Source: Marsupella aquatica (Eukaryota > Plantae > Marchantiophyta). From it: a stretch of DNA of 64,000 bases. The stretch is from the NCBI GenBank assembly GCA_973895155.1, contig OZ316891.1, positions 17,169,995 to 17,233,994 on the forward strand, read 5' to 3'. Below the pieces are notes generated by a model. The model saw only the letters and a program-made list of their open reading frames with translations, was not told the origin of the DNA and did not search any database. Shown piece after piece: positions 1-64,000 of this stretch; positions within the stretch are counted from its first letter, which is position 1, and every line of letters begins with the position of its first letter. Made by a program: the position numbers and the translations under genes.

Positions 1-1213
1 AGCACTTTCTGACCATGATCCTGTGGTGCTACAACTTTGACTGGGAGCCAGAGAGATTACCAGTTGTCCTCCGGGTGGGCAGGTGTGGTTTAAAGCAAAC
101 CCGGCAGTGGTCAAAAACAAGGATCATTTGAAGGCATTGGAAGGGGCCTGGAAGCTAGAGAAAGGTGAATGTGCAGAGCCGTTGCTGGCATTTGAATGGG
201 CGTCCTATCAAATGCGCAAAATGTACCGTTTAAAACATGGCTCCCCTAAAGCCAGGGTGGAAGAGATGAACGCCCTATAGGATCGATTATGGACTCTAAA
301 GGAGTCCATGTTGGAGGACAATTCGAAGGAAGATATGAGAGAATACATAGATGTTGAGGACCTCTTGCATGCAGCGGAACTGGAAGAGGCACATGCTGGA
401 CGACGACTAGCACGGATCAAATGGTTGGGGGAAGGAGAGGAACCCACCAAGTTCTATTTTTCTACGGTAAAAGCTAAGCGAAGCAGGGAAGCTATGAGAT
501 CTCTTATCACTGAAGGAGGAGTGGAGGTCACTAAGCCAGTTCAAATCCTGAAGGAAGTAGTACGACACTGCCTAGAGCTGTATGCCCCCTGATCTTACTG
601 AAGGCGAGCGTGGGGAGATGAGGCGAGCTAGGAGTTCACTCCTTGCTCACACTCATCACACATTAATTTACGCTGAACTGACCAGACTAGAAGTGCTCCC
701 CAGTGGCAAGGAAATTAAGGATACTCTCTGGCTGATGCCTTCTGATAAGGCCCCCGGCCCTGATGGAATGACGGCCGAGGTCTATCAGGCTTGCTCGGAC
801 TTTATGGAGATGGATCTCATAGCCATGATGCAAGTGTTCTGGCTGTCTGGTAACTTAGTTGCTAGCATCAAAGATGGTATCATCAAATTTATCCCCAAGA
901 AACTGGATAAGCAGTTCTTGAAGGACTGGAGGCCCTAACAATGTTGAACACCATTTACAAGCTCATTGCCAAAATATTGGCTAATAGGCTAATGGTTCTC
1001 CTCCCTAAGCTGATTAATGCACAGCAGATAGGATTCATTCCTGGCAGGAATATTTTAGAAAACATCTCATTGGCCTGGTTAACCTGTGACTGGGCAAAAA
1101 ACAAGAAAAGGGAATCCTTGTTTCTCAAATTAGATTTCAAAAAAGCATTTGATAGAGTCAATCAAGAGTACATCTGGGAGACCATGCACTTGTTAGGGAT
1201 TGGCAGGACTTCA
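1..1213 (+). pseudogene. LINE ORF2, 5' segment (end of endonuclease, start of reverse transcriptase)
   Basis: ORF pieces 83-280, 308-592, 582-938 and 941-1213 carry WLGEGEEPTKFYF, KAPGPDG and LDFKKAFDRV, broken by stops and frameshifts. Confidence 0.93.
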
Positions 1214-4200
1214 TGTGGTGCGTCCCATGGCGCCCAAAACCCAAGAAACCCCCCGGCACAAGGCGATTCCCGTAGGTTTCGTCCTCGACGAGGCCGTTTC
1301 CACGGCTTAGCAGCATGGGACGCTGCTAATCTCCTCTACTACTACGATTAACATTTTACACACATATACTGGACAGATCCTTCATCGGGTCATGAGATAC
1401 TTAGCCGGCCTATTCTAGGCCCTCCCTTGTATTCCTCTCCTAGTCTTCCATTAGGTATGTTTGGATTCCGCCGCCGGAATGATCCCCAATTGGCTTGGTT
1501 AAGCCGCTAAGACCTCTCTCAGCTCGACACATCCATCTCTCACTCCCTTGCTACTTCCCTTCATTGATGTGGGCACTCTTCACACAAGTTAATGCGACAC
1601 ACAAATAGCAAAATGACTCCTTCTAACTGAGTTATACCATGCACTTGCCATACAAACAGTACATCTCATACACAAGCTCTGCGAACTAAGCCATGAGGCC
1701 AACTCTATTCAGTTCTTAGGTATGAGGAAACATGAATATACACAAGGGTCACTGTATAACTAACCGAGAGCTTCTCTTACTACTTGATCCCAGCCCTGCT
1801 GGTGCAACTAAAAACTTGCTAAAGAAGAGGCCCTTAACTCCCCGCAGCCCAGGTACTTATCCTGGTTGTGATCCGCCTGATTCCTTGTAGCGTAAGCCTA
1901 ATCTACTTACTGTAATCTACCTAACTATAATCTACCTATGTACAGCGAGATAGGAGCACAAGTGTCGCCCTCACTCGTGGATCCGCAATCCCTCTAATCT
2001 AAGTGTCAGGGCCGTCTCCTGGTCCTGATCCTTAGTCTAAACTTGGAGATCAGCGCCCGCCCTGCCCACTCACGCCTCCTACCTCCACGTCCGCCCTCCC
2101 TAAAAGGGACGGCTCCCTTACACCATCACGACCCTGGTGGCTGGTCCTCAATGGACGCCCCCAACGCTTCCTCTGCAGCCACTGCCGTTGGTCAGTCCTC
2201 TAACAGATTACCTGCCCCGGACCGAGTCAACTCTTCATCGGCTTGACTGGGTCCACCCTCGGCTTGGGCCTCAGCATCGGCCACGGCCTCCCCGACATGT
2301 TCTAGTGGAGGATCTGGTACCTCGGCTTCATTATTGGTTGTCCTGGCCTCGGCCTTGCCATCCCCACTTCCTAGGACTGGTGGATCCACCGCCGTGCCGA
2401 TGCCGGAGGTTGGTGCCGGGTTTATCTTCTCGGTCACAACGGCTTGAGAAGCAGTATAACTCCCAAACCTAGAAGGTTTCCGCTTCTTCTTCTTCCCTAT
2501 TTCGACAGCCGGTTCCTTCCCCTTGCCACTTACCTCCGGCACCGGGGTGAGTGTCTCGGCTTGTCCTTTGGCCAATACTACCCCTGGTAACTAGGTTGCC
2601 CCAATTGGAGTTGGACCTGATGAAGCCAAGCATTTAAATACTGCGGCTTGTTTCTTCAGCCGCTCCGTTTGGTTGTCGGCCCGCCGCTGTAGGTTCTCCA
2701 TCTTCCTCGTGATTTCCTCCAACTCCTCCTGGGTCTCGTCCAGGTCCTTGCGCGCCTCCTCCAGCTCCTTTCCGGCTTCCTCCAATTCTTTCTTTAAGGT
2801 AGCCCTCTCCTCCTGGGTTGCTCTTAGCTCCTTGTCAAGCTCTACTACGACCATAGACTTCATCTTATTCATCTTGGCATAAGTCTGGTCGAGCTGGTTG
2901 TCCTTTTCATGCAGGTCGGCCTTGAAGCTGGCCGTCAGGGATGCAAGCTCCTGCTGCAGTGCAATAATCCCTTGATAGGATTTCCCTAACTCTGCTTCCT
3001 TCTGCTCAAGGGCTCCGCGGATATCTTCGAGCTCTCCTTTCAACGCCCTCTCCCTTCTCTGAGTCTCCGCCATGGCCCGGTTGTTGGCGGTTAAGTGGGC
3101 CTCCTCTGCGTCCCTTAGCTCCCGCTTCCATTTCTCTCTTTCCTTGACTGCGCCGGCCAACTCTCCTTGGGTCCGAGTTAGTTTTTCTTTGATAATCTGA
3201 TTGTCAGACTGAGCGGTATCCAACTACCCCTGCATGATGTTTAGCTCATGCCGCTTAATCTGCAGCTCATCTTGGGCTTTCTTGGCCACCTGCAGGACTT
3301 CCACCTCGGCTTCCTTCTCCCTAAGCCGTCGGATGACCTCGTCCTTCTTGCTTCTCTCCAAAGATGGCTTCTTCTAATCGGTGCTTCTCCAACCTCTCCC
3401 TCTGGAAGAAAGGTCCCTGCTCCAACTCCTCCCCAAAGCTGCTGAGCGCCAGGTCCCCACACATCTCCCCGTACTCCATGGCTCTATCTTTAGCATAGGT
3501 GGAGTAAGTAGAAGTCATCGGCAACAACCACCTCGGCCTCTGTTCCCAAGCTGCCTTGCGAATTTCTTCTACGGTGGCAAGAGGGTTGCTTTTTTTTTTC
3601 GGCAAGCCGCTTGATGTCCTCCGGCCAATCTCCTCCTGGTAAATCTTTCTCTAGCCAGGGCTGCCCTCTCTTCCTCCCTGAGTCGCTCCTGAAAATCTTG
3701 TGTCGTCTGCTTTATGCCGTCAAAGCTCGGGGGAGCAACCTCTGGTGGGGGAGACTCGGGGCTACTTTGCTGGGTGGGGTCCCCTCGAACTACTTTTGGA
3801 AGCATGGGGATAAATCGGCCATAGGTCCTTACTCCTGGAACATGATGATCCGACCCATAGCTGGAGTTATCATTACTGTAGTCCTCCACCGCCTCCTCCA
3901 CTGCTTGGACTCCCTGCTTCCCCCTCTGTTCCCCTGGTCCTGCCGTGAAAATGGCCTCACAGATCCGGGCCCTTGTTCCTCCTCTGGGTTCCAGGCTGTC
4001 CTCTCCCTCTGCTCTCCGTGGGAAGGAGCCTTAGGCTGCTCTGCCTCCGATTCAGGGCTTGAGGCTCCCACATACATTCGCACTCCCGGCTTGTGTTCCG
4101 GCCTCCTTCTCTCCTTGGCTCCGGTAAAGGGGTTTTCCCTCCTGAGTCGGCTTAGGCCGGCCTCTGGGGCAGTGTCCTGTACCGGTGCCGGTGCCGTTGC

Positions 4201-5929
4201 CGTTGCTGGTGCCGTTCTCTCCTTCTCCAGCATTTTCAATAGATTCTGCATGCCTGATTGCTGCATCGGCAAGTCTTCTTTCCTTGCCCGAAACACCTGC
4301 TCGATCATAGGACTGACAGGCTGGTTGGGCTCTTCTGTTGTCGGCCTTTGCTCCGGAACCTCCTCCGGTGCCCTTGCCGATAGGGGAAGTATTGGGGCAA
4401 AGATTTGACTTCTGGCATACCGGCACAACAGCGGCATGTGATAGCCAAGTTGGGACACGCTTCCCACGCCGATCACCTACTGTTCCTCCTTCAAGATTTT
4501 CTTTAGTTAGTTGAGGAGGTACCCGTTGTAATCCCGACTTGGGTCTAGCCTTTCTGCCAGGTAGACCTGAGCCTTGCCGATCTCTGCCCTCGGCAAGTTA
4601 CAATGCATGGTCACCCGCAAGAAATCAATCATCTCTCCGATGTGCGGGTTGGTGCAGGTGTTCCGGAAGAATCCATTCTTCATTGATGGTCCTGGGAACG
4701 ACCGGAACTCCTTGTCAGGTAAGGTCTTCCTGGTATCAACCTTGGTCTTATTACCCATCGGCAAGCCAAACACCTCGGCAATCACCCAGGGAGTGAGATA
4801 GAAATCCTTCCCATACACCCTCGTGGAATTGGTCTCGGGTTCCCATGATCCCACGAATTCTAATAAGTCTAAGTCCGGCACCTCCGGCTTCAGCCATGGT
4901 AATCTTACGAAGGCTTCCAAGCCGGATCCGGCCATGAAGCCCTGGTACTTCTTGGTCTGCATGGCCGTAAAGCATGCATCCTCCTCCCGTGCAAAATGTA
5001 ATTGCACTTCCTCTGGTAGGGTCGCCGCCCAGCCTTTCCAGGTGTCATCATTTGTTGGAATGGCATTGATGGGATCAACCTCCTCCTCTTTGGCTTCTCC
5101 CTGCCTCCTGTTCTGCTACTCTGCTGGATTCCTTGGTGCCGCTGACCTCATTTTTTTTCCGGGGTGGCCTCTTCGTTGTTGTTTCCTTTCCTCTCCATCT
5201 CGGCTGCCGTGGATGTTTCTCCTAGCACAGTTGCCTTTGTCCACCCTTCCGTGCTACCCTTCAACTCCCAGTGCACGTCGTTGCAGCGGTTGATGGCTTC
5301 CTGAATGCCGACGATTTTGTCTTCACAAAACAAAAGGTCATCGAGCTGATTGGCAGTAGGAGTCCACAAGAACTCAGCCTTGATGAGTTCTCCTCCTAAG
5401 AAGGCAGACTTCTGCAACTCCCATAGTCGAGCGAGCTCCTGCCATTCTCAAGCTGCTCTCTCCGATTCTTCGTCCTCGTAAGTCCCAATGTACTCAGTTG
5501 CCCGTTCGAACAGGCATCCCCAAAAATGTGTCGCTTGATTGACGTTGCTCATACCCTCCTTGACTCGATCGTTGGTATCTGTTCCCACCCAGAGTGCTTG
5601 CATAAGTAGGTGACAATATTTGGCCTCTCGTAGTCGTCTGCCCAGTTTGTGCTTGCAAATGAGCCACTATTCCTCAAGAGCGGTCCTTACCCCACTCCTC
5701 CTCTGGTCTTCCTTCCCGTTGGTCACCCCTAGCCGCCGACGCTTAGCGCACCCTAACCCTAATCGTGTTCTCTCCCCCGACGTCCTTACTTCCGGCCTCG
5801 GCCCGGGTTCCATAGTCACCCTTAATTGTTTATATTTTCCTTGTCTTGTTACTATACTAAGGTGTTTCCAGGGTACACTCCTGCTTTTACCATGTAAACC
5901 GGCCTAGTGATTCCTGGCTAGGCATCACA
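1214..5929 (-). mobile_element. 4716-bp TGT...ACA insert (insert 1), putative giant gene-bearing solo LTR
   Basis: Splits the LINE RT. Starts TGTGGTGC and ends GCATCACA (7/8 inverted match). CTTCA is duplicated at 1209-1213 and 5930-5934. No gag, PR, RT, INT or internal direct repeat seen. Confidence 0.85.
2060..5813 (-). pseudogene. Insert-1 gene: plant-mobile-domain-like region, low-complexity linker and long coiled coil
   Basis: ORF 4507-5007 has GLEAFVRLPW...LTPWVIAEVFGLP...KNGF..C....EMIDFL. ORF 2591-3223 is a heptad-rich coiled coil. The segments are joined by stops and frameshifts, and both ends are approximate. Confidence 0.65.
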
Positions 5930-7927
5930 CTTCATTTCATCATGTTAGTCTAGGCCCTGCTAGCTGAAGCATCATCGCGGGTACAGGTAAATGGATTGAT
6001 GTCTGAAACCATTGGGCTGAAAAGAGGTGTTTGACAGGGTTGCCCACTTTCACCCTTACTCTTTGTCATTTCCACACAGCCTCTTATGGATCTCATGGAT
6101 GCAGAACTACTGGCAAGGACTAATGGGGATACAGATATCGGCGGAACTGACCCTTTGTTATCGATTTTTTGCGGATGATCTAGGAATGCTAATCCCGGCT
6201 GCAGAGGAGAGCTTTCACATGGCCACAACAGTGTTGCATTGTTATGAATCTGCAACTAGTGCTAGACTTAATCTACGCAAGTCTGTGGTCATACCATTGG
6301 CAATGATTGCTATTCCTAGGTGGTTAACAAACACTGGATGTGTGATTAGTAAGCAAGGGGAGCTGCAAAAATACTTGGGTGCTCCACTGGGGGTGGAACT
6401 ATGGACCGATCATCTCCACCGCTTTGTTCTTGATAAGATTGGTGCTCGCTTGTCATCTTGGGCAAATAAGCTGTTGTCATTTTCTGGGAGGGTCCTCTTG
6501 ATCAGACATATCCTACGGGCCATACCCGTCTACCATTCGATGTTTCTGAAAGCCTCGGAGGGCCTGGCGAAGAAATTGATAGCACTCTGTCCGGATTTTC
6601 TGTGGGGCTACAATTCTGAAGGAGGCAGAAGAATACCTCTGGTTTCTTGGGCTAGAATGGTTAGGCCTAGGATGGAGGGGGGCTTGGGGCTGAAAGACTT
6701 TTGCTGCCACTCGGATGCTCTTCTCTCGAAATGGTTCACTGGAGCATTGGACTCCCCTCACTCGGAATGGGCCTGCCTCTTTGCAGAAAATCTGAAACTG
6801 GTCAGTTGGCTGAATTATAAGTGGATCAGGAGGAACCAGTATTCTTTCAAGGATAAGATGTTGCTCTGCTTTCCCCGAGCATTCAATGGCCTCACATACA
6901 CTGGAGGGTTATGGAAGCTTGGATACAATTACGCCCTAATTTGGTCTTTGCCCCCATGGATCTTATGCCTGGTAGGTGGAATGTAATGGACACAATTCGC
7001 TGCCTTCGGGGCTTTCAGTCTTGGCCGAATGCGGACTTCACAATGGTAACCGTGATTTGTGGCCGTTTGGGCATTTGCTGCCTCCAAGATCTATGGTCAG
7101 CTGAGTTGAGAACATGGCAGGATTTGTCTGTGCAACTGGCACATATTAGAGGATTCACTACACGTGAGCGTGGCTGTTGCAGAGAGTTTCTGGAGAAGGT
7201 CTCAGAAACTGATGGCTGTAGCATGCACTATGTTACTAGAGCCCGCTGTTGGCGATGGGCGGACCGTCCGGCCCTGATGAATGCTTTTAGACTCACCAAT
7301 AGGAGGGCCTACTCTATCCTTTGCCCTACTGTAGAGGATTTTCTTAGCTTGAACCGCACTTGGGGCAACACAAAATCAGCTGAGGAATGGAAGGAGGCCT
7401 GGACTGGACTGTGGAGGTCTAACCTATCCTCACGGGCTAAAATTTTTGTTTGGAGAGTCCTGGCCTCAAGATTATTTACGGGAGTCCAAGCGGTTCGCAT
7501 AGGCAAGGGAGATGGATTTTGCAAGCTGTGTCACGGTGTCACTGAAACCATCCCCCACCTCTTTGCTCAGTGTGAGCATGCGCACAAATGCTGGGCCCTA
7601 GGTGCTCGGTGCTTCCACGACACCTTTCCTGATTACTCGAGTAGGCTACTAGCCATGTTGGATCTGACAGTTGGCAGAGAACACAGCACAATTGCTAATC
7701 TTTTCATCTTTTACCAGATCCTCTGGTCATTATGTTTAGGACAGAATGTGCATGAGTTTCAGACAAATGGCTGCAGGAAATTTGATCTTCAATTTATACT
7801 ATCGGAAGCAGCTGACCATGTTACTGCGGTGGGTGTGAGCTTGCCATTTGGCAGGCGTCGCACCAGATTGATGCGTGTCAAAGAACTTATCAATCAAGAG
7901 CGAGTTGTGTGGCTAAATAGCCGTTAG
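5930..7927 (+). pseudogene. LINE ORF2, 3' segment (RT core and zinc-finger region)
   Basis: Reading resumes right after the insert with ...SRVQVNG...RGV*QGCPLSPLLF. ORFs 6027-6986 (FADD, KYLG) and 6911-7927 (zf-RVT). Confidence 0.93.
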
Positions 7928-10590
7928 GTGCGGATCACGTCTGGCTGAGGTTATCTTTGGACCTCATGGATGTAGTCTATTGATGCCTTGGCTCATGACT
8001 GTTAGCGTGGACATTTGTGATAATTTTATAGCTGATTAGTCTATCGTGCTCAGTACTGGCCCCTGGTTTCTGGCTGCTGGCCCAGGCATATGAGAGCTTA
8101 GTTTAGTTGGTTAGTTCGCCTTGCTAGGTATTGGCCTCTGAATTCTGGTCGCGCATGGCATGCTTGGCTTGTTGCTGGCACTTGTCGCCGATTTTTGGCA
8201 AACACAGTTTGCTTCACTGGCTGTCCTTTATGTGGCGCACGACTGCTTCTGGTTCTTTTGGTGTTGTTTGCGGTGTCCCCCTGCCATGGGGTCTTTCGTG
8301 GCTACATTAATAAACAAAAAACAAAATTTCAAGGAAAATCCGTTATTTTCTATCCGAGCCCCTTTTGAGCCTCAAGCCTTTGCTTTCCCAAGTCAGCATT
8401 CTCACAGAATCTGTCTTTTGAGCAGCCTTTTTTGCATAAGAAGGCAAGACAAACGGCTTCTCCGGGGTTTCCATTGCATTCCTAGCAACTTTCCTCCGTA
8501 GTTGAAAGCGCTTCCAAAGATTCCACTCAGACCTGGAAAGTTGAATCAGATATCTTTAGTCGGATCCGAGAAAATGGTGGAATTTTGGAGACACTAACGT
8601 CACCCTTAAAAAGAAAAAAAAGACAAGGAAGCTAAAGATCATTACTCAGAAGACTCTTCACTATCTTCAGATTTAGAAGACCCGAAGTTCACCATTTTCT
8701 TGGAGGCATCATCATCTTTGGACTGTTGAGTACCATTGCCTCCATCATTGTCCTCGTTAAAATCAAAATTAAGAACAGCACGGAGTCTGTCTTGCTTCTT
8801 ACTCCCCACCTGCCGGTGCAGAGGCATGGACGTGGAGGCCTCTTTGTTCTTGAGAAGTCCAAAGAAAACTTTTGTGGCAGTGTCAAGAAACTCTTTACGA
8901 TTTTCAATCCCGACTACAAACCTCCCACAATGATCTCGAGCAACAATGTACTTCCGGCCCCGACAATCCAGTCCATGACAATATCCCCAGGGAGGGTAAT
9001 TAATTCTAAAACTGACTGCATGAAACCCACAGGCAGCCTTGAATTCCTAGCAAACGCAAGCTCCGGCAGAGGATCATTTTTTGGCACGGGAAAACCAATG
9101 AGATTGGTTATCGAAGGATCCTCTGTATGTGAAAGAGGGCAAAATTTGGGATCCTTCGGGACCCTACCTTTGGGCAAAACATGCCCAAAAACATTGAGAG
9201 TGAGCGTAAAAATCTGCACATCAAATAACGTTTTGTTCAGAATAAACATCAGATACTTCGTCAAGAATATGGAAACCATTCATGAAGAGGATATGCCACA
9301 CTAGCGCCTGGCGCTAGTGTCACCGTCAATCTCCAAAGGAGGACACAAAACAAAAACTCTAGAATAGCTCCACGCGCTATTATATGTACCTGCATATCCG
9401 AGCAAGGCCTCTACATTGGAGTGCCCATCACAACATTGTGTGTCGAGATACACTGAAATTTCTATGAATCTTGACAAGCTGCAATGACTTTAGAGACTTG
9501 GTCATAGTCGCCCCTGTGCAAAATCGCTAGCAATCCATCATCCGCTAGGAAAGGATCCATTGTTCTGAAGAAGGCACTTGGAATCGTATAATCTTGAAGG
9601 TTCCATTTAGGAACCTTCCTATCCACAAGTGTTGGTTTTAACCCAGTCGGAAGATATATGAAACCAGCATCAACTCCAAAAGCTCTTTCCTTTCCCCCTC
9701 GGACAACCCCTTTTGCTCGATCCCTAGACTTCACCAGCTCTTTCCCCCAACCTTCAATATTAGAAACCCAATCCGGCTTTTCTCCCTTGTTAAACAGGGG
9801 ATCAAAACATCTGTAACACTCGACTCCACAAAACAATGTTGAGTACACTTTTGTTTGAAATTCTCCACATCTCTCTGCAATCCAGTAGACGCAACTGAAT
9901 CTCGGGAAGAAGATCCAAGCCTATCATCAAGTGGTCCTCTCTTTTTCTTCTTCTTCATACTTGCCGCGTCCACTGGAACCACTGCCTTTCCACTCTCCCC
10001 AGGGGTTCCCGAATCTGGTGTATTTTCTGCACCAGTGTTAGCTTCAGAGGCCTGAGGAGTAGCATCATCTTTTACATCAGCGGTGGCATCCGACTTCCTT
10101 CCCCCTGAAAGACAGAGATACGTTACTAAATGGAACTAGTTCTCATAATAGCGCTCGGCGCTAGTATCAATTGGAGAGAAATATGTCATACGAACAAGAG
10201 CGAGAATCCCTTACTGAATCCTATGAGGCATACTTATGTTTTTTAAGAGATCGAGTTGATTCACTGGGAGCTGCAGATTCATTCTTGGCCTTCACTCTTG
10301 GCTTTCGGCTCTGATCAACATGCATGACATCTGTCTCGCATTTCTTCTGCAGCTCAGTTGTCAACACGTCCACTTCAATCGCAAGACCCTACTTCATTTC
10401 CAAGACATACCTTGCTGGGATTTGCAACTTTTGCAACTTCATGAAAGCGTCTTTCTCCACCTTGTCGAAAGGCAGATCCCATTTGTCAGTGTCTAAATAC
10501 CATGGGCAGTGGAGTCTCTCCCACTCTAACAAGGCTTGGGGTGGAAAATTTCCCTCAGTTCGGTACATCGAATACAGATCAACAAGATGG

Positions 10591-10647
10591 TCACCATCTT
10601 TTATCATCACCCATCTTTTATCATCACCCATCTTTTATCATCACCCA
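10591..10647 (+). repeat. 17-bp tandem repeat (TCATCACCCATCTTTTA, ~3.4 units) at a deletion junction
   Basis: Directly visible. It replaces sequence equivalent to ~27325-28135 of copy 2. Confidence 0.85.
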
Positions 10648-11764
10648 CTGGTCTTGTGGCATCTTGTGTGTATACCAAGAACCCTTGCGAGTCTTCTTTC
10701 AAATGGCTTCAAACTTTGCATAACTTGTAGCATCAATGAGGGGTTTGTAGTGCTCTAGGTTGCGTGATAAAAGACAAGAGATTTTGTCGGCATCAAGAAT
10801 CCAAGACGGCTCGACCACAACTTGTCCCAAATTACGTCAAAATCTAAATGGAAATTAGCAGCGTCGGGCACTAGTAAAACACCAAATATAATATCACATC
10901 AAAAACCCATCTTGAACTAGTAAGTCATATTAAATGAGGTTGTCCTGAACAATGACTTACTGGTTGACAGCGTGCATGGCAGCCTCGAGCTCCACGAGGG
11001 AACCTTTATCTCCATTGAAAACAATGCAAGTCACACGAGGGTGGTACTTAATGTTGTCCGGATGCTCTGCTGTCACAATCAACCACGAATACAAATGGTG
11101 ATTTCCATCAAAGACACAAAACATCTTGTCTTTCAAAAATTTGAAATCAAGATCAGCGTCACACTCTTCCTTGAACTTGTCATTCTTGGCCACCCAAATT
11201 GGGTCCCAAGAGGCTCTAATCTCATTAGTGCAAATTTGTGGAACCCCATCCGTATTTGTTGGCTGTACGTAAAATGGCATGCCCATGCGCGAATTGTATC
11301 TAGAAATCCGGAATGACTCCTTCAATTTGTCGATGGAGGCACTTTGCTTCTACAACATCCGCACCACTTCCATATGAATCAATCGACATAGAGGAATTTG
11401 TGGAGGTGTGACGCCGCCGGTACCGTGGGTAATGAGTGATTCGGCCTAACAATGCTTAGCACGCGCGTTAGGGGTATCTTAGGCCATAATTATTAGCATA
11501 ATGATAGTATTTAGGTAGCCATTATGAGTAGGAAATCATTAGTCAATAAGGGGCATTCGTGTTCGGGCTGGCGGCGGGTTGCCATCACATGCCCGGGTTG
11601 CAAGCGTGTAATGGGCCCTCACCTTTCCCCCTTGGGTCCGTATAACAAAGGCAGACACTGACACGAGCTGACCCGGACCGGCAGAGTGGCCGGGACACTA
11701 CAAGCGTGAAAGGCTCGGCCTATAAGCGACGAGGAGGCGTCAGGCAATCGACGAGCTCTCAGGG

Positions 11765-11771
11765 TATAAAA
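11765..11771 (+). promoter_or_regulatory. TATA box upstream of the insert-2 ORF
   Basis: gggTATAAAAggggg about 0.55 kb upstream of the first clear ORF segment (12314). Confidence 0.45.
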
Positions 11772-12313
11772 GGGGGCCAATCCTTTGCACTGCACCAGTT
11801 ATTCAGTCCACGCGCCAGCTTCGACCCCAGTTCTCTCGCTTATCCTTAGTCGCCTTCTATCTCCTCTGAATGTTGCACACAATCCTTTCCAGTTTGGCCA
11901 TACGATTCTGGACGCAGTTCCTGTCTATCGGAGGGCACTTGGCCGACTCATTGAAACACGCCAACCCGCGCCAATACAAAATCGAATGCAAATATGAGAG
12001 AGCCATCCGCCTAGCAGGCCACCACCACTATCTCCTTAACTTTGATTACCCATCCTAGAGCAAGCTTTACCGACCCAAAGAGATATCAAGGTACTTCTTC
12101 AACAAAGGCAAATATATCGGCTTCTAGGAGGCACTGCTTCGGCTTCCGGACCAGGTCTTCAATATCCCGGGCACGATCGACTTACAGCGACACCACTTCA
12201 ACCACATCCCCGCTCGGGTCCGGGACATCATCAACAGCGAGTCCAGCACTACCCAGTCTACAAGGGCATCTACACTTGCTTCGGAAAACCTCTACCAGCA
12301 CCTGCAGAATTTC

Positions 12314-14470
12314 ATGGCAACCGTACCATCGACTACCGGTGCCAGCCCAGTCGTGCCCATGCCCGCACCAGCACCAGCTCAGGCTCAGGCTCCGCCTCAG
12401 CCTAGCCAAACCCCACCACTAGTTGCCCCACCCATACAGGTGAGATCCGTTGTCAACGCTGTAGATCTCAGCAATGACGAAGGGGCTACGTTACCCCTAT
12501 TCAGGCGTCCCAAAGGAGCAAACACTCAGGGAGCCGGGACTACATCGCCCCCTCCCCAGGCCCGGACCCGAGTAACGGCTCCAGCGGACAACATGGTGAC
12601 CGTAGCCGCTCCGGCCCCAATACTAATGGTGGTGGCACTACCTATACCCGATCGAGAAGATGGGGAGGTGTCACCCTCCCCGAGCCAGTCTCGGGGAAAG
12701 AAGAGGAAGGAACCCACAGCTATATCCGGGTTACCCATGACCACCGTAGCCGCAGCCAAGGTGACAATGCACCGCATGGGGGAGAACGTGCATAAGAACA
12801 TCCTCCACCCCAAACATGCGGTGTACTTGAAGACTCAGGGGTTTGAGCACCTTGCCTCTCTCCCCTGGAACACCTGCAGGTACTACGGGGAGGACATGAC
12901 ATAATTCGTCAAGAATTATGACAACGTCCGTCAACATACTCGGCTGCGGGGGAGGAATATGTCCCTCACAGAGGAGCGGCTCAGGATGATATTCGGGCTA
13001 CCCAAGGGCTCCCGGGGGCAAAGGAGCCAAGTACCAATCCTCGAGTTTTCCCTCCAAGGGGTCAGTGGACAAGGGGTTCGTGATGAGGACCTGCCTCATC
13101 CCCGAGATAGCCGACCGACTGGAGTTCCAGAGGTACGCCCTCCACATGATGGAACCCCAGGGCGAGATCTCCACTGCCCAAGTTATCCAGGTTGAGAACT
13201 ATCAACCTAGGAAGTGGGCGTCGTACTTCGCTAAGAAGTTCCATGAAGAGATGGAGCGGCGAAGGAAGTTGCTATACATCGGTGGGAAGGCGTATTTTGC
13301 AAGCCACATCGAGATCATTCTTGAGTGGTACACCCGGTTTGATCGACAAACCCTTCCCCGGGTCAACGTAACTAAGTTGGTCCCAGCTAGGTGGGTCTTC
13401 CCGGCCCTGGACAGACGGCCCCAACCCGAGGCCCAAAGTCTGGCGGCCACGCAGGCCTCACCCACCCCACCTCCACAAGTAGCCATAGCCATGGCCAAAG
13501 TGATACCAGACGAGGCAGTAATCGCAACCTTAAACGCGATCAACCAGGCCGGGCCGAGCGCAGAATTCAAAGCGGTAGAAAACTTGGCCGAGCCTAAGGG
13601 TCCAAAAAATCCACCAATGGCTATTCCGGAGGAAAGGATGATGATGGAGGAGGACACTCCAGCCCCTTCCAACACTACATCCCCAGGGTTGGATGTCACT
13701 ACCCCGGCCCCCGCGCGAGTTGACATCTGCCCGTGCCCAAATCCGCACGGGCATACCTGGACCACCCGGAACTCTTCGTACCGGGTACATTTATGAACGG
13801 GCTTTTGGGAGATTTCTCCCAAAAGATTGCCCGGGATACCGGGGAGTTCATGGCCCGGAAGGTAGCCTACTTCTTTAATCAGGAGTTAGTTACCACGGTA
13901 AAAGCAGGTCGGGCCCAGTCAAAGGCCCTTTAGAGGATAGAGCGGTACCGGGTTGAGTCCGTGTTCCTAAAGGACAAAGTTGCGGCTCAAGAGGCTGAGC
14001 TTCTGCAACTATGACCCAAGGTTGCAGCCGCCAATGAGTTGTTAGCAAATGCGCACGCCCTTACCGCCCTAGCCAAACAGGCCAAAGCTGGGAAGGAGGC
14101 CGAGATTGCACGGCTCTGGACCCAGGTTGACAGTTTGAAGAACCAAACTGTCATTTGGCAAAAAGACCCGGAGGAGGCCAAAGAGCGGGCCCAGCGTGAC
14201 ACTACGGAGATTGCCACCCTGCAGACCGAAGTGGCACAGCTTCAAGCCAAAGCCAAGAAACAGACCTAGGTGGTGGACAAGTTGACGAGCAACGCCCAAC
14301 AACTGGAAGAGGCATGCCAGGAGGCAACTGAGGAGACGGACGTGGCAAAGCGAGAGAACGAATCTCTACTAGACCAAGTCCAACTCCTCAAGATGGACAA
14401 CGACAGACTCTGTAGGCAGCGGGATGGCCGCTCCCACTCGGACGGCTTTGGCAAGCGCACCAGGCATTAG
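12314..14470 (+). pseudogene. Insert-2 gene: Pro/Ala-rich region, plant-mobile-domain-like region and coiled coil
   Basis: QGFEHLASLPW...LTEERLRMIFGLPKG...DKGFVMRTC...DRLEF aligns by eye with the insert-1 and insert-3 domain. Coiled coil at ~13930-14470. Several stops and frameshifts. Confidence 0.65.
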
Positions 14471-16679
14471 CGGAGGGTTAGGCTTAGAATAGAACTAGGA
14501 GTAGCTAAAACAGGCTATTAGGACAAGCGCCAGCCAGAAGATAGCGGCACTAACACATTAGCTAGCCTGTGTAGAATAGATTAGACTAATAGGACAAACC
14601 GTAACCAGCTTAACAAGGATATAAGTTAGCGTAGATTCGGGCACGAGGCCAGGCTGGTCCTCAGCCCTTAGTATTTAGCAGCCCCCCAGTAGAGGCAAGG
14701 GGGGATTTTAGACTCAAAAGTTGGCCATTCGCGGTATGCGTGGGGAGTCCCAAACTCGGTGAAGTACCGGAGTGCCAAGGGGAGGGTATACGACTAAGCT
14801 CGTTGGGCGAGTGCGGAGCCGGGCTCCATTGTAGTGTATACTCCTCGACCTTGGGCCCATGCGTTCACAAGGTGTCGGGTCAACCAATCGTAAGTGTATG
14901 ATCATAAATGAATGAAATCCTTTCCCCTCAATTCCTTCGTGTAAATCAAGATTTATGTTTATGTGTAAATGCATGTATGAGTCTCGTGTGCAAGTATCAA
15001 TGTCGGGCCAAACACGTTATGCCAAGCATGCACGGGGTGCAGGTTACGGATATGGGGTTGCAAGCCGGGGTTGAGCACTTGTACTAATGGATCCGGATCG
15101 AAGGCGGTAACACAAAGGCTTAGAAGTCCGTAAGCCGGGGTCGACCCCGTGTCAACTAAGGTACGTTCCGGCAGAACACAAACTATACCTAGGAGGTGTC
15201 TGTACATAACAGTAAACACACTTAGCGCTAGTTTACGTGAGTTAGGAGCATTCCGTGCGTCCCTCCTTGCCCGAACCCTCATATTTACAAAGGATGTGCC
15301 TGTCTAAGCCAAACCCCGGGTTAAGGCCTAGGCTGACGACGTGACAGGAGGCTCCTTCTCCAATCCTCTAAAATCTTTGCCAAAGGACAAGACATGCTTG
15401 GATATGTAATCGTCCATTGAAAGTCCAGCAACACCAAAATAAACTTGTGCAACTTCCTCAATCGTGTCCATTCTCCCCCTTCTTGATTGCGCGGTTGGAA
15501 GAGTTGAGCCAATGTCTGAATGTGAATGAGACGCAGCCGACCGAGTCACGCGATGGGTGTACACAAAACCTAAAAAAGAGGATTGTGAGGACTCGAAATG
15601 ACCGACATGACTATCTCCCATCCTTGTATTACCCCATTGAGAGATATGGCGATTGCGTTGAACAAAACGTCAAACAGTATCGTACAACTCTCCTAGAGCC
15701 CCTGAGCCAATACGGAGTAACAGACTTAGGTACAAAATGTCACGTTCGAACAGGCTGCTCCTAGAGAATTACGTATCTCCCATGAGCGCCAAGTCCCCAT
15801 AGAGGGTTAAGAGATGGAGTCTCTAGCACATTAGAATGTTGCTCAATAGTAACACCAACAGAGCCGAACACTTGGAAGATTACCATTGGACCAACAATGG
15901 TCTTATACTTTGGCAGTGTGATCAGCAATCTTCAATGTTACCGTTAAAATATGACCGTTGATTGATTTAGCCTTATTGATAGCGCCAAGCGCTAGCAAAA
16001 ACAACTCTATATTACCCAATTTAAACTACTAATTTCAATAGCGCCGAGCGCCAACAAATCGACCACATATGTGTTTTTACACAATTCAAATGGATTTCCA
16101 GCCTTGAGGGACCAAATGGATGTTATTTAGAACATTTTATCCTTAAAAGTTTATTAGCGCTCGGCGCTATCATAAATGATATCCAATTCAAAGCTAATCA
16201 TCACGCAAACATAATACAAACTCATCCATATCCAAAAATATTTTCAGAATTCCACTGGTACCAGAAGGATAATTTTGAGCATTCCAATGATAGCGCCAAG
16301 CGCTAATATGGAATGTGTCACGGGTAAGATCCCTCCATCGAAAACTACATGCATTTTCAAGACTTCCAAATGACATTTGGTACAAAGATTGACTCATTCC
16401 CATAAGATAGAACATCAAAAAACACGAACTGACTCATGCAAACTTCGGCAAGGGGATGTCTAAGAGTTTGGAACTCCATTTACGGTCATTGGATTTACTT
16501 CACCAAGTCTAGAAACATCAAGTGTACACTTCAAGATTTTTTAAAAACTGGGGAGTAACCTCCCACTAGATTCCGAGACTACCATGTAGGCAAAAGATTG
16601 ACTACCATTACTACCATTACTGCAACAACTGGTCGTGGCTGTCAACATCGGACTCCACCAAATAGAGTGGGCCCGACCT

Positions 16680-16950
16680 CCGTGACAAGAAACAGGAAAC
16701 AGTGATGATCATAACAGGAAAAATAGTTGAACAAAACAGGAGAATTTGTACTATCATTGACAAAAAACGGCTTAATTTTGACCCAAACCAAAGAGGTCAA
16801 ATTCAACATCAACTCAAAAAGATGGGGAAAACGACAATTATCGGAAGATGCCTTTACTAGCGCTTAGTCCTAACCAAGCGTTCGATACCGTTACAAAATA
16901 TCATTAACAAAATACCCGCTCAACATCTACCGGAATGATCAAAGGATAAC
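16680..16950 (-). repeat. Diverged inverted copy of the non-coding block 32510-32780
   Basis: The reverse complement reads ...ttttgttaatga...ttggttaggactaagcgctagtaaa...ctcctgttttgttc...ttttcctgttatgat...tgtcacgg, matching 32510-32780 at roughly 70% by eye. Confidence 0.8.
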
Positions 16951-19004
16951 GGTTTCTAAGGCAAGAAAAGGTCATCCTCGAGAATGCATGTGAAAGAAAT
17001 CCACACGTTCAGACTTGGAAACTACAAACTGAAACCAAGTAAGGAAATGAAGTCTAGCGCCGGGCGCTAACAAAACTGAAGTCCAAGTGACAAAACTGAA
17101 GTCCAAGTGACCCGTACAATGAAATTTACACATCCGTAAAATTGTAAAAACAAATTTAGTTTTTTGTGCAACCCACAAAACATTGAGCCGTGTTGAAAAG
17201 AAACCAAATGTTGTTTACTAGCGCCAGGCGCTAACCAAAACAAGGTTACCGTTACGAAATGACAAGTCCAACATACCCGTTGAACGTAAACAAGAATACT
17301 AAGCCTTCCTATAAACCATCAGCATTATGCCTCGCTAGAATATAACGCAGTTCCGCAATGGTAAGAATCGGTTGGCTTGGGAGGATATTGTCCACAGGAT
17401 CAAGCTTGCAGATAACTTTGTAAACCCAGTACAAGTGTTTACATGGCATGAAAGGTTTCCCTCGAGAATGTCAACGAAAGAAATCTTCACAAGAGCAACA
17501 AGGGAAAATGCAAATCTGCACCCAGTAAGTATTTGCAGTTCGTAAATGTGCATGTGTGCGTATCTGGAATTGTTTTCCGTATGAATTTCCCGATGAAACT
17601 TCCATAGTTTTGATCAAAGTCATTGTTTCTTTCGTTGCTGATTCAATCCTTTTATGATATTCCTGAGTGAGATTTGATCTGGAGATCATCGCACGCCCGT
17701 TTCTTGTTTGAAAATGGATGTTGACTTGTGCAAGATCGATCTTTTCAGGGAAAATGTCAATGTTGATTCTCAGTTCAAATGGAGAAGGACAACGTGAAAT
17801 AGCACCTCCTCTCGAGACTTCAATGCCCTGCTCGTGAAGGAAATTCAACTCCAGACTTGAAAGATGAGTGCCTTTCTGTACTGGCAAAAAGTCTGGGCAA
17901 GTAGGGAGGTTCACAATACCTCGACGAGGGCGGCTCTTCCAGCAATCACGAGTGGGGCAGAACCAGATAAGCTCTGGATGGTGTTCACCTCTGAATAAGC
18001 GGTAACCTTTGATGACTATTCCGACAACCCCTGCATTTGAAGGATATCCGACCTTCTTAATTCGATTACGACACTCATCTCGATCACAACTTCCAGACAA
18101 CGTCCCATTACACTGAGGTCCAGCACCGTGTCTGGAAACTCTCCGCAAATGCCACAACCTGGGTACAACATCCACTTCAAAAAGCGAAGTGTCTACAAGA
18201 ATGAATGGAGTGGTGTTCGGAACACTTTCTGGAACTTTGGAAGATTGAGTGACATGATGGGAAACTGGAGAGCCACTTTCAGACAAATCGATAACTGGAT
18301 TCGAAGGAGGAGTTCTAAGTATCGGAATGTGCTCAAACTCGACTGAGGTCAAATTTCTCCTCTTGCAACCTCGGGTGTTTGGCGTAGTTATGAGAACCGT
18401 GTCATGTCAATGGGAGTCTTGTGGAGAGACATTCTCGGTCGCCGGACCTTTTCTTTTCATAGACTTCGTCACAAAATCCCCATTCAACGGAGAATCCCTC
18501 TCCAAATCAAATTCTGCTGCATTTGCGAGTAACATATTAGAGGCTTCTTTGAAGAGTTTTGGGGACCCTGCTTGGTCAGCTGAACGAAAAGCCAATTCAA
18601 ACACTGTTGGACCGGTACCCCGATGGAGCCCTTCACGATATGCTATATAGGCTGCTATTTGTGAGATTGCTCTGTTGTGATCGGTCTTACATCCTTCGAA
18701 CAAACCAACTGTTTTCTTTCCCTGCCATGCTTTCATGATTCCGTGAACAGCTTCAGAACCAGTGCAATTGGGAATCATCCCCCCTTCAAGTGCACTTTTG
18801 CTCTGAAAAAGAGTTTTGTCAAATTCAGTACAATATAGCGAATAAAAATAAAGTGGAACTTCAAAATGGGCGGACGAAAGGTATGAATGTTTTCATGATT
18901 ATTGTGAAGATTGAAGAAGCTATCAAGCTATTCGTACGTTAGCGCCCGGCGCTGGCAAAAACATCAATAAATATCACAAGTAGAAAAGGGATATTAATAC
19001 TAGC

Positions 19005-22000
19005 TGTAGTTTGCTATGAAGAACCAAAAACACACTTAAAGGTCTTCAAACTCGGTATTCGTTCCCATAAAGAACAAGATGGGGTTGGTTTGATAGATTT
19101 AATCAATAATAAAGAACTAAAAATGTTTTCCACACATAGTAATCAAGTTTGATTACTTTAATAAGGTACTTTGAAGATCGCTCCACAGCGGTGAGTGGTT
19201 TTCAATGACAACTCAGCATCATGTAACCATAAATTAATGAAAAGGGAATGATTAACAAAATACAAGGAAAATAATCTCAAAGTATGCTAAGGGAGTCTGG
19301 AATTGACCAAGGTTGCTCCTTAGACATAAGTCAAAATGAAAAGACTTAAGGATTCAAATCCACGTTTGCTTTTCAGATCTAAAATGCTTACTAGAGTACC
19401 TTTTAAAATGCCGTAAACATGTCTTATCCTTTCTTTCTAAGTGGTACTCAGATTAAATCTAAAAGGTAGCTACTTCAACATTTAGATGGTACTAAGCAAC
19501 ATGAAAGAAAATCCATCAATTCCAATAAGACTTAAACTCAATGAGTTAACTTTAAGAACTCAGGAGATTGCAATGAATCACCAAAAAGGAATCTATCATC
19601 ACAAGATCCAAAGATTTCTTACAAATGGATTTTACTTCTTGTGTTTATAATCAGAGGTAAAAACACAAGAAGGAGGTAAGTCTCTCCAAATGTTAAACCT
19701 AATCTCGAACTCATAGATTCATGATCAATGGGTTTAACACAAGGTAGAGGCAAAAATGCAAAACTTAACCATACTTCTACACTAGTGGTGGAGGGGTCTT
19801 ATAGTAAAAACCTACAGGGTAAGAGGTCATAGGGTCGAAGAGACATGCCTCTTCATACTCCTCAAAAAGTCAAAACAGCGATTCAGTAAGTGAAAAGCCG
19901 GAAAATGGCTAAGTAAGAACCCGTAAAAGCGTAAAAGCGTAAAGACGTAATCGCGTAAAAGCGTAAAAACATAAAGGCATAATCTGGTGAATGCGGTAGA
20001 CTTAAAGACTTACCGAATTCAACTATTTTTAACTTTCTACTCCTGGCTCGGAAAATTCTGAAAATTTTCCAGTGAGTTTCTCTATGTATAGACTACATAC
20101 TAAAGAAGTTTCATAGCTTTTAAAGCTCTATAACACATTTTAAAAAATAGGGAAAGATGCACTACTCTTAAAACTAACTAAAACACTTGGTTTCTTCCTT
20201 AAGCTTGTTGTCAGATGTCGTCTGGTTCGAGTAGCTCCACGAGGGTAACAGTCCAAGCTTGAGTAACTTCCATCAGCTCACCCTGGCGTGGGGATCCTCG
20301 AGAGTAGGGTAGGCATCTCAATTGCCTTTCAGGATACATCAGGGGCATTCTTCTCCTTAGATAACATATGTCTATTCGAAGAGCTTCTCTATATATCCCA
20401 ATCACGTCATAATTATTGCAAGTAGCAGCATATACTTGGGGATAATGGTATAGAAATTCATCAGAGTTCAGCATCCTGGAATAGAAAGGGTGAAGCCTCC
20501 ATTTGACATCTCTGAAATACCGGTTGAAGTTGGCTAGAGTTTGAGAGGTGACATTGTTCCAGATTCTCTGTTTCTCAGCTAATGAACTGGTTGAAACAAG
20601 GGTAACCTTGGGCTCTCGAGGAAGGTAAGCGTTCTGGGGAGAAGTAGATTTCTTACTCTGCATGAGAAAAGAAACCACAAAATCTAGGGCATAAGCTGCC
20701 AAATTTCCAAAATATGCCAGAACTAAATCTGGATCCTCCACCTCTACATCACCCTGAAGTAGCATCACAGCAAGAATGGGCCGGAAATAGAGAGAGTCAG
20801 TCCAGAACTCATCAAATTGTGTCATCTCCAGTCTGGAAGTTCCAAAACACCTGAGGTCGAAGATATAACTGGCCTCTGTCTTCTTGAGATAGTAGTATTT
20901 CCAAAATTCTCCAACCAGTGGTCTGTTGGCCTGCATAATCTTACAGGTCTCCACATACCTGTGCACTTGGGACTCTGGATGTCTCGGGTATCTACTCTCG
21001 ATGGTGGCATTCCGAGGTGTTTGAGTAGATGAGGTGACAACTGCTACTAAGTTTGGATTGGATCTTAAGGCAGTATCAACATCTTCAAATCCCTGCCTTG
21101 GGGATAACTCAAGAGAATTATCATAAGATCTATAAGTTTCACCATCTGAGGGTGGATCAGAGTCTTCAGGTATATCCTCTCTGACGTAAGGGTGTTCATA
21201 TTGTGACCGATTGTAGGTGGGTCTTTTTGTGGGTTCGTAGTAAAAATCAGGGCTGTAAGGTTGCGAACCTGGGCTAGGAGTGGGACTAGTAGTTGGACAT
21301 TGTTGGATCAAGTTGCTGACCACAGATGCTATCTGTCGAGGTTCACACTGTAGTATTTCTAACAAGTCATCCACAATGGCCACACAGCTGATACTATCTG
21401 TTACTGGAATAGGCTCACTTGTTTCTAGGGGAGGGGGCTGTACAGTGACAGGAGTACAGATCACAAACTCCATTGGTGCTAGTTCTCTTGGGGAAGAGGT
21501 CATTCTGACAGGACTTAGCTGATCATGAAATGGTGATCTCAAACTAACAGCCTCCATTCTCAAATTATTAACAGCGTCATATAGTCCATCATTACTGCAA
21601 CTGAGGAGAGATGTCAACTTATCAATAAGCTGCTAATTTGACTCTGCCTTCGAAGGAGTGGACCTAGTGGTCTCATGAGGAGTAGCATCAGTTGGTGTAG
21701 CAACATCGTCTTGTTGATGAATGCTCCTTACTTCTTCAGCTTCTAGTGGATCTGCATCCATAGTCCGGCTAGGGAAATTCTCATTACTTATTGATTGGCA
21801 AACAACTTCCCTGCTATGCATAGGAGAATGTGTAGGGATTTCTAATGAAGTATCCTCCATAGGAACATCAGTATTCTCCTCAACGTTCTGATCATTCGAA
21901 TTCAATGGGGTGACATGTACAATGTCCTCCATAGGAATTTCTTCTTCAATACCCAAGTCAATCAGGAGTAACCCCCTCTCTGTCTCTTCCTCCAGATATA

Positions 22001-23035
22001 AACAGTCATGAGTATAATAGAGCTGAGAGAGATAATTTTGTAAACAAGTGGTCCTCCCTGCTTCCAAGCTCCTTACTTGATCCTTCATTACATTAAACAG
22101 AAGTAGGGCCCAATTTACTTTTATAGCTCCACTGTGAGCAGCTACAATGGTGTTAGCCAAGGCCATAGGACAGAGAGTTGGCTTTTTCGGATGAAGAATG
22201 GGTACCAGAAATTCCATGAGCACTCTCAATTTAGGATAAGTACACTGGGACAAGTTCCAACCATTCTTGGCATTTCGAGTTCCTGAGAAGTATGGAGCAG
22301 ATAAGTCCTGCTTCTTGGAATATAACGCCTCTCCTTCTAACGGGCATCCAAAGGCGTAAGCAATTTGCTCAACAGTCCACAGGCTGGGGTGAGCTCGAAT
22401 CGTTTGCCTGAATTCAATCGGGATGATAGTCCCCTTCACAAAATCCTGCAAGTAGGAGTCGAGCTCGACATTCCAGGAGATCCTGAGCAAGCGCTCCAAT
22501 CCTAAGTGTTGTAAAGAGTCTTGTAAATTAGAAAGACTATCAGGCGCTCGTGGTATACGAGCTGCCACTACTTTTGAGACTGCTAGAGCTTCAATTTGAT
22601 ACTATTCCTCAACACCCAGGTTCGCCATAGCTGCAATGGTGATTTGCGTGCTGCGAAGGTTGCTTTCGAAGAGAAAGAGCAAGTGAATAGGGGTGGTGAA
22701 AATACAGGAGTGAGCGCCTGAACTCTGTGCTTGATTCCTATCAAGGTATGAAGTCCCCAATTTGTTTCTAAGTCCCGTTGCAAAGTTAGTCGTAGCGCCG
22801 TAACGTGAACTTTCCTTAAACGCGTAAGGCGTAAGCCGTAATCCCGTATTGGCGTAAACTCGTAACAGCGTAAACCCGTAAACCCGTAATGCTCTTATGC
22901 GTAAATGCGTAATCCCGTTATAAAGTATATCCATAGTTTACACTTGGCATTTTAACAGCAACAGCAGGCTTAAATACTGTAAAAAGTTTAAATTTTTCAG
23001 TAATTTCAGGTTTTTGATATTACCCAATACTCACA
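19005..23035 (-). mobile_element. 4031-bp TGT...ACA insert (insert 3), putative giant gene-bearing solo LTR
   Basis: Starts TGTAGTTTG and ends CAATACTCACA. CTAGC is duplicated at 19000-19004 and 23036-23040. Sits inside the transposase intron. Confidence 0.9.
20211..22628 (-). pseudogene. Insert-3 gene, ~805 codons in one frame with two in-frame TAG stops; plant-mobile-domain-like N-terminus and unknown C-terminal domain
   Basis: ATG at 22628 is in frame with ORFs 21633-22568 and 20211-21617. Contains LGLERLLRISW...KNGWNLSQC...LMEFLVPILHPKKP...ANTIVAA...VNW, a motif seen in bryophyte TE-associated proteins. Confidence 0.75.
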
Positions 23036-25096
23036 CTAGCGCCAGGCGCTAGTATACATTGACTCACCAAAGTATGAAATTTCCCCACTGATGCCACCTC
23101 ACAACCCACCAAGCGATCCATCTTTGCAACATTCTAAGTTTCCCAGGAATACAATTTCCAGATCTCCACGATGAATCAATCTCTCGTGATACCCTGTAGG
23201 CTTCCACAAATGAAGCGGCATTCCGCAACTTGTCCCAAAGGATTCGATGTTCAACACGTTTTTCGTCAAGTACTCCTTCGATAGAGTGCCGATGCAAAGA
23301 CTGATAAAAGTGGAATGCATCCGATCGCTCTCTCTCCTGGTTTGGATGGCAGTCAAAGAAGACATTCCTAACCGCTATCCATCCCGCCTGAGCGTTATCC
23401 GCCATGAAACCATGGATTTCCACACCGTTTAAACCGTTCTCCAAAGCGACTTTGATCATCAACCTCCAAGCTTTCTCAAGCGATGCAGTGTCCTCTGCTT
23501 TGAGTTCACAAGTAAATATTGTGCACAAAGCTCGATAGTTATGGTCATACACATGTGCACTAAAAGTACTCCATTCTTTTGACATCCTTTTCATCACGTC
23601 AAAGCTCACCCATGCTCCTTCTAGAGGCCCCCCTTTCTTCATCTGACGCAGTAAATCTACTCCCGATCCATGACCTTTGATAGTCATTTTGAAAATATGC
23701 GCTCTATCACCTTTACAACCCTGCCCAGGAAGAAGATATCTTTGGAGAAAAGGAAACGTAACATTCTTCTGCATGCGAACCAGATATTCCAAATCACCTC
23801 GACCAACCTGATCTTTGCGAACGCTCTTAAATAACGCAAAAACTTCTGAGGCGTTGAAACGAGCATAAGTGATTTCCAGATTTCTGATTCTTCTAGCTTT
23901 GAAATGTCATCCACAGACTCACCTACGGCATCCATTAAAGATCCAGTGATCTCATTTTTCAAAACGCACGGTGTAGAAGAAGGAGACTTCTCATGTTGTC
24001 TCCGTATTTCTTCTATTGCTATTTTCTCAGCACTTCTAGACCAGACCTTCCGACATGGATGGTTGTGCACTCCCATATGGATTGCAAGTCATGACATGTG
24101 TTTTGCAGTGTCATTTTTGATCAAAACTTGCGGGTACATATAAAACATTTTTGCTGGACAAGACTCAACACAAAATGGAACTTGAAGGCAATAGCAACAA
24201 ACAATTCCTCCAGCATCGATAAACCTCCCAGGACAATGCTGACCAGAGAGCTTGGGGGTCCCATCCCATCCATTACAGTTTCTAACTTGAGTCCTGGTGT
24301 AAAACTCACATGCTCTATTTTGGCATTCGAGAGAACCACTACAGCTTACTTTCCCAAACTCCCACATCTTCTTCGGAACGACATTAGCAGAAGTAGGAAG
24401 GATTCTAGTCCAGAGGTAGCAGTCCTTGCATCGATCCATGTTTCGCAGACGATCCCCTTTCGAGCCAACACCTTCAACAGGTGGAAGCTCAAATATGGTA
24501 TTCCCATTGTACTCTATAGGTAAGCATTCAACCTGTTTGTGAATGAATGCCTTGGACCTAACAAAGCGCAATAACTCACTTTGTCCAGTTGACTTCAACA
24601 AGGCATCAAGTGCGCTTCTTCTCTACACAACCAGAACAGGACGAGTTAGAGTGTCTCCATCATCAGACTTCTCCGACGCAATCAATACGGGGAGTACCTG
24701 GGGCGTCAACAAATTGGTACTTCCGCCCTCCTTATTGACCTCACCGCCCTTTGAGATTGGTGGAGAACCCTCAGAGCATTCAGCGTCGGACGTAAGGTCA
24801 ATGACATCGTGAGCGACCTGATGCGTCTCCACCTTGACATGAACGATGTCCCTTAGTTGAATGAAAATCAAGTACTCCACGCCATATTCGAGATTCCAAA
24901 CAACGTCCTCCGCTTCAGTATCAAAATGAGCGGGCCCATCGTTCAAAGTTCTGATACTCAAAATATGTTTTCTCGTCACCCCAAATCTTCCACACAGGTA
25001 ATTATCACTAACACGTTTCTTGGTTTTGAAAATCGACACAGGGATCGTCACAACGTCACCTGTATTCGGACACGTTATTCCAATAATGCGAGACAT

Positions 25097-26329
25097 TCTA
25101 ACTCCCCAAAGATAACCGACTACATAAAATAATGATACATTGTAAAATGAAACTAGTTTGGATGGTTGAGGGTTTCTTCTAAATCCAAGTCTCAAACGGA
25201 AAGAGCCGTCGAGCGGTTATAGGATCCGTTGGGTACGGATTTTCTTACCATTCAAGAAACGACAAAACCATAAATTCGGCGGATAGTTACTGTTGAATTA
25301 ATGGTTTTGACATTGTAACCAAAGGGGTAATATAGTAGCGCCAGGCGCTAGCATTTTCCACATCTGAAAGAGCCCAAAAAATGAACAACAAAAGCAAAGA
25401 TCATCGGCCATTTTGGTTACTGACACAGGTTAACATTCTACGATAGGTTTCGGGTTTCCTTGGAAATATATCGGGTTTCCATGGAAATAGCCCCTTATTT
25501 ATGTCAGACGACAATATTACCCTCTGCTTATATTAAAATCGATCCATTTGAGATCGAGTAGAAGCTATCACAATAATAGCGCCAGGCGCTATCATAAAAT
25601 TTCTTTAAAATGTCAAGATGTACTCGTACATTATTTATAGAAACTTACACATTTCGTGTCCAAACATCTACCATTTTGAGGTGTCTCGTTACTAGCGCCG
25701 AGCGCTATTATTGAAATCTACACATTTGTTCCCTATTTGAGACTAAAAGAAAAATAGCGCCTGGCACTTTCATATACTTTATAGAAATAGAAGCCGTTTA
25801 TTACAAAATCTTTCTCGCTTTAGTCCAATCATTCGCATGATTTTTTAGTACAATGTTACTAGCGCCAGGCGCTATTATTAAAATCCTTCATTTTAAGATA
25901 TATTTTAGTCTAGCATAATAATAGCGCCAGGCGCTAATATTAGATCGAAGTAGAATAATGACATAAACGGTCTTTTTAAATGGTAACTTTGACCATTTAT
26001 CGTTACAATTTATAACGAATTCCTGGATAAATATATTCACGAGTACCTATAAACTAGTTAAAATGTGACAAGTGTCAACCTTTAGTAGGTCTGCTTTTGG
26101 ATGCTCATGCTTTTCGATGTGTACTTGTGATACATGTCGGTCTGCCACAGGGTATATCAGATAAGATCTTTTCGCGATAGTATCTTTCTTGATCGTTAGA
26201 ACGACCTTTGCGCACGTTTAGGATCGTTGTCAATCATTTGTCCATATCGGTATAGCACCACAAGAAACGTTGCATCACGCAAGAAGCACGTTGAGGTGCG
26301 GGTTCCCCGTGTGTGCATCTTAAACAGAC
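25097..26329. promoter_or_regulatory. Divergent (bidirectional) promoter region between the transposase and ParB-MTase copy 2, with six palindromes
   Basis: Head-to-head ATGs at 25096(-) and 26330(+). Palindromes at 25336, 25577, 25693, 25755, 25860 and 25922 in an AT-rich background. Confidence 0.6.
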
Positions 26330-29300
26330 ATGGAAAATCATTCTCCTGGCCATTCTGAAACATCCGAGTCCTCATTCTCCGGATCAATTTATACTCGGAG
26401 AGTCACTCGTTCGTCTGCATCGAACTCTTTGCGAAACATTAGTCAGTCGATTCCAAAGCCAAAATGAGGCATCATGGAGTCATACGGAGATTTTGCGATG
26501 GAGGACGGTGGCGAGGGAGTCCTGTCCATGGATGCTGTGATCAAGAAATATGCAATGTCATTTGGAGTCGATTTCAGAGGGGAGAAGAAAGAGCCGCCGC
26601 GTATCCCTCTTTGTCGGCTTATTCACATGGAAATCGTTTGGACTTTATAGAAAAATAGTGCATCTATCGATAAGCTCAAGGATTTGTTTTGGAGCTCTGG
26701 GTACAACTCTTCAATTGGGATGCGGTTTAACGTCCAGCCCACGGATTCAGAAGGAGTCGTTCAATTCTGCACGCCTGAAATTTGGGAGACATGGGATGCT
26801 GTTTCGGTTGCCCAGAATGACTTGTTTGAAGCAGAATGTGCTACTGATCCAGATTTCCACATTGTGAAGGATAAGATGTTCTGTGTTTTTGACGGGAATC
26901 ATCGACTCTACTCGTGGACCCAAGTAACAAATGAGAATCCAGACAATATCAAGTACCATTCGCGTGTTCAATGCACTGTTTTTAAGGGAGATCGGGGTTC
27001 TCTAGTTGAGCTTGAAGCGGCTATGCACACGGTGAACCAGTAAGTATTCCTCAAGTTGCATAAACGCTATTGAGTTTGGTCAATTGCGCTTGATTTTTGC
27101 AAAGTTAGTTACGGCCAGGCGCTAATATTTGCCATTATACCTTACAGGTTAGGGCAAGCTGTGGTGGAACCATCGTGGATTCTCGATGCCGATAGAATCA
27201 ATCGGATTTTAACTCATGACTTGGAGGCCTACAAGCCGATCATCGACCCCGGAAGCTTCAAGTGATTTCAAACTGTTCATGCCAAAACAAGAAAGGGGTC
27301 TTGGTATACCAAGCAGATGCCATTGGAAGCATTGGTTTACATCTTGTGTGAAAACAAGATTAAGTCGTATTCACTTCAATTTAAGCTTGACTTGGCTGCT
27401 GCAAAAAATCAAGGTCGTCCGTGGTCATCTGAAGAGACTGGTAAGCGGTATGCTGCCATGATGAAGGAGGCAACGAAGGAGTGGAGCATAAAGACATCCA
27501 AGATTACCCCCTGATAAGCCCAGAGTTTGGTGATTTTTTGTCAACTTGTGCAAAAATGTACATTCTTACGGAGAGGAACAAACGAGAAAAGAAGCCGGAC
27601 TCTGTAGTATGTACAATAGACTGCGCGCGTCTATTCACTACTGTCTCCTACTTGGATCCACAATTGCACTGTACTCTTCTTGTTGCTCACTGTACACCCG
27701 AGCTCAGAAAACAATTTTACCATCCCCCGAGTGTGAATGATGACCCTGTTAAACAGTGGTGTCATACATGGCACATGTGGAGTTTGGTGGAAGGAATTGC
27801 AATTGCAATGTTACAGACATCTCTTTCGCAAGTCCAGTCGATCCTACCTGCTGATCGTCTGACACTAGGAGGAGTGGAGACGTTTGAAGCTTTGGTCTTG
27901 AACATCACCAATGATTTCAAGACATACGGTGAAACAGTGAAGGCAAAGTTTTTTAGCACAATTTGGCAGTCCAAGTACGGAGACAAGGAAGACTATACCA
28001 TTCGCAACCAGAAGCGAGCCAAGAGATATCTGTATCGCTTCTACATGGCGATGGAGACCAGTTCTCCAAAGTATTTTTGGGCTTACCCTCTTGCATTCCA
28101 AAAATGGTCCGTTCTAGAGGGGGATGCTTTTAGCAAAGTTTACTCAATGTACCCTGCCGAAGGGGACGTTCCACCATGTGACATTTCATTGTGGGAGATA
28201 ACCCACTGTCCATGGTATCTTGACACAGATAAGTGGGACACCCTTTCAATGAAGCTGAAAAGGATGCATTTCTGAAATTATCAAAGTCTTTAGTCCCTCG
28301 GAAAGTTCTGTCTGAAATGAAACAAGGTTTATCGGAAGATGTAGATGCCTCGGCGAGCGAGCTGCAGAAACATTGCGAAACAGAAGTTTTGCATGTAGAC
28401 AGGAGTCGAAAACCCCGGGCAAAAGCAAAACTAGACACTGGAGTAACCAGCCCATCAACGAGATCCAGGAAGAAACGTGAGATTCTTCTATTTTTCATCG
28501 GCATTCCGTATTTCCCTTCACTAGTTTGGATATTTAGGTGTCTTTTTGTTTAGCGCCACAGATGTTGGTGTCCATTTATTTCTTGATTTTTGTGCAGTTT
28601 GGTTAGCGCCCGGCGTTGGTGTTATTTTCCATTGGCATTCTGTATTTTCTCTCCACCAACTTGATTATGCCAGTGACTTTTGAGGAGCGCTGCAGATCAA
28701 GTTGTCTATTTATCGGTTGATTTTTTGGGCAGTTTGGTTAGCGCCCGGCGCTGGTGTTATGTGGACCGTAATCTTGGAAACTTTTGTTTCTTTTTCTAGG
28801 TGGACGGAAATCGGATGGAGAAGAAACACAAGATGCAAAGACGAAAATCACTCCTGGAGTCTCTAAAGCTGATACGGAGGAACAAGATGTCCCTGATGAA
28901 CAGACTCCTCCCAACACGGAGAAGATGGTGCGACCTGCAGATGCCACCAACACGAAGAAAAAGAAAAAGAAATCTTTGGATCATGGATTTTCCTCTCGGG
29001 ATTCAGTCGCTTCTACTGGTGTTCAACGAGATGTTGGACAGTTCAAGTCTAAGACTTCTAGGCATGTTTTTGTTGAGTCCAGCGTAATGGACTTCTTTGA
29101 GAGTGTGTTCACGAAAGAGCAGAAACCGGCTTGGGTGTCAAATGTGGAGAAGTGGGTGAAAGACCTAGTCTTGCTTGGTCTAAGGGAGAAAGGAGTCATA
29201 AGAGGAGGGAAGATAAGATCATTTGGAGTTGATGTTGGATTCGTTTACCTCCCAACTGGACTGCGCCCATCCCTTTTAGAGAAGAAGTCTCCAAAATGGA

Positions 29301-30679
29301 ATTCCCCAGATCACAGAATTGTTGGTTCATTCTTTCGCGCAATGGACCCCTTTCTAGCAGATGATGGTATATTGGCCATTTTGCATACCGGCGAGTATGA
29401 TCAGATCTCGCAGGTCATCGCCGCGAGCCAGGAGTCTCAAAAGTTTCAGTGTGTGAAAACCCTGAACGTGGTTATGGGAGTTCCAATGTACATGGCCCGA
29501 AGTGATTGCTAGGTAAATTCTCTCACTCTTCGTGCTGTCCTTTGTTAGCGCCGAGCGCTAGCTAAAAATGTTTTCATATACCTTTCGGTTAAGGGGATAT
29601 TCTTTGTTAGCGCCTGGCGCTATCCAAAATTCATTGTTATGCCGTGATTTAAATGATTTTCTGGTTGGATCGTCGACATCTTAACAATGGACTTTGTTGG
29701 GATTTCACAGGTTTTCACATTGAGATTGGATCTGTTCAGTCGTGTTTCGTCAAAGGTTAAAGTTCCAAAGGACCCCAAGTTTCGACCCCTCTTTGCAACT
29801 GAAGATCCTTCTATGACTAACCTTATTGGTCTCCCAAGTGTGAGGAAGGATCCAACTCCTTCAGCAGCGTTTGCTGGCAATGGACGCTTGTCCGTTGGGT
29901 TCATGCAATCTGTGTTAGAGTTAATCACTCGGCCGGGTGACATTGTCATGGACTGGACTGTGGGTTCAAGAAGTACATTTGTTGCTGGTGACTATTGTGG
30001 TCATTTTATTCTTGGTATAGAAAACCGAAAAGAGTTTGTTGAGATTGCGGAAAAGACATGGATGGATTTATTGATTCCAAAGGATGTCAGTTCCTCATCT
30101 CCCGCTAAAGATGTGGGAAGAAAACAAAAAGATAAAGTTCGCTCTGTCTTAAATTTTGACTCTGAAGATGAAGAGGATGGAGATGCTGTTGGAGATGATG
30201 CTTCAGGAGGACAAGGAGAGGAAAATGAAGGAGACGAGAAGGAGAGGCATACGATGAAAGAAACAAAAGATTTGGATTCTTCTGAGTAATGCCCGTAAGC
30301 TACTTCACTTTACATTATCGATTCTGTTACTGTCCCATTTTCATTTTCAACTCTAATATGGTTCCGTTCCTCTTCCAGATCGGAGTGGAATCTTCAAGAA
30401 CGTTTTAATCTTAGGAGGAAATACTCGAGAAAAGTTCTCGTTTCTCCTCAGAAGCCTTTTGTGTTGCCCTCGTATGCAGAATATGCTGCACGCAAAGAAG
30501 AATAGAGGAGAACACTTACTTGGGAGAGTAAGGGCTTAAGGTTAAGAAGAGGTTCAGATAGGAAATTCATCCACCAGCCTTTACTCAACGATGGACCTAG
30601 AAGCAAATTTATAGATGATGAAGCTGAGTCTACAGATAGGTCTGGCAGTAGCGAGTCCGAGTCTTCTGACTTGGAATAG
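26330..30679 (+). pseudogene. ParB-like / N4-N6 DNA-methyltransferase-like fusion gene, copy 2 (five inferred coding exons)
   Basis: Exons ~26330-27039, 27148-~28476, ~28800-29511, 29711-30285 and 30379-30679 with GT-AG introns. Motifs IPLCRL, FCVFDGNHRLYSW, GVDVGFVYLPTG...WN...FFRAMDPFLADDG, LELITRPGDIVMDWTVGSRSTFVAGDYCGHFILGIE, and an acidic tail with FIDDEAE. Several stops and two frameshifts. Confidence 0.85.
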
Positions 30680-30976
30680 GTTGAGTGGGAATTTCTAAGG
30701 TTTTCTTTAGAACCTTGTACTAGCGCCCGACGCTATTAAACAGGGTGTTCGGATCTGAGACTTTAAAGGAGATAGACGCACCAGGAGTCTCTTTCCTGAG
30801 TGCATATTTGTGTAGATATCAGAAATGCATGTACTCGTATAGTTGTACGGTGAATAATTATACCTTCAGTCTGTACGTATTTTTGTTTGTGGTTGATATG
30901 ATCGTTTGGACTCTCTCAAAGTGTAGTGCGTGTTTGTTCAACTTCATGATTGTTCAACCCTAAACTCATTTCTCCC

Positions 30977-31093
30977 TTTCATTTCTGTTAGGCGCTGACT
31001 CTCCTCTTCCTTTTGTTTCATTTTTGCACTGCCCAGACTCACCTCTTCCCTTCGTTTCATTTCTGGTCTGCCCGGACTCACCTCTTCTCTTCT
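30977..31093 (+). repeat. 39-bp tandem repeat x3
   Basis: Unit TTTCATTTCTG...GACTCACCTCTTCC..., immediately upstream of the MDKGK ORF. Confidence 0.75.
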
Positions 31094-31128
31094 CCCTGAG
31101 TTTTGCATCCGTTGTTTCCATCGACTCA

Positions 31129-31728
31129 ATGGATAAGGGAAAGCAAATAGCGAAATCGAAGAGCTGCAATCCGCCAAAGGTGATGGTTTGGAGGTCAATT
31201 AGAGATCCAGGTTTAGATTTGACTCCATCTTTTACGCAGTGCCCAGAGACGTCGACCGAGAGGAACAAGTTGTGGCTGGCCCCGGATGAGGGTATTAGCC
31301 ACAAAATTGGACACCTTCCATCGCGTGATCCTTCGCCTCCACTTCCTTTCCGAGAGAGGTTCTCTGTTCACGACCCGGATCCTTCCAATGTGTATCGGGT
31401 GGAAAGGACAGCTTTTTTCAGAGACATCCAAGCAGACACCGGACGTGTGAACTTTTCAGATTCGAACATCCCGAACGACCGGAGTCGGAGTCGCTATCCC
31501 GGACCTCGTTTTTTTCTGGATCGAGAGGATGGGTTTCGACAGGATGAGGATAGGTTCAAAGCTGGATTGGACGACGACTGCATGTGGGCATCACCACCGA
31601 GACAGGAAACAGGAAAACAGGATTACTGGTACCAGCAAAAGGTTTCCTGTTACCAGGAAAATTTTACTATTACCAGTAAAAAACACGATCTAAAAATGTA
31701 CCATTTAAAGTCTTATTTTTCAGAATAA
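31129..31728 (+). CDS. Unknown ~200-codon cargo ORF (MDKGKQIA...)
   Basis: Open from ATG 31129. MDKGK-type start typical of plant TE proteins. Possible donor near 31642. No recognisable domain. Confidence 0.4.
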   Translation: MDKGKQIAKSKSCNPPKVMVWRSIRDPGLDLTPSFTQCPETSTERNKLWLAPDEGISHKIGHLPSRDPSPPLPFRERFSVHDPDPSNVYRVERTAFFRDIQADTGRVNFSDSNIPNDRSRSRYPGPRFFLDREDGFRQDEDRFKAGLDDDCMWASPPRQETGKQDYWYQQKVSCYQENFTITSKKHDLKMYHLKSYFSE

Positions 31729-32775
31729 TTAAAATCATGGGTTTTTTTTGCGAGCGCCAAGCGCTGCTATTGTTAGCTCCGGGCGCTAGCAATATGATGA
31801 TGACAAACCAAAACCAAAAAAACTTTTTTTCCCCAAAAAAACATTTTCCAAAAAAAATCCAAAAAAAAAATCCAAAAAAATTACCACTCACTTTCCTGTT
31901 ACTGTTTCCTGTCGTTTGTAAATACCCCACTGCATGTCTTCTACTTCCTAGAGAGTGTGGATTTCTTCTTCGACACTAGCGCCGGGCGCTAGCTTTCATC
32001 TCATCTTTGGAGTCGTTCATGAGTTTGATTCATGTCATCTTTTTGAATGGGGGCTCCGGTTCGTCCGAGTTAGCTTTATTCCTTCCATTTTATTATCACA
32101 TTAGGTTTTTTGAGTATGTTATTAGGGTTATTTCTTTTTCTCGAAGGTTATGGACTTTTATTACCTTCTGGATATCAATGTAATTTCTTTTTCAAGTAGC
32201 GCCTGTTGCTAGCGCTTGGCGCTACTATTATATGTTCCATTCTCCTCCACAATTATGTAAACCCGCCTCTATAAAATTGTGTCTTTCATCTCTCTTTTTT
32301 CTAGTGTCCTCCAAATATGTTGCGAATACTATTAGTGGCTCTTTTATTGTTGAAATTGGTTGTTTCCTGTTACTGGAATTGGGTTCCTGTCAAATGGAAA
32401 GCCCTCTGACAAAACGATCTTTAAGCTTCATCCGATGTATTCGGTCTTACCGAGCCAGCCAGTTTTGAATGTCGGAGAACTCTAGTTCATCGTAGGAAGG
32501 GAGAATCTGCATGGTTCATTCGACGATACGTTGAACGGACATTTTGTTAATGTTGTTTTGAACGGCAACAAACTCTTGGTTAGCGCTCGGCGCTAGTAAA
32601 ACTTGTCTTTCCATAATTACTGTAGAGAACGCTAAACATATTGGAGTTCCTATTGAAATTGGCCTCCTTGTTTGTCCAAAATTATGTCATCTTTTGTGTA
32701 TGCTAGTACCAAATCTCCTGTTTTGTTCCTCTCTTTTTCCTGTTATGATTGTTATTGTTTTTTGTTTCCTGTCAC

Positions 32776-33463
32776 GGGGAAAAACCTCATTTTAGGACTG
32801 GAAAACTTCCTGTGCTCTGTTTCAAAATATACTCCTCAGCTCAAGTCGACACCCGAAATTCGTATCGGATCTCTATGTGTCGTTCCAAGGCTGCATCTTC
32901 ATGATCTTATAAAATTTTGTTATGATCATTTTGATGTGATGGTCTGGTCTATTCTCGACGATAAACTGGTTTATCAGATACTTTCAGAAGTGTTGTCGAG
33001 CACCGACCTGTCGCAGCTGATATATGTGTTCACGCGGGATCATTGCTGGAATCTTGGTTATGTGAAGAAAAATTATAAGACTGTTGTCTTCAAATCTATC
33101 GAGAGACTACGTGATATGTTTCAAGATTATCGACCAGACAATATAATCCAGATTGATGTCTGTCCTTCCCATACATGCCAGACAGCTGTATGCGGATTAT
33201 TGTTCGCTAAGTCGTTTCAAGGATCGTTGGATGATGTCTTTTTGAGGGATGACCTCATTCCATATTTACGAAAGCTATCAAATTCAGGGCTTTGTCTTTC
33301 GTTCGCTAACAAGTTCGATTATCCCATCTGGTTGATTAGAAATCTACATCGAGATTGGGATCTGAACGAGGATATATGGGAGCATCTATACGTGCAGAGA
33401 CATGCGGATCAAGTTCTTATCAAGCACTTCAACAGACATCACTTATCAATGGCCAGAGTGTAG
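32776..33463 (+). CDS. FCP1/SCP (NIF) HAD-phosphatase-like domain 1, catalytic motif lost
   Basis: NLILGLENFL...PRLHLHDLIKFCYDHFDVMVWS...VFTRDHC...VFKSIERL...NIIQIDV matches the NIF pattern, but DxDxT is replaced. 5' boundary approximate. Confidence 0.75.
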
Positions 33464-33549
33464 AGGATGTTGTCTCTATAATATGTGACGCGACCATTCG
33501 CGTGACTACATCCATACGGGCTCATGCATCTTCTTGTGTTTCTCTACAG

Positions 33550-34278
33550 GAGATTCATTGCAGCAGAGAAAATGGGCTCATAGTTTTAGACGTGGAGCAT
33601 CTACTCTGTTACACTGCACCGCATTCCCGATTGATGGCGGTCTCAACTGGAATTTGGATTGGGAATATATACGTTTTTCCAAGGCCTCATCTTCACGAAT
33701 TCTTGAGATTCTATTTTAAGAATTTTGATGTAGGGATCTGGTCCTCTCTTGGGAAGAACCTTTTAGATCAGATTTTAGCATCTATTTTTACTGCGATGGA
33801 AATGGCCTCATTTAAGTATATTTGGGATCAGTCTCATTGTTACTTATGCGATGGGGTGACATCAAATAAGCGGATATTTTTGAAGTGTTTTGAGAAGGTT
33901 GGAATTTATACGAAGGCATATCTGCAGCAAAATATAATGCTTATCAAATCCAATGCGGTTCATGCTTGTTTAGATCCTGTTGTTGGATCATTATTTCCGC
34001 CCAAATATTTTGGGTCGGTCGACGACAGTTTCCTGATTAACTTGCTGATTCCGTATCTTAGCAAGCTAGCAAATTCTTGTGAGCCGCTTGTCATTGCCAA
34101 TAAAAGAGATTATCCTGATTGGTCAGTTAAATCTATTTTTAGAGATTATGATTATAATCATACTCTATGGGAAGACCATGTGATTCAGAGGCATGGAGAT
34201 AGATATCTAGTAGAGCAATTTAACAGACGCCCAATTTTGGACGCTTCCAAAATAATAGTCGGCATGAGATCAGATTAA
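33550..34278 (+). CDS. FCP1/SCP (NIF) HAD-phosphatase-like domain 2, catalytic motif degenerate
   Basis: LIVLDVEHLL...PRPHLHEFLRFYFKNFDVGIWSS...YIWDQSHC...IFLK...NIMLIKS. Tandem paralog of domain 1. Candidate acceptor ctacag at 33549. Confidence 0.8.
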   Translation, partial: EIHCSRENGLIVLDVEHLLCYTAPHSRLMAVSTGIWIGNIYVFPRPHLHEFLRFYFKNFDVGIWSSLGKNLLDQILASIFTAMEMASFKYIWDQSHCYLCDGVTSNKRIFLKCFEKVGIYTKAYLQQNIMLIKSNAVHACLDPVVGSLFPPKYFGSVDDSFLINLLIPYLSKLANSCEPLVIANKRDYPDWSVKSIFRDYDYNHTLWEDHVIQRHGDRYLVEQFNRRPILDASKIIVGMRSD

Positions 34279-35827
34279 TTTGTATTGTCATTCTAGAAAC
34301 CATTTGTAAACTCCTTATATACTGGTTATCATATATAAAGGATCTCAAAGATTTATTTCTCTATTATTATTATTCGTGTGAGCATGTCTCTTGGTCCCGT
34401 GAAGTTGGATTGGTTAAAATGTGACGTTGCAGTCATTTTTAGGGTTTCATGCGCAGCCACGCGTCATGTCGCCCCCTTTTTATTAAAATAATAATATTTA
34501 GTGATTTTCGGAATTTCCAAAGTTTGGTTTTCCTTAAATTGGGGTTTATTCCCCAACTATCATTCTTGAAGGTAGCAAATTGTGATATGAGTCATCACTT
34601 TTTACATTAGTCTGGAACTCATGTTGTTTGAAGTTACATAATTATGCATGTTTCTTGCATCATTATTATGATGCTTCTTAACATCCCGAGAGTGATTCCC
34701 TCTAATTTGTATTTGCATGATTGCTCGATTGTAGACACACCAGTGCATTCAAAAGCAGGATCACCTCACACTACTTTGTTACAAGCACCAACGCCTGACA
34801 CCCTTAACAGACTGCCAGTTCATGATAACTTTTGGCAACACGTACCTGGAGGGCATTGCCGCACATAACATCCACATCAATTCCAAAACATGTTAATGCC
34901 ACCAGTGCAAGAATTGGCAAGAGAAATGGGTGAATGTTGACACTGGGGAGAATCGGCCACTGCCCACTAGCAGTGCAACTGGTTTTCACACCCCCATGCA
35001 ATCTCGCAAGGACAATGTCCAACCTACTACACCAAGACCAGCACCACCTTTGAAGGGTACCCAAGGCAGCATCCCAGGCAGCAAAAGAAGCCCTCTAAAG
35101 AGAATAGGACACCTTCATTCTCTGCTATCTATGTTGACAAGATTGCCCAAAAGGCAGATTACCGGACAGAGTTAATCCAATTCAGGGACAAGTGGAAATT
35201 GCAAGACCTTGAAGAGCGTCGTGCAGCTAGATTGGAGGCTTGTGAAAAAGAAGTTGTAATCCATAATTGTCTGGACTGGAAGCATCAAATTGCACTACAG
35301 CACGTTGCATTAGAGAATGCCATGAATGACTACACTATTTGGTAGCTCAAAGACCCCAGACAAGATTAAGTCCTTGTTGCCTATTCTAGATGAAGAGTAG
35401 TCTTAGGATAGTCTAAAACACTAATTGTTTGGGCCTTTGGGTTCCTCTCATTCATGTAAGATTTCTTAAGTTTTTTCCCAATATCAATCACTTGTTTTTG
35501 CTTGTCAATGCAAATTTATGTTCAACAAGCACATACCCGCAACATGCTTTATCATATCTGCTCAAATGAGAGATTACAAAGACCAGAGTCACCAACATGA
35601 TCAACCTAGAGTCCAAGTGTGAACCTGAACATACTAGGAGTGAGAATATAGTCCCTGAAAGCGTAAGCACATAAAAACATAACTCCCTAAATGCATACTA
35701 TTGCGTAAAAGCATTATGACCTAAACGCGTAAACACATAAAAACATTACTCTCTAAACGCGTAAACAGGTAATCTTCTATTCTCCCATGGTTGCTTAAAC
35801 TGAACTCATTCTTGAACTGGCTAATGT

Positions 35828-36091
35828 ATCGGGGTTTCACTTCCACAAAAATGGCACATCATGTGCGACGAAGGATAGGGTCATTTTATTGGTTCAAGGG
35901 AAGACTTAAGAATTTTTGCCAAAAAATAATAGGGTCTTTTAAATTCAATTTTGAGATTTATAAGAACATTAGGGTCTTTTTAACCAACATTAGGGTTGGA
36001 AAATAATTATTATTTTCTTACATTTTAGGGGGTCCAAGGCCTAAAAATTTTGCAGGGTATGGGGAGGCATCCATATAGTAAGACCCCCGAG
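35828..36091. mobile_element. ~264-bp MITE-like DNA transposon with 8-9 bp TSD
   Basis: (G)GCTAATGT flanks both sides (35819/20-35827 and 36091/92-36099). Ends are (A)TCGGGGTTTCAC...GTAAGACCCCCGAG. Confidence 0.75.
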
Positions 36092-37551
36092 GCTAATGTC
36101 TGCTAGACAAAGTTCATGGTCTTTACCCACGTATACTCCATGTACAACACCCTCTACCGGGCCTTTACTAAACTTCATGGAGTTCAAAAAAGTAACAGCA
36201 TCAACCCAATTCAAGGACAACCAATTCCTCCCCAATCAGCCTGTTGCCAAATTACCTTTGACGTTCATCAATGGTTGCCATCTTCACCGTACCATTACTA
36301 AGGGCCTCCAAAATCTCTTTGTGATCCCCATACCCTTGAGTGTACGAGTGTAAGGGAGACACCAAATTTGCCTCTCTCCATATAGCAAAAGTGCTCTTCT
36401 AATTAGGTAGCATTTGTCAATGCAAATTGCCTCCCTCATAATCGCCAACACGTCCAAGTGATTGCACGTGGTTGACTCAACATTTGGTCAGTTTGGGGGT
36501 CAGTTTTGTAAAAAACTATCTGTGCTTTGCAACCTTCCATAAAATGGCTACAACCTCCACATGACATCTTTGAAATTCCTGTTGAAATCTGCCAACTGAT
36601 ACGAACCAACATTATTCCACCCCGTATTCCATACTCTCTGCTTCTCTGTCAAGGTACTGGTCAAGATTATGGTGACCTTTGGTCCCCTAGGAATGAAATC
36701 CCTGTCCAATCAAGTGGACTTGTTGCTCTGCTTCAAAAAAAGTATGACAAAGTTGAGGACATATGTAGCAATGTTGCCCCACAAAATCAACATTTAGTCC
36801 GGATCATCTACCTCCACATCTCCCTGCAACACCATCACAACAAGGATAGGACAAAACATAGACAAAACCTATCCAATTTTTGTCAAAGTCAGCTAGCTCC
36901 AGTCAACTAGTACCAAATGCATCAAAGATTGAAGATGTATGTTGCCTCTATCTTCTTCAGATGATAGAATCTCCAAAACTTACAAACAGAGGGCAACTTT
37001 GCTTACCTGATTTTACAAAATGAGGCATAGATCTCAACTTCCTCTTTTGGAGTCTTGGGCTGCATCCTGTTGATGATTGCACTTCTTGGAGTCTGAGTGG
37101 AAGACGTGATGACTACCATTGACTTGGGATCTCTTCTAAGGGTACTACCTTCTCCCTCAAATCCCTTATACGGTGACTGATTCGGGGGTATATCATACAA
37201 GGTAAAGACTCAAAATCACTTAGGGATCCAAATCTGAAAGAAAAGGTGACCTACTCCACGATTGAAACTGAGCATACAATCTTGCTTTCTTGGTATGAAA
37301 CGCATGATGAGGTGGAAAATGAGAGGGGTAATCAAGCGGACCCTTTGTAGGATCATAATCAGAAGTGGGGCTATGATGAATGTCCCCAACACATTGTCAT
37401 GGTTGTGAAGGCACTTGCTTCTTTAGGAGGTCATGAACAATAGGAACCATGTCCTCGCACTTACACCCAAGAAAAGTGGTCAGCTTATCAACAATTCTTA
37501 AAGAAGACTCTACAAATCTGTGTGCATTAGGTTCCATTGTCAGTACAGGCT

Positions 37552-37650
37552 CTCGGGGGTCTCACTATATGGATGCCTCCACATATCCTGCGACATTTTT
37601 AGGCCTTGGACCCCCTAAAATGTAAGAAAAAAAAATTTCAACCCCTATAA
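37552..37650. mobile_element. Truncated second copy of the same MITE, opposite orientation
   Basis: CTCGGGGGTCTCACTATATGGATGCCTCC...GGACCCCCTAAAATGTAAG is the reverse complement of ~35992-36091. Confidence 0.75.
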
Positions 37651-40600
37651 TTTTGGAATATTCCAAAAATACTATTGTGTTGGCCAGGGAAATAGAACAA
37701 ACTGATGGTTTGTTGAGATGTAGAATAGGTACTAGGAAGTCAAGGACGATTCTCAACTCTGGAAAATTGCATTGGCTCAAATTTTACCCATTTCTTGTAT
37801 TCCGACTTCCCAAGAAGTAAGGTTCTGACAAATGTTTCTTCTTTGAGTAGAGTACTTCCCCTTCAACCGAACACTTAAATGCAGTCACAATATACTCAAC
37901 CAACCACACACTTGGTTGACCCCTAATAAAATTGGCAAAATCCTCGGGCAAGACTGAACCTCTGACAGAATCCAACAAGTACATGTCGAGCTTGATGTTC
38001 CATGGAATGTTGAGTAGCTCCTCCAAACCCATATGTTGTAAGGACAATCACAATGAAGCAAAGCTCTCTTTCGTCGTTGGCATCCAAACTAGGATGAATT
38101 TGGGATGGGTACATGCTCCACAACAAAATCTTCATTGCTGTCACCATTGGTGCTCCCCTAGCTCCTGCAATGTTGCCCCTTCAGGTTTCGCTCCTTAGGG
38201 CTGGTCGTGAACTTGGAAATGGTGAATGACAATGTGGTTAGGATGGGAAGGGATGGGGGAGTGCAAGTGCATATAGGAGTCCTCCATGTATCCCAAATGC
38301 GCGTGATATTCAACTGCGGAAGGCTTTGGAAGTTGTGCCATTCTTTTCAAATTACAAGTTGTACACATCTTGTCGTTGTCACATCAATGTTGGTGCCAAA
38401 TTATCTAAGTGCAAGGACCCACTGCCATATAAGCGTATACGCATATAGGCATAAATGCATAAATGGCCCAGCCAATCTAGAGTGCCGACAAGTTTCCACT
38501 CAATAGGAGCCTATGGATTCTGGGGGTCACCATAAAACACGGGGTGCTGGTCAATTAGGTGAACCAATGCAAAGAAAGATGCCTTGTCCATGCGAGTCAT
38601 TTGCCGTAAGATTAAAGGAGGGAGCTTGTCAAAATATAGTGTAGCAAACTCCCAAGATTTACTTGTTACTTTCTATAACAGGGCCCCAAACCCGGTAGTA
38701 GCTTAGTGATGACTTATAATTGTGTGTATATATATATAGGTAGAAAGACAAGTAGGTGTAGCAAAAGTGTTTGGATTTTCAATTTTTATTTTTGTTAGTT
38801 CTAATAAATTGATGTGACAACCGGAGGCCGGAGTTGAGAAGGGTGTCGGGCGATGATGGATGACAATGGAGCCATTGAAGGGGTACATGGAGGCCAAAAG
38901 GCAGCCCAAGGACTTGGAGGCCAAGGGTGGGCATCTTGGATGGGTGGGGGCTGGCCGAAGGCTCCACATAAGGAGCAAAACGGGAAGAATGATCAAAATA
39001 TAGAAAAATGTTGAAACTTAAAATAGACGTTGTTGTGCTAGTACTCTTCCAAACATGGTCATGTTTAAATTCATTTTGAAGCCCTCAATGACCCCATGCA
39101 AAACTGGGGTTCCCTCCCTGGGCCCTCACTCTATGTAAAAGAAGTGGACCCCCTGCGATCAGGCCCTTTTCGTGTTTACCCCTTGTTATTTACATTTTAC
39201 CATTAAAAGTACCCTTATTACCGGTAATAATTATAATTATTAGTTAAAATGAATAAAAACTACCCTTCGAGCGTTTGCACGTCCTCCACGTATTAGTTAA
39301 GACTGAGGGCCCAAGGGGTTCCCTAGTTGAGTTTAGGTTTGTATCAAACAGTGACATCTTGAGAAACCTCAATGCCCGTAAAATGACAAAACTAGGCAAT
39401 CTTGGAGTAGTTATGGTGGGAGGGCCCTTACAAGGAAGGGGTTCCCACACTTGTGTTTCCCTTGGGGTTTCCCTTTCCCCTTTCATCCTTTGTGTGGTCT
39501 TCACATTTTTTACTCTCCTTCCCTTTCCCACTCTGTAGAAGGGGCTCACACAATTTCCCTTCCCCACTCTGTAGAAGGGTCCCCACACTTTCTCCCTTCC
39601 CATTTTCTCTTTTCTCACTTGTGGGGTTCCCACCAATTCCTAAACCCTATTTAACCATTTCCCTATTGTGTTTGCTTTCAATGTGTGTACAGATCCTGGT
39701 TGTACAAACATCAGATTTTTGACCATCTCAAAATCAGGAGTTTACAGGCTTGTTGGAAAGACTTTGTTGAGCCAAATCTAGCAACGTGTCACACAGCCAG
39801 AATAGAGATAAGATGGAGGAGATACAATGGATCACTCTTTTTTTAGAATACTGAAGTTTTTGAGGCTGTACGGACGTCCGTACTACATGAGGTCCTAGCT
39901 TTCCAAGGGAAGGAATAAGTAGCAACACATACGAGGATCCATGATCCATGTTTTGCAAAGCTGGGGTTGGGTGTTGTACGGATGGAGAGGAGGGAGACGA
40001 TGCCTCGATTACCATAAAAACATAAACGGCCTTATCTCAATCGTTTGACCTCCGTTTTGTGCACCGTTTACGGAGCCGTGATCAAGAAGAGCAAGGCTCC
40101 TCAAATATATTTTCAGACTTTTGAGAAAAGTTTAGTATCAACAATTGTAGGGGCCTCCTCCTTTAACGACAGACTAGTGGTGGCAATCAGGAGGATTGAG
40201 GCTAGTAGGCAAGGTAGATAGATAGGATAGGAAGTGGTGGACTCAAGTGAGTCCCTATTTAGCGGATTGGTAGTGGGCACTGTCAAAGGCACCATCGGTC
40301 TATGTTAGGATAAGATTGGTTGGTGACACATGTGTGTGCCGCACGTAAATTAGGTTTTGAGGGCAGTGGTAATTGCCTCACCCTTGTAGGGATTATGTGC
40401 TTTGGTTTGTTTTTTTATTTAAGGGTAGCCCCCATAGGTGCAGGGGGAACTCAATCTAGTTTTGATGGAGTGTTAGCTTGTAGCATAGAGAAAGAAGTCA
40501 TCTAGAGTAGTGAGGTAAGAAGTATTCATTCTCCTAGTGAGACAAGAGTTGAGTAGACAGCAGGGGCCAGGTTACTCATGCAATGTGTTACATTGTTCAC

Positions 40601-41686
40601 CAAAAGATATGGATTTAGTTTGACTCTCCAAATTTTATTGCGTGTTATGATTTCTTTCCTTTCATAGTTGTGTTCTTCCCGTAGTTGTTGTGGTGTTTTT
40701 TTTATGAAAGGACCCACCAAGTGTATTCTTGAGAGACGTTTGCAAGGTCTGGTTGGTCTTGTGAGCTAGAGGAGTGGTGACAACACTCCACTAAAGACCA
40801 AGAGGAAGGTAGAGAGTGCAGTCCATGGGACTTGATAAAAAACAGTGAAGGATGAGATAGTCGGTAAACTTGATCAAAAAATATATTTGTGAGAGCGAAA
40901 ATGAATCTACTCTTTTTTGTTGTGATGAGTCTAAATAGCATCCCTCCACGTCCCCGTGATACGATTTAAATGGTATTGGTTGTGAAGTAGCAAAAATATA
41001 CGTGGTTACCGTTCGATAAACAGACGACACTTTCTTGTCAACAAAAAACCTGGTGTTCTCCATCACGACATACAACTCCATGAGCTCATGTGAGCACCCT
41101 CCAATTCAAGTATGCCAGTGTCATCGTCAGATTCATCTGATGAATACAGATCATGATCTGAATCTGAATTAGATAATCTGAAGTCATTCAAGGAGTTCAC
41201 ATCGCTACCTGATGTAAGGAGGTCATCATCCGAGCTCTCCAAAAGGATGTTTAATACCAATTTCTCTTGCACCATCTGCAATTCTTTCTGACAATATGAC
41301 AGTTGAGGCATGGTGTCTCCAAAAGAAGTTCCTGGAAAAAATTGTTCTTTTGTAAACACTAGAGAATAGTACACTCTTCAGATCAATTCTCCCAAGCAAT
41401 TGATCAAACATATTGTACACCAACAATTCATGTCAAATTCACATGGCTGACGCTGGTAACAGATTCCACAATTTGGTTATCATCCATAGATTGGAACTGT
41501 GCACTGGCAATGATTATAAATTTGAGTCGTTACATGATTGCCTATGCCTCACACGCATCTACTCAGGCACAGGGAACAAAGCTCAACACATACAACTTCC
41601 CCTACTCCAAATCATAGGACTTTAAAGACCAGACCAGTTCCCCTATAGCTCCTCCCACAGCTTTGGCAGGATTTTTCCTTGTCTGG

Positions 41687-42862
41687 TTTTTATTTATTAA
41701 TTATTTTTTAAATACGTTTATTCAGCGTGAACCTGTAGGCCAAAAGGCAAAAGAGCCACAAAGGGCGAGAAAACAAAGAGGTCGATAAGGAACAAGGAAG
41801 AATCCAACAAACAACAGGGGATCCACCAATATCCCATCAAGCCCAAGGCATCCGGAAATATAGCAGAGAATAACGTCTTTATCCTAAACCAGTAGAGGGG
41901 AGAGCAGCCCCAATAAAAGCAAACCCGCAGCAACACTCAAGAGAGAGAGAAGTCCATTCGGGACCACACAAGACTAAGTCAAGGCATTACCGCCAAGTTA
42001 AGTGACTCAACACAAATTATCCTATTCCTCATAATCCTATTCTGTTCAATTAGCAGTAACTCTGTAGCACCTGAAAGCCGAAGCAGTCTTCTTGAAGGGC
42101 TGGTAGCTTCAGCAACCGTAGTGAGATGGTCAAGTGTCTTAGAAATAACCAGCACTTGGTTGAAGACCCTCTTTTGTGACAGATCAAAGGTCTACAGATT
42201 TCGTGCCAGCCAAAGATTCCACAACACTTGATAAAGCACAAAGAAGCGAAGGGTAAACAATGGTGATTTCATCTTAGTAGCCAATAGCAGTCCAACTAAG
42301 TCCAGCACCCTGTCGCAAAGGAGACCATTCATCCACCCATGTATAAGTGGCCAGCATTTGTTTGCGTGCCTATAAACAACAAAAATATGGGGAATGGTTT
42401 CTAAGATTTTGGGACAGAGAGTGCAACAGCCAGAAAACTTCCCAATTCATAGGGTTCTGGAGCCAAAGAAGAGTCCTTGAGCTAGAATGTGCCAGAGAAA
42501 GACCTTAGCACGAGTTGAGAGGTCAGATCATGACCACAAAGTTTTCCATTGATCGTTCTAATCTGCCTTAGAGTAAGTCTTACCCCAGATTCGGTTCAAC
42601 CTATCAAAATCAGATCCCTTCGGACGGATCATCTCATAAACACGGAGATTGGGAAGTTTGAAGTGCTTCAGTCTCAAGTTCTGATCAGTCCATCTCCATT
42701 GTGCAGCCCGAGTTTCCATCATGCAACCATTGTAAACCAAGTTATTGATCCAATTTCCCTGACTACTTTGATGTGCTACCATGGCTTTGTGACGGGAAAT
42801 AGGTTTTCACTTGTCCACTGTGCTTCACATGAGACTATGGAGAGCCAAAGCATGCTTGGTTG
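41687..42862 (-). mobile_element. LINE 3' remnant (zf-RVT region and 3' UTR), related to the LINE at 1-8325
   Basis: Minus strand reads WRW...LNRIWG...SDLSTRAKVFLW...CTLC...ETIPHIF, homologous to 7250-7570. A-rich tail at ~41687-41712. Confidence 0.8.
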
Positions 42863-43186
42863 TGTGGGGAGAAATCAGATCTAGAAAAACACTCCAAACA
42901 TACACGTGCTCAATAGTTACGTGATTCGCCTCAAGGTTGGCTACGTCCACGAGAATACAAAGCTTTATAAATAGTTATATGTCTACTCAAGCATCACCAT
43001 AGCTCTCATCTCTTCAAGCTCTCATCTCTTGCTATATCCCTGTGTTCTCTCTTGAGAACTCTCTTGTGTGTTTTCACACCACATACAAGTTGAAGAAATA
43101 AGGACCAATCTCTTCAACTAGGGTTTACTCTAACCCTAGTTAACATACTAACCATAGTTCAACCCAAGACTGAGTTAACCTCTACA
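42863..43186 (-). repeat. 3' LTR of copia element
   Basis: Matches 48569-48892 with ~10 substitutions counted by eye. Confidence 0.97.
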
Positions 43187-43197
43187 AACTCCCCCTT
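43187..43197 (-). other. Polypurine tract
   Basis: AAGGGGGAGTT on the minus strand abutting the 3' LTR. Confidence 0.88.
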
Positions 43198-43379
43198 GAC
43201 TCACGTCTTAGGAGGGTTCATAACATTGTCTTTTCTTTACAGTTCCTCCGCGGGAAGTTCAAGATAGTAGGGCCAAAAGACCCTCCCCCTAATGCAAGGG
43301 TTAACTAGAACTAAGCCGCAGCCGATAAGCCATCGGATGGAGTACTTATATAGAGACATTTTCTTGGTTAGCTCTCTAT

Positions 43380-46300
43380 TTACAATATTTGTAAATAATT
43401 ACAATGCCTTGGAAAACTATTGGAGTCTAATACTTTGGTAAATGCATCTGCTGGATTAAGCTTTCCATCAATCTTGACAAGCTCAAATTCATCATCCGAT
43501 AATGCATGTCGGATGAAATGATAGTGGACATCAATGTGCTTTACCTTGCCATCCATCACCTGATTCTTGGCAGTATAAATTGCACTTTGACTGTCACAAT
43601 GAAGATAGACACAATCTTGTGATAAACCCATCTCAGTGACAAGCTTTTTCAACCAAATGGTCTCTGATGCTGCTTCTGCTGCCGCTACATACTCGGCATC
43701 CATAGTAGACTTTGCAACACACTTTTGGAGAGTAGACTTCCAATTAATGCATCCACCAGCAAGTGTAAATACATATCCAGTTGTTGATCTCCTCTTATCC
43801 AGATCACCTGCGTAGTCTGCATCCATATAACCTTGAAGCACTTTCATATTGTTTGAACTTGCATCAAACAATAAACCCTTCTTAGTGGAACCTCTGATGT
43901 AGCGCAAAATCCATTTCATTGCTTCCCAATGAACTTTTCCTGGATCTGCTTACCTTGCTAACAACATAAGCTATGTCGGGTCGGGTGCATACCATGAGAT
44001 ACATTAAACTACCCACAACACTTTCATAAGGAACTTTGGACATCAAACTTTTTCTTGTTGCATCCGATGGATAAAATGCTGCAGAAATATTAAAATGCCT
44101 TGCCAAAGGAACACTCACAGCCTTAGCATCTGCCATGTTGAATTTTGAGAGCACCTTCTCTGCATATCTTGTTTGCGTTAGCCAAAGTTTGGTTTTGTCC
44201 ACATCCCTGACAATCTCCATGCCTAGGATCCTCTTGGCTGTGCCCAAGTCCTTCATCTTAAACTCAGAACTGAGTTGGGCCTTAAGCTTATCAACTTTGC
44301 CTCTATCCTTTGCTGCGATGAGCATGTCATCCACATAAACTACAAGGATGACAAATTTAAAACCTGTGTTGTTCACACGCCTGATGTAAACACATGGATC
44401 GTACACGCTTCTCACAAATCCAAGAGATTTCAAAAATTCATCAAAACGCTTGTTCCACTGCCTTGGGCTTTGCTTTAATCCATACAAGGATTTTAGCAAT
44501 CTGCATACCAAATATTCCTTGTCCTTTTGCACAAAACCCTTTGGTTGCCTCATGTAAATCACCTCATCCAACGATCCATATAAGAATGCCGTGACAACAT
44601 CCATTTGATCTAAAACCAGATCAAATAAAACTACAAGAGCACATAGCAAACGTATTGTTGAATACTTTGCTATGGGTGAAAAAACCTCATTATAGTCTAT
44701 ACCTTTTTGTTGAGTAAAACCCTTGGCTACCAACCGAGCCTTAAATATCTTCTCAGCATCCTCCATAGGTCCATCTTTCTTCCTATACACCCACTTGCTG
44801 TCAATAGCCTGCTTGTCACTAGGTAGACTTGTGAGCCCCCAAGTCTTGTTATCATGAAGTGATTTCATTTCCATGCGCATTGCCGCCTGCCACTGTTGCT
44901 TCTCCATAGAAGCTAGGACCTCTCAAAATGAGGATGGATCTCCATCTTCTGTCACCAATGTATCAATAGATTCTTCATCCAAATCCACTTGATCAGAAGG
45001 AAACCAAGTTCCATACCTTTCTCGGGCTTGACGTTTACGAGTTTCTCTTTGCACTAAAGACTCTGGCTGATCTGATTATCGTGTGCTTTGCCCTACAATA
45101 GTGTCAACATATTCTTCATTTGACACATCATCTCCCCTTAAATCCTCTAGAGGAGGAGATTGCTCATTGTTAGTAGTAGGGAATTGACCTATCTCCTCCT
45201 CCTTCAATGATTTATCTTCATTAAAGGATACATCCCGACTAACAAGTAACTTGCAATCAACTGGATCCCACAATCGATATCCTTCAACTTCACGCTGATA
45301 ACCAAGAAAATGCATTTTTGGGCTCTAGGATCTAGCTTAGTCCTATTGTTGCTAGGAACATGTGCATATGCTTCACAACCAAAAACCCTAAGCTTTGAAT
45401 AATCAGCAGGTCGATTGTGCCATAGCTCAAAGGGGGTTTTGTAAGTGATTGCCCGACTAGGAGAGAGATTTACTAGATAAGCAGCAATGTTGACAGCTTC
45501 CGCCCAAAAGATTTGTGGCAATTTAGAGTGGCTCAACATGCTCCTTGCTCGCTCCAACAATGTGCGGTTGAGTCGCTCAACAACACTATTTTGCTCAGGA
45601 GTGTACACAATTGTGAGATGGTGAGTAATTCCCTTATTTGCACAATATGTATTGAATTTGCCAGAGGTATATTCACCACCATTATCAGATCATAGATATC
45701 TCACATTCTTTGCAGTCTATGTCTCAACTTGAGCTACCCATTGTTTGAAGATGGAAAATACTTCAAACTTATGGGCAATGAAGTAAATCCAAATAAACCT
45801 TGAGTAATCATCGATAAATGATACATAGTATTGTTTGCCTGAATGTGAGGAAACCAGAGCAAGACCCCATATATCGGAATGAATATACTCAAGTACAGCT
45901 TAATTTAGAATGATGAATAGCAGTCAGAAATGGAGTTCTTGTTTTCTTGCCGACAATGCAATGATCACAAAAACTCAACTTGCATGCTTGCAATCCTGGT
46001 AGGAGATGTCGCTTGTGTAAGATTTCCAAACTTTTTTCACTCATGTGACCAAGCCGAGCATGCCATAAATTGATTTTCTCCTCCTAAGATGTGACCACAT
46101 TGACTTCGGCAAGAAGGGTGGTGCCTTCCAAGACATAGATGTTTCTTTTTCTCTTGCCAATAAGAACTTCATTTGATCCGTGTGTGACTGTTAACACCCC
46201 ATCAGTTGCACTCCATTGATAACCCTTCGCATCCAAGTAGCTAAGAGAAATCAAATTCTTACACATTTCTAGAATGTGTCTGACATTTGATAGAGTACAA

Positions 46301-47397
46301 TACTTACCGGGTAGTTGAATCTTTACGGATCCAATCCCTAAAACTTTGCAAGAATGATTATTTTCCATCAAAACAGATCCGTTGATAGGAGTGTAGGATA
46401 AGAAAAGTTCACGCATATAACACATGTGATACGAGAAAGCGGAATCCAAAATCCATTGACAATCCTCAACTTGGGAAGTGGTACACAATGCAAATCCTTC
46501 ACTGTCCTCTTCTCGAACAACTACTTGGGCTGAAGAACCAGCAACTTCCTTGAATGTGTCTTTGACGCGACAATCCTTCTTCATGTGGCCTACTTTGTCA
46601 CACTTCCAACACTTTAGCTCACGAGTAGACTTGGATGGTGATTTGGATCGAGATCTAGATCTAAACCTCCTTCTACCAAATGATCGCTCCTGGAACCTTC
46701 CTCACTCCATGGGAGGTGGGTTTAACCTTTTATTTTCATGAGATGGTTCCCTTGTCTTGCCTCTTTCTACCAACGGTGCTGTTGATGATGAGGTTGAGGT
46801 AGGATGAGCTGAAGAAACCAGCTTAGATTGCATGTCATCGATCAACAGGGCACTCACCACATCATTGTAGGATATAGTTGTCTTATCACGGAATAGAAGA
46901 ACTCAAGACAAAGATTGGTACGAAGGTGGTAGTGAGCTCAAGAGTTGTAAGGCTTTCTTTTCTTCGCTCAAATGTTCCCCCAAATTCTCTAGGTCAACCA
47001 CAAGATCATTAAACTGATCGATATGATCTTGAATCTTGACTCCATCAGCCATTTTGAATTGCATGAGCTTTAGGCTTGCATACATTCGGTTTGACATCTC
47101 CTTCTTGTAGTACTTGTTGCATAATGCTTGAAACAAGTCCGTCACCGTTTGTGTTGATTTTTCCTCAAACTGCTTCTTCACATTGTTTTTCAGGTACATG
47201 CCAACAATGCTTACCACTTGATCTTGGAGATCATGCCAATCATCATCTTCCATCTCCTTGGGTTGAGATCTTAGTACCTTGCCTAGGCCCATCGCCCTAA
47301 GTGCATCACTCACGTTACGTTCTCATATTGTATAGTCCATTCGACCATCAAATTTTTCCACCTCAAACCTTTGACATCCAATCCTAGTAGTCGCCAT
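43380..47397 (-). pseudogene. copia gag-pol polyprotein (disrupted)
   Basis: EVEKFDG gag start, CWKCDKVGHMKKDC zinc knuckle, WILDSA protease, PEQNSVVERLNRTL integrase, KARLVAKG / QMDVVTAFLYG / YVDDML RT, DADYAGD...EYVA RNaseH. Multiple stops and frameshifts. Confidence 0.95.
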
Positions 47398-48554
47398 TGC
47401 TAGAATACCGAATGTAGTGTGGAGTCGCCTTCCGACAAGAAATAAACGTTGAATGCTCAGATGTGGGGTATGAAAATAAGGCAAAAAATGAAAGTTGGTG
47501 AATTTTGAAACTGATCACTCTTGTGTGTACCCCACAAGGTAACGCTCCAAATTCTGAAAATGGTTTGTCAAATGGACTCTCGAGTGCCGAGAATTTTTTA
47601 CTTCGACCGAAAGGGGGTAAAAGATGAAATAATTACCCCTCAAGGGAATCTATTATGCCAAAAATTCCACTAGTATACTTTTTCAAAATTGAATGCACCA
47701 ATACTTGCCTAGCTTCCCCAAGTACGCCTCTCCAAAAGTTGAAGTTGATCTGATTTTGTTTGCCCCTCGAAATCTTTGACGTTCCGTAAAACTTTAAGCC
47801 TCTGGAAAATAATCTTTTTAGGAAATTCCGTCCGCCCTTGTACAGCCCCTGTGGGGGACTTCACAGGGGGCACTTCCCCCTGCCCGAGCCCTGTCAAGCC
47901 CTAAAAGGCCTCCTCAAACTTTTCAACCTCCTCGCGCGCCCGCGCAAGTCGCGACTACTTGCGGCAGAAAGTACCCCTCGGTGGATTCACTCAAATTCCC
48001 ATCTCAGTTTTTGACTAAATCCAATTCTTATTTCAGATTCAAAAACTAGACTTCGAGGGCATCCAGATAGATATAAATAACTCGCAAAAAGGTGGAGTAA
48101 TGAGGGAGAAACAATTCGGTGGAAATGACTGATATTAAGTTATCCGCCATAGCCAAATTTTCGAGCTCAAAAAATGAGAATTGAAATTAAGATTTCTTCT
48201 CAACCGTTTGACGGAATTCTACGATGTTGATATCGAAACGTCTAGAAAGTCAAGGCGCTCAAGCGTATCTTAGTTTCAAGTCCCGATAGAACAATCAAAA
48301 AGACTGATGTGAGAAATTGACCTTATCTCTTGCCCGATAACGTAAATTAAAAACCGTCACTTACAATTGTTTTTGTTTTTGACCTCAGGCCTTCATTGCT
48401 TCACTGAAATGAGCCCCTGGTTGTGTGCTCCACACTTGTGAGAAGATTGAGTTTGATCTTCTTCCAATTGCTCCGCTTCGAAGAGGAAATCATCCGCTGT
48501 TCGCTTTGCTTGAAGCAAGTTCTATGGAGTTCCTAATCGACTAAAAAAATCTGA

Positions 48555-48566
48555 GCTCTGATACCA
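48555..48566 (-). other. Primer-binding site (tRNA-iMet)
   Basis: TGGTATCAGAGC on the minus strand, 2 bp inside the 5' LTR boundary. Confidence 0.93.
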
Positions 48567-48568
48567 AT

Positions 48569-48892
48569 TGTGGGGAGAAATCAGATCAGGAAAAACACTC
48601 CAAACATACACGTGCTCAATAGTTACGTGGTTCGCCCCAAGGTTGGCTACGTCCACGGGAATACAAAGCTTTATAAACGGTTATATGTCTACTCAAGCAT
48701 CACCATAGCTCTCATCTCTTCAAGCTCTCATCTCTTGCTATATCCCTGTGTTCTCTCTTGAGAACTCACTTGTGTGTTCTCACACCACATACAAGTTGAA
48801 GAAATAAGGACCAATCTCTTCAACTAGGATTTACTCTAACCCTAGTTAACATACTAACCATAGTTCAACCCAAGACTGAGTTAACCTCTACA
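48569..48892 (-). repeat. 5' LTR of copia element
   Basis: TGTGGGGAGAAATC...AACCTCTACA, direct repeat of 42863-43186. Confidence 0.97.
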
Positions 48893-51800
48893 GGCTGAGA
48901 GGGAGCTGCACTACAAGGCGTTCATCCATGAGAGTAAAATGCTGGACTTTAAATTGACCGTTAGAGACAGACAACCAAATCTTGATTTTTGGTGAATCCT
49001 CAGTAATGGAATGCACATACTCCATCTGGGCATGCTCGGTGCAATTTGATAAATCAATCGCACTGCAATCTAGGAGAAGCTAAGTTGCAACATCCCAAAG
49101 TTGAGCAGTGATGGGTGGGACCTCCGCATGGATTGCATCTACTAGGCAAACACCAAATCTGAAGGCATAGGTCCCTAGGAGCATGTGGTCACACTTGGGT
49201 CCAAATTCAAGAGATTTGGCACACAAATCAACCTGTTTTTAGTCTATGCAGACAGGCAGAGTACACAAATCGTCAAGGATGAGGATGCGGGGCCACATAA
49301 TTTACTACCCAAGCTACCGAAGGGGGAAACACAACGCTCGCTCCAACAGCCCTTCTGTCCTCCACATCGGCTAGCGAAGTCCATGAAACCATTTTTATTT
49401 CTGCAATCTAGTAGCAGAACTCAGTCGACACACTGGATGTTCCTAGCACAATATCCATGACATGTGACGATAAATATTGTTCTTGCACAAGCTTGGCAAA
49501 TCGGACCTTCACCTGAGAAATTTGCACAAGTTGAACAAGGACTTCTCCTTTCCGTCTTTGGAGCTATACTATGCCGTACTTCAGGAGTCCTCGCTTGATT
49601 GCCTGCAATTGTTCTTGAATAAGAGCGAAGCAAAATCCGTCGCTGTCCTCAGCAATTCAGCGCTCTTGTGAATCCTCTCGCAGCAGCGGATGGATGCGAG
49701 GCCATGGAGTGTTTACAGTCCAAGGTCCAGCTGAGCGCAGATGGATGCGTGGCCACAGTGGATGTCAAGTCCAAACTTGTGCATAAGTCCAAAATAAGCG
49801 CACAGAGTTCACGGTTCGAGGAGCAAGTCCTGTTCGCTACAGTTCACGGGTTATGTCATCTAGTCATAACATACAACTACGGGAGCCTGTTTTGGGCTCC
49901 CGTAAGTTTAGGGCATATATAGTCCGTAATTGCAGGGTTATGGACGGGTGTTAACCCCCCTATCCCCTACTCTGAGACACCCTATGTAGAGTCAAGTCAC
50001 TTTTGTCCATCCTCATTCAAATTTTGACCTTATAGACCCTCATATCAGTTTTGTTTGTATTGGGAGTTATGGTCTAGAGGCCTCACTCTAGACATAGGCC
50101 CGTAAGAGTAGACTTCAATTGGCTCCTTTATAATAAGATGATGAATGGAGGGGCCAGGTGGGGATTGTAATCAATGCATTGCTTGAGATCAAGAGGACAA
50201 AGTTTAGACCACTATACAGGTCAAAATTTTGCCATTACTCATCAGGACCCACCAGTTGCCATGTAGGTTTGGGCATACCAATGCTGAAGTGGCCGCCAGA
50301 AGTTTCTAGAGTCAAGTATGGCCATCCATCTTAAATTCATAGCTTGGATGACATCTTAGTTTTGAAAAGAAAGACTTGTGTCACTCTCTTATCATTTAAT
50401 TAATTAAATGGAAATGGGCAAGCAAGCAGCATCTAAAGAGGGACCCAAGAGATTGAAATAAATGAGTTTGCTAGGAACAGTCACCTGAATTAGTGCCCAA
50501 AGAAGAGGAACAGCTTTTGCCTGGTATAGATTGGAGGGGACATTAAATGTTTATATCCTTCCTCCCAGCCTTTGAGCATCTAGTGGAAAGTTCCCTAAAG
50601 AGGACAGAAGGGAATGGGACAGAAATGTGTTGTGTAGCATCTAGAGGGAAGTGAAGTCAACCCACGATTCTACCTAATCCCCATATACACTATGTTTCAT
50701 GATCAAGTGCACTGTTCATGACCTGCTCCCTAGAGCGAAGCCACAGGCCACAGGCTGAAATTTCTCTGGTACCAGACTGGAGAGTTTTTTTATGTAAACT
50801 ATGTTTAGCCCCGGCTTCTTGGGCATAGGCAAGTGTATTTGGGCATGTAAATCCAAATTAAAAAATATTGTGGCATTCTCCCATATTTGTTTATTAATCT
50901 GTTCGTGTCTTTTTCCTAGAATGATACTATTTCACAATCCTTGCTTGTATGTATTTTGTAATGGTGGCATTACAAGATGTCTGGCCCCATTGTCTTCTTT
51001 CCAGTCAATCTGAAATTATATCTGGACCATAGAATGAGTGGAAATGGCTGCAAATGGCTTACAAGAACTTGTGAGGCCACTCAGGTTCCATGTCTACCCA
51101 TCCTACATGGCAAGGAATGCGCCCAAGTATATCCTGATGTGGAGTGCTTATTTTGTCTCAAGTTTTACCTCCATAGGTGGTCCAAATATTTGCAAGCTTT
51201 GGTTCCTTCCTTCAAGGAATTAGCATTTACTGGTGTTCATTTCAATAGATTTTGGGTTAGGAGTCTCTCTTTAGAACAAGAAGTGACCCTCCAGTTTACT
51301 TTGGTGTTACAAAGTGTCTCCAACATCTTTGAAAAACCATCCTTATACTTCTGCACTCTGCAATGCCTGATCACTTGCCTACATTACTGACGTACTTGTT
51401 TGGGGGGATTTCTAAGGTATGGCTATGCTAAAATTTCATTAATGTCGGTATGATACCAGTCTTCCAATTCAGGTCAAACAGATCCTAGGAAATTCATTTA
51501 TTACAACCCCTTGGGTCCCATTCTTAGATGCTTCCCTCCTGCCCATTTCCATTTAGGCAATAACAGAGAGACCTCCAATTTAGCCTTTTGTGTGCAAATG
51601 GCTTTGTTGAGCCCCACGTTGGGAGGGGGTTTTCTCAGTAGTAAACGAGTGACCTTCAATTTTTCCCAGTGTCAAGCCTTTTATGTGCACAGGGCTTTGG
51701 TGGACCCCACTTTGGGACAGACCAAAATGGTTTAAATTCAGAACCTCAATTGTCACAATGAAGATTGGCACCACTCACTTAGGCTTGCGAGGACAACTAA

Positions 51801-51947
51801 TGTTGTGGAAACTCTTCATGTATGTGGATCCATGTCTTCAACCTTCTATAAGCGAGGACAACTAAAGTTCAGCAAACTTTGCAATTATGTGGATCCCCTG
51901 CTGTCACCTTCTATGAGCTATGGGCCGCATGCTTAAACCACCACTTG

Positions 51948-52182
51948 CCATATAAAAGGAGGAGTGTCCAAACTTCTCCCTTTTTCCCATTCCTCTCCTC
52001 TACCTTGAGGTTTTAATCCTCAATTTCCGGAAAACATACTAAAAATGGTGAAATTTGTGGAACCCCATATAAAAGGAGGAGTGTCCAAACTTCTCCCTTT
52101 TTCCCATTCCTTTCCTCTACTGCGAGATTTTGCTCCTCAATTTCCAGAAAACATACTAAAAATGGTGAAATTTGTGGAACCA
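51948..52182 (+). repeat. ~117-bp tandem duplication, followed by a ~47-bp duplication (52211-52317)
   Basis: ccatataaaaggaggagtgtccaaac...aaatttgtggaacc occurs twice, and agcattgaatggcggg...caataataa occurs twice. Confidence 0.85.
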
Positions 52183-55100
52183 TGTTTTAGTCATGGCTAG
52201 TGGCTGTTTAAGCATTGAATGGCGGGACTCTATAAGCAACAATAATAATTGAGTTGCCTGTAACTAGCAGCATTGAATGGCGGGAACTCTATAGGCAACA
52301 ATAATAATAAGTGAGTTATCAAGGAATGCTCTTCACAATTTCTTCCATGGCTGGCAGAGCAACAATTTTATTGCCGTCCCACACCCTGAAGCTTGGAATG
52401 CTTGCTTGCACACTACTTGTGGCCATTTGTGATCTGTCACTACGCATTCTTGAGCACTTGTTTTTTCTAATGCAGCCGTCACCGCCACTTTCTCAGATTC
52501 TTTGAAGAGAAGATTTGGCAATGACGTATACAATCTGCCTGCATCGGACCTTGGCCTTCTTTGAATGTGAGTAGAGGTGGGGATGATCGTTTGCGTGCCT
52601 GGGAAACTTGACCTGCTGCTTATGGGTTATCCTCGCTTGGCATTGGGGTCCAAAAGTACTTTATCTGCACAGATATAACAATTAGTACTCTGGTTGTGGG
52701 CACCTCTCAGCACAGCACAGTATCACAAAGTAAAGGCCTGAAGACCTGTGAACCCTGGTCGAAGCGTAGGCTTGACACTTCATTAGCAAACTGTAATGGC
52801 TGGCTGCCTGCCTGCATTTGGAACGTGGGCTTGAGGGTGACATCAGTCTCATTGTTACAAAATGCTGACGAGACTCAAATTTATCTCAGGGATGAGCAAT
52901 TTATCCTTCAAGATTCTGTATTGTTTTTAAACGTACATTCTTGCGAGAGTTTGTGAGGAACCTCTTCTCACTTCGAAAGAAAGGAAGGGAACCTCAGCCC
53001 CGACCTTGGTCCCAATTTTGGCCTTGAGCGTAAGAGGTGCAGAACTTTACTGCTCGAATCTTTGTCTTCAAGTGCAATTGCGCGCCGTCGCACATACGGG
53101 CAATCTGAACTTGTCACTTGATTGCGTCTCTTACTAGGTTGGTGAGGACGTATGGCTGTAATCTCTATCAACGCATCTTGGACTTCGAAGCCTCGGAAAT
53201 TCCGAATCCAAATAGTCGCCAACTATAGCTCTGTATGTGGGCACACGCTAGAAGGGCACAAGAGGAAGCTTGTTGACCAAATTAAGTAAGCCAGGAGGTT
53301 TTCGAGGAGCGCTCCTGAGGGAGATGAGAGAGAACTCAGAGAGCTAGCTGGACGTAGGCGAGATTGTCTCTGTTGGAGAATTTTGTTGGGTTGTGGACGG
53401 GGCCAGCATCTGAGAAGCAAATCTCAGTTGTGGATGAGTTTTGTTTTTTCCTATCTGATAGAGGTGGGTAATTTGACGGAGGAGTTGCAGCCTTGCCTTG
53501 CTTCAGACAAGGACCATGAACGCTTCTGATTTGGACTGCACGGTCCCTGACTCACTGACTGCCTCATTGACTGACTTTATACCACCTAGGGATTGCCGAT
53601 TTGGGGATGGCTGGCTGACTTGTTACTGGCCCTGCTGTTCTGCTATTAAACGAGAACAAAGTCTTTGCACCATTGCCACTACACTACAAGGTTCGTCCAG
53701 TTCGGCAATTGAAGTGAATAATTGGCACCTGTGCGCCAAAAGGAAAGGTACCTGGGCCAGCCAGCCTTCCCCCATTCGGCTCCCAGCTGGGCAATTCCGC
53801 AGCGATGACAGAGGGATGGACAGGGATGGACAAGCAGCAGTATTTGGAGTGACGTGCATCTGACGACGAAGGAGTCAAGAATCCTATCTCTGACAGCCTA
53901 GATTTTTTAATTTGACTGCTTCTTCGTAAACCCAAATTTCCAGCCTCCTTCCATCCTTCCTTGCCCTCGTCCTTTCCTTCTTCCTTCCTGGCTCTGCTAT
54001 TCCAGAGGGACCTTTCCTCTCACCATCTGATGTGGTCTCGGACCTTTTCAGCTTCTGCTCAGAGACACTCCCGGGACTGCCGGAGCCGTGTCCTCTTCTC
54101 TCCTTCCAGAATGCTCTCCTTTCATTCATGTTGCGCTGAGTCGTATCTTTGCTCCCCCATTGGTTACTCTGACACCTCGCCTTTCATTTACACTGATTGA
54201 TTGGAGTGTCGATCTTCGGACCCTGACCAAAGTCTCCCGCTCCCTTATCTTTTGCTGCTGCTGCTATTGCTGCTGCTTTGGCGTCTCCCGTGGTGCTTCC
54301 ATCTCGTTGTATGGCTTCATCTTCTTCTGCAGCTGATGCGGTTGGGGTGCGGTGAATCAACCCTGTTTATATATATGCTATGACTGTTGTGCACTTCGAT
54401 TTTGTTTCAATACTTCAGTACTGCCACTAGCACGCGAGGAGTAGGTGTCATCTCTGGATATGTGGCTGCGGCCAAAGAAATGGCGTGCCTCATATCAAGG
54501 CGTGGGTACTCTGCCTCTCTCCCTGTTTCATATCATACTCTTCACTGCTGGAACTGGATCGATGTGTATTCTCACTGCCTACCCTCTGAAACTGGATCGA
54601 TATGTACTCTCCCTGCCGACCCTGTTCTAGATGGGCTGAATCCTTGCCGTAGTAAGTTTTGCCTCCAGTGGCCTCCATGGTTTCATAAGTGGGCAACTCA
54701 GTCAATTTTTGACAAGCAATTAACTGCCTAAGCTGATTTTTGTGGGCCGTGTAGTTCATTCAATGTCTCTTTCTCTCATCCACGAGTTATAGTCCGCTTG
54801 ATAGTTTTATGCAGTTGCACAAGCGAGAGATACTCTCACTTTGAATAGAGAAGGCGAATTTTCGGCGAGTCTTGAGCTGGGATGTTTGCAAATGGCCTGA
54901 TGTGTTAGGTTTTTCGAGAAATCTTGCTGTTTCTTGAGCTTGGCCTGCAGCAAGAAATCCTCTCGTTTCGTTTGTAAATTGTGCAGGGCAGGGTGATTTC
55001 TTCCACTTTCTTTGATCAACCATTACTGCCAGTCGGCTCTTTGGATCCCGGCTGGTATCCTGCCAGCAACAGGATGAAGTCAATTATCAATTCACTACCT

Positions 55101-56185
55101 TCATGTGAATCCCAACTCCATTGTTTCCTAAAAGAATTCTCATCCATCGTTCCTTAGACTCGTCTCTGGTTATTTGGTTCCTATTGTACAATTGGCCTAA
55201 GGTGGAATTCTTATGGATGGAACATTACAAGCCAACTCTTGACTGAAGCTAACTATTCGGTAAAGGCCGGCGATAGCAAGTTCGCCTGGTCAGACGGGTT
55301 TATGTGCAACTCCCAATTAATATGTCCACTCAGGTTTGATCTTGATGCAAAAGTTTTCTTCTACTGACCTGGTAATTGAGGTTAAAAAGGCTGAGAGTAG
55401 TACTGTGTGTTTCCTGGTGCACAGGAATTGATGCTCCTCATAAGTTATACCCCGATTACAATATTGAAATAATCTATCCTCTCTGAAAAGTGTAGGTTCT
55501 CCCCGAACTGTCCTTAAAATATTTGCCAATTTAATTTTAAGCCGTCAGAGGGAGCCTGTGCGACGTCTTTGAATGACTACAAGAGATGATGGCCTCCGCG
55601 GAGGGGTATGGTTTCCGCAGTAGGGCTGGCTATGCTGCATAGCTCATTGTTGACATGCGTTGCCTACAATATCTCCCTCCCAATTGACTTGTCTGGTGCT
55701 GCCTCTTACGCGTGCAAACGATGTCACCGCTGCGACTGTACGCCTTGGGTCTCACAGCAGGGAATTAAATTTAGCCTTCCACCTGCAGCTATCAAACTGA
55801 GCAGGACTGGCGTGATGAATTTTGAAGTTTAGCAGAAATTGCTGGAGAAGAAGTCGGTTGAAGAAAAGATGATGCCACTGTCAACACAGAAGAAAAACCA
55901 CATGCTACCAGATTACCATTAATCTAACTGAAGTGTGAACCGCATGAATAAAAATAATTAATTTAATACTTGCTCTCGCTCTCTTTGATGACTCCATGAG
56001 GGTATTACACCCGCCATCTGAAACAGGCTCTATGGGGGGAAGACTACAATAGAAGTTCTAGAATTTGTTTTGGGTGTTATTGCAGCCAGAGTACGCTGCC
56101 ACATTCATTCATTCAAGTCTGTCTTCCCATTTTAAATTGGCTGTGTCCTGATTGATGAACTGATGCCGGGGGTCGTGACACACAG

Positions 56186-59100
56186 GATCCCATACCAGAG
56201 CCAGTGGTGGAGTCCTTTGACCAAATTACTTCGGAGCTTGAGTGGAATCGTCTTCTTCTTCATGGCTCTGTGCCAATTCCACGCTACAAGGTTCACCCTC
56301 TACTTATTGCTGCTTGTCTCTAAAACGAGTCAGGGAGCGATTTGAAATCTTTTGATTCTAACAAACTAGAATGACTCTCAGTTGTTACTCCCAAGATCCT
56401 ACTTACAATATACGAAGTCCAACTCTGAAAGTGGCTGAAGTGCTTTGTCTTGAAGCTCTGTATCTTGGGATATGAGAAAAGTTGCCAAATAAATGAGCTA
56501 TGCAGCACCCTTGAACTAACTGTTGTGGATAATGTCGACGACCAGTGAAAGCAGGAGTGTTGAGTAGTAGGAAACCACTTTTGAGTCCGAAGGTGAAATT
56601 GATAGTTTAAGGTTTCAAGTTCATCAATTGTTACTGGTCCTAAACTGCATTGTTGGAAGCTGCCAAGGCAACAATGAAGGAGTACTCACTAAACCTGGAC
56701 AGCGTACTTAGTTTCAGGTCCACTCAGAAACAAATAGACTGTAAGTGGAACTTTCAATTCCACAATAAATGCTAATGAGCAAGGCAGGCCTCCGTAAATA
56801 TATGTTTCAGCCCAAGCAAAGTCTAAACACTCACTTACCTGAATGGATGCCAAGAAAATGGCCGGAGCGTAGCTGGTTCTTCCAACGATGGACAGAGCTT
56901 TGACAAGTCCTGACCTTTTGCAGCATGCAGCAGTAGCTGTTGGCCGACGAATGTTTGTCACTGGGGGAACTTCACCTCCGGGAAACCTGAATGATGTCCA
57001 GGTACATAATATAACAGTGGACAATAATTCGAGTATTAATGGGATGAGGAGGATCGGTGTGGACTGTTACGTTGTGCAATTGCTCCTTCCCATTGCATAA
57101 TTCTTGATGTTTCTTATCAAACAGTTGATGGAGCAAAAGACTAAGTTTGAATAATTGCCTTGTTGATAGGTGTTTCATTCGGAGAGGCTCACATGGGAGT
57201 CACTAAGCTGCCAGTCTCCCTTGTCTGATCTGCAAGTTCCTCGAGGGGAGCAGCATGATCCACCTTGTCCTAGCTGTACTGGTCACAGCCTGGTAAGCCA
57301 ATTTACTTTACTCACCATTCGAATAGTTTTCTGGATTCTAGCATTTTCCTCCAGCATTGTCCCTCTGAGAAACTGTGAAGCGGTCCATGACTGTGACCAA
57401 TTGAGAAATGGATGTTGATACCGGAATGTGTTCTGAAGGTGTTTTGGGACAAGCAATTGGTGTTCGTTGGATGTCAAACAAAATCTGCATCCAAAACGGT
57501 CTCGGGTACGTTTTACAGCCTCGCGTCCTGTCTTTTGTGACAGGCCTGGATAACGGATGAATTCTGCAGGTCATTGACAGTTAATGAGTTTTCCTTTTGA
57601 CAAAACTAGAGTGCCGGCTCTTTTGGATGAAGACTGATTGGATTTTTGCACATGTTGAGGTTTTGGTATGCGACGTGTGTACCCTGTATCTAAGTAAAGA
57701 TGGTTGCGCTGATTTGCATTGCGTTCAAACCACATAAAATGCCTGGTCTCAACTTCTGTACCTTCTCTATGCTGATTACAGTGTATAGGCCCAGGGAGGC
57801 AAATTAGATATGAGATTCAATACGGCTCTGACCCAACAACTTCAGAAAAGCTTGACCCTCTCCGTATAATTTGCAACTGCTGGAATGTACATTTTAGTGG
57901 AGAAAGTTCTCATTTAAAAAAAATGTTGAATCTGAGTAAACGAACGAAAGGTTGTAGAGTGTCTGTCTGACGTTTCGATCATCAGTTAAGTTGTAAGTAC
58001 TTATCCATGGACGATTTGGACTGACTTGCAGTGTTTTCGATGAGTTTGAATTCCCGCCGATGGTCCCCCCTTTCTCCTAAACTCAATGTTCCGGTAAGTC
58101 CTAGCTTCCCTTCCCTTATATTGCATTTCTTTCAACATCTGTGAGATCTTTCTATTTGAGCCATTCACAAGCCTCAGGTCGCAACAAACACTTTCATTGG
58201 AAAGTCCTGAATGCATGCTATTCTAGAGTATCATTGATGTTCTGCCAATAGAAACTTTGTTTCTTGTTCTGTATGAAGTCTGCGCGAACTGGACATACTG
58301 TTATCCAGATGGGTTCCACGCTCGTCTTATTCGGCGGTGAAGATATGAAGGGACACACCCAAAATGACATTCATGTTCTCGAGTTGAAGACTCTCGTATG
58401 GCTTCCTCTGGAGACAAGGTATGGCCGCCGATTAGTTTTTACATTTGAGATCTAACAATAGGAGGTTTTAATCTTGCTAGCCAAGGTTTGATACGATTCT
58501 TGTGGGATCTATACTGGTTCAGCTATCAAGGTTTATTTTCAAGTTGGATCAGAAAATTTCTTTACATGAGAATAGGAACTGACCAGCTGTAGTTAGACAT
58601 TGCACATATCTGATGTATTGCCATAATTGTGATTGTGAAGTGGAACGAAGCCGTCTCCACGGAGAGATCATGCCGCCGCCTCTTCGTCCAGATGTCTTTG
58701 GATTTTTGGTGGCAAGTCAAAAACAGCATATTACAATGACACGTACTGCCTGGACTTTAACAATGTATGTCAAATCTATTCTATTGCTTGAATGTCTGGT
58801 TTTGAGACTTTCATCTGTTGTGAAGCTTCTGAGGAATCTTTGCATGATTCCCAAACTTAAGGTACCCACAAAAATGTTCCCCTGTATGTACTTGTTTTGA
58901 AAGTGCAAACCTGTTGGAAGGCGACCTCACACGGTTTGATTTCCTTTCAGATGGAGTGGACTAAAGAGAAGACGAAAGGCCCAATTCCAACGGCTCGAGC
59001 AGGTCATTCAGGAACTGTAGCTGGGAATAAGTGGTACATTGTAGGTGGAGAATCCAGAGGAAATGGTTGGTGGCATTGTGTTGCGGCTCAAAGCTTATTG

Positions 59101-62100
59101 TGTACATTTTCATGTTTTCATAAGAGAAGGAAAATTCATCAGCTTCGCTAACAAAACAGCATGCATCCACTTGCTGTGAAAGGATTAAGAGTGCTAGGCA
59201 TGAATACAATAATAATCCAGAACTCTGGCTATGCATTTCCCTGCTGAATTCTCAGTTTGGGTTTTGGAATTCGCAATGTTTCTCTTGACATGATCTGGAA
59301 CAAATTGTCCATTGGCCTGAGAAAGAAATACATAAAAGAATATATACGACAATGTTCCTATGACTGAACTACCGGGACAAGGAGTAAAACAGAATACAAG
59401 TGCCGGAACTGCCGAGCTTGGTCAGAACTTTACTGACACTTGACTCTTTTCTTCTGCGTGTTGCTCTTGCAGAAGTACTGAAGACGCTAGTCTTTAATCT
59501 GGATACACACGAATGGTTACAGTTTGCTAATATACGATCTGGTTCACCTCTAGCCCATGAGGTGTGTTGAGTCTGACCCTGCCAAGTTTTTTAGTCATTG
59601 TCCTCTCTATTCTCCAACTCTGGTGCTGACCCTACTGTATGAGGTTTAAAAGGCAAGCTATAATATGGCGCCATACCCGGGATTCTCTGTATTTCCCTTC
59701 ACTTTAACGGTGTGGGTTTCTCTCTATCAGGCCTGTGGTTCCGGTAATACCTGTTCTCAGACACAAGACCCTTCTTCACTATCTGAGACTGCTGTATTGC
59801 TCTGCAGGGCATCAGTTTGGTAGGAATGCAAAGCAATGGGAGGAATTTCGCTGTAGCTTTTGGAGGCCAGGATTCAAAGCCTAGCAATCTGGTATGGAGT
59901 ATTGTTGCAATTCAGTCTTGTCCGGAAGATGACTATCCCTGCCAACTGCGTTATGAAATGTCATTTTGGCTTAACTTTATCCCAAGTAAAAAGTTTAAAT
60001 ACCCAACGGGAACGCCCTGACCTTTCTGATTTGTCTGAATCTGTCTTGTTTCGATGTCCAATCAGATGTACGTACTGTTGCTACCTTCAACCAATGAGAT
60101 TATGGCAGAAACCATGTCAGACATATCATCTGATCGCTCAGATTCCTTCGACGGTGTAGACTCTGTGAAGCCTACGGTTAGGGGTTCCGAATCTCCTCCA
60201 TCTGTCAGAACGTCAAACGCTTCTAGCGTCGATGGAAGTTTAGCTGAGTCGACATTTGACCTTGACCTGGGAGAACTTCGATGTGGCGAGGAACCAGGTC
60301 CTGATGGCTTTGAGGTATGGAGTAAACAGAATTTTTGGCCGTAGAGAGTCCTCAAATAATAAGGCCATAGGATACTATCTTACACTTATATGGCCAGTGT
60401 GCCCCTCACCATTCTACTGAACATTTATGAGCTGTTCTTTTTTAAAGATAGTCCGGTGAATATGTCCAGGCATATTCTTGATAGACTAGCAATTGAGCTG
60501 AAAATGTTTTGGGCATCTGACAGGAGGTCGCCAACCCTCTGGGAAACAAGGAGACGATCCTTGTCACACAGGCTGCTTCTACCACCACTAATGAGGATGA
60601 GGCAGACGATGAGACAGACAGGCCAAGTCACGAAGAAGGGGTACATCCGGTACAAATAGAGGAAAAGTTATCGTCACCAGCCACGACGTCGGGAGATGTG
60701 TATCACAAGGGGAACCTACGGTTTGTGTCTACCTCTAAAAATCTTGACCCCGATCCCCCAAATGGCATGCATGAGTCTGACATCAGTGGAGACCTGAATG
60801 AAAGGCTGTTAGTGGCTTTGAAACTCAACGAGGATCTTCAAAACAGGCTTGTGGAAACCCAAAATGCCATGGTGGAATTAGAACAAGCCTTGCATGAGAG
60901 TATGATGGAAACAGACGATCTTGAACTGAAGGTCTTGAATCTCGTGCAGTCCAAAGCAGAAGAAGATTGGAAACTGGAAGAGGCACGAAAGAAGTTAGGG
61001 GAACTGGAGAGGAAACACAATTCACCTTCAAGGATACAACCAGATACAGATTCAAAATCCCAATCTACGTCAAGAGAAGAAGAAAGGATTCCAAAACGAA
61101 ATTCATTACGTACAAAGTTATTTGAAGAGTCTGCCTTTAATTTAGACACAGATACAACTTACGAAACCCACAGGCGACTAGAAGAGGCAGAAACTAAACT
61201 TTCAGCTCTTCAAAATAGTCACCATCTGATAGAAAGTAAATTTCAAACTGCAACAAGGGAAAAGCGTGAGTTGAGCGAAAAGGCAGCGACTGCAACGCAG
61301 AAGCTGGAGGAAGCTCGGTCAATCAACAAAAATCTTCGAGCTGAAAAGCTTCAGTTGGAACAGGCATTACTGGCGGTGAAATCAACCCTCGCAGACACAC
61401 AAGAGGTACGAAAGATTCACCATCCTTAATTTCGAGCAGTATGTGGGTGGAAGTTTGTAGAGTTTCTTGGCGGGTGGTTGGAGATTCAAATCCTATTAGA
61501 TTTTCCTCTTTCAAAACACTTTCATGGTTAAGTTTGGAACTGATCTTCAGCGTATCTATTATCCGCATATAATTGCAGCTTTGTGATGAGTTTAAGTTTT
61601 GGCTTCGGAGAATATCATGACAAGCTTTGATGAGTCTATTAATGCAGAGAGCCATTATGAGTATTAAATGGCATTGCTTCTCCGGCTATGTGGACCGGAG
61701 TTTATAAGTGCTTATTTCAGATGTGCACCTTATGTGACTCTTGGAATGGCCTGGGCGAAAGGGACTGTTTTCTTCTACTGAAGTTCAGCCTAACCGAACC
61801 TGATTCATGGCTACACAATGTGACCATGCAGGAGTTGGAGGGCAAACAAAGAGAGCTAGAACAAGCAACAGCCCGAAATGATGAACTACAGGTATTCGTT
61901 GTTGTGTGGTCTGCTTGGCAAGAAGTTGACATGACAGCGATTTGACCTGGCCATGGTGTTGAGATTGAATGATTTCATATTGCATTACTGGACCTGCCAT
62001 GCTATGATGTCATGAAATTCTCTTGCTACGCACAGTGATTAGATTCATGGCTTGAATAAGGGGAATTGCAAAGCCCGTGGGGACCGAATCCTTCAGGGAC

Positions 62101-62339
62101 GAGAGAAATATATTGCAATTTACTTCACCATGGTTAGAGGACAAAGACAAGGAACTACACGTGTTTGAAAGGAATGAATGCTGACCAATTTGCCTTAGAT
62201 TTAACAGGATCTGTCCAAAGGAATCACTCACCCATCAATAAACTAAGTCCAGAGTGTATATCATCTGACTTTGTAATATTCGCTTCCTCATTGGCAGGCT
62301 GAGATGCACGAGCTTTCGCAAAAATTTCTAGGCTCTTGA
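56186..62339 (+). CDS. Kelch-repeat protein with C-terminal coiled coil (ACBP4/ACBP5-like); 5' exons not resolved
   Basis: GT-AG exons ~56186-56290, 56924-57001, 57170-57292, 57439-57505, 58032-58093, 58279-58418, 58641-58764, 58951-59065, 59473-59561, 59808-59891, 60066-60314, 60524-61405, 61832-61891, 62298-62339. Kelch units PIPRYKHAAV..MFVTGG, ARTGHT..LFGGED, PSPRRDH..IFGG and PTARAGH..YIVGG. Confidence 0.88.
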
Positions 62340-63388
62340 CACATGTTTGGGAGAACGGCATGATTTGAACCGACCGTGTGGTTGAGGCTCAAAAAACGGC
62401 TCTTGTAAATTTGCGGGTTTGAATTCGAGTTCAACCCTGCTCTAAGTGGGTAATCAGTGTACTGTACAGTTCTTCATTTTTTATGTCGGGATTTACCATT
62501 GTATTCATACATGACATCTAGCATCTAGCAACCCATAAGCTGGTTGCAGCATGTTATGTGCAGAATGTAATTTAATTTCAACACATCAATTTTATCAGAA
62601 GGATCCCTGGGCCTTCCCCGATGATTTGCCATTGTACCTGACATGGCCGAACGTCAGATGCTTGTGGGGCCTAATACAACTGATCAGAAAGTGAAGCTGA
62701 TCTCGGCCCTGCAGCTTCAAGTGAGGAAGCTGTCAGGCAATAATATCCCTTAGTTGTCGGATGAATAGTTGGGTCACAAGGTTGGTAGTCAGACAAACCA
62801 AGCTCTGAGTGAACTTCAAGGACAGTTTCTTGTAACATAGACCTCTTTGGAATATTCAGAGGACAGTCCCTTAACTTAAACGCTCAAAGTTAAACCAAGA
62901 TTAAGATGAACACATAGGTTTGAAATTTTATTTTTTTGTGAGACGCCAAGTTCCCAATGGGCTTTAAACCACTTTAGATAGTAAGGGTTTGCCAAAGAAA
63001 TTTTCAACGGAGTGGCAGACAACAAGCAGCAAAGGAAGAAGCCTCAGTGGTTTCAATTAGATGATGTCTAAACAGTAATGAAATTAAAACAAACTTAAGC
63101 ATAGTTAAGCTGTGACATAACGCAATGACTTCAGTGACAAACATGGAAAATTGTTGACTGATTATAAATCAACGTCTTCAATTTTTTATCACCTTTCGTT
63201 TACTAGCATAAGAAGTATCAAAATTACCTCGCTTGGGTGCAGTGTTAGGGGAATGAGTGAAACACCAGCAGAGGGGAAATACATAGGCACTCGAAGTGCG
63301 TTAGATAGATAGCAGAGGCACTTAAATTATGGCAGGAAGCCGTCCATGAATAAAAAGAGAGAGATGATTGGCACGAGTAGAATTAGTC

Positions 63389-63718
63389 CTACCAACAAGG
63401 GCATGGGACGTAGCCCTTCTGTCCTGTTTTACCATGGCCTTCGTGGTCTATAGCGTGCACTGAGTACCCTCTTTGTGCAATCGCTATTGCTGTGAGCTGC
63501 GCAAGCCATCCACTGTCGGCTCCATACCCATGACAGACAAACACGAGGCCTTTGACAACTCCTTCCCTAGGTTTCCAAGAGTGTGTATGTTGTGAGAAAC
63601 CTCTTGGATTCTCCAAGAAAGACTCACAATGATTCACCCCACGACGACTATAGACGTACTCAGGAGAGAACTTCCCGAATATGGAGACCACATTAGAGTC
63701 AGTCACCGGATGAGGCAT
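63389..63718 (-). pseudogene. N-terminal part of a monoacylglycerol-lipase / caffeoyl-shikimate-esterase family alpha/beta hydrolase
   Basis: MPHPV...NPRG..QHTHSWKP...VFVCHGYG..SGW..QLTAI..AQRGYSVHAIDHEGHG. No downstream GxSxGG exon found before the Kelch gene. Confidence 0.7.
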
Positions 63719-64000
63719 TTGCGCTTTGAAGCAGTCGATCCCTTCCTCGGACCTGTTTGAGAGTCCCGAGTCAGAGAAAGAAGCAGACCTTGGCAGAGAG
63801 GACAATCAATTCAGGCCGCTACAAGTTTTAAAATGCTACGTAGTATTAAATTTCACAAAGGACTCACAGACCCGAAGAAATGAATTCTTAAGTAATTCCT
63901 AGTCTTTTTTATGCTTACAATATGGAGTACAACAAGGGACTCACTGGAACACTATAAGGAGCAACTGCAGAAGCACATGAGTTGCATCACAATATGGAGG

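Follow-up and report, generated by a model that had tools for sequence, protein, structure and literature searches.

Three insertions in a 64 000-nucleotide stretch of the Marsupella aquatica genome (hereafter the window) are likely, with a probability that we put at roughly 70%, to be gene-bearing solo long terminal repeats (LTRs) of three Ty3/gypsy families, and the reading is stronger for insert 3 than for the three together. Each unit is a discrete TG..CA insertion with a 5 bp target site duplication (TSD), and each holds one broken accessory open reading frame (ORF) with a domain shared by all three. The repeats of the window mark its host as a land plant.

1214..5929, minus strand: insert 1, 4716 bp, TGT...ACA ends, TSD CTTCA, in a LINE reverse transcriptase (RT) gene; likely solo LTR
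11407..15346, plus strand: insert 2, 3940 bp, TGT...ACA ends, TSD GGAGG; likely solo LTR
19005..23035, minus strand: insert 3, 4031 bp, TSD CTAGC; probable solo LTR, the best supported of the three

Three discrete insertions

The coordinates, TGT...ACA ends and 5 bp duplications that a first-pass annotation had given for all three inserts proved exact on recheck. On its own, the end signature can be due to chance, since the window holds 65 TGT..ACA pairs with a 5 bp duplication at 3–5.5 kb. That the inserts are real follows from restored frames, an insert-free paralog and empty-site contigs. Deleting insert 1 in silico makes the frame of the LINE RT continuous again, and deleting insert 2, which interrupts a gene within a large DNA-transposon-like unit, likewise leaves a continuous frame of the host element. 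A paralog of the insert 2 site (~26470-27280) lacks the insert and aligns straight over it, the left flank running to paralog position 995 and the right from 997. For insert 3, contigs of three of four public runs (X1, X2 and X4) connect 18998 directly with 23035 and leave out 4036 bases, that is, insert 3 plus one duplication. All three units are discrete real insertions.

Much of what had been described inside the inserts was borne out as well. They are divergent, with no DNA-level similarity among them (blastn), contain no internal LTR pair (blastn) and hold no gag/pol remnant (tblastn with the gag, protease and pol of the element L001, described below). The non-coding stretch 3′ of the ORF measures 978, 877 and 1206 bp in inserts 1, 2 and 3, respectively, and no PBS-like site was found inside any of the three. 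The reported short inverted ends are present, but they are merely 3–8 bases long. This weakens the annotation's own alternative, in which the inserts would be non-autonomous cut-and-paste elements that are mobilized by an integrase-like transposase (Ginger-like) and carry the gene as cargo. While TGT...ACA ends and the absence of gag/pol suit such elements, inverted ends of tens of bases would be expected of them, and the inserts contain no integrase; we consider this origin very unlikely.

Accessory ORFs and their shared domain

Each insert had been credited with one long ORF. This stands for a read-through in a single direction, but the frames themselves are broken in all three.

2192..5813, minus strand: accessory ORF of insert 1, ~1206 codons, ~11 breaks (read 5813 to 2192)
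11870..14469, plus strand: accessory ORF of insert 2, ~866 codons, ~9 breaks
20211..22628, minus strand: accessory ORF of insert 3, ~804 codons, two in-frame stops (read 22628 to 20211)

These ORFs of 800–1200 codons fill 60–77% of the repeat, with 2–10 breaks per 1000 codons in the ORF frames versus 31–43 in the 3′ non-coding parts. Inserts 1 and 2, which are GC-rich, have fairly open reverse strands as well. The insert 1 ORF comprises the shared domain (~4923-4610), a coiled coil (~3500-2594) and a basic KKKKRK run near its C-terminus; that of insert 2 has the shared domain at ~12827-13130 and a coiled-coil-like C-terminus; and that of insert 3 has an N-terminal domain (22577-21957) and a conserved helical C-terminal domain (~21050-20214). 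An open relative of the insert 3 protein (P0001, 808 aa) is 76% identical to it in the N-terminal domain. Among the differences listed between the insert 3 ORF and contigs of its family, 18 are non-synonymous and four synonymous, which we read as decay of this copy and not as a test of selection. The copies in the window are dead.

A fourth unit, a decayed relative of insert 3, had been overlooked.

~35340-38460, minus strand: insert 4, related to insert 3 with 54% amino acid identity in the N-terminal domain

No convincing ends or TSD were found for insert 4. Over 144 codons, inserts 3 and 4 differ with dN 0.35 and dS 2.4 (dN/dS about 0.15), values that suggest purifying selection.

The annotation had also perceived a domain common to the three ORFs, and a profile search finds it to be real but distant. 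Against a profile built from 103 homologues, with 1000 shuffles of each sequence as control, inserts 3, 4, 2 and 1 scored 221, 127, 24.2 and 20.1 bits, and shuffles at most 7.5; the domains of inserts 1 and 2 match one another with an E of 3e-19. HMMER retrieved 308 relatives, none longer than 808 aa among the 150 listed. In the Atlas, Transposase_32 appeared in 25 of 30 matches and ATHILA in three, at 0.92 with 169 shared features. In Pfam the domain fell below threshold, with one of 40 members matched (E 0.005), and no family was assigned to it in the window ORFs. No meaningful match to the domain was found in the PDB by sequence, no locus related to it in viral contigs or prokaryote genome contigs and, as weak evidence, no homologue of the insert 1 domain among longer proteins. 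On the Atlas matches, the shared domain appears to be of the Transposase_32/ATHILA kind, an accessory domain of LTR elements.

The start of insert 3

Contigs of the four runs were placed on 22905-23095, for insert 3 only. Six of the 32 pieces listed are family contigs that end at 23035 from inside the insert (X1, X3 and X4; depth 16–1571). Among the pieces listed, four have loose ends that continue past 23035/23036, three of them into unrelated flanks, as a cut-and-paste element would also show, and one into a polypurine tract (PPT), which argues against a Ginger-like origin. This X1 end reads GAGGAGAGGGCTA directly before TGTGAG and has the same form as both PPT-like tracts of L001. Such a form is taken by two of the 127 978 22-mers in the window, and the PPT link of insert 3 amounts to 22 letters in one contig from one of the four runs.

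In ORF sense all three inserts start with TGTGA, the start also of the L001 LTR, and their 3′ ends are unlike; asymmetric ends with a shared LTR-type start again argue against a Ginger-like element. With a PPT-TG scan that recovers both L001 tracts, no insert showed such a junction downstream of its ORF, and in none is the start sequence repeated as an internal direct repeat. Since insert 3 starts where an LTR starts and no second LTR start occurs inside, its ORF probably lies within the LTR.

The solo-LTR reading that the annotation had offered is accordingly well supported for insert 3, whose boundary coincides with the ORF-sense start and lies right behind a PPT in one contig. It is likely for inserts 1 and 2, which also start with TGTGA, carry the same domain and lack gag/pol, a PBS and an internal PPT; in these two the unit start would likewise have followed a PPT. 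Two candidate sites were set aside: a run of T/A that precedes a TGTGT, 72 bp beyond the insert 3 ORF, is not distinguishable from chance as a PPT remnant, and an X3 loose end at 19026 is too mixed to be read as a PBS. Among the 24 of 863 loose ends that were listed, none lay at 19005, where a PBS or gag beyond the 3′ end of insert 3 might show. The short contigs revealed no paired giant-LTR element, no PBS beyond a 3′ end and no pol preceding the PPT.

The same contigs bear on another explanation, namely that ordinary Athila-like elements gave rise to the inserts by deletion or recombination, a piece of the 5′ LTR becoming joined to an internal ORF and a 3′ LTR of ~1 kb. Summed X1 contig depth over insert 3 peaks in the last kilobase (30–100k in the 3′ kilobase versus 4–8k in the 5′ 600 bp). 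One contig of X2 runs directly from 19935 to 22851 and bypasses the ORF between two clusters of a short motif (see below). Uneven depth and an ORF-less joined form both fit such products; the depth would also suit relatives of the ordinary layout that are more abundant, and short-LTR relatives may coexist with insert 3. On the other hand, no insert has a second copy of its 5′ start ahead of the 3′ part or a PPT-TG junction behind the ORF, so that each of the three unrelated inserts would have had to undergo two deletions. Moreover, family contigs run on from the start of insert 3 into the motif cluster at depths of up to 1011. We therefore hold an origin by deletion to be quite unlikely, even though the ordinary layout that it assumes is exactly that of L001.

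An Athila-like relative with the gene outside its LTR

A metagenome scan for the domain yielded 36 loci. One of them, L001, assembled as a circle and is a Ty3/gypsy element of another organism with gag, protease, RT, RNase H and integrase; neither an aRH nor a chromodomain match was obtained in it. Its layout is as follows (coordinates of L001).

3757: first PPT-like tract, upstream of the homologous ORF
4213-6447, sense: homologous ORF, after pol and outside the LTR
6560: second PPT-like tract, downstream of the ORF
6574 onward: LTR, about 990 bp long, whose TGTGA start follows a tract that ends in GCTA
7576: PBS-like TGGCGCC

The TGGCGCC of L001 is presumably the tRNA-Asp type PBS of Athila. 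Diaspora and Calypso prime with tRNA-Asp, according to the accessible text of PMC1142308. The L001 domain has 38% amino acid identity, and no DNA similarity was found between the inserts and the L001 LTR. The first-pass annotation had allowed that the ORF might lie outside the LTR in full-length relatives; this is the case in the distant L001 and was not seen in the insert families as far as tested.

The remaining 35 of the 36 loci form one family, in which the left end was CACTA in 22 of the 23 loci checked. The domain is thus also carried by a CACTA-ended DNA transposon and does not by itself mark an LTR element; that a DNA transposon of another plant has it is a further point in favour of a Ginger-like origin.

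How might the gene have entered the LTR? The ancestor may have been an Athila-like element of the L001 type, in which the ORF followed pol and preceded a 1 kb LTR and was flanked on both sides by PPT-like tracts. Plus-strand priming would then have shifted to the upstream tract, with loss of the downstream tract and a TG following the upstream one, so that the LTR would start further upstream and the ORF would be copied into both LTRs. Such an element, complete with both gene-bearing LTRs, would have integrated, and the two LTRs would then have recombined to leave one. The arrangement would be explained about equally well had the ORF been inserted into U3.

Comparison with known elements

In the apparent kind of their extra-ORF domain (ATHILA, PF03078; Transposase_32, PF20167) and in their 5 bp TSD, the inserts resemble Athila, a non-chromovirus of the OTA group. 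The accessible portions of PMC6317226, PMC11728184 and PMC7264820 place the Athila extra ORF in the internal region, from pol to the 3′ LTR. Such is the position in Athila-like L001, with its sense ORF after pol, but not in insert 3, where the ORF lies behind the PPT-linked start of a unit that behaves as an LTR. More generally, OTA elements carry extra ORFs in the internal region and have LTRs of up to 5 kb, as far as the available text of PMC6317226, PMC7264820, PMC11728184 and PMC3485330 goes. Ogre, BAGY-1 and Retrosat2/RIRE3 are alike in having LTRs of 3–5 kb and forming solo LTRs, whereas their extra ORF (ORF0, Ogre ORF1) lies upstream of gag-pol and their LTRs are non-coding (accessible parts of PMC6317226, PMC1142308 and PMC3485330).

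Phrase matching among open-access papers returned no relevant literature on an ORF inside a plant LTR, and the available text of PMC13468544, PMC12859917 and PMC12885004 does not mention one. Outside plants, there is precedent in retroviruses. MMTV sag and HIV nef are U3 ORFs of about 200–320 codons that are copied into both LTRs; they share with the elements proposed here the placement of a gene in both LTRs, but are unrelated to the 800–1200-codon ORFs found here and shorter.

A possible VANC-like function

The N-terminal domain of insert 3 was modelled with a pLDDT of 96 (40 sequences). Among 48 161 chains its top structure match was VANC21 (Z 6.8, rmsd 4.0, 187 of 203 residues, 8% identity), and the next match after VANC21 had Z 4.2 over 58 residues. 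A second VANC21 entry gave Z 7.0, with rmsd 3.9–4.0 over 187–190 residues across both entries (9LNK/9LNJ), and Foldseek also placed VANC21 first (E 0.92, TM 0.43). A Z under 8 may reflect a common arrangement only; the VANC21 match is favoured for its cover of the whole domain and for the gap to the next match. A viral structure library gave no match to the domain model, and the C-terminal domain of insert 3 matches no fold (best Z 3.5). The Atlas leads for insert 1 included DUF1985 (0.88) and PMD (0.85), both under 0.9. PMD-C, the type of MAIN/MAIL1, is reported to be similar in structure to DUF1985 in the accessible text of bioRxiv 10.1101/2024.09.27.615353 and PMC13547354. We regard a VANC-like fold of the insert 3 domain as a weak lead.

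VANC21 binds a short motif clustered in the non-coding DNA of its own element and removes methylation, according to the available parts of PMC5735166. Insert 3 has clustered short words that may be targets, and promoter-like motifs occur in inserts 2 and 3.

22799..22912, minus strand: cluster of 11 TTACG words in the 5′ leader of insert 3; candidate binding motif
19922..19966, minus strand: second TTACG cluster, six words, after the ORF of insert 3
19804-19797, minus strand: TATA-like CTATAAGA in insert 3, ~800 bp before the 3′ end; candidate LTR promoter
11765..11772, plus strand: TATA-like TATAAAAG upstream of the insert 2 ORF; candidate

The leader of insert 3 holds 11 TTACG words in 150 bp, versus at most five in 200 shuffles. 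Insert 4 clusters the same word and L001 clusters AGCGCT, so that element-specific word clusters flank the ORF in insert 3, insert 4 and L001; in inserts 1 and 2 no word cluster rose above shuffles. As for the TATA-like motifs reported after the ORF, the one in insert 3 was confirmed, and that in insert 2 at 14672 is weak (TATTTAG), TATAAAAG upstream of the ORF being a better candidate.

Taken with the VANDAL Mutator-like transposons that encode VANC21 and VANC6, insert 3 may be alike in its predicted N-terminal fold and its clustered short words, and differs in that the domain is only 8% identical to VANC21, with no sequence-level match, and that the carrier here is a retroelement. The N-terminal domain is predicted to bind clustered CG-containing words in the non-coding DNA of its element and to lift methylation, as VANC21 does. 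An anti-silencing role of the accessory protein, suggested by this structural model, stands in our estimate at slightly under even odds.

That the LTR layout is right and the protein acts in tethering to chromatin, in the targeting of integration, in the assembly of particles or in some other way is, in our judgement, a real possibility. The fold scores are weak, inserts 1 and 2 have long coiled coils and lack word clusters, the C-terminal domain of insert 3 is unmatched, and the function of Athila-type extra ORFs is left unexplained in the available text of PMC7264820. Against such other roles, VANC21 ranks first in two programs with a match that spans the entire domain, and the clustered words vary between elements, as VANC targets do (accessible text of PMC5735166).

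Implications

Solo-LTR formation is a genome's way of deleting retrotransposon genes, and a gene in the LTR, if truly placed there, survives the deletion. Each repeat left behind would retain a gene with a possible role in protecting its family against host silencing. Gene-bearing units of this kind would escape, or be misclassified by, annotation tools built for short non-coding LTRs. A VANC-like domain beside putative target words would also give a candidate function to the long-unexplained extra ORFs of the Athila type.

Although VANC has been called dicot-specific (accessible text of PMC13547354), a broader scenario, doubtful as a whole, would make VANC-type counter-defence far older than the dicots and common to LTR and CACTA elements. 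A plant Ty3/gypsy radiation would have moved plus-strand priming so that a VANC-like gene of 800–1200 codons joined the LTR, and its solo LTRs would be cassettes of promoter, target words, gene and terminator that keep the family unmethylated in trans.

Transposable elements within and beyond the unit hosting inserts 2 and 3

Two of the inserts with an accessory ORF, insert 2 (a likely solo LTR) and insert 3 (the best-supported one), are housed in a large DNA-transposon-like unit at ~8300-34300 of the window, the termini of which were not found. The unit contains 21 copies of the palindrome AGCGC-n3-GCGCT, spanning 9303 to 32582, and insert 3 directly adjoins the copy at 23038. The unit also includes:

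8345-11397 and 26603-30566: two paralogous gene sets, mutually inverted
29657-30289: N6/N4 methyltransferase-like frame (PF01555, E 1e-5)
32657-34278: two NIF/FCP1 phosphatase-like frames

Two further elements of the window are:

35340-38460 (-): fourth insert, a decayed relative of insert 3
42863-48892 (-): Copia element of ordinary structure, with a Met-type PBS and LTRs of 324 bp

The decayed relative has the same clusters of short repeated words as insert 3, together with an internal 87-bp inverted repeat (36005-36091/37552-37638); no clear ends were seen for it in the window, and a Harbinger-like fragment adjoins it near 38470-38600. The LTR pair of the Copia element is 97% identical.

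Relatives carrying the same domain

The N-terminal domain common to the accessory ORFs also occurs on a CACTA-ended element of another plant (loci L002-L036; for example L004, 9100-~14000), whose copy of the domain gave a dN/dS of 0.24 (L004 versus L008) and whose non-coding parts hold 28 TCGCAA words. The Athila-like element L001 has two near-identical PPT-like tracts: one follows pol at 3757, the other precedes the LTR at 6560. Its AGCGCT clusters lie ahead of the ORF, inside the LTR and ahead of gag.
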